A stretch of 58,026 nucleotides of DNA, taken from positions 1 to 58,026 of the forward strand of contig CAYILT010000002.1 in the NCBI GenBank assembly GCA_964364055.1, in the 5' to 3' direction. Of this stretch, positions 1 through 58,026 are shown piece by piece. The position numbers and the translations under genes are program-made. The notes under the pieces were generated by a model. It searched no databases, had not been told where the DNA came from, and saw only the letters and a list, made by a program, of their open reading frames with translations. Each line of letters starts with the position of its first letter. Positions within the stretch are counted from its first letter, which is position 1. This stretch comes from an uncultured Nitrospiraceae bacterium. Its GTDB lineage: Bacteria; Nitrospirota; UBA9217.

Positions 1-301
1 CCATGAGCCCAAGATGGTGCATGGACGCCTTCTGGGTAAGCCGCGCGGGAATGGCATCATTTTCAAGGGTGTCGATGTATCCCGGCTTTTGGCCGAAATT
101 GACGGCATCGACCATCAGGACCTTCTCTCTGCCCTCAATGAACGGGATCAGACCGAGTCCGGCAGCCCCGCCATCCACGATCTCCACATGCCCGGGGACC
201 GTGTATCGCCGCTCGAACTCGTTCACTGCGTGCACGCCGACCCCTTCATCGGTCATAAGTATGTTGCCAAGCCCTATGATCGAGACCGTTGGTTCCCGCA
301 T
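1..301 (-). CDS. hybD: [NiFe] hydrogenase maturation endopeptidase (HybD/HynC family), partial; 3' end runs off the window
   Basis: Absent from the ORF track because no stop lies in the window. My translation from the ATG at 301 gives MREPTVSIIGLGNILMTDEGVGVHAVNEFERRYTVPGHVEIVDGGAAGLGLIPFIEGREKVLMVDAVNFG..., a typical protease N-terminus, directly downstream of the large subunit. Confidence 0.8.
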   Translation of the reverse strand, partial: MREPTVSIIGLGNILMTDEGVGVHAVNEFERRYTVPGHVEIVDGGAAGLGLIPFIEGREKVLMVDAVNFGQKPGYIDTLENDAIPARLTQKASMHHLGLM

Positions 302-316
302 TCGTGTCTCCTGGAC

Positions 317-360
317 AAAAAAAAGCCCTCCGCCTCCGAAAGATGGGGCAAGAGGGCTTC
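317..360 (-). terminator. Terminator-like or attenuating hairpin between the large-subunit gene and hybD
   Basis: Minus-strand RNA is GAAGCCCUCUUGCCCCAUCUUUCGGAGGCGGAGGGCUUUUUUUUG: an 8-bp stem AAGCCCUC/GAGGGCUU followed by U8. Confidence 0.5.
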
Positions 361-381
361 ATGCATACTGTTACGGATATA

Positions 382-2082
382 TTACAGGGCCTTCACCGTG
401 ATGATATCTCTCCCTTTCGCGTCGACCATGTGAACGGCGCAGGCCAGACAGGGGTCGAAGGAATGCACGGTCCGGAGGACCTCCAGAGGCTTTTCCGGGT
501 CAGCCAGCGGCGTGCCAATGAGCGATGCTTCATACGGGCCTGGCTGATCGCTGCCGTTCCGCGGCGCCGCATTCCAGGTGGACGGGACGACGCACTGGTA
601 GTTCTTGATCTTCCCGCCGTCAATGACCGCCCAGTGCGACAGGATGCCTCGCGGCGCTTCGTGGAAACCCACGCCCCGTATTTCGCCGCTCGGGAACTTG
701 GGCGCATTGAAGGTCTTTACATCGCCCTTGCCGATGTTGGCGACCAGCGCGTTCCACTGGTTCGTGCACTCATCGTACAGCACCGCGCAGCGGACCGCCC
801 GTGCCCCGATGCGGCCGATGGTCGAGTGCAGCGCTGCCGGCCCGACCTTTGTCTTGGCGATCGCGCTGATGGCGTTCAGCATATCGGTGACATACTTCTT
901 TGTGCCGGCATGACCGGCGGCGTACATGCACAGCACGTTGGCCAGCGGACCAACCTGGGCGGGTTTGCCGTTGAACGTCGGCGCCTTGACCCAGGAATAT
1001 TTTCCATCGTACTGCATGCCCGTGTGATTCGGGTCCGTGGACCCTTCCCAGGGATGCTTGTTCCAGTCGCCCTTGTACCACGAATGTTTTACGCTCTCCT
1101 TAACGCCATTCTTGAAGAACTCGTCCTGGAAGCTCTTGATAGGCTTGAAGGTGCTGAGGTCAGCGTTCTCGATGTATCCGCCCGGAAGAGCGAAGGTCGT
1201 CCCCTTCGTGTCCATGGGCATGTCCGGCGCCGAGAGATAGTTCGTCACGCCGGCGCCGTATTTGGTCCAGTCGGCATACAAGGCCGCCACCGCCGCGACA
1301 TCAACCAGCATGGCGTTCATCACGAAACCGCCGACCTCGTCGATGAGCGTCTTGATGTAGTAGAGCCGCTCCATGTTGAGAGCCGACTGGTTGTCCAGAT
1401 TGATCGGATTCGAAACGCCGCCGACGGCCAGGTTCTGTATGTGGGGCGTTTTTGAGCCCAGGATCGCAACAACCTTGTTGATCCGACGCTGATAATCGAG
1501 TGCCTGCAGATAGTGGTGCGAGGCAAGCAGGTTGACCTCGGGCGAGAGCTTCATTGCCGGGTGGCCCCAGTAGCCGCTGCCGTAGATGCCGAGCTGACCG
1601 GACCCTACGAATGTCTTGAGCCGATCCTGAGACTGTTTAATATCCTGGTAGCTGTTATGCTTCCAGGATGACAGACTTTCGGCGAGCTGTGATGTCTTCC
1701 TGGGATCACCTTTGAGCGCTGATACGATGTCCACCCAGTCAAGCGCGGCAAGGTGATAAAAGTGCACGATGTGGTCATGCACGCCGTGAGCGGCCATGAT
1801 CAGGTTCCTGATATATTGTGCATTCAACGGGATCTCGAGCTGCAGCGCGTTCTCAACCGACCTCACCGAGGTCAGTGCGTGTACGGACGTTCAAACCCCG
1901 CAGATCCGTTGAGTGAAGAGCCAGACCTCCCGGGCATCCCTGCCCTTCACGATGTTCTCGATCCCGCGCCACATCTGGCCCGACGACCAAGCCTTGGTGA
2001 CCTTGCCGCCATCGATCTCGCAGTCTATTCTCAGATGGCCTTCGATCCTTGTTATCGGGTCTATCGTTATCCGTTTAGCCAT
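382..2082 (-). CDS. hybC: [NiFe] hydrogenase large subunit (group 1, Hyb-type operon context) with an in-frame TGA at 1891..1893, a candidate selenocysteine
   Basis: ORFs 1891..2082 (MAKRITIDPITRIEGHLRI...RICGV) and 382..1866 are in the same frame, separated only by the TGA. The joined read is RICGV-[TGA]-TSVHALTSVRSVENAL, which matches the RxCGxCxxxH motif. The C-terminus is DPCLACAVH (all Cys). Confidence 0.9.
1857..1875 (-). promoter_or_regulatory. Candidate bacterial SECIS hairpin
   Basis: mRNA reads UGA + 15 nt + CUGACCUC-GGU-GAGGUCGG: an 8-bp stem (7 Watson-Crick pairs plus 1 G-U) with an apical GGU whose first base lies 24 nt after the UGA. Confidence 0.55.
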
Positions 2083-2116
2083 AAATCCTCCTGTGGATAG
2101 TCATAGTCTCTATCAA

Positions 2117-2308
2117 CCCCGTTGTTGCATATCATGCTGCGTTTATCTGACTTTTATACGTGCCGACATTGTACAAAATACTTTTTTTTCGGAAATCCGC
2201 CGGAGTTCACTTTGAGTTAAATTTTGAATAACTCACATGACATTACCAAATCCCATACTGTGTGCAGCCTGCCGCTCTGCACTCAGGCGGATTTCTGCAA
2301 CAACGGGG
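2117..2308. mobile_element. MITE-like 192-bp element between hybB and the large-subunit gene
   Basis: Perfect 13-bp terminal inverted repeats: CCCCGTTGTTGCA (2117..2129) and TGCAACAACGGGG (2296..2308). Flanked by TCAA (2113..2116) and TCAA (2309..2312). Also an internal 10-bp inverted repeat, GAAATCCGCC (2192..2201) with GGCGGATTTC (2286..2295). Confidence 0.55.
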
Positions 2309-3448
2309 TCAATGCTGTGTTTCCGGGAACAAATCAAGGTACTTCGCACATACCTTGAAACCGAGGATCGCGAAGGCAACCATCGCCGCAGTTACCAGGA
2401 ACTCGATCACCGAGGGGAAATAGTCCGAACCCGCCCTGCTTGCGTATTCGGCGACACCGAAAATGGCCACGTTCAGGCGGTTGAGCAGGACGCCGAGTAT
2501 CACAAGGATGTTGACCGTCAAAATGCTGTTAAGGTCGGTCCTCCGGTCTTTCGAGGAGAGCAGGGCCAGCGGCAGGATCACCCCAATGATCATCTCGAGA
2601 AGCCACATGTTCGCGGCGAGACTGCCGTTGAATGCCGCGCCGATCCCTGCTTTGACCGCCATATCGATGATCTTGAAGATCAGGTAGATGCTGCCCACAA
2701 TGATCGACCCTCGCGCGAGACCAAACAGGACCTCCCGCGGCGCCGCATGCTTGAACGCCCTTGAACTGATGATGGTCTCGAAACTCACCATGTTAAGTCC
2801 CAAGAAGACCGCCGAGAGCAGGAACAGGGTCGGCAGATTGCTGCTGTACCACAACGGTGAAAGCTTGGAAGGGACGATCAGGTAGACAGCCCCGAGCGAT
2901 GACTGGTGGAGCGTGGAGAGAAGGACCCCGAACAGCACGATGGGAACCATGATCTTGTTCACGGTTTTCAGTGCCCGTTTCCACCCGAGTTTCTCGAATA
3001 TCATGGGGCTCGACTCAGTAGCAAGGGTGGACGTATAGAGCACAACGTGAATGGCCACGATGAACATGATGGAATTGATCTGCCACATGAACATCGGATG
3101 CCAGATCCGATAGGGCCGGCCGATGTCCAGGGTGATCGCTGTGGCGGCCAGCAGATAACCAAAGAAGGCGGTCAGGATCGCGGGCCGCACGATGACCTTG
3201 TATTTCTTCCAGTTCAGGATGTAGACCGCACCCGCTATGATGAATCCGCCCGCGGCCATGGCCACTCCGCCCAGAACATCGATGCCGATCCAGAAACCCC
3301 AGGGCCAGAGGTCGTTGAGGTTCGTTGCCGCGCCGAGGCCGAAGAAGATCCGGAATATTACAGCGATCCCGCCGATAACGAGAAGGACCAGGAGCACCTT
3401 GGTGAGTGGGGTCATGATTTTTATTTCGCTGTGATTCGCCATGGTCAT
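2309..3448 (-). CDS. hybB: Integral membrane NrfD/HybB-family hydrogenase subunit
   Basis: 379-aa polytopic membrane protein (…LWPWGFWIGIDVLGGVAMAAGGFIIAG…). Its start overlaps the hybA stop (ATGA). Position matches E. coli hybOABC. Confidence 0.8.
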   Translation of the reverse strand: MTMANHSEIKIMTPLTKVLLVLLVIGGIAVIFRIFFGLGAATNLNDLWPWGFWIGIDVLGGVAMAAGGFIIAGAVYILNWKKYKVIVRPAILTAFFGYLLAATAITLDIGRPYRIWHPMFMWQINSIMFIVAIHVVLYTSTLATESSPMIFEKLGWKRALKTVNKIMVPIVLFGVLLSTLHQSSLGAVYLIVPSKLSPLWYSSNLPTLFLLSAVFLGLNMVSFETIISSRAFKHAAPREVLFGLARGSIIVGSIYLIFKIIDMAVKAGIGAAFNGSLAANMWLLEMIIGVILPLALLSSKDRRTDLNSILTVNILVILGVLLNRLNVAIFGVAEYASRAGSDYFPSVIEFLVTAAMVAFAILGFKVCAKYLDLFPETQH

Positions 3449-4449
3449 TCCTCCTTATCCCCGTCTTTTCTGCGCGTGATCGCCCATGTTGCGGCCCCTC
3501 CCACGAGCACCAGTGCCATGACCGCCGGTATCTTCGATATGTATGCCCACGTAAGGTCGGAAAGATTGGCATCGGTGATATTCTTGTTGAATCCGAGCAG
3601 TTCAAAGGGAACGCCCGCCAGAAGCAGATACTGCGTGCCGCCGGCTTCCTTCAAACCGTACGCATGGTTCACATAGCGCGACACCTTACGGAGATGCTTT
3701 TCCGGCGAATTCACCGTCTGTACGGGAAAAGCATATTCCGATCCGGGTTTCATCGCCAGCCGTCTCTTGGCCTCCTCACGGAGATCGACGACCTTGCCGA
3801 AGATCGAGGCGCCGGTCGGGCAATACTCGCAGCAGGCCGAGTACTTCCCCTCTGCAAAGCGGTGACGGCAGAGCTGGCATTTTCGCACCTGGGGCAGTGC
3901 CCGGTCCCACTCATATCTCGGTATACTGAAGGGGCAGGCCAGCATGCAGTAGCGGCATCCGATGCAGCGGCCCTCGATATAATAGACAACGCCATTGACC
4001 GGATCTTTCTTGAGCGCGCCGACGGGGCAGGTCGAGACGCACGCTGGTGTTATGCAGTGCAGGCAGTGCTGTTTGAGGAACGAATATCCATTTTCAGACG
4101 AATCCTTGTTCACCCCGGTGCCGCTCCGGTACGCTTTGATGATATTAAGCGTCTTTCCGGAAAGGTCATTCGGCGCATCCCAGATCTTCTCCGGCAAAGC
4201 GCTCTCATAGGGCGGGGCCTTCATCTTCGTTGAATAGAGCGCGCCCTCGGGAACACTGTTGTGTATTTTGCAGTTGACCATGCAGGACTTGCAGCCGACG
4301 CAGAGCGTCGCGTCATAAAGGATCCCCACCGCCTCGGGAGGCAGTTCCGTCGGCATCGATGCTGACACCGGGGCCGCTCCCGATGAGAGGAGCAGTCCCC
4401 CGCCTGCGGCGGTGACGGTCTTCAGAAAATGTCTTCTGGTGAGCGTCAT
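3445..4449 (-). CDS. hybA: Tat-exported 4Fe-4S ferredoxin-type hydrogenase electron-transfer subunit (HybA-like)
   Basis: Start reassigned to the ATG at 4449 (MTLTRRHFLKTVTAAGGG, twin-arginine signal). Cys clusters CVGCKSCMVNC, CLHCITPACVSTCP, CIGCRYCMLACP. C-terminal TM helix. Confidence 0.85.
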   Translation of the reverse strand: MTLTRRHFLKTVTAAGGGLLLSSGAAPVSASMPTELPPEAVGILYDATLCVGCKSCMVNCKIHNSVPEGALYSTKMKAPPYESALPEKIWDAPNDLSGKTLNIIKAYRSGTGVNKDSSENGYSFLKQHCLHCITPACVSTCPVGALKKDPVNGVVYYIEGRCIGCRYCMLACPFSIPRYEWDRALPQVRKCQLCRHRFAEGKYSACCEYCPTGASIFGKVVDLREEAKRRLAMKPGSEYAFPVQTVNSPEKHLRKVSRYVNHAYGLKEAGGTQYLLLAGVPFELLGFNKNITDANLSDLTWAYISKIPAVMALVLVGGAATWAITRRKDGDKEE

Positions 4450-4451
4450 GG

Positions 4452-5591
4452 CTACTCCTCCTTTTTCTTGTCCGCGGTATCGTCCTTCTTTCCAAGGCCT
4501 GTCAGCATTGCCGCCCCCGCGGCGCCGACCACAAGGCCCGCAACACCGGCGGCAAGCGCCTTTACGCTGGAAGATGTGCCCGGCTCGCCCGGATAGGCTT
4601 CCGTGAAGAATGTCGGAGGAGTGAGATACGCGGGATTTGACAATGTATGGAGCGGCATGCTGAAACCGACCCCTTTTTCGGTGCATCCGAAGCAGGGGTG
4701 GCCCGTGCCGACCGGCCATGCTCCCGATCCTACGTCATTGAAAAGAATGACCGGACAGTTCGCATGGGTCTCGGGACCTTTGCAGCCGAGCTTATAGAGG
4801 CAGAACCCCTTGCGGTGGCCCTCATCACCAAACCGCAGCGAGAACCTTCCCGCATCAAAATGAGGACGGCGCTCACAGTTTTCATGGATGAGTCGCTCGT
4901 AAGCGAATTTCGGCCTTCCCTTATCATCCAGCGCGGGAAGTTTCTGGAATGTGACGTAATACAGGACCGTCGAAAGAAAATTGTAGGGATTGGGCGGACA
5001 TCCCGGTATGTTCACGACCGGCGTTGCTATCCCCTTGTTCTTCATCACCTCATGCGCCGGCGTTGCACCCGTGGGATTTGGATCTGCCGAAGGTACGCCT
5101 CCCCATGAAGCACATGATCCTATTGCGATGACCGCGGCAGCCTGAGACGACATCTCCTCGAGCAGTGACAGGGCCGTCTTCCCCCCGATCTTGCAATAAA
5201 TGCCGTTGTCCTTGACCGGGATGGATCCGTCTACAACGAGAATGTACTTTCCCTTGTTCTCCTTCATTGCCTTCTCGCGCCAGGCTTCCGCCTGGTGCCC
5301 TGATCCGACAAGCAGCGTTTCATGATATTCGAGGGATATGAGCTCCAGGATCAGCCTGTCGAGGGTCGGGTGGTTCGACCGCAGCAGGGTCTCCGTGCAC
5401 CCGGTACATTCCTGCGCGGAGAGCCAAATGACCGGTGGGCGTTTTGCCGCACCGGTGACCGCCTCGGCTATCTGCTCACCGGCGCCGAGAGGCAGCCCCA
5501 TTCCTGCGGCCACGATACTGCAAAACTTAAGGAACTCCCTGCGTGACACACCAAGATGCTTGCTGACCGATTCGATATCTTTGTTCTTCAT
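4452..5591 (-). CDS. hybO: [NiFe] hydrogenase small subunit, Tat signal
   Basis: SRREFLKF twin-arginine motif, ECTGCTES, GCPPNP, and a C-terminal hydrophobic anchor. Confidence 0.92.
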   Translation of the reverse strand: MKNKDIESVSKHLGVSRREFLKFCSIVAAGMGLPLGAGEQIAEAVTGAAKRPPVIWLSAQECTGCTETLLRSNHPTLDRLILELISLEYHETLLVGSGHQAEAWREKAMKENKGKYILVVDGSIPVKDNGIYCKIGGKTALSLLEEMSSQAAAVIAIGSCASWGGVPSADPNPTGATPAHEVMKNKGIATPVVNIPGCPPNPYNFLSTVLYYVTFQKLPALDDKGRPKFAYERLIHENCERRPHFDAGRFSLRFGDEGHRKGFCLYKLGCKGPETHANCPVILFNDVGSGAWPVGTGHPCFGCTEKGVGFSMPLHTLSNPAYLTPPTFFTEAYPGEPGTSSSVKALAAGVAGLVVGAAGAAMLTGLGKKDDTADKKKEE

Positions 5592-5792
5592 ACTTCCCCC
5601 TCAAAGAAAAGAATATTCAAATATCGTGCAGGCTTATTGAGTGGACAAGATGATGCTGGCGTTACCAGGATCCGGGAGTGAGTAGTTAAGAGAGATCTAA
5701 ACAATTTAAGCAACTATTATATTAATATCAGCACAAATCATGCCATAAACAACTAATTGAATTAACGAAACATGAAAGAGTAATTGAATTAA

Positions 5793-5813
5793 GAATGACA
5801 TATTATGTCATTC
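5793..5813. promoter_or_regulatory. Candidate operator palindrome in the AT-rich region upstream of the hydrogenase operon
   Basis: GAATGACATA-T-TATGTCATTC: perfect 10-bp arms, about 200 bp upstream of the hybO start. Next to direct repeats TAATTGAATTAA at 5754..5765 and 5781..5792. Confidence 0.35.
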
Positions 5814-5885
5814 TGTCGGTAACATTTTGTTACATTTATTAGAATAGTAATTCACTTGTTGCATCACTTATTAACAAGTTACGCG

Positions 5886-6221
5886 TCACTTCTTGAATTT
5901 CTTGAATATGTAATCTGCGACCTTTCGTGCATCCTTGTCGGATATTGACTTCATATCGAATGCCGTCATACCCGGACCGGGTTTTCTCATGATCTTGATG
6001 ACGTCTTCTGCAGTTTTAACATTATTTGCTACGAGGTCTTTTTTCAGGAGAGTTTTCTTAGGACTGATGATATTACCGCCTTCAGGGTGGCACATGGAAC
6101 AGTGCACTTTGAACAATTGTTCCCCTGTATTTTCAGCGGCTTCCATACTATTCATGCCGGTTGAACCAACTACGGCAATTGCTATGAGGAACAGGATTGC
6201 CATCAGGCCACATTTTTTCAT
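5886..6221 (-). CDS. Small class-I c-type cytochrome (c553-like), secreted
   Basis: Start moved to MKKCGLMAILFLIAIAVVG (signal peptide). Single CSMCH haem motif; 111 aa. Confidence 0.8.
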   Translation of the reverse strand: MKKCGLMAILFLIAIAVVGSTGMNSMEAAENTGEQLFKVHCSMCHPEGGNIISPKKTLLKKDLVANNVKTAEDVIKIMRKPGPGMTAFDMKSISDKDARKVADYIFKKFKK

Positions 6222-6412
6222 TTGAAAAGCACCTTTCTTTCGAGAAGTCTGTAATCTGGACTTGCCGTAAGACCATTGGAAAAAAGTATAGCATAAAAAA
6301 AGGCTCGAGACCTCGTGACGTAAACAATTTTCTGATCCGGACGGGCTTGGCAAAAAGGCGAAGGGCGAGGAGCATACGGATACAAGAGCGGCCGAAGGCG
6401 GGAAAAAGGATA

Positions 6413-7279
6413 TTAAACGCGATGCCGGTTTCCAGCCGATGCACGAACGACAAGATATCCGGAGAACAGAATGAGAAAACCGCCACAGATGGCCGTGGGC
6501 GGCGGAAGTTCTGACAAGAAGAGGAACGCAAGCGGCACGGCCGCCAGGGGTTCAATATATCCAAGGATCGCCGCGTGTTGCGCCATGACCTGGCGCAACG
6601 CGCTGAAATACAGCAGCGGCGCAATCGTTGAGTGCACCAGCCCGCCGGTCACCAGGAGGAGGACGGTCCGCATTGTCAGATGATGATCAAAGAGGAAGGC
6701 AGCCGGCGCAGTAACGGCGGCAGTGATCCAGAGCAGCACAACGACCGCCTTATGGTGCATCATCTTCTGGCTGAGCCTCCGGGATACGATGATCAGGAAC
6801 GCATAAGCTACGCCCGACGCGGTCCCGGCGATAATACCCCGCGTATGCTCCTCTCCCAGCTGGAGACCGTCTCCTGCCAGAACGATCAACACCATTCCGG
6901 CGGCCGCCAGAGGAAGCGATATCAGGGTTACCCTTTGGAGACGCTCTGCTATAAGAAACGGTGCAAGTACGGCAACGAAAACCGGCGCCGTATAATGCGT
7001 AAAGACGGCATTCGATACGGTCGTATGAGCAAGGGCATAGAAATAGGTAAGGTTATTGATGATCGAGGAAAAGGCGAGGGCACTGAACAGCGGCCACACA
7101 GCCGACACCCCTCCCAGCGAGAATTCCCCTCTCGCCTTCAGGACGAGCGGTACGGCTACACTTGCGATGAGTGCGGTATAGAACAGGACAACGACGGGAG
7201 GCAGGGAAAGCCACCGTATCATCATCCCCCAGGTGCTCCAGATAAGCATGGCCGCCACTATTTTAAGGTAGTTGTTCAT
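6413..7279 (-). CDS. EamA/DMT-family transporter
   Basis: 288 aa, about 10 TM segments, typical duplicated EamA architecture. Confidence 0.75.
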   Translation of the reverse strand: MNNYLKIVAAMLIWSTWGMMIRWLSLPPVVVLFYTALIASVAVPLVLKARGEFSLGGVSAVWPLFSALAFSSIINNLTYFYALAHTTVSNAVFTHYTAPVFVAVLAPFLIAERLQRVTLISLPLAAAGMVLIVLAGDGLQLGEEHTRGIIAGTASGVAYAFLIIVSRRLSQKMMHHKAVVVLLWITAAVTAPAAFLFDHHLTMRTVLLLVTGGLVHSTIAPLLYFSALRQVMAQHAAILGYIEPLAAVPLAFLFLSELPPPTAICGGFLILFSGYLVVRASAGNRHRV

Positions 7280-7298
7280 AGGATTGTGGTCTCAGAAA

Positions 7299-7352
7299 AG
7301 AAAAAAATGCGGAATGGGAAGCGTGCTCATACGCCATCCTTCATTCCGCATT
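7299..7352 (-). terminator. Rho-independent terminator after ahcY
   Basis: Minus-strand RNA has AAUGCGGAAUG...CCAUUCCGCAUU followed by UUUUUUC. Confidence 0.6.
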
Positions 7353-7378
7353 CAGAGCGATCAACGATCAGATAGTAA

Positions 7379-8644
<1,266 letters not shown>

Positions 8645-8790
8645 TTATGGAATATGGTCTTCACAATATTCAGGGCAGCCACAAAGGGCTGCCCCTGCAA
8701 GTTCATCACGTGTCAATGCGGCCTTATCTTCGGTTCTTACTCCGCACTCGTTCGACAGGCTCACGATGGTGAGCAAAGTCGAACCATCCG

Positions 8791-8810
8791 AATTCCGCAA
8801 TCCGCAATTC
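8791..8810. repeat. Heptamer-type tract (AATCCGC-like), intergenic, abutting the metK stop
   Basis: AATTCCGCAATCCGCAATTC. Confidence 0.5.
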
Positions 8811-9968
<1,158 letters not shown>

Positions 9969-10213
9969 CTGTTCTCCTCCCGGCCTGTGCAACACGTGTG
10001 ATAGGGAAAAAGCCCTGCATTTATAGCACAATCACGGTTTTTGTCAAGAGCAAATTACGCCTTAAGCACAAAATATGGTGGCTCTTTCGGGCCGCACCCC
10101 AACAGGCTTGAACCTGAAGCGATGGGGAGGAGTATGCGGATATAAACATCATGCTCCCAAGACCCTATTGAGCGCCAGTCGGTCCCTATAGCTCATTTCC
10201 AGCGCGAAAACAT

Positions 10214-10241
10214 GAAAAATAAATGCGGCATAACGCCGCAT
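10214..10241 (-). terminator. Rho-independent terminator after the zinc-ribbon gene
   Basis: Minus-strand RNA is AUGCGGCGUUAUGCCGCAU followed by UUAUUUUUC. Confidence 0.6.
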
Positions 10242-10295
10242 GAGGAGGGGATCGATCGACGCACTGTTCTTAAGCGGTACCCGTCACTTCCCTGG

Positions 10296-11696
10296 TTATT
10301 TTCCCTCACTCAGTGCAGCAGGGTCAAAGGCCCGAAGCATGGGCAGGAAACGCGCACTGCCCGCAGGCGGGTTCATGACCCGTACTTCAAAGTTCACGCT
10401 CCCCCGGGCCGATATCACCCCTTCCCGTATTGCGGTCATGTTCCGAATATCTTCTGCCTGCACGCCGCGCTTCGCCAATAGTTCCCGTTCCTTGTCCGTA
10501 TACAGCTGGATGCCGTTCATCATTTTCACCGTCGCCAGAACGATTTCCTTCGCGTCGCGCACCTCGGTCACCAGGTACCATCCCGTTTTCTGCTTATCCG
10601 ACGTGTTGTTGATCTTTCCGGTGATGACAAGATCTCCCCGTTCCGGATCCAGAAAAGCGACCGGATCCACGATCGAGAGGCCCTCCGGCGTGATCACTTG
10701 CCGGGCCGGTGCCGGTTGTGACTTCGGCTGCGGTTTCGACAGCGTCACCTGCCCGATCATTCCTCCCAGGAAGCCCATGTAGTAGAGCGCTGCGAGCCCC
10801 GCGACCAGTGTCAGGACGATCACCACGATGACGAGGGCACGCTTGCCCATAGACGACGCTTCGGCGCCTCGCGCTGCCGCGGCAGTCCTGGAATCAGCTT
10901 CGGCCTCTTTTTTCCCTGCTGTCTCCGGAGTCTTCGGCATCGCGAGGGCCGCCCCCAGGTCGATGTCCTCATCGGCGGGCGGCGCTGCCCCTGTACGCGC
11001 AGCGGACTTGTCAGGCGCGTTACGTTTCATCTGCGCCAGGAGATCAGGGGAGATCACCGGCCCCTTCGGCATCGCCGGCGCGGCTCCGAGATCGGGCGCC
11101 TGAACTGCCGGGGCCGGTTCGGCCTCCGGTGCCTGCTTTTCCGGTGACGGGGCCGAGAAGGCCGTTTTCCGCTTTGGCTCGGATATGAGGTCCACGGGGA
11201 AATCCAGCGCAGCCTCGGCTTCGGCCGCGGCTTCAGGCGAGATCTCGACCTCCGGTACTGCTTCCTTCTCTGGTTCTACATTGAAGCTGAAATCCTGGCC
11301 TCCAAAACCCTCTTCGGGATGAGCGGCTGCCGTGGCAGCCGCATGAGGCTCGCTGAAATCGAAATCACTCAGCGCTGCCGGGGGAATATCCTGTTCCCGC
11401 GGGGGCTGATATTCCCGCGCCTCGGGTTCGGGAGACGGTATTGGCTGCGTGGGGACAGGCTTGATCGACGGTCCAGGCGCGGCCGGGGGCGACGGCCTTG
11501 TTGCGGGTCCGGGCGGTTGTTGAGGGACCGGTTCCGTAGCTTCGTCCTCGCGGGCGAGCAGGTCCATCTCAAAGTCATCTTTGGTTATGGTGATGATCTC
11601 CGCGCACTTGGAGCATTTGAACCGAATGCCCTTGCCGGAGATCTTTTCATCGGCAACGCGGAAAAGCTTGCGGCAGCTTCCACAACGGATATCCAT
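10296..11696 (-). CDS. MJ0042-type zinc-ribbon protein with a Pro/Ala-rich linker, one TM helix and a DUF3426-like C-terminal domain
   Basis: Start moved to MDIRCGSCRKLFRVADEKISGKGIRFKCSKCAEIITI (CxxC...CxxC). Long low-complexity PAPE-rich region, then a TM helix. Confidence 0.6.
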   Translation of the reverse strand: MDIRCGSCRKLFRVADEKISGKGIRFKCSKCAEIITITKDDFEMDLLAREDEATEPVPQQPPGPATRPSPPAAPGPSIKPVPTQPIPSPEPEAREYQPPREQDIPPAALSDFDFSEPHAAATAAAHPEEGFGGQDFSFNVEPEKEAVPEVEISPEAAAEAEAALDFPVDLISEPKRKTAFSAPSPEKQAPEAEPAPAVQAPDLGAAPAMPKGPVISPDLLAQMKRNAPDKSAARTGAAPPADEDIDLGAALAMPKTPETAGKKEAEADSRTAAAARGAEASSMGKRALVIVVIVLTLVAGLAALYYMGFLGGMIGQVTLSKPQPKSQPAPARQVITPEGLSIVDPVAFLDPERGDLVITGKINNTSDKQKTGWYLVTEVRDAKEIVLATVKMMNGIQLYTDKERELLAKRGVQAEDIRNMTAIREGVISARGSVNFEVRVMNPPAGSARFLPMLRAFDPAALSEGK

Positions 11697-11811
11697 GCGG
11701 TATGGTCTCCTGATCGTCGCGCCGGCAATGGCCAGGCATGCGACAACGTCTCCGGCAAGAATCTCATCTTCAGTTATCAGCGGGCATTGTAATATATTTA
11801 CGGGAAAATTT

Positions 11812-12012
11812 CTACTGCAACCCGTCTTTTTTTTCGTCCCCTTCCCCTTCCTCGTATATCGACTTTTTCTCCCCTGCGATCCGGTATTCTTCCGACGCCC
11901 ACTTGCCAAGGTCTATCAAACGGCAGCGGCCGGAGCAGAACGGCCTGAAAGGATTGTGCATCCAGGTTATTTCTTTCTTACATACCGGGCATGGTACTTT
12001 TCGATCTTCCAT
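11812..12012 (-). CDS. yacG: DNA gyrase inhibitor YacG (zinc finger)
   Basis: [38 protein letters not shown] matches the YacG signature. Confidence 0.85.
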
Positions 12013-12028
12013 TCTGCGCTCCGCACTC

Positions 12029-12679
12029 TTACTTTAGAACATAGCTCATCGGGACCTCTACCCATCCGTTCACATAGGGCATGGGCGCTGCACGGTATAC
12101 CGTGCGGACCGACGCCGTGTCCAGGATATCCGAGCCGGAGCTTTTCATGATATCCACCTTCTCTATCTCGCCGGTCGGCAGGACCTTGAACCTGACAAGG
12201 ACAACCCCTTCGACGCCCCGCTCACGCGCCACCCGGGGATAGGTTTTCGCCTTTTCGAGCGCTGAATGGACAAGCTGCCATTGCTCAAGGGAAATCTCGC
12301 CTGTTTGTCCATGCCCTTCTCCGACAGGAGCCGGTGACCGCGGTCCCGCTCCCGCCGTTTCTTCTCCTTTTTCGCCGCCGCCGGCCGCGGGAGGGGCCTC
12401 GTGAGGGAGGTCGCCTTCTTTCGGGAGATCCTTTTTCAATTCCTGTTTCGGCGCTTCCGGAAAGGGAGCTGACACGCCTCGATTCTTATGTGCTTGCCGC
12501 ACGATTCCCGGCCGTCCCGGAACAGTGCTCCCGAGCAAGGACACGGCGATCGACCGCGTATCCCCGCTGAAAGAGGTCCCGCCATACCGGGCGAACGCAA
12601 TGGCGCTCCCCACGACCGCGACATGGACGATCACGGACAGGAGGAGCGCCTTGCTATAGGTCGTTCCGCACTGATGCAT
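12029..12679 (-). CDS. tonB: TonB-family energy transducer
   Basis: N-terminal TM helix, Pro/Glu-rich spacer, and a C-terminal TonB domain ([26 protein letters not shown]). Confidence 0.85.
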
Positions 12680-12706
12680 AGATCTTCCGCGCGGCGGACC
12701 TCGCAG

Positions 12707-14554
12707 TTAGAACGGGATCGTGATCCCGCCGCGGATCTCCTTGGGCGGCATCGGATAGCCCTGCACGGCCTCGTACTTCCGGTCAAAGATGTTGGTCATG
12801 GCGAAATAGATCTCGCCTTTCGCGTCAGCGCGGCGGCCGAACTTCTGCGCGAGTTTGGCGTCCACCACCGTGTAGCGCCATGCGGGTGCGCCCGGCAGCA
12901 CGTAATTTTCCACCATGCGCGCCTCGGTAAAGAGATGCACGTCCGTATCAAGGGCTATATCAAGGTGTCCCTTGACCTGATTTTTTGGATAGAGTGTGCT
13001 GTATATCTTGTCCCCGGTGATGACGTCGAGGGCCTTGAGATAGGTATAGTTCGCGCCCAGGCCCATGGTATCCGAGAGCCGGAACGCTGTTTCCGCCTCA
13101 ACGCCCTTGATGTCCGCTTTACCGATGTTCTCAGGCGACATGGGGAATACCATCCAATTCCAGTTGATAAGGTCCGTCACCTTCCGCCTGAATCCCGTGA
13201 CCTTGATCCGGTTTCCGGCCCCGAGTGGCTGCTCGATCCCGGCTTCATATTCTTTCGAGGTCTCCGGCTTCAGATCGGGATTTCCCACGGCATAAGGGTC
13301 CTTCCAGTACAGGTCATTGAACGTCGGGCCACGGAAACTCTTCCCATATGAGGCCCGTATGATCATCCCGGAACCCGCGACAAGATACCTTGCGCTCGTT
13401 CGTGGGCTGAACCGGTCGCCATACACCGAGTGTTTGTCCTTCCGTCCACCGACCACGACGATCAATGCGTCTCCCAGAGACAACTCGTCCTGCAGGAACC
13501 AGGCATCGTTGGTCGTCGCATGCTCCCCGGAGTCCGTGCTGGTCAGGTTGTCCTTACGCTGCTCATGGCCGAGAGAGAAAAGGTTCCACGAGCCTGCAAG
13601 CCAGTTGACCTGGGCCTCGCCCCCTTTGGAGGCACTCTTATGCAGACTGTCGATCGGAGGAGGTCCGAAGGCCGGCAAAGGATCCCGGTATCTCAGCTGG
13701 TCCTCGCTGCGGGACCCCGAGACCTTGAGGTCCAGCTCTTTACCGAGCCGCGTCCGAAACGATGCGCCGAGGACCAGCTCCCGCTCATGCTGTCGCGCGT
13801 ACGGGCTGGAATATTGCAAGGAACCGGGTGCGCCGTTCTCCTTGCCGATGTAGTTCGCCGTCAGGTCGATCGATGTGTCCTTCGAAACATCGTACCCCGC
13901 CCTTCCGTTCACGGTCCACTGCTCAAGGTCGCTGTTCAGCCGGTAACCGTCCGAAATCTCCCGGGTCCCTGTCACGGAGTAATATCCGGAGCCGTTGCGC
14001 GATGAAGTACTGAGCTGGAGGGAATCATACCCATGGCTGCCGGCGGCCCCGACTATCCGCGAGACCGTGCTCACCGGCTTCTTCGTAATGATGTTTACTA
14101 CGCCGCCAACGGCATCAGATCCGTACAGGGCCGACGACGGCCCCCGGACGATCTCGATCCGCTCAATGTCGTCAAGGGCCACCGGGAGGGCGGACAGGTC
14201 CACTCCGGCGTCGCGAGGCGAGTTCATCCGCACCCCGTCCAAGAGCACAAGGACCTGGGAATAGCTGGCGCCCCGTATGCTCAGCGTCGCGAGGCCGCCC
14301 CGCGTGCCCTGGTCCGTCAGAAATACACCGGTCACGGAACGCAGCGCCTCGGCCGCGGTCGTTGCGCCGGAGTTCTTCAGCTCCGCCGCGGTCACGACCG
14401 TCACCGACTGAGTCACATCCTTGAGTTCCTTCTCCGTCTTCGTGGCGGTCACCACTACTTCGTTCAATTTGACGTTTTTTTCCTGTGCTGAAACGATACT
14501 CCCGACACCTGAAATCAATACGGCTACTGCAACGACAGCGCTTGTTCTCTTCAT
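12707..14554 (-). CDS. btuB: TonB-dependent outer-membrane receptor, probable corrinoid receptor
   Basis: Signal peptide, TonB box and plug (VVVTATKTEKELKDV), C-terminal barrel ending in F. Preceded by a cobalamin riboswitch. Confidence 0.85.
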   Translation of the reverse strand: MKRTSAVVAVAVLISGVGSIVSAQEKNVKLNEVVVTATKTEKELKDVTQSVTVVTAAELKNSGATTAAEALRSVTGVFLTDQGTRGGLATLSIRGASYSQVLVLLDGVRMNSPRDAGVDLSALPVALDDIERIEIVRGPSSALYGSDAVGGVVNIITKKPVSTVSRIVGAAGSHGYDSLQLSTSSRNGSGYYSVTGTREISDGYRLNSDLEQWTVNGRAGYDVSKDTSIDLTANYIGKENGAPGSLQYSSPYARQHERELVLGASFRTRLGKELDLKVSGSRSEDQLRYRDPLPAFGPPPIDSLHKSASKGGEAQVNWLAGSWNLFSLGHEQRKDNLTSTDSGEHATTNDAWFLQDELSLGDALIVVVGGRKDKHSVYGDRFSPRTSARYLVAGSGMIIRASYGKSFRGPTFNDLYWKDPYAVGNPDLKPETSKEYEAGIEQPLGAGNRIKVTGFRRKVTDLINWNWMVFPMSPENIGKADIKGVEAETAFRLSDTMGLGANYTYLKALDVITGDKIYSTLYPKNQVKGHLDIALDTDVHLFTEARMVENYVLPGAPAWRYTVVDAKLAQKFGRRADAKGEIYFAMTNIFDRKYEAVQGYPMPPKEIRGGITIPF

Positions 14555-14582
14555 TCTATTCTTTCTCCTTCATCGAGGTTTT

Positions 14583-14763
14583 GGGAATGTGAGGTCTCCT
14601 GGCTTAGGACGGTTCGACATTGCTCACCGCCGTGAGCACATCGAACGGCTTCCTACTCGCCTGCCTTCCCATCCTTCAAAGGACAGTGGCCAGCCCGGCT
14701 TTCGTTTCCATCACAGTTGCGTGGCAGCGGGGGACTTGCACCCCCTTCCGCTTCATCATTCCC
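14583..14763 (-). promoter_or_regulatory. Cobalamin riboswitch (leader of btuB-tonB)
   Basis: Minus-strand RNA contains GGUGCAAGUCCCCCGCUGCC, GCCACUG, GGGAAGG and the B12 box AGCCAGGAGACCUC. P1 closes as GGAAUG.../...CAUUCC. Confidence 0.85.
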
Positions 14764-14959
14764 GTGTGTTTTTCCCATCAACAGCTCATTATGCTATTAA
14801 TATCCTCTCATGACGCCGCGATCACCTCCTTTATCAGAACCGGTCATGAACGATATAGGCGTTCCCGTTCTCCGAACGTTTCACCTCACTACCAGTCTGC
14901 ATACGCACACATAGCCTGAAATCGAACCCCTCAAGCGCTATCATCTCAAGACACGGCAT

Positions 14960-16228
14960 TTACAAACATTTCTCCGTCAATATCTGATAGAGCAAGTGAT
15001 CGATCTCGTCGATCAGCTCCTTGAAGACGCCGCCGTGGCTTTTCGATCGCGAGAAGAGTTCGTCCCGTAGCGAGACAATTTTCGGGTCTTGGCATTTTTC
15101 ATAGGTAATATGTTCATTCTGCATGGCAAAGCGTTCCCGCAAAAGCAATTCTCCGGCCTTATCAGTAAAAGGCTGTGCAAGGTTCCGGATCCGCTGGATG
15201 CGACTGGCCACGTCCGGCAATGTTGACAAGCCGTCCCTTCTCTCAAGAAGAACCACGACCTCATTCACCATGACCGATAGCGTGCAATACTCCAGGCCCC
15301 GTACGCCCCGTCGCCACTGCAGGAGCATGGGATTTCGCCAAAACCAGAGAAAATTTCGAAGACCGAGTCCGATCAGCCCATCAGTTGCCCGTCGTATATC
15401 GACCATACCGTTGTCCAACACGGGAACGGAGACGCTTCCGCGCTGCGGCCGAGGCTCGATTGCGTCCGGGGAGTTCCAGGCGCAGCCGAAATATCCCCAG
15501 ATGTTCCCCAGCACAGCAGTCCCGTTCGCGTCTCCCGGTGTGTCAAAGTGTACGAGCGACAGCAGCACCTTGCCCTTGCCGTACATTCCCTCGATGACGG
15601 CAGGCTCGCCGATCAAGCGCTTTGGATCAAGATTGATCTGATAGACCGCCTCCAGATCCTTCCAGCTGCCGGTCGACGTTCCGTCCCCGACATTGACGTC
15701 GGATGTAAAGGCATCGGGGAGCGCTTCGCCGTAGGTCGCGAGCACCTTTACGCTTTCATCTACCACGAACTGGGACGGCCACCATGCATGGTAGATCGGT
15801 TCATCGATTCCCTTCCAGAGGTCATGGTCCTGCGAAATGAGACGGATCCGCCCGCTGAAGCTCGGCACCCGCTCCTTCGTCGGCCTTCGCGTGACCGGTA
15901 CGAGGCCGATACCATCCTGGGTGGCGAGTCCCGCGCCTCCGCAGAAACCGATATAGTTTCCCCCCTGATCGACGAACTGCCGGATCGCGTCTATCCCGTC
16001 TTTCCCCAGGGCCTTTGCCTTGTTCGATGCCCATCCGCCGGGAACGAAGAGTGTCCTGTAGTCCGCGAGAACACCGCTCCTGATGTCCTCCGAGCGGACC
16101 AGCTCAAAGGGAAGACCAGCCGCCCGAAGGGCCTTGCAGGCCATCACGCCCCACAGGAAGGACTCATCCCAGAGAAAAGCTGCCCTGTTGTTATACTCCG
16201 AACTCCGCACTCCGCACTCCGCACTCAC
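14960..16228 (-). CDS. BPL_N / class-I glutamine-amidotransferase-like domain protein, function unknown
   Basis: FVPGGWASNKAKALGKDGIDAIRQFVDQGGNYIGFCGGAGLA resembles the biotin-protein-ligase N-terminal (GATase-like) fold. GTG start overlaps the cbiGH stop. Confidence 0.5.
   Translation of the reverse strand: MSAECGVRSSEYNNRAAFLWDESFLWGVMACKALRAAGLPFELVRSEDIRSGVLADYRTLFVPGGWASNKAKALGKDGIDAIRQFVDQGGNYIGFCGGAGLATQDGIGLVPVTRRPTKERVPSFSGRIRLISQDHDLWKGIDEPIYHAWWPSQFVVDESVKVLATYGEALPDAFTSDVNVGDGTSTGSWKDLEAVYQINLDPKRLIGEPAVIEGMYGKGKVLLSLVHFDTPGDANGTAVLGNIWGYFGCAWNSPDAIEPRPQRGSVSVPVLDNGMVDIRRATDGLIGLGLRNFLWFWRNPMLLQWRRGVRGLEYCTLSVMVNEVVVLLERRDGLSTLPDVASRIQRIRNLAQPFTDKAGELLLRERFAMQNEHITYEKCQDPKIVSLRDELFSRSKSHGGVFKELIDEIDHLLYQILTEKCL
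16195..16226. repeat. Heptanucleotide tract (ACTCCGC), about 4.5 units
   Basis: ACTCCGA ACTCCGC ACTCCGC ACTCCGC ACTC. Spans the cbiGH stop and the start of the BPL_N-like gene (MSAECGVRS). Confidence 0.85.
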
Positions 16229-18093
16229 ACGTCATATCCTCTCGGTGTTATCAACAGGTTGTTCCATACAAATGTTTTCGAGTTGCCGATGATCACGGTC
16301 GTCTGCATATCAACGTCAGTGTCCTGCATGCTCGCAAGATCCGTTACGATGACCATCTCCTGCTCCCGCATCGCGCCCTTCACGATGCCAACGGCCGTTT
16401 TCACGTTCCGATGCTTCAGGATGATCTCCCGAGCCCGGTTGAGATGGCCAGCCCGGCCTTTGCTCCGGGGATTGTACAGGACGATGACGAAGTCCGCTGC
16501 CGCGGCCGCCTCAAGACGCTTCTCGATCATTTCCCAGGGCGTCAGGCGGTCCGACAGGCTGATGCAGGCAAAATCATGCATCAGAGGAGCTCCGAGCCGC
16601 GAGGCAGCGGCATTCAGCGCGGAAATGCCGGGGATGACCTCGACTTCGGGACAGAGCGGAGTGCGGAGTGCGGAGTGCGGAGTGCTTTGATTCTCCGACT
16701 CCCGACTCCTGACCCCTGACTCCTGATTTCTCAGCAATTCAAACACCAGCCCCGCCATGGCATAAACGCCGGGGTCGCCGCCGCTGATCACGGAAACGGT
16801 CTTTCCAGCCTGCGCCAGTTCCACTGCTTTCCGGCACCGGTCGACCTCCTGCGTCATACCGGTCGAGACGACATCCTTGTCCTTGAGAAGCTCTTTGATG
16901 AGATCGAGATAAGTACCGTAGCCCACAATGACATCAGACCTTTTGATTGCGTCCCTGGCAGCGGGAGTGATATGCTCCAGGCTCCCCGGCCCGGTGCCCA
17001 CGATATGGATTTTGCCTTTTTGCTGTAGTTTTTTTTCTCCTTCACTCCACACTCCGCACTCCGCACTCCGCACTGTTTTGAAAGCCGCCGCCACGGTCAC
17101 GTTTCCTTTCTTTTGCTTCTGCACCAGCAGGCTGTCCGCCCCTGCAGCAAGGAGCGCTGCCGGTTCCGCGACGCCGAATGCGCCTGTAGCCCTGAATACG
17201 ACATCGGATCTTTCAATCCCTTCCACGCCGTTCAGCTCGCCACTCCTGAACACGTGCAGCGGGAAGTCATATTTCCGGGCAAACGCCCTGAGTCCCGGCT
17301 CGCTGCCTTTGATATCGATCGTGGCGATACAGCCGACGGACAGGAACGACAGATTGCGGCTGTCGAGCGTGCTCTGCACCGCATCCTCGATCTCCTCCTG
17401 CGACGTGCCGCTGTTGCACCCGATGCCGACAACCAGATTTCTGGGCCTGAGATACAGCTGTCCCTTCACCCGGCAATCGCACAGATCAATGTTTTTTTTA
17501 TTAGTAATCAGGATGTCGGCATATTTCGGGTCAGCTGTCCTTAAAAACTCGTCGGGAAGTTTAATTTCTGACCCCTGCCCCCCGACCCCTGACCCCTGCT
17601 CTTCATACACCCGCAGCGCGCCGTTGTTCACGAACCGCGTTCCGATCAGCGGGAGCATTCCCCGGTCCTCGATGACCAGATCATGCTCCCGCGCCCAGAG
17701 ATCGAGCGCAGGGAGCCCGTTCACGTCCGACGCAGTGGTGATGACCGCCTCGCCGCCCAGGAATGCCGCGATCTTGCGCGTCAGTTCGTTCGCGCCGCCG
17801 AGGTGGCCCCCCGCAAGGCTTATTGCATGCTTCCCCGCCTCATCGAGCACGACGACCGCGGGATCGGTCCGCTTGTCCTTGAGCAGCGGCGCGATGGTCC
17901 GCACAACGATGCCTGAGGCCATGATGAACACCAGGGCCTCGCTCCTCCGCCACAGGGCTTCGACAACAGCCGGAGCGTATTTCGCGATCTCCGCGTCTGG
18001 TGACCAGGACTTCAGCCGCTCCGCCACCCTGAGACCATTATCGGTAATATAGATGATCGCAGTTCGCTTCACTCCGCACTCCGCACTCGCCAC
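16225..18093 (-). CDS. cbiGH: CbiG-CbiH fusion (cobalt-precorrin-5A hydrolase / cobalt-factor III C17-methyltransferase)
   Basis: N-terminal half is CbiG-like. C-terminal half starts KGKIHIVGTGPGSLEHITPAARDAIKRSDVIVGYGTYLDLI (tetrapyrrole methylase). Carries several repeat-encoded inserts. Confidence 0.85.
   Translation of the reverse strand: MASAECGVKRTAIIYITDNGLRVAERLKSWSPDAEIAKYAPAVVEALWRRSEALVFIMASGIVVRTIAPLLKDKRTDPAVVVLDEAGKHAISLAGGHLGGANELTRKIAAFLGGEAVITTASDVNGLPALDLWAREHDLVIEDRGMLPLIGTRFVNNGALRVYEEQGSGVGGQGSEIKLPDEFLRTADPKYADILITNKKNIDLCDCRVKGQLYLRPRNLVVGIGCNSGTSQEEIEDAVQSTLDSRNLSFLSVGCIATIDIKGSEPGLRAFARKYDFPLHVFRSGELNGVEGIERSDVVFRATGAFGVAEPAALLAAGADSLLVQKQKKGNVTVAAAFKTVRSAECGVWSEGEKKLQQKGKIHIVGTGPGSLEHITPAARDAIKRSDVIVGYGTYLDLIKELLKDKDVVSTGMTQEVDRCRKAVELAQAGKTVSVISGGDPGVYAMAGLVFELLRNQESGVRSRESENQSTPHSALRTPLCPEVEVIPGISALNAAASRLGAPLMHDFACISLSDRLTPWEMIEKRLEAAAAADFVIVLYNPRSKGRAGHLNRAREIILKHRNVKTAVGIVKGAMREQEMVIVTDLASMQDTDVDMQTTVIIGNSKTFVWNNLLITPRGYDV
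16656..16726. repeat. Heptanucleotide tracts: (GCGGAGT)x4, then CTCC[C/T]GA-type units
   Basis: Read directly. Encodes ESGVRSRESENQSTPHSALRTP inside CbiH. Confidence 0.85.
17042..17073. repeat. Heptanucleotide tract (CACTCCG), about 4.5 units
   Basis: Encodes RSAECGVWSEG in the CbiG-CbiH linker. Confidence 0.85.
17568..17599. repeat. Heptanucleotide tract (GACCCCT-type)
   Basis: CTGACCCCTGCCCCCCGACCCCTGACCCCTGC. Encodes QGSGVGGQGS. Confidence 0.8.
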
Positions 18094-18101
18094 TCCGCAC
18101 T
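18070..18101. repeat. Heptanucleotide tract (CACTCCG-type) at the cbiGH 5' end
   Basis: Encodes the N-terminus MASAECGV and extends into the cbiF-cbiGH spacer. Confidence 0.8.
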
Positions 18102-18105
18102 TCTC

Positions 18106-18864
18106 CTACTTCCGGTACTCATGTTTAAAATCCTTATGGTAAAGTTTTGACTCTTTTCCCAGGGATATCTCGGACGCCCGGAGTGATTCCCCCACGTAGA
18201 TCAGCGCCGTCTTCCTGATGCCTGCGTCCTTCGCCAGAGAAGCGATGTCCGTCAGCGCGCCCCTGATAACCTTCTGGTCCGGCCACGACGCCTTCTCGAT
18301 GATCACCACAGGCGTATCCGGTGGATAGCCTTGCAGCAATTCGTCCCGCACCTTCTCGATCATGCCGACGCTTAAAAAGATCACCATGGTCGCGCGGTGC
18401 GAAGCCAGCGAACCCAGCCGCTCGGACGCAGGGACCGGGGTCCTGCCCTCCATCCGGGTTAAGATGACGGTCTGGCTTATCTCGGGGATGGTCAGCTCCT
18501 GCCCGAGGATCGCGGCGCCAGCCATGGCCGACGACACGCCCGGGATGACCTCATACAAAATATTCAGCTCACGGAGCCGTTCGATCTGCTCCGATATGGC
18601 GCTGTAGAACGACGTGTCCCCGGTGTGGAGCCTCGCCACAGACCTCTTGTTCTCCACGGCCTTTTTCATGACCGCGATGATCTCGTCAAGGTCCATGTTC
18701 GCGGAATCGAAGAGCTCGGCCTTGATGCCCGTGAGGAGTGCGGGGTTCACCAGACTTCCCGCATAGATCACCACGTCAGCGGCATCGAGTATCCTTCTGC
18801 CTTTCACGGTGATGAGCTCCGGGTCGCCCGGGCCCGCGCCTACAAACGTTATCATTGCGTTCAT
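18106..18864 (-). CDS. cbiF: Cobalt-precorrin-4 C11-methyltransferase
   Basis: ITFVGAGPGDPELITVKGRRILDAADVVIYAGSLV; 252 aa. Confidence 0.9.
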   Translation of the reverse strand: MNAMITFVGAGPGDPELITVKGRRILDAADVVIYAGSLVNPALLTGIKAELFDSANMDLDEIIAVMKKAVENKRSVARLHTGDTSFYSAISEQIERLRELNILYEVIPGVSSAMAGAAILGQELTIPEISQTVILTRMEGRTPVPASERLGSLASHRATMVIFLSVGMIEKVRDELLQGYPPDTPVVIIEKASWPDQKVIRGALTDIASLAKDAGIRKTALIYVGESLRASEISLGKESKLYHKDFKHEYRK

Positions 18865-19646
18865 CGTTTCCTCACGATCATGAGGGAGAAATAATTCAAT
18901 TCCTCCTCTTTCACCTGACTAATGTCTCTGTACACCCGTTCATCGTCCATGCCTGCCCGCACCACATAGATCGCCTGTGCCGCACGGTTCATCCTGTTCA
19001 GCATATCCCTGACCGTAGTGAATACCTTGCTGACCTTCATAAGCACCACGGTATCGAACTTCTCCAGCGTTTCCTCGAGGCTGTCCAGGTAATTCGCCGG
19101 CAAAATGGCGATCCGTTCATTGCCCAGTCCAAGATACAACCCGGCCCGTGCAGCAGCCGCGTTTATGGAAGATATGCCGGGAACGATCTCAATAACAAGA
19201 GCGGGCCTGAGCTCAAGCAGCCTGTCGTAGAGATAGAAGAACGTGCTGTAGATGCCGGGATCGCCGATCGTGATAAAGGCCGCGTCACGCCCTTGTTCAA
19301 GCACGGGAACGATAGCATGAACAGCTTCATTCCATTTGGCATTCAGATCATCTGCCTGCAATGCTTCCCTCTCCCCTCGCGGGAGAGTGCCGGCCTGCCC
19401 CGTTTGAGGCGGAGCCTCTTTCGGGGGGTGAGGGGCGGTTTTCATCATCGGGAAGTGCAGTTCCACGATTTTTTTGCCATCGAGATCGACAGCCCCACGC
19501 ATGATCGACAACGCAAGGCTCGTCCCTTCTTCGCGGCCTTTCGGCACAAAAATACACTGCGTCTCCTTCAGGATTCTGACCGACTTCAGCGTCAGAAGTT
19601 CAGGATCACCCGGCCCGACGCCGATAACATACAATTTTCCGGTCAT
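18861..19646 (-). CDS. cbiL: Cobalt-factor II C20-methyltransferase
   Basis: MTGKLYVIGVGPGDPELLTLKSVRILKETQCIFVP. Contains a repeat-encoded insert. Confidence 0.85.
   Translation of the reverse strand: MTGKLYVIGVGPGDPELLTLKSVRILKETQCIFVPKGREEGTSLALSIMRGAVDLDGKKIVELHFPMMKTAPHPPKEAPPQTGQAGTLPRGEREALQADDLNAKWNEAVHAIVPVLEQGRDAAFITIGDPGIYSTFFYLYDRLLELRPALVIEIVPGISSINAAAARAGLYLGLGNERIAILPANYLDSLEETLEKFDTVVLMKVSKVFTTVRDMLNRMNRAAQAIYVVRAGMDDERVYRDISQVKEEELNYFSLMIVRKR
19367..19438. repeat. G/C-rich palindromic element inside cbiL
   Basis: CCCTCTCCCCTCGCGGGAGAG...GGGGGGTGAGGGGCGG. Encodes KTAPHPPKEAPPQTGQAGTLPRGERE. Confidence 0.7.
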
Positions 19647-20116
19647 GTTCCTCCTCGTCGCGACCTCTTCGCGGCCCGCAAAAATAAATCTTCCCGTAGA
19701 TTATCGTTCTTGCCCGCGTGACGGACGACCATCTTCACAAGCTCGCCTTTTTCGAGACTGTCCAGGTATTTCTCCACGTCCTTCATGGTTATCTCGGCGC
19801 TCTTCGCCTTTCGGACCTTGCCGCCTTTTTCCTTTGCGCCTTTGCTGAGCCAGGTGAGACCGACAGCCACGCAATGCTTGCAGAAATCTCCGTCATCGCC
19901 CACCGGACAGGTGCAGGAATAATCCAGTTCACCGTCGTCGTCCCATAATCTGACTTTGTAGGTACGCGTTCCTTCCACCTTTGCCGTGATTTCACCCTCA
20001 CGCTCGGTCAACGGACCGACCACATCCATTTCGTAATATTCTTCACCGCGTTCGTATGACCTTGGGTCGGCCAGATTGCGGAGTGTAGTTCGAGTCAGTA
20101 TGTTTTTCATGATCAT
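19643..20116 (-). CDS. Short SWIM zinc-finger protein
   Basis: Start moved to MIMKNILTR. CTCPVGDDGDFCKHCVAVGL is a CxCx(n)CxH SWIM motif. Stop overlaps the cbiL start (ATGA). Confidence 0.7.
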   Translation of the reverse strand: MIMKNILTRTTLRNLADPRSYERGEEYYEMDVVGPLTEREGEITAKVEGTRTYKVRLWDDDGELDYSCTCPVGDDGDFCKHCVAVGLTWLSKGAKEKGGKVRKAKSAEITMKDVEKYLDSLEKGELVKMVVRHAGKNDNLREDLFLRAAKRSRRGGT

Positions 20117-20148
20117 AATGTACCCTTCGATTTGGTGCGGCGCGTTCG

Positions 20149-20195
20149 CCCCGTTAGAGGCCGCGATCGCTTGCCGCGAACTGCCTCTAACGGGG
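20149..20195. repeat. Perfect 13-bp inverted repeat (REP-like hairpin) between vapC and the SWIM gene
   Basis: CCCCGTTAGAGGC - 21 nt - GCCTCTAACGGGG. The loop contains GCGATCGC. Confidence 0.6.
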
Positions 20196-20210
20196 TTCGG
20201 GGAATGCGTT

Positions 20211-20609
20211 CTACAATTTTTTATCCCAGATGGTCTGAACCTTGTACTTCCTGATGAACGCGTCTGAAGTGATAATCGGAATCCCCTCCATGACTGCCTG
20301 GGCAATGAGGATTCTGTCAAAGGGGTCCCGGTGAAAAGAAGGCAGATGAAATACATGGAGAGCGTGGCTCGCCTCGACAGGCAACGTCTGGACGGCATTC
20401 AGCGCCATTTGTTCGACGATGAACGCATCCGGATGCGCGGGTAGCATAATCTTGCCGAGCCCCGCCTTGATCGCGATCTCCCAGCAACTCGCGGCGCTCA
20501 GAAACAATTCATTATCGTCGTCCGCGATTATCTCGCGCACACGCCGGGGCAGTTGCGGCGAGTCCATAATCCACCAGATAAATACGTGCGTATCGAGCAG
20601 CGCCCTCAT
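20211..20609 (-). CDS. vapC: PIN-domain toxin VapC
   Basis: MRALLDTHVFIWW...SAASCWEIAIK...; 132 aa; 4-bp overlap with the antitoxin gene. Confidence 0.85.
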   Translation of the reverse strand: MRALLDTHVFIWWIMDSPQLPRRVREIIADDDNELFLSAASCWEIAIKAGLGKIMLPAHPDAFIVEQMALNAVQTLPVEASHALHVFHLPSFHRDPFDRILIAQAVMEGIPIITSDAFIRKYKVQTIWDKKL

Positions 20610-20839
20610 TTCTCGAACTCATCGGCAAGCAACGACGGCAACGGTTCCGTAAAACCCTTTTTCAGAGTAATCCGTCCCTTCGCGCTCCCCGGCTCCCTTT
20701 TTTGCGTCTTCCCGATCAGCGGTAATAGACGTGCCACCGGTTTTCCGGCCTTGGCGATAACGATCTCTTCTCCGCCGGCCACCCTGCTCAAAAGTCTCGA
20801 AAAATGAGTCTTCGCCTCATGCACATTTACCATCGTCAT
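20606..20839 (-). CDS. Phd/YefM-type antitoxin
   Basis: MTMVNVHEAKTHFSRLLSRVAGGEEIVIAKAGKPVARLLP; 77 aa. Confidence 0.8.
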   Translation of the reverse strand: MTMVNVHEAKTHFSRLLSRVAGGEEIVIAKAGKPVARLLPLIGKTQKREPGSAKGRITLKKGFTEPLPSLLADEFEK

Positions 20840-20862
20840 AGCTATCGAGCCTCCTGAACATC

Positions 20863-20891
20863 ATATTAGACTAAGACATGGACTAAGTCAA
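20863..20891 (-). promoter_or_regulatory. Sigma-70-like promoter with a candidate operator for the toxin-antitoxin pair
   Basis: Minus strand reads TTGACT - 17 nt - TAATAT. The spacer holds the direct repeat TTAGTC..TTAGTC. Confidence 0.5.
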
Positions 20892-20959
20892 GGTAGAACA
20901 GCGCCTCATCGGGCATGCCTTCCATCTGTACCCGGAAATTTAAACCAACCCGCCATTCC

Positions 20960-21416
20960 TTAATCGCCCTGCCCGTGCGGCAGCATGACAAGTTCCTCCG
21001 CATCCGAGGTGTCCGCGAATATCGACTCGTTGATAATCCTCTCGGCAATAGCATCGAGATGCTTGGTAAGCTCTTTTTCGAGTTCCTGGTATTCAGGCCA
21101 CAGTGTCCTGTTCACAAAGCCCTTTGAAACCCGTGCCATGACGGTGGTATGCCGCTGGCGATAATAGCGATAGGGCTTAATGTCGTAACGCCGCAGTAAA
21201 GCAGTGAACAGCCGTCGGGACCATTGATTATTCATGGTGAACGTGTATTCAATCGGCGGATCAGCTTCGCCGAATTGGCGAATCTTGTCCTTGATTCGCT
21301 GGCGCGCATAATCAGCGGCGGAACGTTCGCCCTCCGTACCCGCCGCCGGCGTGCAAGGCTTCGATCAATTTTAGTTTTTCGATCAGTTTGTTTACGTCAT
21401 AATTTACTTCATTCAT
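20960..21416 (-). pseudogene. Frameshifted hypothetical gene
   Basis: ATG at 21416 reads MNEVNYDVNKLIEKLKLIEALHAGGGYGGRTFRR*. The adjacent frame is open from 21364 (..AAGTEGERSAAADYARQRIKDKIRQFGEADPPIEYTFT) and runs straight into the 91-aa ORF 20960..21235. The frames switch inside a GCCGGCGGCGGG run. Confidence 0.45.
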
Positions 21417-21499
21417 GGTGAGGTCCTTTTGGTACCGCGACACGCTAAAAACGAAACATATGTCATCGGTTCGGTCCGTTCGGGGAACGGACCCTACCT

Positions 21500-24400
21500 T
21501 TATATTTTCGATTTGTTGTCTGCCGGCTCCACCAGCAACTGCAGCAGCTCGTCCGGCGATATCCTGCCGCTCATGTCGCTGCCTTCGAGGAGGCTGTCCG
21601 CCAGGTCCCTTTTGTGCTGGTGCAGGTCAACGATCTTTTCTTCGATGGTCCCCTTTGTTATCAGGCGGTAAATGGTAACCGGGCGTTCCTGACCGATCCG
21701 GTAAGCGCGGTCCGACGCCTGGTCCTCAACGGCCGGGTTCCACCAGGGGTCCATGTGCATAACATAGTCCGCGGCGGTGAGGTTCAGCCCCAAACCGCCC
21801 GCCTTGAGACTGATAAGAAACACATCACCGTCGCCTGCCTGAAAGGCGTCCACGCTTCGCTTCCGTTCCCGGGGCGGCGTGCTTCCGTCGATATACTGGT
21901 AGGGTATCTTTTTCTCTTCCAGGAACTCCCGCATGATCTCGAGATGGCCCACGAACTGGCTGAAGATGAGCGCCTTATGCTTATTATCGAGAAGTTCCTC
22001 CAAAGTCTCCACAAAAAGCTCGAACTTGCTGCTTTTGGTCTTTGTATCGGGAACAACAAGCCGGGGATTGCAGCAAAGCCTTCGCAGTCTCATGATCTCC
22101 GCGAGGATCTGGATGCTCTTCCGCCCCATATTCCCCTCCACCCGGGCGATCCTGTCGAGAGACTGCCGTCTCATGGCCTCATACAGCGCCGTCTCTTCTT
22201 CCCCAAGTTCGACATGGAGGATGATCTCCGTTTTTTGCGGCAATTCAGTCAGCACCTGGGTTTTGAGCCTGCGCAGAATAAAGGGCTGGACCAGCCTTTT
22301 CAGCCTTGTGCGCGCATGATGGTCATTGCCCCGTTCTATTGGATTGGCGAACCTTCTGTTGAAAGCATCAAGAGATCCGAGCAGTCCCGGATTTATGAAC
22401 CGGAACAGGTTCCACAACTCGTCAAGATGATTTTCCACGGGAGTGCCCGTGGTAATGATCTTGAACCGGCCCTGCAGCTTCATGGCCGCCTGCGAACGCA
22501 TGGTAGCGGCGTTTTTGATCGCCTGGGCCTCATCGAGCACGATCGTCTCCCATTCAACGGAAGCCAGAAGTTCCTCTTCCTGCTGGAGCAGGCCATAACT
22601 GCAAACCATGAGATCGAAAGGCCGGAGCGAAGCCGCGGTTTCTTTGCGGTCACCGGCCCCGAATTGGAAAACATTCAAGGTGGGGGCGAAACGCTTTGCC
22701 TCCTCCATCCAGTTCATGCAAACCGAAGTAGGGGCCACTACGAACGCGGGACCGTTCGCCGCGCGGCTGATGATGAGCGCCAAAGCCTGGATCGTTTTGC
22801 CGAGCCCCATATCGTCGGCCAGACAAGCGCCCACTCCCCAGTGGGCCAGACGGGCAAGCCATGCATAACCCTCCGTCTGATAGTCCCGCAATTCGGCCTG
22901 AAGTGTGGAAGGGACCACGGGCTGCAGCGCCTGCGCGCTCTGAATGCGGGTCATCTGTTCTTTCCATTGACTGTCCGTTTCCAGGTCCGTGCCGGCGGTC
23001 AGCTCCTCGATTGCGGGGGCCGCAAGGGGATGAAAACGCACGCCCTTGGCATGGCGTTCCGAGAGCGAAGCCAGGTCATCAAGACGTTTCCTGAACTCCC
23101 TGGTCAGCGCGAGAAACTCGCCGTTCCCCAATGGAAGAAAACGGCCCGGCGTCGCGTCCAGAAGTTCCAGGAGCTGCCGGAGTTCCATTACCTTGTCTTC
23201 GTTCAACCGTATCTCGCCGTTCAGACTGAACCAGTCGTTCTCCCGTTTAATGGCCATACGAAAACCGTCGAACGATATCTGGCGCGTGATTTTGAACTTC
23301 GCCCCCTCGGGCCAGTCCACGCACACCTTATCACCCAGGCCCTGAAGCTCCGTAAGCAGCTCCAGACAGTCCTCGGGCTCGTCAATATGCCATTCGCCAT
23401 CGAGGTCCTCATACTGGTCCAGGACCGTACAAGCCTGAAGCGTTTCCTCGACCATTCTTCGTTCCATCTCCAGCGAACGTTTTGTCTGGAGCCGCTCGTT
23501 GTCAATTTCAGCAATGACGGTCTCGCCCCCCTTGCCGGGCGAATAGTATGGACCTTTGCCGGAAAAGGGCCTGACCAGCGCCTGGATCTTGAGTCCTTCC
23601 TGAAACGGCATCATCACGACATGCGGGGTCGGATCGGACGGCGCTTCCTTGATATTTTCCATGCTGCCGCCGATTTCCGACTGAATATGGACAAGAGAGG
23701 ATATCGCGGAAATTGCTTCGAGCACCTTCTCCGACGCCGACAAGGGAACGCGAACACCCTCGCCGATAATGCGCGAAAGGGCCTTATGCTTTTCCGTCAG
23801 CTCCACCAGCCGGAAGCGGGTGGGGGTTTCCCTGATCACGGTTACCTTCGCATCCGGTGAGCACACGGGATACAGCGTTATGAAGATATTTTTTTTATTT
23901 CGGGAAACAAAAACCTCGGGCTCGCCCTTTACGAGTTCCACCCTGACACCCGGCGCGTCTTTCAGGAAGACCAGCGGATGCCCCGCCAGTTCAGTCAAAG
24001 CCGCAAGGCCGAATTCGTTATAATGCCCCCAATAGGGATTGTCCTGCGCTAACCGGGCGGCAAGCCTCTTGTCCTGTTCAGTAAGATAAGATGATTTTTC
24101 CGAGTAGCGGTAAAGATCGTACATCGCAAGGGCCCTGCCTTTTGACCAGCCGCCCTTGGCGCTCATTTTCTGCTCCAGCGGATGCACCCGGCAGGTCCCC
24201 TTTTCGTTATATTCGAACAGCCATACCAGCCTTTTCTCGTTCACGACCGGGGACACAATGGCGCCTATGTTTTTCAAAGCGGCAAGAGAGCGCTCCCACG
24301 GCTCTTCCGGGACGATCAGGTCAAGAACACTCCGCATACCCGAGGCCTGACGAAACGCCGCGGCTTCAGCGCCGTATTCCTCGTTTTTTCCGTCCAGCCG

Positions 24401-25657
24401 GAAAAGAAGCTCTGACAGTTCCGCGGCGATGAGATGAAAGCCGTGGCTCTTTGCCTGGTTCAGGAACGCCTTCAGCCCTTCCGCCGCGCTTCGTATGGTT
24501 GACGGAGAAAGAGACAGCGAAATAAATACTCTGAAAAAATGCTTCATGGTGCAATGCTCGTCTAAAGGAAGTTCGGGCATCATGGGCTGGAGCTCGCCGC
24601 CGCGTTCAACAACCCAGTAGTGTTTCAGGTAGGAGAGAATATCATGGATATCGCCGTATTCCTCCCGCCGTTCCGCGTATCCGATATACTCCAGCGCCTG
24701 TTTTGCCCGGACAGGGTCCTTGCCCGCAAGCAGCAGGAGGGGGAAATAGACCCCGTAAACGCCCTTGAAATAAACCTTGCGTTTGTTCATTTCCTTCTTC
24801 AATTTCACGAGCGCCGACTCATACAGCGTTATCGCCTTGTCGTCTTCCGCGCGCAGGAAGGACAGCCACGCCCGCACTGCCTCCGCACCGGCTAAAGCAC
24901 CCGCTCCGTGCAGAAGCTGTTCAGCCTCTTCGACGTTTCCCTGAAAAATGAGGTAATGGGCAAGACCATAACTCAGATACTCGTTGCCGGACCCGCTTTT
25001 GCTCAGAAGAGCCCGGGCAAACAATACCGCGTCCCGCGCGGGCTCGAGCTTGAGCGTGGAGTGAATGAATATCCGCACGAGCGCGTCGGCCTGCACTTCC
25101 GGCGGCAGGGAAGCTGCCGTTTCCGCGTCAAAAGGGTTATTGTAGATGGTGAGAAACGGATGTTTCTCCTGAAAAGCGTCAGGGTAAAAACGCTCGATTT
25201 CCGACAGTATCTTGACAAGCTGGTCCCTGCCCTCGCCAAGATATGCGGCGATGCGCAGTTCCTTCATTTTTTTATCGAAGCTGGTGTCGAACGAGTAATG
25301 CTCGCGAGAGGACCTTACAACGCGCGCGAGCTCGCCGAAATGGTTCTTACGGACCGCATCGCGGGTCGCGTACTCGACAAGGAGGTCGGAACAACGATAA
25401 CCACCGAGCCGCTCATGATGCGCCAACAATCCCCGGGCGGACAATGCGTTCAGAATGGCGTCAAGGGCCTTGGGCCTGACGAGCCAACCCGGAACTACCG
25501 ACGCGGGGCATTCACGCAGCGCGGCAAGCAGTTTGCCTCTATCGACGAACTGATAAAATACCGACGCTGTTTGAATAACCGCCTTTTCATCCTGCGAGGC
25601 CGCTTCATAAGCCCGGATCAAATCGGCCCGCAAATGTTCTTTTTCGTCAAAGGTCAT
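21500..25657 (-). CDS. SNF2-family helicase/ATPase with an approximately 900-aa uncharacterised N-terminal region
   Basis: C-terminal third has LADDMGLGKT (motif I), DEAQAIKN (DExx box) and Helicase_C motifs (QASDRAYRIGQ). Confidence 0.85.
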   Translation of the reverse strand: MTFDEKEHLRADLIRAYEAASQDEKAVIQTASVFYQFVDRGKLLAALRECPASVVPGWLVRPKALDAILNALSARGLLAHHERLGGYRCSDLLVEYATRDAVRKNHFGELARVVRSSREHYSFDTSFDKKMKELRIAAYLGEGRDQLVKILSEIERFYPDAFQEKHPFLTIYNNPFDAETAASLPPEVQADALVRIFIHSTLKLEPARDAVLFARALLSKSGSGNEYLSYGLAHYLIFQGNVEEAEQLLHGAGALAGAEAVRAWLSFLRAEDDKAITLYESALVKLKKEMNKRKVYFKGVYGVYFPLLLLAGKDPVRAKQALEYIGYAERREEYGDIHDILSYLKHYWVVERGGELQPMMPELPLDEHCTMKHFFRVFISLSLSPSTIRSAAEGLKAFLNQAKSHGFHLIAAELSELLFRLDGKNEEYGAEAAAFRQASGMRSVLDLIVPEEPWERSLAALKNIGAIVSPVVNEKRLVWLFEYNEKGTCRVHPLEQKMSAKGGWSKGRALAMYDLYRYSEKSSYLTEQDKRLAARLAQDNPYWGHYNEFGLAALTELAGHPLVFLKDAPGVRVELVKGEPEVFVSRNKKNIFITLYPVCSPDAKVTVIRETPTRFRLVELTEKHKALSRIIGEGVRVPLSASEKVLEAISAISSLVHIQSEIGGSMENIKEAPSDPTPHVVMMPFQEGLKIQALVRPFSGKGPYYSPGKGGETVIAEIDNERLQTKRSLEMERRMVEETLQACTVLDQYEDLDGEWHIDEPEDCLELLTELQGLGDKVCVDWPEGAKFKITRQISFDGFRMAIKRENDWFSLNGEIRLNEDKVMELRQLLELLDATPGRFLPLGNGEFLALTREFRKRLDDLASLSERHAKGVRFHPLAAPAIEELTAGTDLETDSQWKEQMTRIQSAQALQPVVPSTLQAELRDYQTEGYAWLARLAHWGVGACLADDMGLGKTIQALALIISRAANGPAFVVAPTSVCMNWMEEAKRFAPTLNVFQFGAGDRKETAASLRPFDLMVCSYGLLQQEEELLASVEWETIVLDEAQAIKNAATMRSQAAMKLQGRFKIITTGTPVENHLDELWNLFRFINPGLLGSLDAFNRRFANPIERGNDHHARTRLKRLVQPFILRRLKTQVLTELPQKTEIILHVELGEEETALYEAMRRQSLDRIARVEGNMGRKSIQILAEIMRLRRLCCNPRLVVPDTKTKSSKFELFVETLEELLDNKHKALIFSQFVGHLEIMREFLEEKKIPYQYIDGSTPPRERKRSVDAFQAGDGDVFLISLKAGGLGLNLTAADYVMHMDPWWNPAVEDQASDRAYRIGQERPVTIYRLITKGTIEEKIVDLHQHKRDLADSLLEGSDMSGRISPDELLQLLVEPADNKSKI

Positions 25658-25738
25658 ATTGTTCCATCAGGATAAATATTGTATGCACATGAGAATATAA
25701 CCGTAGGGACCGGTCCCCGAATGGTCAGAACCTTATCA

Positions 25739-26281
25739 TCAGGTTCGATAAAAGGGCTCATTAAACATTGTAGCCTTCCTGTCACGCTCGGAGATGCAGC
25801 GCGTAGGACAACTGACGCACTTGCCTGTCAGGGAATCCCATGCCTTCGCGGCCGTCGTCAGCAGGCGGTTTACCAACTCGTCGCCGATATGCGGGAAGTA
25901 CGCCTCGATGCTTCTGTAACCGAACTCAATGCTCCCGATTTTACCCGATACACGCGCCAGAACTTGCTCGCTCATCTGTTTGGCATGCTGAATGCAGAAT
26001 ACCGCAATGGCCCGGCCGTCAACGCCTTTGCTACCCAGTCGTGCATGGAGCTTCTTGTCCCGATGAATATGAGCCTCATACTCGAGCGCATATTCGAAGA
26101 GAAACCAATTGAGCTTCGTCTTTTCCGTTTCCGAATTATGGAAAGCGTCTGGGGAAATAAAACGTTCTCTGGTCACTATATTTTTCCGATATAACATGAT
26201 CAGCCGCCTCGTCGGGTCCGGAATTTCATTGAACGCGCTGTGCTTCACCGGTCCGCAGAGGCCATAAGGAGGCGTCAACAA
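25739..26281 (-). CDS. Hypothetical protein (start uncertain; alternative ATG at 26197)
   Basis: Open frame with a Cys-rich C-terminus, GKCVSCPTRCISERD. No family recognised. Confidence 0.4.
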   Translation of the reverse strand: MLTPPYGLCGPVKHSAFNEIPDPTRRLIMLYRKNIVTRERFISPDAFHNSETEKTKLNWFLFEYALEYEAHIHRDKKLHARLGSKGVDGRAIAVFCIQHAKQMSEQVLARVSGKIGSIEFGYRSIEAYFPHIGDELVNRLLTTAAKAWDSLTGKCVSCPTRCISERDRKATMFNEPFYRT

Positions 26282-26326
26282 ATTAAGGTGTCATCCTGGA
26301 GCCTCTAGTAAAAGCATTCAGGGTGG

Positions 26327-26400
26327 TTCGACAAGCTCACCACGAACGGCAAATGGCCAATGCGCGCGATTCCATATCCGTTCGTCCTGAGCTTGTCGAA
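26327..26400. repeat. REP-like imperfect palindrome
   Basis: TTCGACAAGCTCACCACGAACGG ... CCGTTCGTCCTGAGCTTGTCGAA: 23-nt arms with 2 mismatches. Confidence 0.6.
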
Positions 26401-26459
26401 GGACAGTTGCTACCTTTATTTATTGACGCTGCCTAACACGTGAATCATCTGCGCACCCG

Positions 26460-26873
26460 CTAATCCAGATAACATGCGCCGATCTCGAACGCCTGTTCGG
26501 GCGTCCCGAACCATTCGCCGCCATGGTAACAGCAGGGTTCATACCGTTCATGGCTATAGGTGTAAAACGCGACGCTCCAGCTGTCTGCGCTGAAATGCCG
26601 CAGCCGGACGAGGTGCGTAGGCGTGTTTCGCAGGCGTTCGATAAACTCCTGCCGGGTTTCAGCGCCAATGGAACGAAAGCGTTTCGGCGCAAAAGGCTCT
26701 TTGTAAGCGTCGATATAGCAGAGAGCGCCCTTGAACCTTACGTCAATCCTGGTGAACTTCCCGGCGTAATGCTTTTCCGCATATGCAGAAATTCGTTTCC
26801 TCGTTGCTTCCTGCGTGGCAGGCGGTATCTTCACCCCACCCGCGTGGGGATTGAACATCCACACCTTGCTCAT
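26460..26873 (-). CDS. Hypothetical protein
   Basis: Probable start MSKVWMFNPHAGGVKIP. No family recognised. Confidence 0.4.
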   Translation of the reverse strand: MSKVWMFNPHAGGVKIPPATQEATRKRISAYAEKHYAGKFTRIDVRFKGALCYIDAYKEPFAPKRFRSIGAETRQEFIERLRNTPTHLVRLRHFSADSWSVAFYTYSHERYEPCCYHGGEWFGTPEQAFEIGACYLD

Positions 26874-26934
26874 AAGCTTGCCTCCTCCTCGCCTCATGCG
26901 CGTTGCCGCCGGTGCGCAAACAGGACCCGTTCGT

Positions 26935-27345
26935 TCACCAGTTCACATGCCACGTGGCAAAGTCATCGAGCAGTTGGTAATCCTTTCCCTTTTCCACCCT
27001 GGTGGTCAGCCACGACAAACCCATCTCAAAGCCCCTGCCGTCCGAAAGACGCTTTACCTTCGCGAGCAAATCGTCCTCTTCCATTACGCTCGCCGATATG
27101 TCCATGAGTTGAAACTCATCGGTATGCGCCGGTCGGGATTTCTTGAGGTTTTCGTATTCCTCCTTGTCGCCCGGGCCGAACACATAGAATTCTTCCCAGG
27201 GGAAATCCTCACGGCCAGTCAGAAGAGCCTTCCGATCAAGATGCTGTAAAAGGTATTCCCTGTACTTCAACAAGTTCTGTTCCGACACTTCCGGGACCTC
27301 ATCGGTACCGAATACTTTGGCTATTCGTTTTTCATATGCGTCCAT
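26935..27345 (-). CDS. Hypothetical acidic protein
   Basis: 136 aa, ...GFEMGLSWLTTRVEKGKDYQLLDDFATWHVNW. No family named with confidence. Confidence 0.4.
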   Translation of the reverse strand: MDAYEKRIAKVFGTDEVPEVSEQNLLKYREYLLQHLDRKALLTGREDFPWEEFYVFGPGDKEEYENLKKSRPAHTDEFQLMDISASVMEEDDLLAKVKRLSDGRGFEMGLSWLTTRVEKGKDYQLLDDFATWHVNW

Positions 27346-27423
27346 TACGCTTTCCCTTTCATACTTTTATGCATCCGCTAAAACTCCCGCGGACTTTTGG
27401 GCACATTGTCCCATTTATCCGTC

Positions 27424-27509
27424 ATTCCGGCACGGTTCAAGCCGGAATCCAGTGACTTTGATTTTTCATCAGGTTGATAAAATGGATTCCCGATTAAAGC
27501 GTTCGGGAA
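27424..27509. repeat. Pair of REP-like hairpins
   Basis: ATTCCGGC-9 nt-GCCGGAAT (27424..27449) and ATTCCCG-11 nt-CGGGAAT (27486..27509). Confidence 0.55.
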
Positions 27510-27562
27510 TAACGAAACTATGCGGTAGTGTTAAGTTAACAGCCCTCATTCGCTGTTCTTAC

Positions 27563-28042
27563 TTACAAAACGACAACCGTCTCATCCCCCGCGATGTTCC
27601 GCACCTTCATGCGCAAGGGCTTTTTGACTGCGGCGATTTTTGCGTTCCAGAATTCCTTCGTCTTTTTCCCGTCCCGGATGACATATCCGTTCTTGTCGAT
27701 CTTGAGTTCCGTATCGCTTATCCAGGCGCCGACGGCATTAGTGCAATCGAGGCTGACCAGCTCAATAAGCTCCAGCCCATGTTTGCTGATTTCAATCGGC
27801 TTAAAGGGCTTTTTCTTTCTTCCGTTGCCGTTTTCCCCGTCCTCATCGCCATTCGGAGCGCCGTTTTCAACCCCTACTTGCTCCCCCTTGTCAAGGGGGA
27901 GAGTAAGAGGGGGTGAGTCGCTCAACGACTTTTTCTGATTGTATGCGTCGATAGCCTGCATCAGCCGATCGCTGACAAAAGACTTAAATTCGATTTCATA
28001 GCCGGTTTTCCTTCGCGGGATATGCCAATACCTTACGTTCAT
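27563..28042 (-). CDS. Hypothetical protein carrying an embedded palindromic repeat
   Basis: 159 aa. The central low-complexity segment SPPLTLPLDKGEQVGVENG is encoded by the hairpin CTCCCCCTTGTCAAGGGGGAG. Confidence 0.35.
   Translation of the reverse strand: MNVRYWHIPRRKTGYEIEFKSFVSDRLMQAIDAYNQKKSLSDSPPLTLPLDKGEQVGVENGAPNGDEDGENGNGRKKKPFKPIEISKHGLELIELVSLDCTNAVGAWISDTELKIDKNGYVIRDGKKTKEFWNAKIAAVKKPLRMKVRNIAGDETVVVL
27881..27917. repeat. G/C-rich palindromic element inside the hypothetical ORF
   Basis: CTCCCCCTTGTCAAGGGGGAG followed by AGTAAGAGGGGGTGAG. Confidence 0.65.
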
Positions 28043-28231
28043 GCAAGTTGCATTCGACAGCCGGAAGTCTATTCATGTTCTCCTGCCAGGCTCGTATTAT
28101 AGCAGGCCGGAAATCCGCAATATCGGTGCATAGTCTTTCATGTTTAATCTAATCCGCCGAACGCGCCGCGGAGCGCCTTGCTTAAACTTCGCAGCGCTTA
28201 TTCCCGGCTTGGTGTTAGGTCCAGGTCTTTC

Positions 28232-28681
28232 TTATCTTCCCCAGATTTCTTCAGGGTCTTCTATATTGGGATCATCATATCTTTCCATTCTCCCAAGCCA
28301 TTCCGGCATGCCATCCTTTATTCTGCATTTAAGTTGCTCAAGGGCTTCACTGGTTATTTTATTTGTTTCAAGCATAAACTGGTAAAATTTCGTCAAACTC
28401 GCGGCATTTGCTTTGATAGCTGCTTTGCTCGCCCACATCGCTTTTCGTATGAACCAATAGCCCAGAAACATGCCTATGCTGCCGACGCCCTCAGCGGCCT
28501 CAATGGTATCTTCATTTAAAAGGAACTCATTAATATAAAAATCGACGTTTGAAACATGCTTTTTTACGGTCGTACTTGAAAGCTTGCTGTCTGATAGCCA
28601 TTTTTGAAAGTGCTTTAATAAGAGCATGTTTTTTCCTCTGATTCTATTGCATTCCTTCTCATATTGTTCGTACGAACTCAT
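28232..28681 (-). CDS. Hypothetical protein
   Basis: 149-aa open frame in an AT-richer context. No family recognised. Confidence 0.4.
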   Translation of the reverse strand: MSSYEQYEKECNRIRGKNMLLLKHFQKWLSDSKLSSTTVKKHVSNVDFYINEFLLNEDTIEAAEGVGSIGMFLGYWFIRKAMWASKAAIKANAASLTKFYQFMLETNKITSEALEQLKCRIKDGMPEWLGRMERYDDPNIEDPEEIWGR

Positions 28682-29350
28682 ATTTTCCTCTCCTTACCGG
28701 CATAACGCCGCCGTGGGGAGCGCGTTTCACAGCGACCCTCACGACGCGCTTGTTAAGAATATTGCTTCTCTGGATATGGTATGCCCAGGTCTTTTGCAAT
28801 CAACTCAAAGCCTTTTTCATCTCTATATTCTTCGATATCCAGGCCGCTAGTGCGAACTTTCTGCCATGAAGAGCTTTTATCGTGGTGTTGTTTTATGTTC
28901 GAGTTTTTTCACGGACTTCCCCGGCCATTCCGAAAGCGGACATCCAGTGTTTTCGAAGTACTCTTGATGTCGGCTCCGACCCGGCATGACGGGGGAAAAA
29001 TATTAAAATACAAACACTACTTACCTTGCTTGTTGCTGGTATACTCCATTGCTTTCCCCGAAAGCTCCTCAACGCTTAAATTTTCTCAGAGCCCTTTTCT
29101 CCACTCCGTATAATCAAAGCACGTTAAAATCGAAACATACATTAGCGGTTCGGCGCGCTTGGGAAACACACCCTACGACTTCAATAATATATCGTAGGGA
29201 TCGTTCCCTGAACGGTCCGCAACGCTTCGTGATGTTTTATATTTACCTTGTCGCGGTACTATCCCGTCAGACGTCTTGAATGAAGCAGTTTATCAGACAA
29301 AATACGCTCCTGTAAATAAAATTCATCAACATTCACCGCAGCGTGCGCCG

Positions 29351-30742
29351 TCATTTGCCCTTCTCGCCTCTCACGATGAATACGGGATTCAGGGCGTTCA
29401 TCAGTTTTTTCCCCGCTACCGGCTTCGAACGCGAAACGGACACCTCGCATACGTCGGTCGTGAAACCACGTTGTTCGAGTGCGGCAACGCCGTCCCGGAG
29501 GGTTTCGAGCGTCGCGGCGTTGATCACGATGATCCCTGAACGCATCATCCCGCTCGCCAGTTCCACGATTGCCGCCAGCCTGCCGCCGCTGCCGCCGATA
29601 AAAACACGGTCCGGCGCGGGCAGGCCGGTCAGTTCCTCGGGCGCCGTCGCTTTCACGACCTCGATGTTCTTCACGCTGAACCGCCGCATGTTGTTGTTGA
29701 TGTGATTGACCTGATCTTCGTCCTTTTCCACGGCAAAGATCCGAAGACCGGGGAAAAGCCTCGCTGCCTCGATCGAGACCGAGCCGGAGCCCGCGCCGAT
29801 GTCCCAGAGCACGCCGCTCTGAGGAAGCTTCAACTTATGCAGCGTCACCGCCCGCACCTCATCTTTCGTGATCAGCCCGCGCGCATGGGACAGTTCTTCC
29901 TCTTTCAAGCCGAAACAGACCTCTCCTGGTCCCTGGACCCTGGCCCCTGGCCCCTGCCGTTGAATGATCACCACGTTCGGCTCGGCAAAGGTCATGCCTG
30001 CGGCCTCGTTGATCGTTCCCGTCCATACGCGCTCGTCAGGATATCCGAGTCGTTCGCAAACATGCATTATCATGCCGCCGGCAATCCCCCCTTGCCCCCC
30101 TTTGTCAAAGGGGGGTTGGGGGGATTTTACGATGCAGTTCAATAACTCTCCGGCAATTGCCGTCGGATTATTCACCCTGTCCGTGAGAATCGCAAGTTTG
30201 CGGTATTTTTCGAGCAGCCGGGGAATATCACCCGCTTCATAGGGCAGCTTTCGCCGCCTCGCGATATCCGGTCCGCCGTGCACGCTGATGCAGAACGCGT
30301 CGTCCCAGGGTTCGTTGATCCGGGCAAAGGCCTCCTGCATGCTCGACAGGTCGGGAATGATCTCGATCCGCTCCTTCCCGAACTCCTCGATCATGCGCCT
30401 TCCGATGCCGAAGAAGAAGGGATCGCCTGAGGCCAGGAGAACGAGAGAAGGCAGCTCGGATTGCGGAGCCTTCGACCCGAGCTCAGGCCGAGGGTTGCGG
30501 ATTGCGGATTGGGAAAACCATTCTTTGATATACGCTACAGTCTCCGGCACTTTATTGATGACCGTGATGCGTTCCTTGACCGCCTCGTATTCCTCATACC
30601 GCTTGAAGACATCAAAAAGCCGTGACGAAGCGAGGACCACGTCCGCCTTACGGACGATCTCCCGCGCCCGCCCTCCGAGCGGCCGGTATCCGATCCCGAC
30701 AAGAGTGAGTTTATTCGCTTTCGGCAATGAGCTCTCCTTCAT
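29351..30742 (-). CDS. cbiET: CbiE-CbiT fusion (cobalt-precorrin-7 C5-methyltransferase / cobalt-precorrin-6B C15-methyltransferase, decarboxylating)
   Basis: Start moved to MKESSLPKANKLTLVGIGYRP. C-terminal half has ITKDEVRAVTLHKLKLPQSGVLWDIGAGSGSVSIEAA (CbiT). Confidence 0.85.
   Translation of the reverse strand: MKESSLPKANKLTLVGIGYRPLGGRAREIVRKADVVLASSRLFDVFKRYEEYEAVKERITVINKVPETVAYIKEWFSQSAIRNPRPELGSKAPQSELPSLVLLASGDPFFFGIGRRMIEEFGKERIEIIPDLSSMQEAFARINEPWDDAFCISVHGGPDIARRRKLPYEAGDIPRLLEKYRKLAILTDRVNNPTAIAGELLNCIVKSPQPPFDKGGQGGIAGGMIMHVCERLGYPDERVWTGTINEAAGMTFAEPNVVIIQRQGPGARVQGPGEVCFGLKEEELSHARGLITKDEVRAVTLHKLKLPQSGVLWDIGAGSGSVSIEAARLFPGLRIFAVEKDEDQVNHINNNMRRFSVKNIEVVKATAPEELTGLPAPDRVFIGGSGGRLAAIVELASGMMRSGIIVINAATLETLRDGVAALEQRGFTTDVCEVSVSRSKPVAGKKLMNALNPVFIVRGEKGK
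29923..29958. repeat. Heptanucleotide tract (CCCTGG[N]-type) inside cbiET
   Basis: CTCCTGGTCCCTGGACCCTGGCCCCTGGCCCCTGCC. Encodes QGPGARVQGPGE. Confidence 0.8.
30083..30126. repeat. Nested palindromic element inside cbiET
   Basis: AATCCCCCC-TTG-CCCCCCTTTG-T-CAAAGGGGGG-TTG-GGGGGATT. Encodes KSPQPPFDKGGQGGIA. Confidence 0.75.
30455..30513. repeat. Composite 60-bp element (heptamer arms plus GAGCTC-centred core), inverted orientation, inside cbiET
   Basis: CGGATTGCGGAGCCTTCGACCCGAGCTCAGGCCGAGGGTTGCGGATTGCGGATT. Encodes IRNPRPELGSKAPQSEL. Confidence 0.9.
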
Positions 30743-31940
30743 AGGACACAAGATGGACCGAGACGGCGGTCCCCTTCGCCTCCCGTTCACAGTAGCTCCG
30801 CGCCGCGGAACAGACCTTTTTCAATGCGGAGTCCGGAGCGGGGAACGTCGAGCGGATGAAATCAAATATCTCCCGCGACGTATTGTACGATGCGTCCCCC
30901 GGCAAACCGATCCCGAGCCCGATCAGGAAATCCCTCGCGGCCTCCGCCTCCAGCGCGCCGTGGCGCACATGGGTCTGGGGCGTGGCCATGGCGATCTTGA
31001 TCATTTTTGCCCACTGGGCGCAGAGGTGCACCTTGCTGAACCCGTGTTTCGCAGCGTCGCGCAGCGAGAATTCCGTGTAGTCGCCCATCATGGCATAGGC
31101 CTCCACGGGCAGGCCGTACTTCCGCTGATGGGCTTTCTCCGACGTCCTGCCGGTGGATATCACGGCCTCGGTCAGACCGAGCGCCTTCGCCACATCGAAA
31201 GACGCCGTAATGGTCGCCGTCCAGGCCGCCTCGGAAAGCGGCCTCACGATTCCGGTGGTGCCGAGGATCGATATGCCGCCGACGATGCCGAGCCGATGAT
31301 TCAGGGTCTTTTTCGCCAGCTCTTCTCCGGCAGGAACGGAGATGGTGACTTCCAATTGCGGATTGCGGATTGCGGATTGCGGATTTGCTAAACCGAACTC
31401 AGAAACCGCTTCGCGCACCGCATCAGTAATCATCCTCCTCGGCACAGGATTAATCGCCGGTTCTCCCACGGGGATCGCGAGGCCCGGTTTGGTCACGGTC
31501 CCAACACCCTTTCCGCCACGGATTATTATTTCGGATTGCGAATTTAAATCCGCAATCCGCAATCCGAAATCCGCAATCAGAGAGGCTTCCGCCCTTATCT
31601 CCGCACCGTTCGTGATGTCCGGATCATCGCCCGCGTCCTTGATCACGGACGCCGTTGAAATCAGTTCGGAGTGGTGAGTTCGGAGTTCGGAGTGATGAAC
31701 TTTGAACTGCACCCTGCTGCCGTCCGGAAATGGTATTTCTACACTTTGCAGGAAGACGGCCCCCTCACCTCGTTCCTCTCCCTCGCTGGGGAGAGGATGA
31801 AAAACTCCCTCGCCCCTTGCGGGAGAGGGCTGGGGTGAGGGGGAAATCCGCAATAGAAGGCTCGTTGCCGCCTTTGCAGCCGCTGCCGCGCACGCGCCGG
31901 TGGTGTATCCGGACCGGAGATTCTTACTTTTCGATTCCAC
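30711..31940 (-). CDS. cbiD: Cobalt-precorrin-5B C1-methyltransferase
   Basis: LRSGYTTGACAAAAAKAA N-terminus. Several repeat-encoded inserts. Confidence 0.88.
   Translation of the reverse strand: MESKSKNLRSGYTTGACAAAAAKAATSLLLRISPSPQPSPARGEGVFHPLPSEGEERGEGAVFLQSVEIPFPDGSRVQFKVHHSELRTHHSELISTASVIKDAGDDPDITNGAEIRAEASLIADFGLRIADLNSQSEIIIRGGKGVGTVTKPGLAIPVGEPAINPVPRRMITDAVREAVSEFGLANPQSAIRNPQLEVTISVPAGEELAKKTLNHRLGIVGGISILGTTGIVRPLSEAAWTATITASFDVAKALGLTEAVISTGRTSEKAHQRKYGLPVEAYAMMGDYTEFSLRDAAKHGFSKVHLCAQWAKMIKIAMATPQTHVRHGALEAEAARDFLIGLGIGLPGDASYNTSREIFDFIRSTFPAPDSALKKVCSAARSYCEREAKGTAVSVHLVSYEGELIAESE
31355..31388. repeat. Heptanucleotide tract (ATTGCGG)x4+ inside cbiD
   Basis: Encodes NPQSAIRNPQ. 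Confidence 0.85.
31531..31578. repeat. Inverted heptamer tracts forming a palindrome inside cbiD
   Basis: CGGATTGCGAATTT|AAATCCGCAATCCG (one mismatch), then AATCCGAAATCCGCAATC. Encodes IADFGLRIADLNSQSE. Confidence 0.8.
31664..31698. repeat. Heptamer-type tract (GTTCGGA) inside cbiD
   Basis: Encodes HHSELRTHHSEL. Confidence 0.7.
31761..31842. repeat. Compound G/C-rich palindromic element inside cbiD
   Basis: Outer arms CCCCTCACC / GGTGAGGGG enclose two hairpins, CCTCTCCC..GGGGAGAGG and CTCCCTCGCC..GCGGGAGAG. Encodes SPSPQPSPARGEGVFHPLPSEGEERGEG. Confidence 0.75.
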
Positions 31941-32442
31941 GCCGGGCCTGCACTCCCTGTTTGCTGTAATGTTTGATCTCCCGCATCTCCGTTACGAGGT
32001 CGGCCGCGTCGATCACCTTCTTGTCCGCGTACCGGCCCGTGATCACCAGCTCGACCCCTATCGGCTTGCTTTCGATCAGGCCCAGCAGGTTCTGGACCAG
32101 GACCAGTCCATGGTGAGCCGCCACGTTCGCCTCATCGAGGATCACCAGATCATATTCCCCGGAGAGAATCGCCTTTCGGGCGCTCTCGATCCCCTTTTGC
32201 GCCGCCTTGACATCCACCGCGGAAGGCTTTCTTCCCAGGATAAGGCCATTGCCAAACTGCCGGATCGTTATTATGCCGCCGAACGCCTCGAGGGCCGCAT
32301 GCTCGCCGCCTTTTCTCTTTTTGATGAACTGCGCGATGAACACACTGAGCCCTGCGCCTGCGGCACGGACCGCGAGCCCCAGCGCCGCCGTGGTCTTGCC
32401 CTTCCCATTTCCGGTATAAACCTGGATATATCCTCTATGCAT
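31924..32442 (-). CDS. cobO: Cob(I)yrinic acid a,c-diamide adenosyltransferase
   Basis: GYIQVYTGNGKGKTTAALGLAVRAAG; 172 aa. Confidence 0.9.
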   Translation of the reverse strand: MHRGYIQVYTGNGKGKTTAALGLAVRAAGAGLSVFIAQFIKKRKGGEHAALEAFGGIITIRQFGNGLILGRKPSAVDVKAAQKGIESARKAILSGEYDLVILDEANVAAHHGLVLVQNLLGLIESKPIGVELVITGRYADKKVIDAADLVTEMREIKHYSKQGVQARRGIEK

Positions 32443-33331
32443 GAGTGTCCTTCATTGTCTTAATGATCTCCCGCCGTGCCTCCCCGACGGTGAGCGGAAT
32501 CTTCTCAAAAGGCACCCCGTCCTCGTTCTTGAGCCGGTAGATCAGCTCCGCGATGTGGGGAAGTCTGAGCTTCACCTGCGCCATCTCCTCGGGCGCCGTG
32601 AACACCTCCGCCGGAGGACCGCTGCGCACGATCCGCCCCTTGCTCAAGATGTAAAGACGGTCGAGGAACAAGGGGACGAGGTCAACGCTATGGGTCGCCA
32701 TGACAATAGTCACCCCCTGCTCCCTGTTCAGTTTTGTCAGCAGGTCCATCATCTTGTATTCGCCCATGGGGTCCAGGCCCGCTGTCGGCTCATCAAGCAA
32801 CAGGATCTCATGCCCCATGGCCAGGAGCCCGGCAATGCAGATCCGTTTCTTCTGGCCGAAGCTGAGATGATGGATGGACTTCCTGGCGAAACCGTCCATG
32901 TCCACGGCATGGAGTGCACTGGCCACACGACGGGCAACCTCATCCTTTCCAAAGCCCATGTTCAGAGGGCCGAAAGCAACATCTTCAGACACCGTTGGAG
33001 CAAAGAGCTGGTCGTCAGGGTTCTGGAACACGAGACCGACCTTTTGATAGATCTGCTTTGGCGAGAGTTTTCGCACGTCCGCCCCATCAAGAAGGACCAT
33101 GCCTTTGTATTCTTTCATCAGTCCGTCCATGACCTTGAGGAGGGTAGTCTTGCCCGAACCATTCGATCCCAGAATGCCGGCGAACTCTCCTTTTCGCACC
33201 TCGAGCGCAATGCTGCCAAGCGCCTGAGTCCCGTCGGTGTAGGCAAAGGTGTCGATGGCAACCGACAAGCGAATATCCTCGCCCTTCTGACTTCTTACTT
33301 CTGGCTTCTGGCCTCTCTTTAGATCTTCCAT
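32435..33331 (-). CDS. cbiO: Cobalt ECF-transporter ATPase
   Basis: Walker A GSNGSGKTT, signature LSFGQKKR, Walker B LLLDEP. Sits within the cbiMNQO order. Confidence 0.88.
   Translation of the reverse strand: MEDLKRGQKPEVRSQKGEDIRLSVAIDTFAYTDGTQALGSIALEVRKGEFAGILGSNGSGKTTLLKVMDGLMKEYKGMVLLDGADVRKLSPKQIYQKVGLVFQNPDDQLFAPTVSEDVAFGPLNMGFGKDEVARRVASALHAVDMDGFARKSIHHLSFGQKKRICIAGLLAMGHEILLLDEPTAGLDPMGEYKMMDLLTKLNREQGVTIVMATHSVDLVPLFLDRLYILSKGRIVRSGPPAEVFTAPEEMAQVKLRLPHIAELIYRLKNEDGVPFEKIPLTVGEARREIIKTMKDTHA
33285..33316. repeat. Heptanucleotide tract (CTTCTG[R]) at the cbiO 5' end
   Basis: Encodes RGQKPEVRSQKGE. Confidence 0.8.
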
Positions 33332-34071
33332 AACACTCCCATGACCAGGAGCAAAAGCGCTGAAGCGAAGAGCTCCGATGATTTAAACGCCTTGTGCATG
33401 CGCATCGGCATGGCGCCGTCGTACCCCCGTTGGACCATGGCAACGGTGGTGCTCTGGCTGTTGTCAAAGGCCCTGATCGTCAGGGATCCCGCCAGCGTAC
33501 CGAACGAGCTCAACCCCCGCCCGATGGTGGAATAGCCGAGGCGGTTTTTCTGCGCCTGATAGATGACCTGCGCATCCTCAAAAAGCACAAAAATATTCCG
33601 GTAGGCGAACATCAAAATCTCGATAAAGCCCTTCGGGACCCTGAACCAGGAAAGGCCCGCCATGAATTCGGTAAAGGGCGTGGAGAAGCCCAGCACGGCA
33701 ACGATGGATACGGCGCCGATGATCCTGGTTCCGATGATCAGTCCTTCGCGAAGGCCGTCCCGGTGTCCGACGATCTCCGCGCCGAAGAGGTTCAGGGAAA
33801 AGAGCGCATCCTGCCCGGAGAAGAAGAATTTTAAGAGAAGTATGACGGCGGCAATGAACAGGGGCTCGTAAAATCTCAGAACAAGAGCGCGGAATGGTAT
33901 CCGCATCCTGATGAAGAGGAAAAGACAGAAGAGCGTTATCAGCATCGGAAAGGCGAACCCTGTATAGCTCAATACCATGATAAGCATAGTCAGGGCCGCA
34001 AGGAGCTTTACCCTCGCATCAACATTTGTGAGTATATGCTCGTGTTTTATATATTCGGTAAAAACATGCAT
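33319..34071 (-). CDS. cbiQ: Cobalt ECF-transporter T component
   Basis: 250-aa membrane protein in the cbiMNQO context. Confidence 0.85.
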   Translation of the reverse strand: MHVFTEYIKHEHILTNVDARVKLLAALTMLIMVLSYTGFAFPMLITLFCLFLFIRMRIPFRALVLRFYEPLFIAAVILLLKFFFSGQDALFSLNLFGAEIVGHRDGLREGLIIGTRIIGAVSIVAVLGFSTPFTEFMAGLSWFRVPKGFIEILMFAYRNIFVLFEDAQVIYQAQKNRLGYSTIGRGLSSFGTLAGSLTIRAFDNSQSTTVAMVQRGYDGAMPMRMHKAFKSSELFASALLLLVMGVLWKI

Positions 34072-34095
34072 TCAATTTTCCTTCTATTGTAAAAT

Positions 34096-34139
34096 GGTGG
34101 ATGCGCGAGCTGCCGGGAAAAGCAGGCCGCGCATCCACC
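34096..34139 (-). other. Intercistronic 12-bp perfect hairpin between cbiN and cbiQ
   Basis: GGTGGATGCGCG - 20 nt - CGCGCATCCACC. Confidence 0.6.
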
Positions 34140-34145
34140 GGCTCG

Positions 34146-34457
34146 TCAGGCGGTTGTTTTTCTTTCTCTTGTGGCTGCAGGCGCTTGTTCATGCATCAGT
34201 ATCCGCCAGTAATATCCAGCAACAAATCCCCCGGCCGCTCCCGCAATGAGAAATACGAAGAGCAGGAGATCGCCCTGGTCCGTATTGATCAATGGCTCGT
34301 GCGCTTCCCGGCCATGCTCTTTTGCGTATTTTTCAACGACCGACTCGTCGACACCCGGCCATTTTTCCGCCGCAGCGACGAGCGACGAGTGACTAACAAC
34401 AATAAATAATAGTATCAAGCAAATCCGCAATCCGCAATCCGCAATCCGCAATCTCAT
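34146..34457 (-). CDS. cbiN: Cobalt transport protein CbiN
   Basis: EKWPGVDESVVEKYAKEHGREAHEPLINTDQGDLLLFVFLIAGAAGGFVAGYYW. The N-terminus MRLRIADCGLRI is encoded by a heptamer tract. Confidence 0.85.
   Translation of the reverse strand: MRLRIADCGLRICLILLFIVVSHSSLVAAAEKWPGVDESVVEKYAKEHGREAHEPLINTDQGDLLLFVFLIAGAAGGFVAGYYWRILMHEQAPAATRERKTTA
34422..34453. repeat. Heptanucleotide tract (AATCCGC)x4.5 immediately after the cbiN start codon
   Basis: Encodes RLRIADCGLRI. Confidence 0.85.
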
Positions 34458-35221
34458 AGCGCCTCCTCTGCCTTGATGACCCTCATCTTGACAAGAAGAT
34501 CCGGCCTCTTCTTGTACAGCAGAACAACCATGCCCGCTGTCATTGCCCCTTCGAGAATTCCCAGCGGCAATTGCGTCGGTATAAAAGCAATAAGTATCTT
34601 ATAGAAAAGCGGCGGAAAAGAGGATTCGCCCCTTATACCTGAAGCAAGTTCCGCAGAGGTGGCGAGGTATGTCGCCCAGTCGGCAAAAAGCCCGGCCATG
34701 AAGCCTGCGACCGCCATGTTGACCTTTATTGAGCGCAATGCCCTGAACGTTAAATATCCTGCAAAGGAGCCCACAATACCCATGGATACGATGTTTGCCC
34801 CCCATGTACTTAAGCCCCCATGCGAGAGAAAAAGCGCCTGAATGAGGAGAGCCACCGCGGCAATCAGTATGCTGATGGCGGGTCCAAGCAGAATGCCTGA
34901 AATACCGGTCCCGCATGGATGCGAGCAAGTGCCCGCGGTCGGCACCGGGATGGGCATGCAGGATATTATGAACACCACCGCCGCCATCAGACCGACAAGC
35001 GGCTTAAAGGACAGGTCATCCTTTGATAGTTTTTTTAACCGATATAAACCGAATGCCACAAATGGTATGGCAACAGCAAACCAGAGCGTCGCCCACTTGA
35101 AAGGCAGTATCCCCTCTGTTATGTGCATTGCATAAGCGTTGCCTGCTGACAGCAAGTAACCCATGAACACAAGAACCAAAGATTGAATTGTTGTTTTTAA
35201 TTTTTTGTTTACTGTTAACAT
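34454..35221 (-). CDS. cbiM: Cobalt ECF-transporter S component CbiM
   Basis: Start moved to MLTVNKK. Signal peptide followed by the mature N-terminus MHITEGILP. Confidence 0.88.
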   Translation of the reverse strand: MLTVNKKLKTTIQSLVLVFMGYLLSAGNAYAMHITEGILPFKWATLWFAVAIPFVAFGLYRLKKLSKDDLSFKPLVGLMAAVVFIISCMPIPVPTAGTCSHPCGTGISGILLGPAISILIAAVALLIQALFLSHGGLSTWGANIVSMGIVGSFAGYLTFRALRSIKVNMAVAGFMAGLFADWATYLATSAELASGIRGESSFPPLFYKILIAFIPTQLPLGILEGAMTAGMVVLLYKKRPDLLVKMRVIKAEEAL

Positions 35222-35247
35222 TTTTTCTCCTTCTATCGAGGTTTTTT

Positions 35248-35398
35248 GGAATGAACGGTATTCCGGCTCAGGGCTCAAACCTACTTGCCCGTCTTCCCAT
35301 CATGATGGCACTCATGACAGTGACTTCGTATGGGCTTTCGTTCCCTTTACGGCTGCGGGACAGCATGGGGATTTCACCCATTTCCTCTCTTTCATTCC
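35248..35398 (-). promoter_or_regulatory. Cobalt-transport leader cobalamin riboswitch (cbiMNQO leader)
   Basis: Minus-strand RNA has GGUGAAAUCCCCAUGCUGUCCCGCAGCCGUAAAGGGAACG, GUCACUG, GGGAAGA and the B12 box AGCCGGAAUACCGU. Confidence 0.8.
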
Positions 35399-35515
35399 TT
35401 TCATGAACGTTCTCACATCAAAGACCTGATGATACATGATTACTATTGTGTTTTTTTATCCGCCACCTCCTTTTCCCTCCCCTGATAATGTGTCGTGTAT
35501 TCATTCGGCATCCCG

Positions 35516-36286
35516 CTAAAATCTGAACGCCGCTCCCGCCAGCAGGGATAGATCGGTCTCGGACGAGGTCAGGCCATACTTGACGCCGGCATCGAGATCA
35601 ATATTCCCGGTGACCGAATAGATAACACCGCCGATAAGAAAAGCGGGGTCATTGTCAGCGGTCTTGTCCGGGTTTTTCTCCATGCCGATGTTCCCGACGA
35701 GCTTCAGGTCTTTGATGACCTCATAGGTCGTTGCCAAAGAGACATGCCGGAGGTTCTTCTCCTCATCAAACTTGTTCTCGTTCCTGATGTATCCGAGGTT
35801 CGCATGAAAGGCCCACGGAGCAGCCTCTTTCGAGCCGATCAAAAAAACGTGGTAGCCGCTTTTCCCGGCGCCGAGTCCCTTTTCATCATTGCCGGTCGGC
35901 AAACTGACGCCGGGTTTCAGACCGAAACTGAGCCCGTCCTTTTCGAAGAACCGCCACTTGACCTCGAATGAAATGTCCGAAAATCCTTTTTCGTCATACA
36001 CGGAAACTCCATCTTCCGTGACCTTGCCCCACACATAGGGCAGGTTAAGAACCAGGTCGGCATTTTCGATGACGCCATAGGACAGTGTTGCTCCAGCCTG
36101 TCCGCCCGTCGACTTTATGGGCGCGCCGTTGACCGTCTCCTTGTCGGAATCATACTGGTCGTTCACCTCAAGTTGAAACTTTCCCTTCCCCTGCGTACCG
36201 GTGTCATCGGTAATCAAGGGATGGGCGGCAAATGCAAGCCCGTACCACAAAACCATAACAACCACTGCAATGATTTTACTGAACAT
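35516..36286 (-). CDS. Outer-membrane beta-barrel protein (MetA/phenol-degradation-type 'transporter' family)
   Basis: Signal peptide, HPLITDDTGTQGKGKFQLE start of barrel, C-terminal ...AGAAFRF. Has its own cobalamin riboswitch. Confidence 0.65.
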   Translation of the reverse strand: MFSKIIAVVVMVLWYGLAFAAHPLITDDTGTQGKGKFQLEVNDQYDSDKETVNGAPIKSTGGQAGATLSYGVIENADLVLNLPYVWGKVTEDGVSVYDEKGFSDISFEVKWRFFEKDGLSFGLKPGVSLPTGNDEKGLGAGKSGYHVFLIGSKEAAPWAFHANLGYIRNENKFDEEKNLRHVSLATTYEVIKDLKLVGNIGMEKNPDKTADNDPAFLIGGVIYSVTGNIDLDAGVKYGLTSSETDLSLLAGAAFRF

Positions 36287-36311
36287 AGTATTCTCCTTTA
36301 TTCGAGGTTTT

Positions 36312-36450
36312 GGGAATGAGAGGTCTTCCGGCTCAGGGCTGCCTACTCACCCGCCTTCCCATCATGGGACTCCATGACAGTGGCTTTTGCATCGGGTTTT
36401 CGTTCCCTTCACGGCTGCGTGACAGCAGGGGAGTTGCACCCCTTTCCGCT
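36312..36450 (-). promoter_or_regulatory. Cobalamin riboswitch (leader of the outer-membrane barrel gene)
   Basis: GGUGCAACUCCCCUGCUGUCACGCAGCCGUGAAGGGAACG, GCCACUG, GGGAAGG and the B12 box AGCCGGAAGACCUC. Confidence 0.8.
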
Positions 36451-36512
36451 TCATCCTTCCCGGTTTTTATTACACAACAACCTTATGCCGCAAAATCCAC
36501 TGTTGCACTATA

Positions 36513-37520
36513 TCATTTGTCATCCCCTCCTTTTGCTATCTTGAGCAGCGCGTTCACGATCGCCACCGCCACGGGCGTGCCGCCTTTCCTCCCTGCCGCA
36601 GTGATAAAGGGGAATTGCCGGGAAGCAAGCAGCGCCTTTGATTCAACGGCCTTCACAAACCCCACGGGCACGCCGACCACCAGGGGCAGCTGCCGACCGG
36701 CAAAGGCTGGTAAGCTGAACAGCTCGATCACCTTCAGCAGGGCGGTGGGAGCGTTCCCGATGGCAATGATGCCGATACTGTTGTTTTCCCGCAACGCGGA
36801 CTCCATCCCGATCTCGGCCTTAGTCAGGACACCTGACTCCTGGCTCCTGGCCTCCGCCTCCTGTATCTTGCAGACGACCTTTCCGCCCCAGCGGCTCAGG
36901 AGCTTTTTGTTGATGCCGGTTCGCACCATTTCTACGTCCGTCAGAATGTCCTTTCCCGCCTTGATCGCGGCAAGCCCCGTCGCGACCGCGTCAGGGTGGA
37001 ACATCAGCGTGTCTTTGAAATCGAAATCCGCCGTGGCATGGATGACGCGCTGCACAATGGGCAGGCGGTCAACGGGGATGCCGCTCAGGTCGGCCTCTGC
37101 GGAAAGGATGTCGAAGCTTCTCTTTTCTATGGCGGCGGGCGCCAGGACCTCCGCGGCGCTGATCCGCTCCATCACAATGTGGGCCAATTTTTCGTGGATG
37201 CCGAGCGGCTCGGTATAGATGAAGGTCACTCCGGGATACAGCCCCCGCGCCTCATCGATCATTTCCGGGATGTCCCTGGTCACGTGCATCCCCGAGCTCA
37301 GGAAAAAGGGATGGAGAATGATCTTCTTCGCGCCCTTTTCCACGCGGTCCTTGATGGTGTCCATGATGCCCGGCTCTGCAAACTGGAGGTAGGCAACCTT
37401 GACGCAGTTCTCTCTGCATCCGGCATGCAGCATGTTGTGCAGCATCTCTGCCACGCGTTCCAGGTTATTTGCGCCTTGTTTCGGACTGCCATGGCCGAGC
37501 AGCAGTATGCTTTCCTTCAT
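36513..37520 (-). CDS. CbiX (small sirohydrochlorin cobaltochelatase) - CbiC (cobalt-precorrin-8 methylmutase) fusion
   Basis: N-terminus ILLLGHGSPKQGAN...ILHPFFLSSGMHVTRDIPE (CbiX). C-terminus RVIHATADFDF and IAIGNAPTAL (CbiC). Confidence 0.8.
   Translation of the reverse strand: MKESILLLGHGSPKQGANNLERVAEMLHNMLHAGCRENCVKVAYLQFAEPGIMDTIKDRVEKGAKKIILHPFFLSSGMHVTRDIPEMIDEARGLYPGVTFIYTEPLGIHEKLAHIVMERISAAEVLAPAAIEKRSFDILSAEADLSGIPVDRLPIVQRVIHATADFDFKDTLMFHPDAVATGLAAIKAGKDILTDVEMVRTGINKKLLSRWGGKVVCKIQEAEARSQESGVLTKAEIGMESALRENNSIGIIAIGNAPTALLKVIELFSLPAFAGRQLPLVVGVPVGFVKAVESKALLASRQFPFITAAGRKGGTPVAVAIVNALLKIAKGGDDK
36832..36863. repeat. Heptanucleotide tract (CTCCTGG-type) inside the cbiX-cbiC fusion
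   Basis: Encodes QEAEARSQESGV. Confidence 0.75.
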
Positions 37521-37587
37521 GCGCTTCTTTCTCCTTTAAATCCGCGTGTTGAACGCCGTTGCAGATAGCCTGCCAAACAGGACCGTC

Positions 37588-38181
37588 TCATTTTCCTTGC
37601 TTTAAGCTCACCTGAGATAAGATATTTCTGTAGAAGACTATAAGTCTTTTATTGATTGGCGAGAAAAATTCTTTCAATACGAAAACTATCGCGGTGGAAA
37701 TGAGACTAACCACGATAGATCCTGCCACATCAAAGGGGAAGTGTACACCCGCAAATACTCTCGTTAGGCCGCCAATTAATGCAAGTAACGCTAATATAAT
37801 TCCGGTTTTTCCGGATACATTAAAGGCAATGAACGCAAAGGCGATAGAGAACATAAATGTCGTATGATCAGAAGGGAAAGACGTTTCAGGAGCGTGTGCA
37901 ACAAGCTGCCTTCCCAGATGCATCATAAAAGGCCGGGGATAAAAATAAAAAAGGGTTATTAAAAGATTGATGAGCAAGGCAAGAAGCGTACTGTAACCAA
38001 CCAGCAAGATGCCTGTTTTGGAAGCGTCATCCTTTTTGAAAAACCAATAATACATCATCACCGGAATAAAAATAAAAGGTAAGTATTCTGCAATCAACTT
38101 TGCGGTTGTATCAATGCAGGTATTATATCCCGCAAATTTATTGATACTGTGAAATAGCGAATAATTCATTTTCTGCAGCAT
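37588..38181 (-). CDS. PAP2-family phosphatase (undecaprenyl-diphosphatase-like)
   Basis: SFPSDHT...GVHFPFD acid-phosphatase motifs; membrane protein; visibly AT-rich DNA. Confidence 0.7.
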   Translation of the reverse strand: MLQKMNYSLFHSINKFAGYNTCIDTTAKLIAEYLPFIFIPVMMYYWFFKKDDASKTGILLVGYSTLLALLINLLITLFYFYPRPFMMHLGRQLVAHAPETSFPSDHTTFMFSIAFAFIAFNVSGKTGIILALLALIGGLTRVFAGVHFPFDVAGSIVVSLISTAIVFVLKEFFSPINKRLIVFYRNILSQVSLKQGK

Positions 38182-39522
38182 TTATGTCTCCGCTCTCTTG
38201 GAAACAATTGTATTCACCATGACAATGCTGAATACGAGCCATGCAAACCCCGCGGCATATCCACCGAGAACATCCGTCAGCCAGTGGACATTCAGGTAGA
38301 CGCGGCTTAACCCGACAAGGAAAATCAGGAAAATCGACACAAACAAGAGCATCAGCTTCGCTATCCTGAGTTGACCCATTCCCCATATCAGATACATGAA
38401 AAAACCATAAATCATCATGGCTGAAAATGCATGGCCGCTTGGAAAACTATAGCCGTATGCCATAACAAGCTGCGGCATTGGCCGTGGCCGGTGAAAAAGG
38501 AGCTTTAAAAGAAGCAAAATAGCTCCTCCTCCACCAGTCGCCAGGAAGAGGGTAAAAAGCCTCCGCCAGTGCCTTTTATACAAAAGATAGAGAGCCATCA
38601 CAACAGCCATAGTCACGGTAAAAAAGACACCGCCAAGATTGGTTATTTTTACCATGAACCTTGTTACATCAGGGCTTATTATTCCTTCTATAAACCTCTG
38701 TATCTTGAAGTCAAGGTAAAATAGCGTCTCCCTGTCTATCAAATCCTCAACTATCTCGCCAAAAGAAAAAAGGGCAAGGGCGAGAAAGAGAATGCCCGTT
38801 GTAAGATTCCATCCATACCAGCTGCCTGTACTGAAACGACCTTTCACAAAGTCCCATGTTTTCGGTATTTGAGAGTATAGCTTCCTGTCCATCCAGCCGA
38901 TCTTTTCCTTAATCGTTCGTTTCTTTCTGGTAAGAAGAAAATAAGAATATACGATGATAATTCCGCATAGGAACGCAAAAACACCCATGCGCCCGAGATA
39001 TACCGCTAGTATGTCCCAACTATTGCCGACAAAATAGCCTGTCAATGAGAACGTTGTCGCCCACAATACGCCGCCAGCCACATTGAAAAAAAGAAATTTC
39101 GCGTAAGGCATTTTCAATATGCCTGCAACAACCGGTGCAAAGGCCCTGAGCCATGCCATAAAACGGCCAAAGAACACGGCCTTTCCACCGTGTTTATCAA
39201 AGAATCCTTTAGCCTCATCAAGATATTCCTTTTTAAAAAAGAAGTATTTACCGTATTTCAGAAAAAATACTTCTCCAAACCTCTTGCCGATAAAGTATCC
39301 CGCCGTGTCACCCATTATTGCGCCAAGTGAGGCAACCCAGATTATATCGCCTATTTCAAGCACCCCTCTTGACGCCAAGAGCCCGGCTATAACCACCATA
39401 CTTTCACCGGGTACAAGAAAGCCGACAAACGCCGAGGTCTCAAGAAAAGTCATCAGAAGCAAAGCATAATATCCCCAGTGATTAAGATGAGGGAGAAGTA
39501 ATTCTGTGATTTTAGACTCCAT
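38182..39522 (-). CDS. DedA/VTT-domain - PAP2 phosphatase fusion membrane protein
   Basis: N-terminal DedA-like segment (FLETSAFVGFLVPGE). C-terminal PAP2 motifs SFPSGHA...RVYLNVHWLTDV. Confidence 0.7.
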   Translation of the reverse strand: MESKITELLLPHLNHWGYYALLLMTFLETSAFVGFLVPGESMVVIAGLLASRGVLEIGDIIWVASLGAIMGDTAGYFIGKRFGEVFFLKYGKYFFFKKEYLDEAKGFFDKHGGKAVFFGRFMAWLRAFAPVVAGILKMPYAKFLFFNVAGGVLWATTFSLTGYFVGNSWDILAVYLGRMGVFAFLCGIIIVYSYFLLTRKKRTIKEKIGWMDRKLYSQIPKTWDFVKGRFSTGSWYGWNLTTGILFLALALFSFGEIVEDLIDRETLFYLDFKIQRFIEGIISPDVTRFMVKITNLGGVFFTVTMAVVMALYLLYKRHWRRLFTLFLATGGGGAILLLLKLLFHRPRPMPQLVMAYGYSFPSGHAFSAMMIYGFFMYLIWGMGQLRIAKLMLLFVSIFLIFLVGLSRVYLNVHWLTDVLGGYAAGFAWLVFSIVMVNTIVSKRAET

Positions 39523-39530
39523 TATCTACC

Positions 39531-40937
39531 TTATCTACCTTCGCTTATAAAGGCTGCGAAATTGGCCGCGATACGCCGGTTGCTGCCGAAGTGCACATGG
39601 ATGTAGCTCGCAAGGGTGCCTTTATATTTGAACCCCTCATCTGACAGATGGTTGCCCGACGCGTTCGTTACGGAATAGACATTCCCCTGCCCCCCGACCC
39701 CTGACCCCTGACCCCTGCCTTCCAGTATTTCCGAATAATGGAACTCATGGCCCCGGTACTTCTCACCCTTGCTCCCCAGGATACAGTGTTCGTTCAAGAC
39801 GATTTCCCGGTAGCCCAGGCGCGGTTTCCTCATCATCCGCGTTTCGAAGGGGAACACTCCTGCCATGCCAAAGAGCGTGTTGTCAAAGTCGCGAATGCCT
39901 CTCGAAAGATACATCAATCCGCCGCATTCCGCGTACAACGGTTTGCCTGCATCGACCCATGCGCGCACGGACTCACGCATGGAGCTATTGCCCGATAGCG
40001 CGGCTGCATGAAGCTCGGGATACCCGCCTCCGATATAAACACCGTCCGCTGCGCCGGGGATGGCCGGATCGACAAGAGGACTGAACCGGATGATCTCGGC
40101 GCCTGCATCGCGAAGCAGGTCCAGGTTGTCCTCATAGTAGAAACTGAATGCCCGGTCATAGGCTACGGCAATGCGAATTGCGGATTTCGGATTGCGGATT
40201 GCGGATTGCTTTTTTGCCTGCCTGTCCCATCCCCCGGTATCCAGCGTGGCCGATTCATAGACCATATCGATGTCGATGTGCTTCAGGATCGTGTCAGCAA
40301 GCCTATCTATATTCGCCTTGGTGAGGGGGTCCTCCTCTGCGATCATAAGCCCGAGATGCCGGTGCGGGATTTCAAGGTCCATCTCTCGCGGGAGATACCC
40401 CAGAACAGGCACCGTACGAACGCTGTCTCTCAGGCGTGCAAAATGGCTCTCCGAAGCAACGCGATTGAAAATGACGCCGGCGAACTTCAATCCGCAATCC
40501 GCAACCCTCGGCCTGAGCTCGGGTCGAAGGCTCCGCACTCCGAACTCGGTAAACCCCTTCACCATTGCCCCTGCGCTCTCTGCCATGCCGTAGGCATCGA
40601 CAACAAGCACAACAGGCGCCTGCAGAAGCACCGCCAGCGACGCCGTGCTTCGGTCGCCATCGTACATCCCCATGACGCCTTCGATCACCGCAAGATCGGC
40701 ATCTGCGGCATGCCTCCTGAAGCACCGGCGCACATAGTCCTGGCCGCACATCCACAGGTCCAGATTTCTGGACGGCCTGTCCACGACAAGCCGATGCAGG
40801 CCAGCATCGATGAAGTCCGGTCCTGCTTTGAAGGGCTGGACCACAAGCCCCTTCTTCCGCAGGGCCGCCATGATGCCGAGTGACACCGTTGTCTTGCCGC
40901 ACCCGCTGTGAGTCCCCGCGATGACTATCCCGCGCAT
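39531..40937 (-). CDS. cbiA: Cobyrinic acid a,c-diamide synthase
   Basis: MRGIVIAGTHSGCGKTTVSLGIMAAL; GATase part YAECGGLMYL. Three repeat-encoded inserts. Confidence 0.88.
   Translation of the reverse strand: MRGIVIAGTHSGCGKTTVSLGIMAALRKKGLVVQPFKAGPDFIDAGLHRLVVDRPSRNLDLWMCGQDYVRRCFRRHAADADLAVIEGVMGMYDGDRSTASLAVLLQAPVVLVVDAYGMAESAGAMVKGFTEFGVRSLRPELRPRVADCGLKFAGVIFNRVASESHFARLRDSVRTVPVLGYLPREMDLEIPHRHLGLMIAEEDPLTKANIDRLADTILKHIDIDMVYESATLDTGGWDRQAKKQSAIRNPKSAIRIAVAYDRAFSFYYEDNLDLLRDAGAEIIRFSPLVDPAIPGAADGVYIGGGYPELHAAALSGNSSMRESVRAWVDAGKPLYAECGGLMYLSRGIRDFDNTLFGMAGVFPFETRMMRKPRLGYREIVLNEHCILGSKGEKYRGHEFHYSEILEGRGQGSGVGGQGNVYSVTNASGNHLSDEGFKYKGTLASYIHVHFGSNRRIAANFAAFISEGR
39684..39719. repeat. 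Heptanucleotide tract (GACCCCT-type) inside cbiA
   Basis: Encodes GRGQGSGVGGQG. Confidence 0.8.
40171..40208. repeat. Heptanucleotide tract (ATTGCGG-type) inside cbiA
   Basis: Encodes KQSAIRNPKSAIRIA. Confidence 0.85.
40488..40549. repeat. Composite 60-bp element inside cbiA
   Basis: The core GCAACCCTCGGCCTGAGCTCGGGTCGAAGGCTCCGCACTCC is identical to both cobQ copies. Encodes RSLRPELRPRVADCGL. Confidence 0.9.
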
Positions 40938-41983
40938 AGTTCCCCCAGCTCCTTCACCAGCCGGCTGTTCTCATGCCGCGACCGAACAGCAACGCGCACA
41001 TAGGAGTTATCGAGGCCTGCGAAGTTCGAGCAGTCCCTCACCAGGACCCCCTTCTTCCTGAGCGCTGATACGACCTCGTTCCCGCAGGAGTGCCTGAGCA
41101 GATAGTAATTCGCCGACGAAGGAAAGAACTCGATGCCGAGGTCCCGGAAGCCCTGTTCGAGGTATCCCTTCTCCGCGGAGATCACCGCCGTCGTCCTCTC
41201 CTGGTATGACCGGTCCCGGATCGCCGTCGCAGCGGCCATCTGCGCCAGCGTGTTGACGGTCCAGGGTTCCTTGTGGCCCCTGACCCGCTGAACGACCTGG
41301 TCCGGGAAAATGCCGTATCCGATCCGGAGGCCCGAGAGCGCATAGAACTTCGTGAGCGACCGCAGCACGATCAGGTGGGAATTTCCCTCCACGCCTCTCG
41401 CCAGCGACTGGTCCGGCGTGAAATCAATGAACGCCTCGTCCACCACAAGGAGGCAGTCTGCGCGCTTCGCCGCCCGGGCAAGGTCGAGCACAGCCTCCCG
41501 TTCCATCAGCCTGCCGGTGGGATTGTTCGGGTTGCACAGGAATGCCATGTTGCATCCCGCCATGGCCGCGATGAACTGTCCGAGATCGATCGCGAAACCG
41601 TCCTGCGAAGACAGGTCGTAGCGGGTGCAGAACGCGCCCTCGTTCAGGACACAGGCACGCTCATATTCCGAGAAGGTGGGCGCGGGGATCATTACGCGCC
41701 CCGGCCGAAGAGCCCGAACGAGGAGATAGATCAGCTCCGTGCTGCCGTTGCCGCAGACGAGGCTTCGCGCAGGCACCCCCAGGTGCTGCGACAGGTCCCG
41801 GCTGATGCCGTCGGCAAAGGGGTCCGGATAATGGACCAGCAGCCCGATGTTCTCCCGGATCGTCCTTGCGACGGAGTCCGGCACGCCGAGCGGATTGATC
41901 GACGCGCTGAAGTCCAGCAGCTCGCTCACCGGGATGCCGGTCTCTAACGATGCCTGGAAGACGTTGCCGCCATGTCCCGTCAT
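40925..41983 (-). CDS. cobD: Threonine-phosphate decarboxylase
   Basis: Start moved to MTGHGGNVFQASLETGIPVSELLDFSASINPLGVP. PLP aminotransferase class I/II fold. Confidence 0.85.
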   Translation of the reverse strand: MTGHGGNVFQASLETGIPVSELLDFSASINPLGVPDSVARTIRENIGLLVHYPDPFADGISRDLSQHLGVPARSLVCGNGSTELIYLLVRALRPGRVMIPAPTFSEYERACVLNEGAFCTRYDLSSQDGFAIDLGQFIAAMAGCNMAFLCNPNNPTGRLMEREAVLDLARAAKRADCLLVVDEAFIDFTPDQSLARGVEGNSHLIVLRSLTKFYALSGLRIGYGIFPDQVVQRVRGHKEPWTVNTLAQMAAATAIRDRSYQERTTAVISAEKGYLEQGFRDLGIEFFPSSANYYLLRHSCGNEVVSALRKKGVLVRDCSNFAGLDNSYVRVAVRSRHENSRLVKELGELCAG

Positions 41984-42978
41984 GACATTCCCCGCGCAGC
42001 AATTGCCGCCCCGGCCAGGGCAGCCGCGATTATTGCGGAGACCTTCACCAGCGCCATGGCCTCGTCCGACGCTGGAAGATAATCTTCCCGGCAGGGATCG
42101 CCGATTACGGGTTTGTTGATCAACACGCCGCTGTACACGTTGGGACCGCCGAGCGTCACGCCGATCGCTCCGGCCATGGACGCCTCGGGTACGCCGCTGT
42201 TCGGACTGGGGTGTTTCCTGCCGTCGCGCGCCATGATCGCAAGCGACCTGCGCAAAGCCGCAACGCCCTTCGCCGCGTCCTTCACGCACGCGCTCAGGAA
42301 TGCGGCCACCGCGATGATCAGGCCCGTGAGCCGCGCAGGCAGGTAGTTCGCGGCATCATCGACCCGCGCCGCGGCCCAGCCGAAATAGCGATACCGGTCG
42401 CTCTTGTACCCCACCATGGAGTCGAGCGTGTTGATGGCTTTGTAGGCCATGGCAAGAGGAAGCCCCCCGAGGGCAAGATAGAAGAGCGGCGCGACAATCC
42501 CGTCGGAAAGGTTCTCGGCCAGCGTCTCGATCGTTGCCCTGAGCACGCCCTGCTCCGAAAGTTCGCCGGTGTCTCGGCCCACGATCATGCTCACGTGCTT
42601 CCGCGCCGACTCCAGACTTCCCTCTCTGATCGAAGATATCACGAGACCGGCCGACCGAAGGAGACCATGCGTGGCGATCGTTGTTGCCGTGAGCACGACC
42701 AGCGCCGCGGTCCCGGCAAGGACGGACACCTGCTCCGAAAGACGGTTCAGCAACAGCACGATGACGCCGGTAAGGAAATAGACCGGCGCCACGATCACAA
42801 TAACCAGCACGAAGCCGGCAGTCCGCTCAGCCGCGGGAGAAGCGACTGCGCTCCGGAGTACCCTCTCCATCGTGCTGATGGCGCTGCCGATGAACCTGAC
42901 CGGATGGGGCAGCCAGCGGGGATCTCCGATCAGGAGATCGAGCACGAACGCCAGCAGCAGGACCGTCGCGCTGATCAT
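41980..42978 (-). CDS. cbiB: Adenosylcobinamide-phosphate synthase
   Basis: LLIGDPRWLPHPVRFIGSAIS; polytopic membrane protein. Confidence 0.88.
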   Translation of the reverse strand: MISATVLLLAFVLDLLIGDPRWLPHPVRFIGSAISTMERVLRSAVASPAAERTAGFVLVIVIVAPVYFLTGVIVLLLNRLSEQVSVLAGTAALVVLTATTIATHGLLRSAGLVISSIREGSLESARKHVSMIVGRDTGELSEQGVLRATIETLAENLSDGIVAPLFYLALGGLPLAMAYKAINTLDSMVGYKSDRYRYFGWAAARVDDAANYLPARLTGLIIAVAAFLSACVKDAAKGVAALRRSLAIMARDGRKHPSPNSGVPEASMAGAIGVTLGGPNVYSGVLINKPVIGDPCREDYLPASDEAMALVKVSAIIAAALAGAAIAARGMS

Positions 42979-44642
42979 AGTTTCAGCATCTCCCGGACAA
43001 AATCCATATTCACATGCTCCCGTACGACCCTGGCCAGCCGGTCCAGGGCCTGCTCCTGGAACTCGCTGTACCGTAGCCCGCTCTTGCCGGGAGGAATCCC
43101 CTTCTTTTTTCTGACGTGATCGATGATGCCCCGTCGGAACAGATCGTTGTCGAAGATCCCGTGGAGATAGGTGCCCCAGCAGTTTTTGTTCATCGAGCCG
43201 TCAAGAACAAATGCGGAGTGCGGGTAGACATGACCCTCACCCCTGCCCCTCTCCCCTGGAGGGAGAGGGAAAAAGGGAGAGGGGGCTTTTTCAACGCGGA
43301 ATGCGGAATCAACAGCCGATCTTCTCACTCTGAACAAACCAATATCTCCGGTGCTTGCACCCATGTGAATTTCGTATCCTTTTAAAATATCCTCGCTCTT
43401 CCACTCCACACTCCGCAACCCTCGGCCTGAGCTCGGGTCGAAGGCTCCGCACTCCGCACTTCCCACGATCTCCGCCTCAACGCGGCAGGTCTTCTTTTCA
43501 CTCCCGAAAAGGGTGTCGATATTCAGGAGCCCGATGCCTTCGACGCTCCGATGAACGCTCTCGGTTCCCTGCGGATCGTCGATCCGTCTGCCGAGCATCT
43601 GATAACCGCCGCAGATGCCGATGATCTCCGTTCCCCGGTCATAGGCCCTCCGGATGCAATCAACGAGCCCCTTCTCCTTCAGGAGGAGCAGATCGGTGAC
43701 CGTGTTCTTCGATCCCGGCAGGATGACCAGGTCCGCGCTCTCGATCTCCGAAGGACTGTCTGAATACACAACCTCCGTATCCGGTTCGAGCGCAAGCGGA
43801 TCAAAATCAGTAAAGTTCGAAATATACTTCAGCCTCACGATGACGATTTTTACAGTCTTTCCCTCCGCACTCCGCACTCCGCAACCCTCGGCCTGAGCTC
43901 GGGTCGAAGGCTCCGCACTCCGTGCAAGCGCCAAACCATCCTCCTCCGGAAGCCCCAGGTCCGTGATATAAGGCAGCACGCCGATCACGGGCCTGCCCGC
44001 TTTCTTCCTGATCATGTCGAGGCCGGGATCAAGGATGGTCTTGTCGCCCCGGAACTTGTTGATGATGAATGCCTTGATATGCCTGCTGTCCCGGCCGAGC
44101 AGTTTGACCGTGCCGTAGAGCGACGCGAACACGCCGCCCTTATCGATGTCCGCCACGAGCAGGACCGGCGCCTTCGCGTGCTTCGCCATGGCCATGTTCA
44201 CGATGTCCACATCCAGGAGGTTGATCTCCGCGGGGCTGCCCGCGCCTTCAAGAACGATCAGGTCATGCTGTTCCGCGAGCCGGGCGTAGGACGCGGTCAC
44301 CGCCTTCCATGCGTGGTCGCGGAACGCATAGTATTCCCGCGCCTTCATCGTGGCATGGACCTTGCCGTGGATAATGACCTGTGACCCGCCGTTGCCGGAC
44401 ACCTTGAGCAGCACGGGATTCATGTCGTTCAGAGAATCTACCCGGGCCGCCCGCGCCTGGAGCGCCTGCGCCCTGCCGATCTCTCCGCCCTCGGCGGTGA
44501 TGGAGGAGTTCAGCGCCATGTTCTGCGCCTTGAACGGCGCGACGCTGATCCCCTGATCGCTGAAAATACGACAAAGCGCCGCGACGACCAGGCTCTTGCC
44601 CGCGCCGGACCCCGTGCCCTGTATCATTAACGCCTTAGCCAC
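42975..44642 (-). CDS. cobQ: Cobyric acid synthase
   Basis: Probable GTG start giving (M)AKALMIQGTGSGAGKS. GATase part ICGGYQML. Three repeat-encoded inserts. Confidence 0.88.
   Translation of the reverse strand: MAKALMIQGTGSGAGKSLVVAALCRIFSDQGISVAPFKAQNMALNSSITAEGGEIGRAQALQARAARVDSLNDMNPVLLKVSGNGGSQVIIHGKVHATMKAREYYAFRDHAWKAVTASYARLAEQHDLIVLEGAGSPAEINLLDVDIVNMAMAKHAKAPVLLVADIDKGGVFASLYGTVKLLGRDSRHIKAFIINKFRGDKTILDPGLDMIRKKAGRPVIGVLPYITDLGLPEEDGLALARSAEPSTRAQAEGCGVRSAEGKTVKIVIVRLKYISNFTDFDPLALEPDTEVVYSDSPSEIESADLVILPGSKNTVTDLLLLKEKGLVDCIRRAYDRGTEIIGICGGYQMLGRRIDDPQGTESVHRSVEGIGLLNIDTLFGSEKKTCRVEAEIVGSAECGAFDPSSGRGLRSVEWKSEDILKGYEIHMGASTGDIGLFRVRRSAVDSAFRVEKAPSPFFPLPPGERGRGEGHVYPHSAFVLDGSMNKNCWGTYLHGIFDNDLFRRGIIDHVRKKKGIPPGKSGLRYSEFQEQALDRLARVVREHVNMDFVREMLKL
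43234..43285. repeat. G/C-rich palindromic element inside cobQ
   Basis: CCCTCACCCCTGCCCCTCTCCCCTGGAGGGAGAGGG...GGGAGAGGGGG. Encodes PSPFFPLPPGERGRGEGH. Confidence 0.7.
43402..43460. repeat. Composite 60-bp element inside cobQ (copy 2)
   Basis: Same 41-nt core. Encodes ECGAFDPSSGRGLRSVEW. Confidence 0.9.
43863..43922. repeat. Composite 60-bp element inside cobQ (copy 1)
   Basis: Same 41-nt core. Encodes SAEPSTRAQAEGCGVRSAE. Confidence 0.9.
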
Positions 44643-44730
44643 TCGACCCCCTGAGCGGAGACAACGGCACGGCAATCCCGTCCCCCGTGAATCGTCCGCA
44701 TGGTTTCGCACAGTTGATGCTGATTCACCA

Positions 44731-45831
44731 TCAGGCATCCTTCTCCGATACCCCTGCCTCGCCGAAGGTGGCCATCTCGCGGTATATCTTGACTCCCGCC
44801 TCGATCATCTGCATTGCCAGCGCCGCGCCGGTACCCTCGCCGAGCCGGAGCGAGAAATCGAGGATCGGCACCAGCCCCATCTTCCCGAGCATGGCCCGCT
44901 GCCCCTGTTCGACCGAATAATGGGCCGAGAACATATAATCCACCGTCGCAGGTTCGATCTCATAAGCGATCATGGCCCCGGCTGTGGAAATGAACCCGTC
45001 CACGATCACGGGGATCCGCTCCGCCGCCGCGCCCAGGATGAGGCCCGCAATGCCGCCGATCTCCGCTCCGCCCACCTTGGCGAGCACGTCAATAGGGTCC
45101 TTCGCATCAGGCCGGTTCAGCGCGATGCTCTCCTCAATGACCGCGACCTTCCGCTGGAGGCCTGCGTCGTCGATCCCCGTGCCCCTGCCCGTCACGTTAT
45201 TCACCGGCGCGCCGGTCAGCACCGATGCGATGGCGCTCGACGGCGTGGTGTTGCCGATGCCCATGTCGCCGGTGCCGAAAATGCGGTAGCCCTTCTGTGC
45301 GTATTCCCGGGCGAGGTCGATCCCGACTTGGAGGCACTGCTCCGCCTCGGCCCGCGTCATGGCGGGACCAATGCGCATGTTCTTCGTGCCGCGCACGACC
45401 TTTCGCGACATCAACCCGGGCGTCTCGCCGAAATCGTGATCCACACCGATGTCCACCACCACGACCTCGGCCCCGGCGTGGCGCGCCAGCACATTGATCC
45501 CCGCGCCGCCGCGCAGGAAGTTGAACACCATCTGCGGCGTGACCTCCTTGGGGAACGCTGAGACGCCGTCCGCGGTGACGCCGTGGTCTCCCACAAACGT
45601 GAAAACGACCTTTTTGTCCAGCGTCGGCATCGTGTCCCCGGTGATCGCCACGATCCTGCGCGCAAACTCCTCGAGCCTGCCGAGGCTTCCCAGCGGCTTG
45701 GTCAGGTTGTCCAGCCGCTTCTGCGCAATCTCGTAGAGCGATGATTGCACGGGTTGTATCCTGCCGCGAATGTCGCTGAACGCCTGCGCCCCGGAAGCGG
45801 TTTCTTTACCAGCTGTTCTTTCCTTATTCAT
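44731..45831 (-). CDS. cobT: Nicotinate-nucleotide:dimethylbenzimidazole phosphoribosyltransferase
   Basis: [18 protein letters not shown]...GDMGIGNTT. Confidence 0.9.
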
Positions 45832-46057
45832 GGTCTGTTCCCCTTTAGTCAGTTATAAATGAAATTCTTGCCAAAATGGCGGAATTTTTGGTAACGTCTT
45901 ATGGTTACGAAGCCCGTATCGTCAAACGTCTTTCGGGTAACGGTAATGCAAAAAGACCGAATGACGTAACCGCTGGACGAAACGGGCGTCGTCACCGTTA
46001 CCGTAACTTTTTGGTTCCGCCTTGTCCAGGTTAGGAATATGATATAGCTTATCTGCT

Positions 46058-47368
46058 TTATGCCTTTCCGCTCAATTGCAGGTCTTCGGAAAAAAGCTTT
46101 GCAGCTCCTTTCGCGGCGCAGAAGCTCCCGCACATGGTGCAGGAATCTTCATGCTCGGGCATGCGGCTTGCGCGGACCGCCTTCGCCTCTTCCGGATAGA
46201 GCGCGAGCTTGAACTGCTTTTCCCAATTGAGGTCCCGGCGCGCTTTGCTGATCTCCATGTCGCGCTGTCTTCCCTTCTCCGGATATTTGTTCATGTCGCC
46301 GATATAGGCGGCGATCTTGGCCGCCTGCACGCCCTGTCGCACATCGTCCTCATTCGGCAGAGCGAGATGTTCCGCAGGCGTGATATAGCATATCAGGTCA
46401 GCGCCGAAGCGGCTCGACTGCGCCGCGCCGATGGCCGCGGTGATATGGTCGAACCCCGGCGCAACGTCCGTGGTTATGGGGCCGAGCATGTAGTAGGGTG
46501 CGCCGCCACTCATCCGTTTCTGGAGCTGGATGTTTCCCTTGATCTCGTCCAGGGGCACGTGTCCCGGCCCCTCGACCAGCATCTGGCATCCCATTTCCCT
46601 GCCGATCTCGGCCAGTTCGCAATTGATTATCAGCTCCTGGATCTGCGCCCGGTCCGAGGAATCGTGGATCGCCCCTGCCCTGAGGCCGTTGCCGAGCGAC
46701 AGGACCACATCGTATTTTTTCAGGATCGAGACGACGCGGTCGAATTTCTCGTATAAAGGATTCTCCCGATTATTGGCAAGCATCCAGGCGACCATGCTCA
46801 CCCCGCCCTTGCTCACCAGGCCGCCGTAGCGGTATCCCTGCTTTCTTAAGCGTTCAATGGTATAGAGGTTGATGCCGCAGTGAATTGCCATGAAGGCGAT
46901 TCCGTCTACGCACTGCTGTTCGATCAGGTCGAAAAGCATTTCTTCATCGAGCTTGTTCGGGTCACCGTACTTCCGGCCGGCCTCACAAAAGGCCTGGTAC
47001 AGGGGGACGTTCCCGACGGGAAGTTCCACGGCCGCGATCACTTCGCGCCGCACCCGGTCCAGGTCGCCGCCCACCGAGAGTTCCATGAGTGTGTCAGCGC
47101 CCGCGGCTTCGGCAATTTTCGCTTTCCTTACCTCCGCGGCGTAGTCGACAATGTCCGACGACGTGCCGATCGAAGCATTCACCTTCGTTCGCAGCCCTTT
47201 GCCGACGCCGACCGCTTTCGGCTGCCTAATCGTGTTTCCGGGAATAACGATTTTCCCCTCTGCTACCATGGTTCGTACATACTCAGTTGATACATCCTCC
47301 GCAGCAGCGACTGTCTCCATCTGCGGTGTAACAAACCCTTTTCGGGCATGCTCTATTTGTGTTGTCAT
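46058..47368 (-). CDS. bzaF: ThiC-family radical SAM enzyme, probable 5-hydroxybenzimidazole synthase
   Basis: 436-aa ThiC homologue with a C-terminal CTMCGSFC. Preceded by cobalamin (not TPP) riboswitches and followed by cobT. Confidence 0.7.
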   Translation of the reverse strand: MTTQIEHARKGFVTPQMETVAAAEDVSTEYVRTMVAEGKIVIPGNTIRQPKAVGVGKGLRTKVNASIGTSSDIVDYAAEVRKAKIAEAAGADTLMELSVGGDLDRVRREVIAAVELPVGNVPLYQAFCEAGRKYGDPNKLDEEMLFDLIEQQCVDGIAFMAIHCGINLYTIERLRKQGYRYGGLVSKGGVSMVAWMLANNRENPLYEKFDRVVSILKKYDVVLSLGNGLRAGAIHDSSDRAQIQELIINCELAEIGREMGCQMLVEGPGHVPLDEIKGNIQLQKRMSGGAPYYMLGPITTDVAPGFDHITAAIGAAQSSRFGADLICYITPAEHLALPNEDDVRQGVQAAKIAAYIGDMNKYPEKGRQRDMEISKARRDLNWEKQFKLALYPEEAKAVRASRMPEHEDSCTMCGSFCAAKGAAKLFSEDLQLSGKA

Positions 47369-47483
47369 AGATAAGCTCCTTATGATTGTGCAATATTGTA
47401 ACCGCTACGCCTTCAAAACTGCGACCTATGACAAAACCGATATTTTTTTCTTTACCATGTTTTTTCTCCTTCCGCGTGCATAT

Positions 47484-47626
47484 GGGAATAAGACGTCTCC
47501 TGGCTTAGGACAACCTACTCGCCGGCCTTCCCACCCCGATCAGGGCAGTGGCACTCGATCAGCTTTCGTTTCCATCACAGTTGCGCGACAGCAGGGGAGT
47601 CGCACCCCTTTCCGCTTTCTTATTCC
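47484..47626 (-). promoter_or_regulatory. Cobalamin riboswitch, proximal member of a tandem pair (bzaF leader)
   Basis: GGAAUAAGAAAGCGGAAAGGGGUGCGACUCCCCUGCUGUCGCGCAACUGU, GCCACUG, GGGAAGG and the B12 box AGCCAGGAGACGUC. Confidence 0.8.
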
Positions 47627-47640
47627 ACCGTACTATAAAA

Positions 47641-47680
47641 TAAATAAATCCCCGGTCTTCTACTCAAGACCGAGGATTAA
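47641..47680 (-). terminator. Intrinsic terminator (expression platform of the distal riboswitch)
   Basis: AAUCCUCGGUCUU-GAGUAG-AAGACCGGGGAUU: a 13-bp stem followed by UAUUUAUUUUAU. Confidence 0.65.
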
Positions 47681-47691
47681 AGAAACGCCTT

Positions 47692-47893
47692 AACCCACAC
47701 ATGATCTTAACGCCGAAGAATGTGCGAAATTGTTCAAGCAGGTCTTCTGGCTCTCCCCCCCCTTTACCGGCCTTCCCAGCCAGAACACCGGCCAGTGGCG
47801 CAATTTGTAGTAAAGAGTTCGACCCCATAGTGCAGGGTCAGGATTACAGCGGCGGGTCCGCTCCCGATTTTAACGGGATTCCCTTAGCTTGAA
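47692..47893 (-). promoter_or_regulatory. Cobalamin riboswitch, distal member of the tandem pair
   Basis: AAGGGAAUCCCGUUAAAAUCGGGAGCGGACCCGCCGCUGUAA, GCCACUGG, GGGAAGG and the B12 box AGCCAGAAGACCUGC. Its 3' part is near-identical to the btuF riboswitch. Confidence 0.8.
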
Positions 47894-47980
47894 TGTGAAA
47901 CTGTTATATATGCTTTTTTTATACCACGTGCGTCATGCAAAGTCAATTCACTTTCTTTGGGGGCCTCATAGGTATAATTA

Positions 47981-49486
47981 TCAGGATTTATAAAATATTC
48001 CATCTATCTCGTTTTCCGTTTCTCGAACCAGAGAGGCTATTCGCTCCTTGTCAAATCGCCCTCCTCCTTCTAGAGCTGTCAGGCCATCCTCAAAGACCTT
48101 TACGATTAAATGGTTCACCTTTACATATCTTTCCAGCATACCGGGTGGCTCAATATCCTTACCGCTCCAGGTTCCGTCCATTCTCCCAAAGAGGATATTG
48201 GTAATCCGCCTCATGATATCGGCAAGGTCGGCGACTTCAGGTTTTTTAAAATAGGCTGTCCCTTCATAGGAAGAAGAACGTTGAAGTTCAAGACGTTTTT
48301 CTTTTTTGAGATTATGATATGCCTGTGTTCCTTCCAGAACAATCTGGTGGTGGTAAAGCACGTTTGCGGTAACAGGGAGATTTTTCAGCAGAGCATTCCT
48401 CTTCAGGAATTCAAAATTAATGCGCACATCCCCCAGCGAGGAATCCGGCTCGAACATGATGAACCCGACATTCGGCTCCACGCCATGTTTTCGGAGGATA
48501 GTGAGCGCCCTCTCATTCTGTGCCACCGTGGTCATTTTATTCATCCGTTTGAGCGACTCGTCTTTCCCGCTTTCTAACCCGATGAGAATGTGGCGGAGAC
48601 CGGCATCCACCAGAACGCCAATGGTTCCCTCATGGATATCATTGACCCTTCCTTCGATGCCGAACCGGATGCTTCTGGGCTTCAGAAGTGATGCAATTCG
48701 AAGGGCCCTGTCCTGGCCTTCCTGACCGGGACCGAAAAAGTTGGGGTCAGTAAAATAGAAATCCCTCAAACCTTTTTTCGAAATGATTGCGTCAATTTCC
48801 TCGGCGATATTCTCAGGGCTCCTCCCTCGCCAGGGGCTCCCGGGCCCATAAAAAGAATTAACGTAACAGAAGGTGCATCTCCCGTAGCATCCGCGGCTTC
48901 CCAGCAGATTCACCTCGGGCAGCCGGTACATCGCCTCAGTGCGGACAGGAAAAGGAAGGCAATCGAGGTTCTCGACGGGTTTCTGTTTTATATACTTGAT
49001 GCCGCCAGCTCCGTCTCTTCGCGCAAAACCGGGGACGCAAGGCGTGTCATGCCCGAATGACGCGGACCCGGCAAGGTCTGCAAACGGCCCTTCAGGCTCT
49101 CCGATAATGACCGAATTGATGGCGTGGCAGCTTGTCAGGATATCTTCAAAAGAAATCGTGGCATAAAAACCGTATGCAATTATAAAAGAGGCTTGCTCTT
49201 TTCTCTTCACCCCTTCGAGAAAATCGAAGAGAGCGAGATCCTTCCGCCAGTGGTAGACGATATGCACTCCGAGAATATCCGGCTTCACGGCATTCACCCT
49301 GTCCGCGAGCTCACTATAGGAAAGTCTGTCCAGATAACCTTCCACGATCTCGACCTCATGTCCTTTTCCTTTCAGCATTCCGGCCGCATAACCGCTCAGA
49401 AGACATGAGGAGAGGGGGGTGTTCGCAATATCATTGCACCGTTCAGGAGTAACGCTGCGCGGATGTTCCAGTAGCAGTATCTTCAT
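47981..49486 (-). CDS. bzaE: B12-binding radical SAM methyltransferase (BzaE-like by position)
   Basis: Start moved to MKILLLEH. N-terminal cobalamin-binding domain and CYGRCTFC radical SAM motif. ATGA overlap with the upstream gene. Confidence 0.6.
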   Translation of the reverse strand: MKILLLEHPRSVTPERCNDIANTPLSSCLLSGYAAGMLKGKGHEVEIVEGYLDRLSYSELADRVNAVKPDILGVHIVYHWRKDLALFDFLEGVKRKEQASFIIAYGFYATISFEDILTSCHAINSVIIGEPEGPFADLAGSASFGHDTPCVPGFARRDGAGGIKYIKQKPVENLDCLPFPVRTEAMYRLPEVNLLGSRGCYGRCTFCYVNSFYGPGSPWRGRSPENIAEEIDAIISKKGLRDFYFTDPNFFGPGQEGQDRALRIASLLKPRSIRFGIEGRVNDIHEGTIGVLVDAGLRHILIGLESGKDESLKRMNKMTTVAQNERALTILRKHGVEPNVGFIMFEPDSSLGDVRINFEFLKRNALLKNLPVTANVLYHHQIVLEGTQAYHNLKKEKRLELQRSSSYEGTAYFKKPEVADLADIMRRITNILFGRMDGTWSGKDIEPPGMLERYVKVNHLIVKVFEDGLTALEGGGRFDKERIASLVRETENEIDGIFYKS

Positions 49487-50823
49487 GTGGCTGCCCCGAC
49501 TTCCTGCCACATGAACACGTTTTTGGAGAGATGCAGAGCTTCCAGGCGGTACCTGAAGGCATCGAACGGTCTCGGGTTATAGTAGGTCGGATAAAGAAGA
49601 TCGGTATCCGGCCCTATGATTCCACCCGCTCTGGCCAGCGCTTCCATGCGTGTTCCCGGCAAAATTCTTATATTATTCAACACGACGGTACCGAGATTTT
49701 TCTTCCTGCTATGCTGATCATAGATCTTCTCTAGAAAGCGAAATCCCTTATCGCAGGTTTTTTCCGTTTCACCCGGAGCATTCACCATGAAGTGGTAAAC
49801 GCTCATGACGTCGGTTCTTGCGGCGAGTTCGGCGGCTTTCAGAATATCGCTTTCATTGAGCCTTTTGTCGAGCACATCAAGGGCTTCCTGGCACAGACCG
49901 TCAGGAGAAAATGAGAAACACTCACATCCCGCTTTTTCAAAGAGGGCTGCGTTTTTTTCGTTAAAATGATCTTCCCTCATAAAGCCATCCCATTTGAGCT
50001 TCAGTTTTCTCCGGAGGATTTCATGACAGATATTTTCAAGGTGGTCACTGGGGAAATTCACGATCGGATCGGTAAAGTGAAAACGTTCAATGCCGTATTC
50101 CTTATGCAAGGACTCCAGCTCATCCACGGCGTCACGCGGCGGCCGGCAGCGTAGCTGCCTCCCCTGTAAGGCGGGATAAACGCAGTACGCGCAATGAAAA
50201 GGACAGCCGCGCTTTGTTTCGATCCCCAGGGAAGGCACATAATTATTTATCTTTAAGTAGCGGGTAGGGTCCAGCAGGTTCCTGCTCGGTCGCGCGTAAT
50301 GAACCATATCAACGCATTCAGCGGGAGCGTCGATCGTCACTCCATTCCTCGTGCGCCTGCACAGCCCTTTTATGAGAGGCGGGTTTTCAAGAGAAGCGAT
50401 GAGTAGCGGCAAGGATGTTTCCGCTTCTCCTATAATGCCGTAATGAAGCTCAGGCGCCTCGCGCATCAACCGTTCGGGAAAAAGAGAAAAAGCCGTGCCG
50501 CCGGCGATAATCCATGATTTCGGCATGACAGCGGCAACAAGTCTGGCGGTAACCAGGAACGGGGGAATGAGTGAACTGGTCTTGTTTGCAAGGGGATCTA
50601 TGTTCCGCAATGATAACCCCACGACATCCGGTCTGAAGATAAGAAGCCTGTTCTTCACGGCGCCGAAGGGATCCGGCTCGATATTCATATCGATGATTTC
50701 GACCTCATAGCCGCGGTCCTGAAGGGAACCGGCCAGGATGACGATCCCAATGGGGTAGACTCTTTCTTGCGATACCCCCTCTACGGAAAGTGTCTGTATG
50801 AATAGGACCCGCATGCTGTTCAC
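49483..50823 (-). CDS. bzaD: B12-binding radical SAM methyltransferase (BzaD-like by position)
   Basis: N-terminal B12-binding domain, CPFHCAYC motif. 4-bp overlaps on both sides. Confidence 0.6.
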   Translation of the reverse strand: MNSMRVLFIQTLSVEGVSQERVYPIGIVILAGSLQDRGYEVEIIDMNIEPDPFGAVKNRLLIFRPDVVGLSLRNIDPLANKTSSLIPPFLVTARLVAAVMPKSWIIAGGTAFSLFPERLMREAPELHYGIIGEAETSLPLLIASLENPPLIKGLCRRTRNGVTIDAPAECVDMVHYARPSRNLLDPTRYLKINNYVPSLGIETKRGCPFHCAYCVYPALQGRQLRCRPPRDAVDELESLHKEYGIERFHFTDPIVNFPSDHLENICHEILRRKLKLKWDGFMREDHFNEKNAALFEKAGCECFSFSPDGLCQEALDVLDKRLNESDILKAAELAARTDVMSVYHFMVNAPGETEKTCDKGFRFLEKIYDQHSRKKNLGTVVLNNIRILPGTRMEALARAGGIIGPDTDLLYPTYYNPRPFDAFRYRLEALHLSKNVFMWQEVGAAT

Positions 50824-52373
50824 TCCAGCAGTATCAAGGCAAAGTATTTTACAAAATCATCTTTATTGTTCAGGGTTCTCAAAGTTGCTCCTGCATGCCG
50901 AGCGGTCTCAAAAACGTCGATGCCCGCACCTTCCATGGAAGGCCTGGAATTCACGGTGTTCGTGCATGGTCCGTTTTTTGCGCAGGGCTCGCAGAGGGAA
51001 CACGGACCCGCCCAGTAAGAAAAGGCTTTATGAAAACCCGCCTTGAAGGCCGCGCGCTCAGCCTGCAAGACTCGTAACTGAAAAGTCCTCGTCGGAGGTT
51101 CCCCCTCCAGGAGCAATGCCTGCTTGAAGTCTTTCACCGTCTCCCTGGTCTTCTTCGGTGAAGGGCTGTTGGGAGGACAGTGGGGGTTGCCGTATCTGTC
51201 ACATCCAAACCGGCATCGGAGCTCCGTCCAGTCCGCGATTTGGATGTCCTCTGTCTTTATACGATACACTTTTTTAAAACCCTGAGCATGAATTTTTGAA
51301 ACCAGAAGGTCTGTCGTATTAAGATGCAGAGACCCGATGGCGGCCTTATCCTTTGAGGCGAAGAGAACAGCCGTATCGGTCTTCAACCGGACCAGGTCCG
51401 TACAGGAAAGCCCCAGATGAAGCAGCTGTTCCTGAACAGACTTCCCTGAAAAAACTCCGCCGTTGAACGTGTTGATGAACATGTTCAGATCGCTCAGCGC
51501 CGCCTTTCCCGGGCAGTGCTCCAAAAAAAAATCATGGATCAGCAGAAGGCCGTGGTTCCCGAGACAATCAGCGGCGGAGAGAAGGATATGCGGCAGCTCT
51601 TTCTCGGAATAGGCATGAAGAATGTTCGAGAGAATAACAAGGTCAAAACCTTGTTTTTTAACCGGCCAGGGCTCCAGGATGTTTGCCGGGCAGTACTGCA
51701 GCCTGCTGTCGAGCCCCCGATCCGACAACAACTCCCGGGTTTGCTCAAGGACTTCCGGCAGGTCGATGACGGTCGCATGCGTGAGAGGAAAATGTTCAAG
51801 AAAGGCCGCGGCAATGGCGCCCGAGCCGGCGCCGACATCGAGTATCTCTCCCTTCTCTGAACGAGCCCCGAAGAATGCGACAATTTCACGCGCCTTTATT
51901 TTTGCAATGCCATCCATGGCGCGGATATATTTTTGTATACGTTTAACTCTCTCCGAAGAGCTGTCATGGCTGTTGTAATCCACCCTTCCGCCTTCCTTAA
52001 GGCAGTCTTTCAGACCGTTCCAGCCCGAACACAGGTATTTCCGCCAGAGAATGGAATCACCCTGATACTGATCCTTGCCACGCACCAGATAGTTGCTCGA
52101 TAGTTTTGTGTTGAAATACCGCTGGCCCTCGTTCGTTACCAGCCCCATTGCGCCAAGAGCCCGCAGAAACCGTTCGATCCCATGGAGCTTTGCATCAAGC
52201 GCTCTGGATAGTTCTTCAATGGTTGCCCCCTCCGTCCCGACAAGGGAAAAGAGGTCCATTTCAACGGCCGTAAAGAGAACCTCCGAGAACCAGTACCCGG
52301 TAGCGAGATCTTCGAGATACTGTGGTCCTGTATCCTGTGCATCGTAGCTCTGAAATGGCAAGGTCTTGTTCAT
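50820..52373 (-). CDS. bzaC: SAM-dependent O-methyltransferase (BzaC-like) fused to a Cys-rich DUF2284-like domain
   Basis: Dimerisation/winged-helix N-terminus, SAM motif ILDVGAGSGAIAAAF. C-terminal about 170 aa has CRFGCDRYGNPHCPP...CSLCEPC. Confidence 0.6.
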   Translation of the reverse strand: MNKTLPFQSYDAQDTGPQYLEDLATGYWFSEVLFTAVEMDLFSLVGTEGATIEELSRALDAKLHGIERFLRALGAMGLVTNEGQRYFNTKLSSNYLVRGKDQYQGDSILWRKYLCSGWNGLKDCLKEGGRVDYNSHDSSSERVKRIQKYIRAMDGIAKIKAREIVAFFGARSEKGEILDVGAGSGAIAAAFLEHFPLTHATVIDLPEVLEQTRELLSDRGLDSRLQYCPANILEPWPVKKQGFDLVILSNILHAYSEKELPHILLSAADCLGNHGLLLIHDFFLEHCPGKAALSDLNMFINTFNGGVFSGKSVQEQLLHLGLSCTDLVRLKTDTAVLFASKDKAAIGSLHLNTTDLLVSKIHAQGFKKVYRIKTEDIQIADWTELRCRFGCDRYGNPHCPPNSPSPKKTRETVKDFKQALLLEGEPPTRTFQLRVLQAERAAFKAGFHKAFSYWAGPCSLCEPCAKNGPCTNTVNSRPSMEGAGIDVFETARHAGATLRTLNNKDDFVKYFALILLE

Positions 52374-52384
52374 AAAATAAAAAT

Positions 52385-52423
52385 CCAGCAGGGGATTCGC
52401 ACCCCTTTCCGCTTTCTTATTCC
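52385..52423 (-). repeat. Truncated 5' fragment of a cobalamin riboswitch
   Basis: CCAGCAGGGGATTCGCACCCCTTTCCGCTTTCTTATTCC matches 47589..47626 (the 5' end of the bzaF-proximal riboswitch) at 37 of 38 positions. It ends 11 nt before the bzaC start codon. Confidence 0.7.
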
Positions 52424-52476
52424 TCCAGCCTCATTTTTTTGGAAACGACATTTCCTGTTGGATTTCCGCTCCCCGT

Positions 52477-53253
52477 TCAGACGTGGTCCTCAAAGCTCAC
52501 ATAGGTATTACCGGATACCGTTCGCTTCACCTCGATATCCACATCGAAGGTTTCCTTCAGCGCCCCGCCGGTCAACACGTCGGCCGGCTTTCCCATCCCG
52601 TGGACCCGTCCGTCCTTGATCAGCATCACCTTCTCGAACTGAAGCGCCAGGTTGATGTCATGAAGCGCCATGATAACGGAGAGCCCACGGCTCTCCCGAA
52701 GCTGTTTGAGAAGCCGCAAAAAATCGATCTGATACTTGATGTCCAGGTTCGCGAGCGGCTCGTCCAGAAGCAGGATGCCGGCGCCCTGGATCAGGGTCAT
52801 GGCAAGGAACACCCGCCGCCGTTCCCCTCCGCTGAGGTTCGTTACGAACGCATCGGCCTTGTCCGCCACGCCGACCATATTCATGGCATCGTCCACGGTC
52901 ATCGTCGGCGGTATCTCGTAGGGATAGAGACCCATGCCCACGATCTCCCGGACCGTAAACGGCACATGCACGTCAAGATGCTGGGGAAAATAGCACAGGA
53001 GCTTGGCCCGGTCCCTGTTCCGATAGCCGCTGAGCGGCTTGTTCCAGAGAATGACCTCCCCCTGAGAGGGCCGCAGCATGCCGGCCGCGATCTTGAGGAT
53101 CGTGGACTTGCCCGAGCCGTTCGCGCCGAGCAGGCCGATGATCTCCCGCTCATGGACCGAACAGGAAAGGTCGTGCACGATCCGGCCGTTGCCCGGGTAG
53201 TTGAACGAGATGTTCGCCATTTCGAGGATGGGACCGTCAAATACTGAGGACAT
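52477..53253 (-). CDS. btuD: ABC importer ATPase (vitamin B12 / iron-complex type)
   Basis: Walker A GANGSGKST, LSGGERRR, LLLDEP. Confidence 0.85.
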   Translation of the reverse strand: MSSVFDGPILEMANISFNYPGNGRIVHDLSCSVHEREIIGLLGANGSGKSTILKIAAGMLRPSQGEVILWNKPLSGYRNRDRAKLLCYFPQHLDVHVPFTVREIVGMGLYPYEIPPTMTVDDAMNMVGVADKADAFVTNLSGGERRRVFLAMTLIQGAGILLLDEPLANLDIKYQIDFLRLLKQLRESRGLSVIMALHDINLALQFEKVMLIKDGRVHGMGKPADVLTGGALKETFDVDIEVKRTVSGNTYVSFEDHV

Positions 53254-54202
53254 CTTTCCTCCTCAGGAGATAGAGAAAATAGGGCGCTCCGAAGACCGCG
53301 GTCACCGTTCCTGACGGCAGTTCCATCGGCGGCATTATCGATCTCCCCACAAGGTCCGCGAAGCAGAGGAACGCACCGCCCGCGACGGCCGAGGCCGGTA
53401 CGAGCAGACGGCTGTCCCCGCCGAGCAGGAACCGGACGATATGCGGCATGAGCAGGCCGATGAACCCTATCGTACCGCCCAGCGATACGGACGCCGACGT
53501 CATCAGCGCCATGGCGGCGAACAGGATGAGCCGTTCCCGCTGCACCGCGAAGCCGAGGCTGTGGGCGAACTCGTCTCCCAGGATCATCGCGTTCAGGGCC
53601 TTGGACCGCGACAGGACCAGCCCCATCCCGAGCAGGATAAAGACCGAGGCCGAAGGAATGAGCGACCAGTCCGCCATGGACAGATCGCCGAACATCCAGA
53701 GCACAGCACGGCGGAGACCTTCGTCCGACGAGACGCTCATGAGCAGCATCAGCACCGCGCTGAACAGAAAGTTCAGGCCGATCCCGGCGAGCAGCAGCCG
53801 CTCGGGCCACAACCCTCCCCGTTTCCACCCGAAAGCCCCGACCAGCACGCTGACGAGGGACGCGCCGATGAACGCGGTCAGCGGTACGCTCATGCTTCCG
53901 AAAAAATAGAACCCCGAGAGCAGCCCCAGCGCGGCGCTCAGCGAAGCGCCGCTCGATATGCCGAGAATGTAGGGATCGGCAAGAGGGTTGCGCAGGACAC
54001 CTTGCAAAATCGCGCCCGAAGCTCCCAGGGCCATGCCCATGAGCATTGCCACAACCACCCGCGGCATGCGGATCGAATAGAGGATCTCCCGGTCCATGGT
54101 GGTGAGGCTGAAGGGGTTGATCATGCGCGGTCCTGCGAACAGGGCGAGCAGCAGAATGCCCAGCACGACGGCGCTGAATAGGATCATCCTTAGCGGACGC
54201 AT
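53237..54202 (-). CDS. btuC: FecCD-family permease
   Basis: 321-aa polytopic protein ending ...VTAVFGAPYFLYLLRR. Confidence 0.85.
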   Translation of the reverse strand: MRPLRMILFSAVVLGILLLALFAGPRMINPFSLTTMDREILYSIRMPRVVVAMLMGMALGASGAILQGVLRNPLADPYILGISSGASLSAALGLLSGFYFFGSMSVPLTAFIGASLVSVLVGAFGWKRGGLWPERLLLAGIGLNFLFSAVLMLLMSVSSDEGLRRAVLWMFGDLSMADWSLIPSASVFILLGMGLVLSRSKALNAMILGDEFAHSLGFAVQRERLILFAAMALMTSASVSLGGTIGFIGLLMPHIVRFLLGGDSRLLVPASAVAGGAFLCFADLVGRSIMPPMELPSGTVTAVFGAPYFLYLLRRKDVLSI

Positions 54203-55023
54203 GCTGCCAGCTCCTCTATTCCTTGAATGATGCGCGGCGCCAGGCGGTACAAGTTGTCGCTCACATAACAGACCTTTCCGTTCTTTACCGCCGGAACGGT
54301 CGCGAGCTTCTTGAGTATGCCCTGCGAGACGGTCCGGATGTCCATCCCCGCGCCCTTGCCTATGATCAGCGCGTCAGGCGACGCGCGGATGAGTTCTTCG
54401 ATGGAATAGCGGGGATAGGATGACGGTGCATGGCCAGCGACATTCACCAGGCCCAGCAGCGTAATGGCGTCGTGGATCGCCGTGCCCGGCCCCGCAACGA
54501 GCAGCGGCTCCGGCCAGACGATGTACACAACCTTTTTCTGGCTTCTGTCTTCTGACTTCTGGCTTCTGTATTTATTAATTCCCTCTTCCATCTCTCTCGC
54601 CAGCTTCTCGCCGCTTTCCTTTACTCCCATCGCAACAGCCAGTTCGCGGATCGCCGCGGGCAGTTCAGCAAGCGTCCGTGCGGTCCAGACATAGGTCTTG
54701 AGCGACATGCCCCGGAGCCGGTCATCGACCTCCCGGGGGTTCCCGTCGGTCGTCATGACGACGATGTCGGGCTTGAGCCCGACGATCGCCTCGAGCGATG
54801 GGTTCGACATCCCGCCGATCTTCGCCTTTTTCTTCGCTTCAGGAGGATGGTCGCAGAAGCTCGTCACCCCGGCGATCCGGTCGCCGAGCCCGAGCGCGAA
54901 CAGGATCTCCGTCGTTGCCGGGGAAAGAGAGATGATCCGCGTCGGAACGGGGACCGGTTCAGCGGCAAATGCACGTAGAGAAAACGCTATGAGGAAAAAA
55001 AGAATAATGAATGTTCTTTGCAT
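54190..55023 (-). CDS. btuF: Periplasmic corrinoid-binding protein
   Basis: Start moved to MQRTFIILFFLIAFSLRAFA. RIISLSPATTEILFALGLGDRIAGVT. Preceded by a riboswitch. Confidence 0.82.
   Translation of the reverse strand: MQRTFIILFFLIAFSLRAFAAEPVPVPTRIISLSPATTEILFALGLGDRIAGVTSFCDHPPEAKKKAKIGGMSNPSLEAIVGLKPDIVVMTTDGNPREVDDRLRGMSLKTYVWTARTLAELPAAIRELAVAMGVKESGEKLAREMEEGINKYRSQKSEDRSQKKVVYIVWPEPLLVAGPGTAIHDAITLLGLVNVAGHAPSSYPRYSIEELIRASPDALIIGKGAGMDIRTVSQGILKKLATVPAVKNGKVCYVSDNLYRLAPRIIQGIEELAACVR
54536..54568. repeat. Heptanucleotide tract (CTTCTG[R]) inside btuF
   Basis: Encodes RSQKSEDRSQKK. Confidence 0.8.
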
Positions 55024-55093
55024 TTTTCGATCGGTATCCATCATATCCATACCAGACAGTGGTCTTGACATCCTCTGCGGTGAAGAAGGTCCA

Positions 55094-55134
55094 ATAAAAA
55101 ATCCCCAGCCTTCACGGGAAGACTGGGGATTAAG
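55094..55134 (-). terminator. Intrinsic terminator (expression platform of the btuF riboswitch)
   Basis: AAUCCCCAGUC...GGCUGGGGAUU followed by UUUUUAUU. Confidence 0.6.
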
Positions 55135-55142
55135 GGACACAT

Positions 55143-55350
55143 TAACCCACACATGATCTTAACGCCGAAGACTGTGCGAGAAACATCCGGGTAGGTTTTC
55201 TGGCTCTCCCTCATCTGCCGTCCTTCCCATCCCGATGGTTCGGGACAGTGGATACTGGCTGGCAGATGCGTTGACCCTGCTTCCTGCAGGGCCGGGATCA
55301 CAGCGGCGGGTCCGCTCCCGATTTACACGGGATTCCCTTCGCCTGGATGT
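55143..55350 (-). promoter_or_regulatory. Cobalamin riboswitch (btuFCD leader)
   Basis: AAGGGAAUCCCGUGUAAAUCGGGAGCGGACCCGCCGCUGUGA, CCACUGU, GGGAAGG and the B12 box AGCCAGAAAACCUAC. Confidence 0.85.
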
Positions 55351-55461
55351 GTTCGGTATGTAGTTGTGCCTGCTTTATACCACGCCGCGTAGATAAAGTC
55401 AAAAACTATCCGCACGGGATACTGTCGCCTCAATGGATTCGCCTGTCCCCTTGTCAGCAGT

Positions 55462-55887
55462 CTACGATCCGACCTTCCCGTATTCCTGATAATCCGAAAA
55501 GTACAAGATGATCTTCTTTCCCTTGATGACGGCAGGAAAGTACAACTGGTAATGACCCTTCTTTGAAGAAAATCTATAGTTCTTCTCATCGCCTGAGAAC
55601 ACCTTTTCCAGGAACATGCGCTCTTCGCGCGTTGCCGAATAGATGAACATCGACCTCTCAACGGGCTTTTTTTCATCCCAGCCTGAGTACCCACCGAAGC
55701 CTAAAAATACCTTTTTGTTCTCGATCGAGTCAGGGTGGATCACTATCACCTCGGGCAGGTTTTTGTCTATCTTTTTGATGACGCCCAGCGTTTTCTCTGT
55801 TCGTTTCACATAGTCCTTCGAAAACTGGTAGTCGGCAAGGACAGCAAAGGCAGCCTGATTTTCCGAGTATAGCGGCCCCGGTTTTCT
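55462..55887 (-). CDS. Hypothetical protein, 5' end interrupted by the IS
   Basis: The ORF-track start (55920) and the first 11 codons lie inside the IS inverted repeat. The native frame stays open across the junction. Confidence 0.4.
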   Translation of the reverse strand, partial: RKPGPLYSENQAAFAVLADYQFSKDYVKRTEKTLGVIKKIDKNLPEVIVIHPDSIENKKVFLGFGGYSGWDEKKPVERSMFIYSATREERMFLEKVFSGDEKNYRFSSKKGHYQLYFPAVIKGKKIILYFSDYQEYGKVGS

Positions 55888-55932
55888 TGGACACGATTTT
55901 ATGTTAAAACATATGTCCAAGGAGGCCGTTAA

Positions 55933-56262
55933 ATGGGAAAAGATGTTAAGCCGTTCGATTCACCTGAAGTTCTCCGCTGGACCGTCAGCCGCAAGAAAGA
56001 AGTCGTCCTTCGGTTGATGCGCGGCGAACCAATCGATGCTCTCTCACGGGAGTTGGGCATCGAAGTCTACCGCCTGGAGAAATGGCACCGAAAGGCCCTC
56101 CAGGGGATAGAAACCGCACTCAAGGCCCGTGATGGTGATCCTTTGGCAGCGGAGCTGGATGCCGCCATGCGCCGTCTCGGCGAGATCACCATGGAGAACG
56201 AGCTGCTCCGGTACAAAGTGAGTAAAGCCCGCCCTTTGGCACCGGAGAGATCGAAGAAATGA
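55933..56262 (+). CDS. IS3-family transposase OrfA (HTH)
   Basis: 109 aa with a leucine-zipper-like C-terminus. TGA overlaps the orfB ATG. Confidence 0.8.
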   Translation: MGKDVKPFDSPEVLRWTVSRKKEVVLRLMRGEPIDALSRELGIEVYRLEKWHRKALQGIETALKARDGDPLAAELDAAMRRLGEITMENELLRYKVSKARPLAPERSKK

Positions 56263-57149
56263 GCACTGCGATCTCTACGACTACCGGCAAGCTCTATGGC
56301 ATCCAGCGCGTCTGCGATGCCTGGGAAGAACCCCGATCCTCCTTTTATGGAAGAAAGGAGCGGCTTGCCAAACCCGCGGTAGCACGCAAGCGGGGACCAA
56401 AGACCCTGCTTTCCGATGATGAGTTGCTCACGCTCATTCGTACCGATCTGGCGACTTCCCGCTTCGTCGGAGAGGGTCATCGCAAGGTTTGGTATCGTCT
56501 GCGGTTCGTCAAAGGGCACAAGATCGGCCGCAAGCGGGTCTTACGCATCATGCGCGAACATCATCTGCTCTCTCCGCACCGGGTTGTCCAAGGGCCGCCC
56601 ATAGAGCACAAGGGAAAGATCATTACGGCTGCTCCCAATGTCCTGTGGGGCACGGATGGGACGAAGATCTTCACCCTGGACGACGGATGGTGCTGGCTCT
56701 TTACCGCCGTCGAACATTGGAACGCAGAGTGCCTCGGATGGCATGTGGCCAAGACCGGAGACCGATTTGCGGCTCTCCAGCCGCTATCTATGGCGCTGAT
56801 GACACGCTTTGAATCGGTCGACGCCGATGTTGCCCGCGGGTTGGCGCTCCGGATGGATAACGGCACCCAGTATCTTTCTGATCACTTCCAGAATCAGATC
56901 AAGTACTGGGGTATTGCGCCAAGCTTCGCGTTCGTGGCGGAGCCGGAGACTAACGGCGTTGTGGAGCGATTCAATCGAACTCTCAAAGAACAGGTGATCT
57001 ATGGCCGCCATTACCAAAACATCGGGGAACTTAGAATCGCGATTTCGGACTTCATGGATCGATACAATACGTACTGGCTCGTAGAAAAACTTGGCTTTAA
57101 AAGTCCACGTCAGGCCTTCGACGAGTTTCAACTGAAGGCAGCTGCATAA
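56259..57149 (+). CDS. IS3-family transposase OrfB (DDE integrase core)
   Basis: WGTDGT..., LRMDNGTQY..., PETNGVVERFNRTLK give a D,D(35)E triad. Confidence 0.85.
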   Translation: MSTAISTTTGKLYGIQRVCDAWEEPRSSFYGRKERLAKPAVARKRGPKTLLSDDELLTLIRTDLATSRFVGEGHRKVWYRLRFVKGHKIGRKRVLRIMREHHLLSPHRVVQGPPIEHKGKIITAAPNVLWGTDGTKIFTLDDGWCWLFTAVEHWNAECLGWHVAKTGDRFAALQPLSMALMTRFESVDADVARGLALRMDNGTQYLSDHFQNQIKYWGIAPSFAFVAEPETNGVVERFNRTLKEQVIYGRHYQNIGELRIAISDFMDRYNTYWLVEKLGFKSPRQAFDEFQLKAAA

Positions 57150-57180
57150 GTATTATCTTGTGTCCAGGGTACCGGGTGCG

Positions 57181-57594
57181 CTACACCTGATTTTCCGAGA
57201 TAAGAGATCGCGCGGACGAGATCAGCATATTCTTCTTGTTCGCTGCAGACAGGTGGTTGCCGGCAAAAAGAACGGCGCAGATCAGGGGAAAGGACAAGGC
57301 TATTGCAGTGATCAGGAGTTTTGACGGCTTTGTGCTCGAACCGACGTTGCCCCGTTCCTGCGACAGCACCGTTGAGATCTTCGACAGGTTGGACATGACG
57401 TTCAGAACGATCGCGCCGCCCAGGATCGCAAAGATCCCGAGAATGCTCAGGTAGAATATGTCGGTCATGTGCTCTTTGAATATTTTCAGGTCGAACGCAG
57501 TGATTATGAGAAAGATAAAGACCCAGTAGAACAGGGCAACTGTTGCGTACAGGGCGACTTTATTGGTGCCTTTGATCAACTGATCATGATCCAT
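57181..57594 (-). CDS. Hypothetical membrane protein
   Basis: 137 aa with three or four predicted TM helices. Confidence 0.45.
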   Translation of the reverse strand: MDHDQLIKGTNKVALYATVALFYWVFIFLIITAFDLKIFKEHMTDIFYLSILGIFAILGGAIVLNVMSNLSKISTVLSQERGNVGSSTKPSKLLITAIALSFPLICAVLFAGNHLSAANKKNMLISSARSLISENQV

Positions 57595-57717
57595 GCTTTC
57601 CTCCTGGTGCGACTAGTTGCGGAAATCATCAAAGCCTAACATTAAAGACCAAATTCCATCAATTCGAGATAGGTGAATAGAGCAGCGGTTTCCTAAACCG
57701 CGTGCCGGGTGTTCGAA

Positions 57718-58026
57718 TCAACGCGCCGGGCGGGCGGCCCGCAGGGCCAGGGCGGTCCAGACAGCAGCCAGCAGGTCGATGACGCCGAAGAGTATAAGGA
57801 CCGGCGGCGCCAGGTCCAAAAACACAAAAGCACTAAAAAAGACGATGATCAAAGAACGGGGATAGACCGACCATCTGAAAAAGTCTGTCCATTCCGTTCG
57901 CACCGCCTGGAAGCAATAGAACGCGAGAAAGAGCACCAGCATGCCGACCACGCGAATCCATACCTCGTGCGTTTCAGGATAACCAAAGAGACGGATGAGG
58001 GTGTTTGGTATCAGCAGGAGGACCAG
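57718..58026 (-). CDS. Hypothetical membrane protein, partial (5' end off window)
   Basis: The frame remains open from the listed start (57951) up to the window edge (…LVLLLIPNTLIRLFGYPETHEVWIRV…). Confidence 0.4.
   Translation of the reverse strand: MVLLLIPNTLIRLFGYPETHEVWIRVVGMLVLFLAFYCFQAVRTEWTDFFRWSVYPRSLIIVFFSAFVFLDLAPPVLILFGVIDLLAAVWTALALRAARPAR

Follow-up and report, generated by a model that had tools for sequence, protein, structure and literature searches.

The cobalamin genes and their repeats

The window, i.e., the whole stretch of 58,026 nt that was analysed, carries a cobalamin operon with six cobalamin riboswitches. Three genes of this operon, cobQ, cbiA and cbiET, contain four copies of a short repeat, all within 14 kb (Table 1). 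The sequence-only reading had reported a 41-nt core, GCAACCCTCGGCCTGAGCTCGGGTCGAAGGCTCCGCACTCC, with two copies in cobQ, a third in cbiA and a fourth, inverted, in cbiET, and these positions were confirmed; the string had zero matches in 100 dinucleotide-preserving shuffles. The inner layer of each copy is a 27-nt insert, ACCCTCGGCCTGAGCTCGGGTCGAAGG, which is exact in all four cases and forms an imperfect palindrome, A + CCCTCGGCCTGAGCTCGGGTCGAAGG. The centre of the 41-nt core on GAGCTC was found as described before, and so were the flanking heptamers of the ACTCCGC type, since either ACTCCGC or AATCCGC lies beside every copy in the window. In cobQ, with Pfam domains CbiA/AAA_26 and GATase_3, three heptamer arrays are present, along with two of the four 27-nt copies and an additional insert of 69 nt.

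Table 1. Genes, repeat copies and heptamer arrays located in the window
Feature	Position	Strand	Location or product	Basis or match
cobQ (cobyric acid synthase)	ORF 42975-44738; 42975..44627 from the start of database protein P0001	-	550 aa from that start	Pfam, homologues
cbiA/cobB (cobyrinic acid a,c-diamide synthase)	39531..40937	-		Pfam, alignment
cbiET (fused precorrin methylase/decarboxylase)	ORF 29351-30790; gene 29351..30742	-		Pfam TP_methylase and methyltransferase domains; alignment to L006
41-nt string	43415-43455, 43881-43921, 40501-40541	+		exact
41-nt string	30458-30498	-		one mismatch
27-nt hairpin, copy 1	43884..43910	+	CobQ interdomain linker; PSTRAQAEG on the (-) strand of the gene	exact match
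27-nt hairpin, copy 2	43418..43444	+	loop of the CobQ GATase domain; encodes GAFDPSSGR	exact match
27-nt hairpin, copy 3	40504..40530	+	CbiA/CobB; encodes SLRPELRPR	exact match
27-nt hairpin, copy 4	30469..30495	-	CbiET, inverted relative to the gene; encodes NPRPELGSK	exact match
ACTCCGC array hosting copy 1	43861..43926; halves 43861-43883 and 43911-43926	+		tandem/direct-repeat output; orthologous array intact in L004
ACTCCGC array hosting copy 2	43402..43460; halves 43402-43417 and 43445-43460	+		repeat output, alignment to orthologues
mixed AATCCGC/ACTCCGC array hosting copy 3	40488..40546	+		
AATCCGC array hosting copy 4	30452..30511	-		
different 69-nt hairpin insert	43224..43292	-	third CobQ heptamer array; encodes ..EKAPSPFFPLPPGERGRGEGHVY...	

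Translation across the 41-nt copies gives ...ARSAEPSTRAQAEGCGVRSAEGK... and ...GSAECGAFDPSSGRGLRSVEWK... in CobQ, ...EFGVRSLRPELRPRVADCGL... in CbiA, and ...SAIRNPRPELGSKAPQSEL... across the inverted copy in CbiET. The observation that the same DNA is read in different frames was thus reproduced: the four copies are read in every frame of one strand and in a single frame of the opposite strand, and all host ORFs are intact. Equivalent insertion points are read in different frames because the arrays have a periodicity of 7 nt, the codon phase moving by +1 base with each unit. A special coding property is not implied by the different reading frames. By direct reading of the sequence, the 41-mer is stop-free in five of six frames, the exception being a forward frame with TGA, and the proposed minimum of four stop-free frames is thus correct.

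In the ACTCCGC arrays the insertion point was GCA^CTCC, 5' of a C, and the preferred array length was ~4-4.5 units. The array sites comprise one linker and loops of the Cbi enzymes. Flanking heptamer bases are common to all four window copies, and in the AATCCGC arrays the unit next to the element on its right still reads CTCCGCA, which is compatible with co-conversion between arrays no less than with insertion. A literature search on heptamer repeats in Nitrospirota returned nothing relevant.

Filled and empty sites in orthologous genes

Comparison with orthologues bore out the view that the repeated segments are insertions, since they are precisely missing from orthologues at 81-89% identity. 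In L004 the site of copy 1 holds the same heptamer array minus exactly these 27 nt, and the site of copy 2 in both L003 and L004 reads GGAGTGCGGAG^TGCGGAG without them. The boundaries at the CobQ sites against these two loci (85-87% nucleotide identity overall) were unambiguous, and in both CobQ and CbiA the alignments gave an insert of exactly 27 nt with no target duplication. The site of copy 3 in L003 is a degenerate heptamer array in which the element is absent. Copy 4 has counterparts at the equivalent site in L001 and in L003, there at the locus end, and in the cbiET of L006 array and element are both missing, a difference of 48 nt. Altogether, three of the four copies are missing from closely related loci that carry this operon. 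Between the window and L001, cbiET has only 70.6% identity, yet the 27-mers agree at 27 of 27 positions; the core does not evolve like its flanks.

The 69-nt insert is shared by the window and L003 and absent from L004, L006 and L007, and in relatives the same position of the heptamer is taken by a second hairpin family of 27 nt. Each in-gene indel had a length divisible by three and no stop in the frame in which it is read (27, 27, 27, 48 and 69 nt), and further in-gene indels of 27 nt were seen in L006, L007 and the glutamyl-tRNA synthetase gene described below as GluRS.

The earlier description of a composite 60-bp unit had to be given up, because relatives keep the arrays without the hairpin at the same sites and elsewhere the hairpin occurs without arrays. 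There are two layers instead, a 27-nt hairpin inside heptamer arrays that were there before it. Of 120 orthologues, most have array-encoded peptides at the three CobQ sites, and their unit sequences differ; at the site of copy 2 they take the form of SAECGVRSAEW and its variants. In some other orthologues the arrays at the CobQ sites are broken by other small inserts. In these alignments the heptamer arrays are the older layer and the 27-nt insert the younger one.

No full-length CobQ structure was found in the PDB, and an AlphaFold2 model was built with 120 sequences (pLDDT 79, pTM 0.84); a model from 14 close homologues reached a pLDDT of 49.8 and was unusable. The question whether the inserts fall in loops was addressed for CobQ with this model. 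The segments with pLDDT below 50, residues 229-254, 393-409 and 440-469, match the array or insert sites at 235-257, 389-409 and 437-473, i.e., the three arrays coincide with three loops predicted at low confidence, two of which contain copies of the element. Against relatives, dN/dS was 0.15-0.28 for CobQ and 0.17-0.30 for CbiA, and both are under purifying selection. The proposed tolerance of the repeat inside enzymes agrees with this, the copies being in frame in intact enzymes under such selection.

Distribution, folding and neighbourhood of the element

Metagenomes and genomes were scanned with a degenerate 26-mer. Near-identical copies were found in at least 120 metagenome stretches and at least 118 genome stretches from at least about 12 phyla, copy numbers and taxon range from these scans being lower bounds; by our own calculation roughly 0.02 matches would be expected by chance in the genome set. 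Among the matches listed, 144 of 244 had exactly the same sequence, and the hosts were mostly uncultured anaerobes. An exact 32-nt query over genomes retrieved one related MAG only. In other phyla, copies lie in GluRS, PolA, MurC, GlmU and an aconitase-like gene, with in-frame insertion seen in real genes, and further copies lie in intergenic repeats; for GluRS, comparison with a solved structure leaves a gap of exactly 9 residues. The element is thus not specific to the cobalamin cluster. The suggestion of an undescribed family in that cluster stands as far as novelty is concerned, with no Rfam model and no literature match, and falls as to the cluster, given the unrelated genes of the other phyla. 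Indeed, a substring text search of the literature gave no published match to the sequence of the element, and in a comparison with Rfam 15 the element stayed unmatched both in the window and in 8 loci, with E allowed up to 1-10. There were 0 matches in 2.9 million viral contigs, and the plasmid collection, assumed to include Nostoc plasmids, contained no strong match, only a diverged copy in Picosynechococcus (87%), nested and located on pAQ6 of strain PCC 7002.

The edges of the element are sharp. Among the copies listed, flank conservation ends with the element, except for a C at +1 in 91%. Pairs of empty and filled sites in unrelated contexts differ by exactly 27 or 26 nt, with the insertion boundary ambiguous by 1 nt across contexts, and no target duplication was seen at any pair. 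The subfamilies A+26, C+26 and 26 breed true. About 95% of 212 sampled contexts lacked heptamer flanks. Other insertion points were GAA^CTTT in GAACTTT arrays and GAG^C in the centres of hairpins; copies also nest within the centre of related hairpins, and composites formed in this way are amplified as whole units. Copies were otherwise single, without regular doublets among the sampled contexts. Open frames of at least 200 codons contained 31% of the copies listed and 73% of control positions, and the element is depleted from ORFs overall. For the in-gene copies listed, the strand with the strong hairpin was antisense in 31 and sense in 13, a difference which is not significant given the one closed frame.

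The RNA fold of the element has -14.7 kcal/mol (z = -2.3) for the stronger strand and -11.1 for the weaker one; the DNA fold does not surpass that of shuffled sequence. Conservation restricted to one strand was noted for two G.U positions and a C/A mismatch. The mRNA is the weaker-folding strand for three of the window's four copies. A hammerhead-like or k-turn reading of CUGAGC...CGAAGG, made by eye, was rejected, as the conserved positions do not fit it. Descent from rRNA, tRNA, tmRNA, SRP RNA or RNase P RNA was considered as a possible cause of the cross-phylum identity; a fragment of this kind was tentatively set aside for want of an Rfam match, and the element presumably has no resemblance to any of these RNAs.

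Clustering of 2571 ORFs around 237 loci revealed no linked recurrent neighbour gene. The clusters consisted of ubiquitous families only, such as ABC transporter ATPases and histidine kinases, besides an IS91-like group; the IS91-like transposase occurred near the element in 5 loci, all of them from Bdellovibrionota. Apart from this gene no HUH gene recurred near the 237 loci, and no transposase was found in the 58-kb window.

Origin of the copies and known systems

We consider it probable that the repeat is a very small non-autonomous mobile hairpin, which was copied without target duplication into pre-existing heptamer arrays at GCA^CTCC. It looks to be among the smallest mobile DNA elements seen. 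The ORFs stay unbroken because the insert amounts to nine codons and is open in five of six frames, and from the intact ORFs and the lengths in multiples of three the inserts would be translated as 9-residue loop extensions. They may be regarded as neutral or slightly deleterious selfish DNA with no functional part in the enzyme. Copying would occur in trans, by machinery that is not encoded nearby and for which the recognised form is probably a folded single strand of the element. Whether this strand is RNA or DNA was judged from folding energies and conserved wobble positions; we tentatively hold RNA to be somewhat more likely than DNA, because the G.U positions and the C/A mismatch are conserved on one strand only, and we assign the considerable remainder to neither.

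The main competitor is homologous gene conversion or template switching, in which the 27-mer entered one array and was copied into others through heptamer homology of 14-20 nt at either end. All window copies have the same phase and relative orientation within their (A/C)(A/C)TCCGC arrays and share the 41 nt with their flanking heptamer bases, and the CTCCGCA to the right of the element in AATCCGC arrays is what a co-converted flank would look like; the identical 27-mer in otherwise divergent cbiET genes also agrees with it. Such conversion leaves unexplained, however, the many copies free of heptamers, the exact 26/27-nt pairs of empty and filled sites in unrelated hairpins, the same A^CT point in unrelated arrays such as GAACTTT, and the presence in so many phyla. 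As a full account we find it rather improbable, and it would be a secondary route of spread at best, although array-to-array conversion may have helped the mobile hairpin to spread within this genome.

The position of all four copies in an operon rich in cobalamin riboswitches, a sequence kept while its flanks diverge, and a stable RNA hairpin on one strand could also point to a functional cis-element of B12 genes, e.g., an RNA structure for translation, mRNA stability or cobalamin-dependent regulation. This we regard as very unlikely: close relatives with the same operon lack most of the copies, the mRNA mostly carries the weaker-folding strand, no Rfam family matches, and the element is depleted from ORFs and resides in GluRS, PolA, MurC, GlmU, the aconitase-like gene and intergenic repeats of other phyla. 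Marginally less likely still is removal before or after translation, like a mini-intron or intein, leaving mature enzymes without inserts, a possibility raised in the sequence-only reading. Nothing speaks for it directly; it would make insertion into enzymes harmless, but lengths in multiples of three and freedom from stops in the used frame would be unnecessary if the inserts were spliced out, no ribozyme family in Rfam matches, and the inserts sit in loops predicted to be disordered, where extra residues are tolerable. To our knowledge, 27 nt is also far below the size of any self-splicing RNA or intein. There is hardly any room for an assembly or chimera artefact, or for a lineage-specific ancestral loop sequence. 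The contig is of metagenome type, repeats can mislead assemblers, and many database matches lie at contig ends; the last is, however, a normal product of a high-copy repeat, the matches come from different assemblers and projects, long ORFs are intact at every copy, and the cbiET copy recurs at one and the same site in three assemblies of independent origin, those of the window, of L001 (a MAG) and of L003 (a different sample). The segments are not ancestral, because the orthologues mentioned above lack them exactly.

A wider form of the mobile-hairpin reading, which we put forward as doubtful, would make the repeat an active mobile element of many phyla and the smallest one known: a self-nesting hairpin of 26-27 nt with a single-stranded, probably RNA, intermediate and widespread, possibly host-encoded machinery, using arrays as preferred landing pads and continually remodelling surface loops in essential enzymes (CobQ, GluRS, PolA and others) of uncultured bacteria. 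If true, mobile DNA reaches down to 27 nt well beyond the one cyanobacterial family described, and one short sequence persists unchanged across about a dozen phyla, which would need an unknown vector or mobilising activity common to very different bacteria. The element would also explain in concrete terms how loop insertions arise in essential enzymes, and how metagenomic proteins come to contain spurious "low-complexity" peptides (AFDPSSGRG, PSTRAQAEG, SLRPELRPR), which annotators and structure predictors should recognise. Finally, heptamer arrays together with tiny hairpins would make the role of bacterial heptamer repeats, possibly as insertion targets, testable.

Among known systems, the sequence-only reading had pointed to the Rickettsia palindromic elements (RPEs), which are reportedly palindromic repeats lying in frame in protein-coding genes. 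RPEs are about 100-150 bp long, are confined to Rickettsia and close relatives and have no association with heptamer arrays; their translation and their tolerance in surface regions are presumed. The analogy is fair in function, a palindrome in frame with the ORF preserved, but the present element is 27 nt long, its hosts are Nitrospirota and at least about 11 other phyla, and its sequence is unrelated, so it is not an RPE. MITEs have terminal inverted repeats and a target-site duplication and measure about 50-500 bp; the present element differs in its length and in the lack of duplication at every empty/filled pair.

REP/REPIN elements are mobilised by RAYT (TnpA_REP) HUH transposases (PMC3116915), and transposition of the IS200/IS605 type is single-stranded (PMC6006769). 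The element resembles both in being a short imperfect palindrome (20-40 nt), non-autonomous and free of target duplication. In such systems a folded single strand is recognised and insertion takes place beside a short specific sequence, with which the conserved mismatches and the A^C(T) target of the present element would agree. REPs, however, are extragenic and species-specific, whereas 31% of the element copies listed are located in open frames with 200 codons or more, and several are in verified genes; REPs usually form inverted doublets and flank their cognate RAYT gene, whereas our copies are single. Near the 237 loci no such gene recurred. Bacterial tandem heptamers are known as the cyanobacterial short tandemly repeated repetitive (STRR) sequences and as GGGNATC repeats of Xanthomonas and Nostoc (PMC4692102). 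The host arrays are likewise 7-nt tandem repeats, but almost all of them are found within genes or at gene ends, with units that are not of the G-tract type, and they serve as insertion sites.

The closest analogue, compared by description only, appears to be the small dispersed repeats (SDRs) of Nostocaceae. In Nostoc punctiforme and relatives, SDR1-8 are said to be hairpin-forming units of 21-27 nt, often embedded in tandem heptamer repeats, and reportedly they nest in their own copies, vary in presence between relatives and have no linked transposase. The present element shares with them a dispersed unit of 26-27 nt with sharp edges and a predicted RNA hairpin, a fixed insertion point in tandem heptamers or another short host motif, nested copies, empty orthologous sites (L003, L004, L006) and the lack of a linked transposase. 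For SDR5, PMC4390886 gives insertion between nucleotides 3 and 4 of HIP1, and according to PMC5861425 SDRs were reported only in Nostocaceae. The present element, in contrast, occurs in at least about 12 phyla, has one exact sequence common to different phyla, and lies with many of its copies in frame inside housekeeping genes.

A hairpin insert within older heptamer arrays

The 41-nt core described by the sequence-only reading, which contains a 27-nt hairpin element and flanking heptamer bases, was found at four sites in the window, exact at three sites on the + strand and with one mismatch on the - strand. No matches occurred in 100 dinucleotide-preserving shuffles. All four copies are bordered by ACTCCGC or AATCCGC heptamers. 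Translation of the host ORFs agreed with that reading: the cobQ copies are read in two frames, the cbiA copy in the third, and the cbiET copy is inverted. All three frames of one strand are used (PSTRAQAEG, GAFDPSSGR, SLRPELRPR), as well as one frame of the opposite strand (NPRPELGSK). The element had been held stop-free in at least four of six frames; the 41-mer proved open in five. Since 7 is congruent to 1 modulo 3, successive heptamer units are read in the next frame, and because each unit shifts the frame, equivalent insertion points fall in different frames. Heptamer phase thus explains how the same DNA is read differently, and no special coding property is needed.

The nearest CobQ relatives in the protein database were 81-89% identical, with lengths falling from 550 through 532 and 514-517 to 501-506 aa. 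Following the earlier proposal to define boundaries and target duplication against insert-free orthologues of CobQ, CbiA and CbiET, loci of related genomes (L003, L004, L006/L007) were aligned to the window at the DNA level. At the GATase-domain site of CobQ the window reads GGAGTGCGGAG-CCTTCGACCCGAGCTCAGGCCGAGGGT-TGCGGAGTG, and L003 and L004 read GAGTGCGGAG-TGCGGAGTG, a difference of exactly 27 nt, clear-cut at both ends and free of target duplication. The interdomain-linker site differs from L004 in the same exact manner, likewise with no duplication. At the CbiA site L003 has a degenerate heptamer array and no insert; at the CbiET site L006 lacks array and element (48 nt together), and the site is filled in L001, from a relative MAG, and in L003, whose locus is cut off there. 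Because relatives hold the same sites without the 27 nt, the unit is, judged by these alignments, the 27-mer ACCCTCGGCCTGAGCTCGGGTCGAAGG (+ strand), put in at GCA^CTCC of a pre-existing heptamer array which is not part of the insert. The 60-bp composite, first taken as one unit, separates into two layers, the insert and an older array, the latter present without the former in L003 and L004. Among 120 CobQ orthologues of this clade, the three array positions of the protein hold array-encoded peptides built of differing units (e.g., SAECGVRSAEW, NADFGFRNAEW, GFRGQGPG, SEVRSQKSE, SAIRNPQSE), and other small inserts interrupt these arrays in several of them.

Positions of inserts, host ORFs and accompanying features
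Feature	Sequence	Position	Strand	Basis or remark
41-nt string, exact, cobQ (GATase domain)	window	43415-43455	+	sequence match
41-nt string, exact, cobQ (interdomain linker)	window	43881-43921	+	sequence match
41-nt string, exact, cbiA	window	40501-40541	+	sequence match
41-nt string, one mismatch, cbiET	window	30458-30498	-	sequence match
CobQ, cobyric acid synthase, host ORF	window	42975-44738	-	Pfam
CbiA/CobB, a,c-diamide synthase, host ORF	window	39531-40937	-	Pfam
CbiET, fused, host ORF	window	29351-30790	-	Pfam
69-nt insert with own hairpin (CCCTCTCCC..GGGGAGAGGG..GGGGTGAGGG), third CobQ array	window	43224-43292	-	encodes ..PSPFFPLPPGERGRGEG..
48-nt nested palindrome AAAATCCCCCCAACCCCCCTTTGACAAAGGGGGGCAAGGGGGGATT inserted in CbiET	window	30081-30128
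94% identical copy of 48-nt palindrome in CbiA, adjoining heptamer array	L004	13983-14030
Second 27-nt hairpin family, CobQ linker	L006	about 10742-10768
Second 27-nt hairpin family, CbiX-CbiC	L007	about 9086-9112
Heptamer arrays (examples)	window	16195-16226, 16653-16685, 17043-17074, 29925-29956, 31355-31385, 31547-31573, 34422-34453, 39691-39717, 40177-40209, 54536-54568
Cobalamin riboswitch aptamers (six)	window	14594-14749, 35238-35430, 36301-36502, 47477-47660, 47720-47907, 55173-55361	-	RF00174, 65-79 bits

The window holds ~24 tandem heptamer arrays, whose modal length is ~32 nt, or 4.5 units, and whose units are of several types (ACTCCGC, AATCCGC, CCCCTGA, CTTCTGA, CCTGGCC). Nearly all lie within cbi/btu genes or at their ends, and none in the window's hydrogenase, SNF2 helicase and bza genes. 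In relatives the orthologous arrays are built of other unit sequences, suggesting concerted evolution or replacement. The 69-nt CobQ insert is common to the window and L003 only, being absent in L004, L006 and L007. The 48-nt palindrome is a further in-gene mini-insert family, with peptides of PPFDKGGQGG type. In L006 and L007 another 27-nt hairpin family (CCTGCCCTCGAATG-N7-TCGGGGG), whose stems are conserved and whose loops differ, occupies the same position in heptamer units, following GGAG^; in L006 the array changes polarity across the insert. The riboswitches, which include a tandem pair upstream of ThiC-like/bza genes, account for direct-repeat families D2-D5, D8, D9, D11 and D13. L001 passes straight from cbiG/H/L-type genes to cbiET, where the window has ~10 kb (about 19300-29300) with a SWIM-domain protein, a 1385-aa SNF2-family helicase (21500-25657) and ORFs without Pfam match; by this comparison the segment looks like an inserted island.

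Across this entire lineage the cbi genes contain many such arrays and mini-inserts. The dN/dS values against relatives were 0.15-0.28 for CobQ and 0.17-0.30 for CbiA, and the genes are therefore functional. In an AlphaFold2 model of CobQ built on a 120-sequence alignment (mean pLDDT 79.4, pTM 0.84), low-confidence segments include 229-254, 393-409 and 440-469, matching the array and insert regions (residues 235-257, 389-409, 437-473); the interdomain-linker site falls between the two Pfam domains. These values and the predicted structure are in line with the earlier view that the inserts are tolerated inside enzymes.

Spread of the family beyond cobalamin genes

The databases were scanned with the pattern CCYTCGRCCYGAGCTCRGGYCGARGG (~46 bits; by our own estimate ~0.02 chance matches in the 596-Gb genome set). 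Matches came from at least 120 metagenome stretches and at least 118 stretches of species-representative genomes. The genome matches listed cover at least about 12 phyla: Nitrospirota, Thermodesulfobacteriota/'Deltaproteobacteria', Bdellovibrionota, Chloroflexota, Planctomycetota, Methylomirabilota, Bacteroidota/Ignavibacteriales, Patescibacteria, Verrucomicrobiota, Nitrospinota, Tectomicrobia and Cyanobacteriota. The window's 26-mer was exact in 144 of the 244 matches listed, 68 had T replaced by C at a single position in the stem, and 18 had a third variant. In the same matches nearly all copies preserve a C/A mismatch and a U.G position, and flank conservation ends at the element edges except for C at +1 (91% of copies). 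Where unrelated repeats offer an empty and a filled version of a site, the two differ in length by exactly 27 nt for the T variant and 26 nt for the C variant, and three subfamilies breed true among the matches listed, namely A+26 (57 copies), C+26 (59) and a G-flanked 26-mer (52). The element occurs in other heptamer arrays, e.g., GAACTTT cut at GAA^CTTT, in the centres of related hairpins (...CTGAG^CTCAG...) and in composites which amplify as units.

Among the matches listed, ~31% of copies fall in open frames 200 codons or longer, compared with 73% of control positions, so the family is under-represented in genes, though far from excluded. Verified in-gene copies lie in GluRS of a Dehalococcoidia MAG (an exact 9-residue gap relative to the solved structure 4gri_A), PolA of a Jacksonbacteria MAG, an aconitase-like enzyme and the C-termini of GlmU and MurC. 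With such hosts and phyla, the family is not a feature of the cobalamin cluster, where it was first noticed. At L143 (2288-2339), from the same MAG as L001, the element sits in a heptamer array within a large NifE/NifN-like fusion ORF (..SAEGGAFDPSSGRGLRSAD..), so this lineage has in-gene copies outside cobalamin genes. Plasmid pAQ6 of Picosynechococcus sp. PCC 7002, a cultured, genetically tractable cyanobacterium, carries a diverged core copy CTCTCGGCCTGAGCTCGAGTCAAAGG (L245, 65085-65169), intergenic and two nesting levels deep in related hairpins; strain PCC 7117 has the same.

Origin and movement of the element

The segments very probably arose by insertion, as the sequence-only reading held. 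Ancestral sequence is ruled out because empty orthologous sites exist in relatives, and an assembly artefact because three independent assemblies share the filled site. The 27 nt enter precisely and without duplication, 5' of a C and usually at A/G^CT, in an orientation fixed relative to the ACTCCGC arrays, and nesting and heritable subfamilies are seen. Between lineages the element is identical at 27/27 positions, while the surrounding cbiET gene is merely 70.6% identical. We consider a true mobile element likely, as against mere conversion. Array-to-array gene conversion is plausible as an additional route of spread within this genome, because AATCCGC arrays, too, have CTCCGCA as the unit directly to the right of the element.

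The mobile element would be non-autonomous, with copying in trans and recognition in a folded, single-stranded form. An RNA intermediate is modestly favoured, though doubtful in itself: in RNA folding one strand is predicted at -14.7 kcal/mol (z = -2.3), owing to two G.U pairs, and the other at -11.1 kcal/mol; in DNA folding neither strand was better than shuffled sequence. No transposase or reverse transcriptase lies within the 58-kb window, and no matches were found among 2.9 million viral contigs. Among the matches listed, no gene family recurs beside the copies except an IS91-like transposase at five Bdellovibrionota loci, the only recurrent mobility gene near copies. In these MAGs (L128, 6651-7669; L193, L191, L226, L080) a composite CTTCGGCCGTGAGCT-A[26]-CAGCCGAACGG occurs in many copies, two of which border a fragment of the IS91-like (Y2 HUH) transposase.

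Comparison with described repeats

The element is not a Rickettsia palindromic element, to which it was first likened; size, hosts and sequence all differ. Rfam gave no family matching the element, permissive thresholds included, and none of six of its sub-strings turned up in a text search of a paper library, consistent with the earlier suggestion that the family may be undescribed. The nearest described kind appears to be the small dispersed repeats (SDRs) of Nostocaceae, which Elhai reportedly described in 2008 as hairpin-forming, 21-27 nt long, embedded in heptamer repeats and self-nesting. SDR5 inserts precisely into HIP1 (PMC4390886), and SDRs are described as restricted to Nostocaceae (PMC5861425). 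Bacterial heptamer repeats prefer four units according to PMC4692102; the host arrays resemble the repeats described there but differ by lying in genes. The element shares with SDRs its size class, hairpin, precise insertion in short host motifs, heptamer embedding and nesting. It differs in host range (at least about 12 phyla against Nostocaceae), in its documented in-frame residence inside essential enzymes and probably in sequence. The behaviour itself is the one known from SDRs.

Follow-up and report, generated by a model that had tools for sequence, protein, structure and literature searches.

A sharper dose response, or separate control of mRNA synthesis and of mRNA use, is the presumed benefit of tandem riboswitches that bind the same ligand, and to our knowledge few cobalamin tandems have been dissected so far. 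Tandem AdoCbl-AdoCbl riboswitches have been termed 'pseudo-cooperative' (Sudarsan et al. 2006; Sherlock et al. 2022), with 26 doublets counted and a steeper dose response predicted for such tandems (PMC9481103). AdoCbl is listed in this tandem survey under pseudo-cooperative arrangements only, and the bi-mechanism tandems known are SAM-II/SAM-V and mixed SAM-II doublets, the rationale being control of mRNA synthesis plus control of the use of already-made mRNA (PMC9481103). A B12 riboswitch acting through a short upstream open reading frame (uORF) is described for M. tuberculosis ppe2, where translation of the uORF is needed for the downstream gene (Kipkorir et al. 2024, PMC11260477). AdoCbl tandems, bi-mechanism tandems and uORFs controlled by B12 riboswitches are all already catalogued, and the leader of bzaF in an uncultured groundwater Nitrospirota bacterium is a real, conserved and modest variant of the known tandem arrangement; a tandem before bzaF in uncultured Nitrospirota was not found in the literature searched.

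The bzaF leader resembles the AdoCbl doublets in that a single 5' leader carries two complete units of the same class, uninterrupted by a gene and the first with an intrinsic terminator, and a steeper dose response would be expected here as well. Unlike in these doublets, however, no terminator follows the second unit, which appears to be translational, and the two aptamers differ in subtype, each having its own paralogues within the same cluster of genes. With the bi-mechanism SAM tandems the leader shares a first unit ending in a terminator and a second unit that would govern ribosome access in response to one ligand, but the ligand class is AdoCbl and the translational step would act on a uORF, not on the regulated gene directly. 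The likeness to ppe2 lies in a cobalamin riboswitch that would serve here too as a translational switch on a short uORF, with translation of the uORF enabling the downstream gene. Coupling in ppe2 is mainly by termination-reinitiation, whereas melting of a stem that masks the start codon is predicted here; moreover, bzaF has its own Shine-Dalgarno sequence with the uORF stop 57-125 nt upstream, and ppe2 has no tandem partner. The bza or cobT-bzaF operons of Desulfuromonadales/Geobacteraceae contain the same gene family and riboswitch class, but unlike in the bzaF leader at most one riboswitch lies within 3 kb at these loci, and none of the 26 Geobacter/Desulfuromonadales-type loci scanned (L014, L016-L040) carries a tandem.

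The DNA analyzed here (the window, 58,026 nt) had been proposed, in the original prediction, to carry two complete cobalamin riboswitches of different sequence subtypes in tandem ahead of bzaF, with a covariance-model scan named as one check. In the scan with the Rfam Cobalamin model RF00174 (gathering score 31.5 bits) the proximal unit scored 79.4 bits (E 6e-18; 47660-47477, minus strand) and the distal unit 70.9 bits (E 1.6e-15; 47907-47720, minus strand), so that neither unit falls below the threshold and each exceeds it more than twofold over the full model (positions 1-189). Both units are complete, and the coordinates first given for them agree with the closing helices P1 of the two aptamers. 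The P6 extension, which bears the B12 box, marks AdoCbl-type (class I) cobalamin aptamers. Both units align through RF00174 positions ~83-150, which we take to be this extension, and by this mapping both would belong to class I. The promoter, the two aptamers with the terminator between them, the uORF and the stem are evident from the sequence and its comparison with relatives; in the order of transcription, the features of the leader are:

47918..47946, minus strand: leader promoter, with -35 TTGACT (47946-47941), a 17-nt spacer and an extended -10 TGgTATAAA (47926-47918)
47733..47893, minus strand: distal aptamer, type A, bounded by the two strands of P1
47694..47728, minus strand: P13-like hairpin, UUCGCACAUUCUU / loop CGGCGUU / AAGAUCAUGUGUGGG
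47666..47708, minus strand: predicted antiterminator, from the alifold consensus of the sequence cut before the terminator 3' arm
47637..47678, minus strand: intrinsic terminator of the distal unit, with a 13-bp stem (47678-47647) and the tail UAUUUAUUUU (47646-47637)
47485..47626, minus strand: proximal aptamer, type B, with a 9-bp P1
47466..47473, minus strand: Shine-Dalgarno of the uORF, GGAAGGAG, 11 nt after the proximal P1
47426..47458, minus strand: uORF of 10 codons plus stop, encoding MVKKKISVLS
47424..47434, minus strand: tail of the uORF (UUGUCAUAGGU, stop codon included), forming the 5' arm of the long-range stem
47362..47372, minus strand: 3' arm of the long-range stem, AUCUAUGACAA, which holds the bzaF AUG (47368-47366)
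46058..47368, minus strand: bzaF, first gene of the operon, with NCBIfam matches; probable 5-hydroxybenzimidazole synthase

A tandem has been defined as two aptamers on one transcript before one ORF, without a gene between them and with an expression platform for each (Sherlock et al. 2022). A shared transcript is predicted here, and the rest of this arrangement is found: the 106 nt between the distal P1 3' strand (47733) and the proximal P1 5' strand (47626) are taken up by P13, the terminator and a spacer of 10 nt, and each aptamer has its own platform. In the distal aptamer UUCAAGC (47893-47887) pairs with GCUUGAA (47739-47733) to form P1 and there is no P2 hairpin; its consensus structure from 10 homologues (RNAalifold) has 43 pairs, 15 of them, including pairs of P1, with compensatory double changes. 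The proximal P1 pairs GGAAUAAGA (47626-47618) with UCUUAUUCC (47493-47485), and this aptamer is almost without variation across 14 relatives, an A-U pair of its P1 being replaced by G-C in L007 and L009 and by G-U in L006. The B12 box GCCACUG is invariant in both units, each of which shows covariation in P1. In Rfam's alignment of the proximal unit the 3' arm of the terminator takes the place of P1 and the true P1 strand that of P2, mismatches being flagged, and this placement was dropped because the perfect and covarying 9-bp P1 was preferred. The tandem pair is present in eight related Nitrospirota genomes (L002, L003, L005, L006, L007, L009, L010 and L011), five of which have no bzaE upstream of it.

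The two units are of different sequence subtypes, each with the paralogues in the window that had been assigned to it. Type A comprises the distal unit and the btuF leader and is followed by a P13 hairpin, a predicted antiterminator and a terminator. The distal unit and the btuF leader have in common the segment UCGCACA.UCUUCGGCGUUAAGAUCAUGUGUGGGUUAA, with one mismatch, and two longer blocks that are 88-90% identical, which bears out their proposed paralogy. Type B, by sequence grouping, comprises the proximal unit and the leaders of a btuB-like TonB-dependent receptor (14.6 kb), CbiM (35.2 kb) and an outer-membrane beta-barrel protein (36.3 kb; the porin leader), with a Shine-Dalgarno ~11 nt after P1. 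A further candidate, a seventh riboswitch before bzaC, was found to be a mere 41-nt fragment of a type-B aptamer that gave no score even at E <= 1. The terminator platform is identical in kind for both type-A units of the window, and all three other type-B units run directly into the Shine-Dalgarno and ATG of their own gene. Within the window subtype correlates with the kind of expression platform and not with gene function, so that the simplest reading of the pair is a bi-mechanism tandem and not two ligand specificities.

Different corrinoid selectivity of the two aptamers is possible in principle (PMC9600662). One alternative is a two-input sensor, in which types A and B differ in corrinoid selectivity and the leader integrates two chemical signals, one aptamer accepting, for example, complete base-on cobamides only and the other also cobinamide or base-off forms. 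Cobalamin riboswitches do vary in corrinoid selectivity and the core sequences of the two aptamers differ in large part, but we consider such a sensor unlikely, as the A/B split in the window goes with the expression platform rather than gene function (type A stands before btuFCD-bzaCDE and the bzaF operon, type B before btuB, cbiM, the porin gene and bzaF) and both units match RF00174 at full length, including the presumed P6 extension that marks the AdoCbl type. Nor does a sequence rule for lower-ligand selectivity exist, 'no single conserved substructure' controlling it. Unlikely, too, is that the subtypes read different corrinoid pools, type A responding to any corrinoid and type B with the uORF to complete benzimidazolyl cobamide only, or the reverse. 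If so, the nucleotide-loop enzymes and the lower-ligand synthase would be made under different conditions, and the leader would act as a naturally occurring logic gate with two corrinoid inputs, composed of a single riboswitch class and directed at the lower-ligand step. The pair of aptamers from one leader is suited to testing the discrimination between complete and incomplete corrinoids at this step, a question that reportedly arose in studies of the S. ovata cobT riboswitch.

Concerning the platform of the distal unit, the P13-like hairpin is present in both the minimum-free-energy fold and the alifold consensus, and 94.6% of cells pair across 10 sequences, with double changes at 2 pairs. 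In the predicted antiterminator the 5' arm of the terminator, UUAAUCCUCGGUCUU (47679-47666), would be bound by the P13 3' strand together with GGGUUAA (47708-47691), and in the unfolded aptamer GAAGA (47747-47743) would form a companion helix with UCUUC (47719-47715) that releases the 3' strand of P13. The modelled antiterminator pairing is possible in 10 of 10 homologues, with 95.8% of cells pairing vs. 34-60% in slid registers; significant covariation of the antiterminator was not found among these 10 sequences. A direct antiterminator between AAGACC of the aptamer and GGUCUU of the terminator arm was also considered and was replaced by the P13 relay because the complementarity is, by eye, lost in L003 and L005. 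The terminator scan recovered the 13-bp stem and U-rich tail that the distal unit was said to possess, and within 20 kb this strand has just one other terminator with a long stem; across 10 homologues 95.4% of its cells pair, an A-U pair being exchanged for G-C, and the fold z-score is -3.4. A covarying L5-L13 kissing loop in type A was looked for by eye (L5 vs. the P13 loop) with nothing consistent seen, and consistent covariation of the type B L5 with the region after P1 was likewise not found by eye. In the window, GUCGCA just past the uORF stop (47424-47419) matches the L5 sequence UGCGAC, an unproven match that is not shared by the relatives.

From its sequence, the sigma-70-type promoter is expected to start the transcript near 47911. 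The elements TTGAC and TG.TATAA are invariant in seven aligned relatives, the sequence farther upstream being unalignable, and the pattern TTGACT-N16-18-TATAA occurs twice in 58 kb vs. 0.03 copies expected, the other copy sitting immediately before the paralogous btuF-leader riboswitch. A simple sigma-70 scan missed the promoter since it demands T at the last -10 position, and it was recovered by direct pattern search. No conserved promoter was found between the two units in the alignment, and the promoter scan of the spacer was also empty, which leaves the only conserved promoter upstream of the distal unit. Because of this placement, and because the pair occurs without an upstream bzaE in five genomes, the distal unit belongs to the bzaF leader, as originally proposed, and is not a 3' element of bzaE. 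Sequencing runs containing the sequence are DNA from groundwater and sediment metagenomes, and no RNA runs with it were found.

That the locus instead produces two transcripts, the distal unit being a conditional 3' terminator of btuFCD-bzaCDE and a promoter in the spacer driving the proximal unit and bzaF, is very unlikely. The terminator scan did not find a terminator after bzaE, so that upstream transcripts would run into the distal unit, and a -10-like TATAGT is present at 47637-47632 in the A/T-rich tail. Nevertheless, a strong promoter is conserved along with the distal unit upstream of it, the cassette exists without bzaE in five relatives, and the spacer is unconserved, has no -35 and yields nothing in the promoter scan; in L009 the distance from the U tail to the proximal P1 is only ~4 nt. 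A single transcript carrying both units is the arrangement to which the conserved promoter and the spacer point.

After the proximal unit no terminator was found; instead a Shine-Dalgarno adjoins P1, at the position where the three other type-B leaders have that of btuB, cbiM or the porin gene, and its AAGGAG is invariant in alignment A1. The gene bzaF, which the original prediction places next after the proximal aptamer, is separated from it by a conserved 10-codon uORF and a long-range stem. In 14 type-B leaders from related Nitrospirota (the window and L001-L013) a Shine-Dalgarno precedes a short ORF that opens with an ATG, runs for 8-10 codons and is closed by a stop; this ORF stands straight after the aptamer and is conserved as an ORF. 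L015 was outside the scripted uORF scoring and has a short ORF as well, read by eye. The peptide is unconserved except for its last residues, and the final ~10 nt (GUUGUCAUAG) are conserved. Stop and start codons neither overlap nor abut, as they would for termination-reinitiation: the uORF stop lies 57 nt before the bzaF AUG in the window and 57-125 nt before it in relatives, bzaF has its own Shine-Dalgarno (AAGGAG at 47381-47376), and a masking stem is predicted instead.

This stem between the uORF tail and the bzaF start is present in the minimum-free-energy and centroid folds (z = -3.2), and 79.7% of its cells pair in 11 sequences vs. 25-51% in slid registers. Its covariation exceeds that of all 500 shuffles, with exchange of U-A and C-G at a synonymous site, codon 3 of bzaF. 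The start codon is predicted to be paired with the uORF tail in 9 of 11 relatives (p = 0.66-1.0), and the pairing persists despite non-homologous spacers of 57-125 nt; L004 and L008 have no stem between uORF tail and start codon. A corresponding stem was sought in the loci where cobT comes first (L001, L010, L011), and no complementarity to the cobT start was seen by eye; the uORF is retained in L001 and L010, and L010 has a local hairpin over the uORF stop instead.

The direction in which the proximal unit acts was approached by folding. No ligand-bound structure that hides the uORF Shine-Dalgarno was found in this way, and partition function runs in 11 homologues with P1 forced vs. blocked showed no consistent shift in Shine-Dalgarno accessibility, so that folding gives no direction for this unit. 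An OFF direction is suggested by the biology of the targets, namely btuB, cbiM and biosynthesis. In the window the P1 3' strand is complementary to the Shine-Dalgarno, and by itself this would point to an ON switch. When the 3' part is folded in isolation, UCUUAUUCC and GGAAGGAGA form a helix, and when P1 is forced the predicted unpaired fraction of the Shine-Dalgarno rises from 0.37 to 0.96. It is quite unlikely, however, that ligand switches the uORF ON through the proximal unit, by stabilising P1 and so withdrawing its 3' strand as anti-Shine-Dalgarno, or that translation of the uORF represses bzaF. The ON effect is absent in the 10 other scored homologues, P1 being unplaceable in three more, and btuB and cbiM lie behind the same platform, B12 repression being the norm for such transport genes. 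A repressive uORF would have a parallel in M. tuberculosis metE, where uORF translation suppresses the downstream gene, but the stem geometry predicts that uORF translation exposes, and does not hide, the bzaF start. Under either reading a steeper OFF response would not follow simply from summing the two units.

The tandem is not essential, since L004 and L012, close relatives of identical synteny, have the proximal unit alone. It is likely that a cassette of promoter and type-A unit, duplicated from or shared with the btuF leader, was inserted before an older type-B/uORF leader, which is still solitary in relatives of the same synteny. One of the units could be a non-regulating evolutionary leftover and the tandem then a by-product of cassette insertion with no effect on the dose response; signs of rearrangement that would fit this are the duplicated promoter and type-A cassette, the orphan type-B fragment before bzaC and the existence of relatives with only the proximal unit. 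Yet full-length, high-scoring aptamers with their platforms are kept in eight genomes whose BzaF is only 89-93% identical to that of the window, compensatory changes are present and the proximal unit is almost invariant, whereas the fragment before bzaC, a genuine relic, is cut short and gets no score, all of which makes a leftover very unlikely.

The reading we favour, and regard as probable, is one transcript with two independent cobalamin riboswitches acting at two levels, a bi-mechanism tandem with a uORF relay. Most likely the first unit stops transcription and the second controls translation through the tiny uORF. The promoter at 47946-47918 would start the RNA a few bases ahead of the distal aptamer. 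With corrinoid bound, the distal aptamer core would hold its own 3' segment (…CCAGAAGACC…), P13 would form, and the 5' arm of the terminator would be left free for the 3' arm. Transcription would then end at 47646-47637, turning off the whole bzaF-cobT-cobQ-cbiB-cobD-cbiA… operon, and the same terminator would block read-through from btuFCD-bzaCDE, which have no terminator themselves. Without ligand, GAAGA of the aptamer would pair with UCUUC of P13 and release the P13 3' strand, which together with GGGUUAA would pair with the terminator 5' arm as the antiterminator, and the polymerase would continue.

Transcripts that read through would carry the proximal aptamer, controlling the Shine-Dalgarno 11 nt after P1 as in its three paralogues. 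The Shine-Dalgarno so controlled serves the 10-codon uORF, whose last 11 nt would be paired with the bzaF start-codon region. Ribosomes completing the uORF would melt the stem and expose the initiation site of bzaF; in the presence of ligand the uORF would be untranslated and bzaF would remain masked. We infer that both units respond to ligand, the proximal one in the OFF direction, and that coupling through the uORF combines transcription attenuation of the whole operon with translational control of bzaF, giving a steeper or two-tier dose response. The leader may serve as a compact and conserved natural case of three separable layers, i.e. a terminator-type unit, a translational unit and a uORF relay that acts only on bzaF, with which anaerobic benzimidazole synthesis begins, with the relatives that have the proximal unit alone as natural controls.

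The operon downstream, which serves the lower ligand and the nucleotide loop of B12, comprises ~10 genes over 11 kb, with bzaF followed by cobT, cobQ, cbiB, cobD, cbiA, DedA, UppP and cbiX/C to ~36.5 kb, and no strong terminator was found inside it by the terminator scan. The original suggestion that benzimidazole synthesis may be shut off more steeply than the rest of the pathway has to be adjusted to this arrangement, in which the distal unit would gate the ~10-gene operon rather than benzimidazole synthesis by itself and only the proximal layer is specific for bzaF. Upstream, after BzaC and BzaD, lies a 509-aa radical SAM protein (Pfam Radical_SAM) whose NCBIfam matches are B12-binding radical SAM families, all below cut-off. 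It is probably BzaE, an assignment kept at that level because no specific model exists.

The bzaF product is a ThiC-fold radical SAM protein (PRK13352, 597 bits vs. a cut-off of 410; PDB ThiC chains, E = 5e-96), and NCBIfam would name it ThiC. Against the BzaB model it scores 542 bits, below the cut-off of 700, in libraries that contain no BzaF model. It is 84-95% identical to Nitrospirota and Geobacteraceae homologues in cobT/bzaC synteny, and bzaF is the better name than ThiC because the identity to Geobacteraceae proteins in cobT-X-bzaC synteny is 84-87%. Its context is clear: the riboswitches are of the cobalamin type, none being a TPP riboswitch, cobT follows it, and bzaC, bzaD and a bzaE-like gene precede it. 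This bears on annotation as well, since a gene named as ThiC would here be under B12 and not thiamin regulation.

The Rfam cobalamin covariance model (RF00174, gathering score 31.5 bits) matches the leader of bzaF twice over its full length, and neither unit falls below threshold. Two complete cobalamin riboswitches therefore lie in tandem ahead of bzaF, as the original prediction held; its unit boundaries coincide with the P1 helices that close the two aptamers, and the 13-bp terminator that it assigned to the distal unit was located between the units.

Features of the bzaF leader
47946-47918, minus: promoter, TTGACT-17 nt-TGgTATAAA, immediately 5' of the distal aptamer
47907-47720, minus: distal aptamer, full-length match, 70.9 bits
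47893-47887 / 47739-47733, minus: distal P1, UUCAAGC / GCUUGAA
47678-47647, minus: inter-unit terminator from a terminator scan, 13-bp hairpin, then UAUUUAUUUU
47660-47477, minus: proximal aptamer, full-length match, 79.4 bits
47626-47618 / 47493-47485, minus: proximal P1, GGAAUAAGA / UCUUAUUCC
47473-47466, minus: Shine-Dalgarno of a short upstream ORF (uORF), homologous to the type-B Shine-Dalgarno
47458-47426, minus: uORF of 10 codons, MVKKKISVLS*
47434-47424 / 47372-47362, minus: long-range stem, 11 bp, in minimum-free-energy and centroid folds (z = -3.2)

Four further matches to the model, all on the minus strand, lie at 55361-55173, 36502-36301, 35430-35238 and 14749-14594. Only two long-stem terminators occur on that strand in the 20 kb between 36.2 and 56 kb, namely the inter-unit hairpin and its homologue behind the 55-kb riboswitch.

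Alignment of the six riboswitches separates two sequence types, in agreement with the original prediction. The distal unit and its paralogue, the btuF leader, make up type A; they have no P2 hairpin and share a 3' tail and blocks that are 88-90% identical. Their terminator platform, complete in both copies and in eight relatives, reads 5' to 3' as a P13-like hairpin, a GGRUUAA…UUAAUCC element and the terminator. P13 and terminator are 95% paired in ten sequences, against 35-49% in slid registers, with double changes at three pairs and covariation above all 500 shuffles; within the aptamer, 15 pairs covary. Truncating the alignment just ahead of the 3' arm of the terminator changes the consensus fold: GAAGA of the aptamer is now matched to UCUUC in P13, and AAGAY…GGGUUAA, thereby freed, forms a helix with UUAAUCC…GUCUU in the 5' arm of the terminator. 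This antiterminator pairing is possible in 95.8% of cells and shows no covariation. As modelled, P13, the alternative fold and the terminator constitute a classical strand-exchange attenuator.

The proximal unit falls into type B together with the leaders at 14 kb, 35 kb and 36 kb, which precede genes for a TonB-dependent receptor (btuB-like), CbiM and an outer-membrane barrel protein (porin), respectively. Type-B units end in a strong P1, with GAAGGAG about 11 nt further on; in the three other leaders this motif is the Shine-Dalgarno of the regulated gene itself. Because type-B leaders in the window have no terminator and the Shine-Dalgarno follows closely behind P1, type B looks like a translational control element. 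By analogy, the proximal unit is probably an OFF switch, since the same platform sits ahead of btuB and cbiM. In the window alone, the Shine-Dalgarno is complementary to the P1 3' strand; considered by itself, such a pairing would predict an ON switch. Forcing or blocking P1 gave no consistent shift in predicted Shine-Dalgarno accessibility, a structure by which ligand binding hides the uORF Shine-Dalgarno was not found, and the L5-L13 kissing loop shows no covariation. GUCGCA just 3' of the uORF stop (47424-47419, minus) complements UGCGAC in loop L5 of the proximal aptamer, and the ORFs behind the 14-kb and 36-kb riboswitches (btuB-like and porin) contain UUGCA, the complement of L5 UGCAA, some 20-30 nt from their starts; these candidates for a distant kissing-loop partner lack conservation in relatives and may be fortuitous. 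The type-B aptamer, otherwise almost invariant, accommodates inserts of 30-60 nt at two hairpins on its periphery (L003, about 2730-2790; the apical P6-extension region of L004, L012 and L013; L001-L013 are bzaF loci of Nitrospirota relatives), and the 14.6-kb riboswitch holds an inserted hairpin of 37 nt.

In the bzaF leader the uORF stands between this platform and the gene. Shine-Dalgarno, ATG, 8-10 codons and stop are retained in 14 related type-B leaders; the peptide is unconserved and its last ~10 nt, GUUGUCAUAG, are conserved, being the reverse complement of the bzaF start region CUAUGACAAC. In 11 sequences, 79.7% of cells pair in the resulting long-range stem (25-51% when slid), with covariation above all shuffles and one U-A/C-G exchange at a synonymous site in bzaF codon 3. 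Folding predicts base pairing between the uORF tail and the bzaF AUG in 9/11 relatives (p = 0.66-1.0) across unrelated spacers of 57-125 nt; L004 and L008 are without the stem. Ribosomes completing the uORF would open the stem and make the bzaF start accessible, and repression of the uORF would be passed on to bzaF. At three loci (L010 1104-3001, L011 995-3001, L001 96-1688) cobT is the first gene behind the type-A and type-B tandem and the uORF, and bzaF comes second; the uORF is retained (MAEKIPVLP*/MAGKIPALP*), and no complementarity of its tail to the cobT start was seen by eye. L010 has a local hairpin across the uORF stop.

Were the distal unit a 3' element of bzaE, a transcript would start between the units. 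This is unlikely on the sequence comparisons, because the conserved promoter lies 5' of the distal unit, bzaE is absent upstream in 5/8 relatives with the same Rfam pair (L002, L003, L005, L006, L007, L009, L010, L011), and the spacer from U tail to proximal P1 is unconserved (about 4 nt in L009 to about 70 nt in L007) and has no -35 element. Six relatives that share the pair, aligned with the window, keep TTGAC and TG.TATAA without change, while sequence further upstream does not align; TTGACT-N16-18-TATAA occurs twice in 58 kb (0.03 expected), the second copy just before the paralogous btuF-leader riboswitch. The tandem is thus best read as one bzaF leader. bzaE lacks its own terminator, and read-through past it would meet the distal switch as well.

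Three features point to rearrangement of the region:

55100-55402 and 47637-47946, minus: duplicated cassette of promoter, type-A aptamer, P13 hairpin and terminator (55.4 kb vs 47.9 kb)
52386-52426, minus: orphan type-B fragment, 41 nt, directly upstream of the bzaC ATG (52373)

The third is that L004 and L012 have the same bzaD-bzaE-bzaF synteny with a type-B/uORF leader only. The orphan fragment, a type-B aptamer 5' end (P1 5' strand and GGGGUGCGAAUCCCC hairpin, then a U-run), has no Rfam match even at E <= 1 and shares 95% identity with the first part of the proximal aptamer (47589-47629), so that a 4.8-kb block of bzaC, bzaD, bzaE, promoter and type-A unit is flanked by direct repeats, which look like a rearrangement scar. 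Most likely, a type-A cassette carrying its promoter was brought in ahead of an existing type-B leader, creating the tandem. The predicted GTG start of the btuF-like ORF (55152) lies inside the leader, 5' of its terminator; the real start must therefore be further downstream, near 55008 (MQRTFIILFF…).

Tandem AdoCbl riboswitches were described in 2006, and a 2022 survey classed 26 AdoCbl doublets as pseudo-cooperative (PMC9481103); the two aptamers ahead of bzaF resemble these in arrangement. Bi-mechanism tandems, defined as terminator first and translation second, comprise SAM-II/SAM-V and some SAM-II doublets (PMC9481103), and the bzaF leader appears to follow the same order. In M. tuberculosis ppe2 a B12 riboswitch controls a uORF needed for downstream expression, mainly by termination-reinitiation (PMC11260477), whereas relay through a masking stem is predicted here. 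Every single element of the leader has precedent; the combination of a cobalamin bi-mechanism tandem, two subtypes and a uORF/masking-stem relay ahead of bzaF was not found in the literature searched. The tandem is real, conserved and mechanistically interpretable, and its category is already known. Among 40 bzaF loci scanned (L001-L040) it is limited to the Nitrospirota clade, Geobacter-type loci having one riboswitch or none within 3 kb. Kennedy et al. describe corrinoid selectivity without any single determinant; that the two aptamers read different corrinoids we consider improbable.

On the minus strand the order is riboswitch (55.3 kb), btuF, btuC, btuD, bzaC, BzaD, probable BzaE, tandem leader, ThiC-fold protein, cobT, cobQ, cbiB, cobD, cbiA, DedA, UppP and cbiX/C. 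The bzaC product is an O-methyltransferase plus DUF2284, BzaD scores 696 bits against its model, and the 509-aa radical SAM protein downstream is probably BzaE. The ThiC-fold protein (46058-47368, minus) reaches 597 bits with the NCBIfam ThiC equivalog model (cut-off 410) and 542 bits with the BzaB model (under its cut-off of 700), so automatic annotation would give phosphomethylpyrimidine synthase. Its nearest relatives are from uncultured Nitrospirota (89-95% identity), and Geobacteraceae and Desulfuromonadales homologues are 84-87% identical. Because the latter lie between cobT and bzaC, and an Rfam scan of the window found cobalamin and no TPP riboswitches, bzaF seems a sensible name. The gene's surroundings are all cobamide-related (Cbl riboswitches, cobT, bzaCDE). 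The six cobalamin riboswitches all lie on one strand and organise a ~43-kb B12 supercluster (12.7-55.4 kb, minus) containing the btuB-like receptor, cbiM, the outer-membrane barrel protein, btuFCD-bzaCDE and the bzaF-cobT-cobQ-cbiB-cobD-cbiA operon. The window DNA is present in groundwater metagenomes and in no RNA run. In L006, group II intron domains lie directly 3' of bzaF (4489-4778; RF02001, 142.7 bits; RF01998, 67.3 bits).
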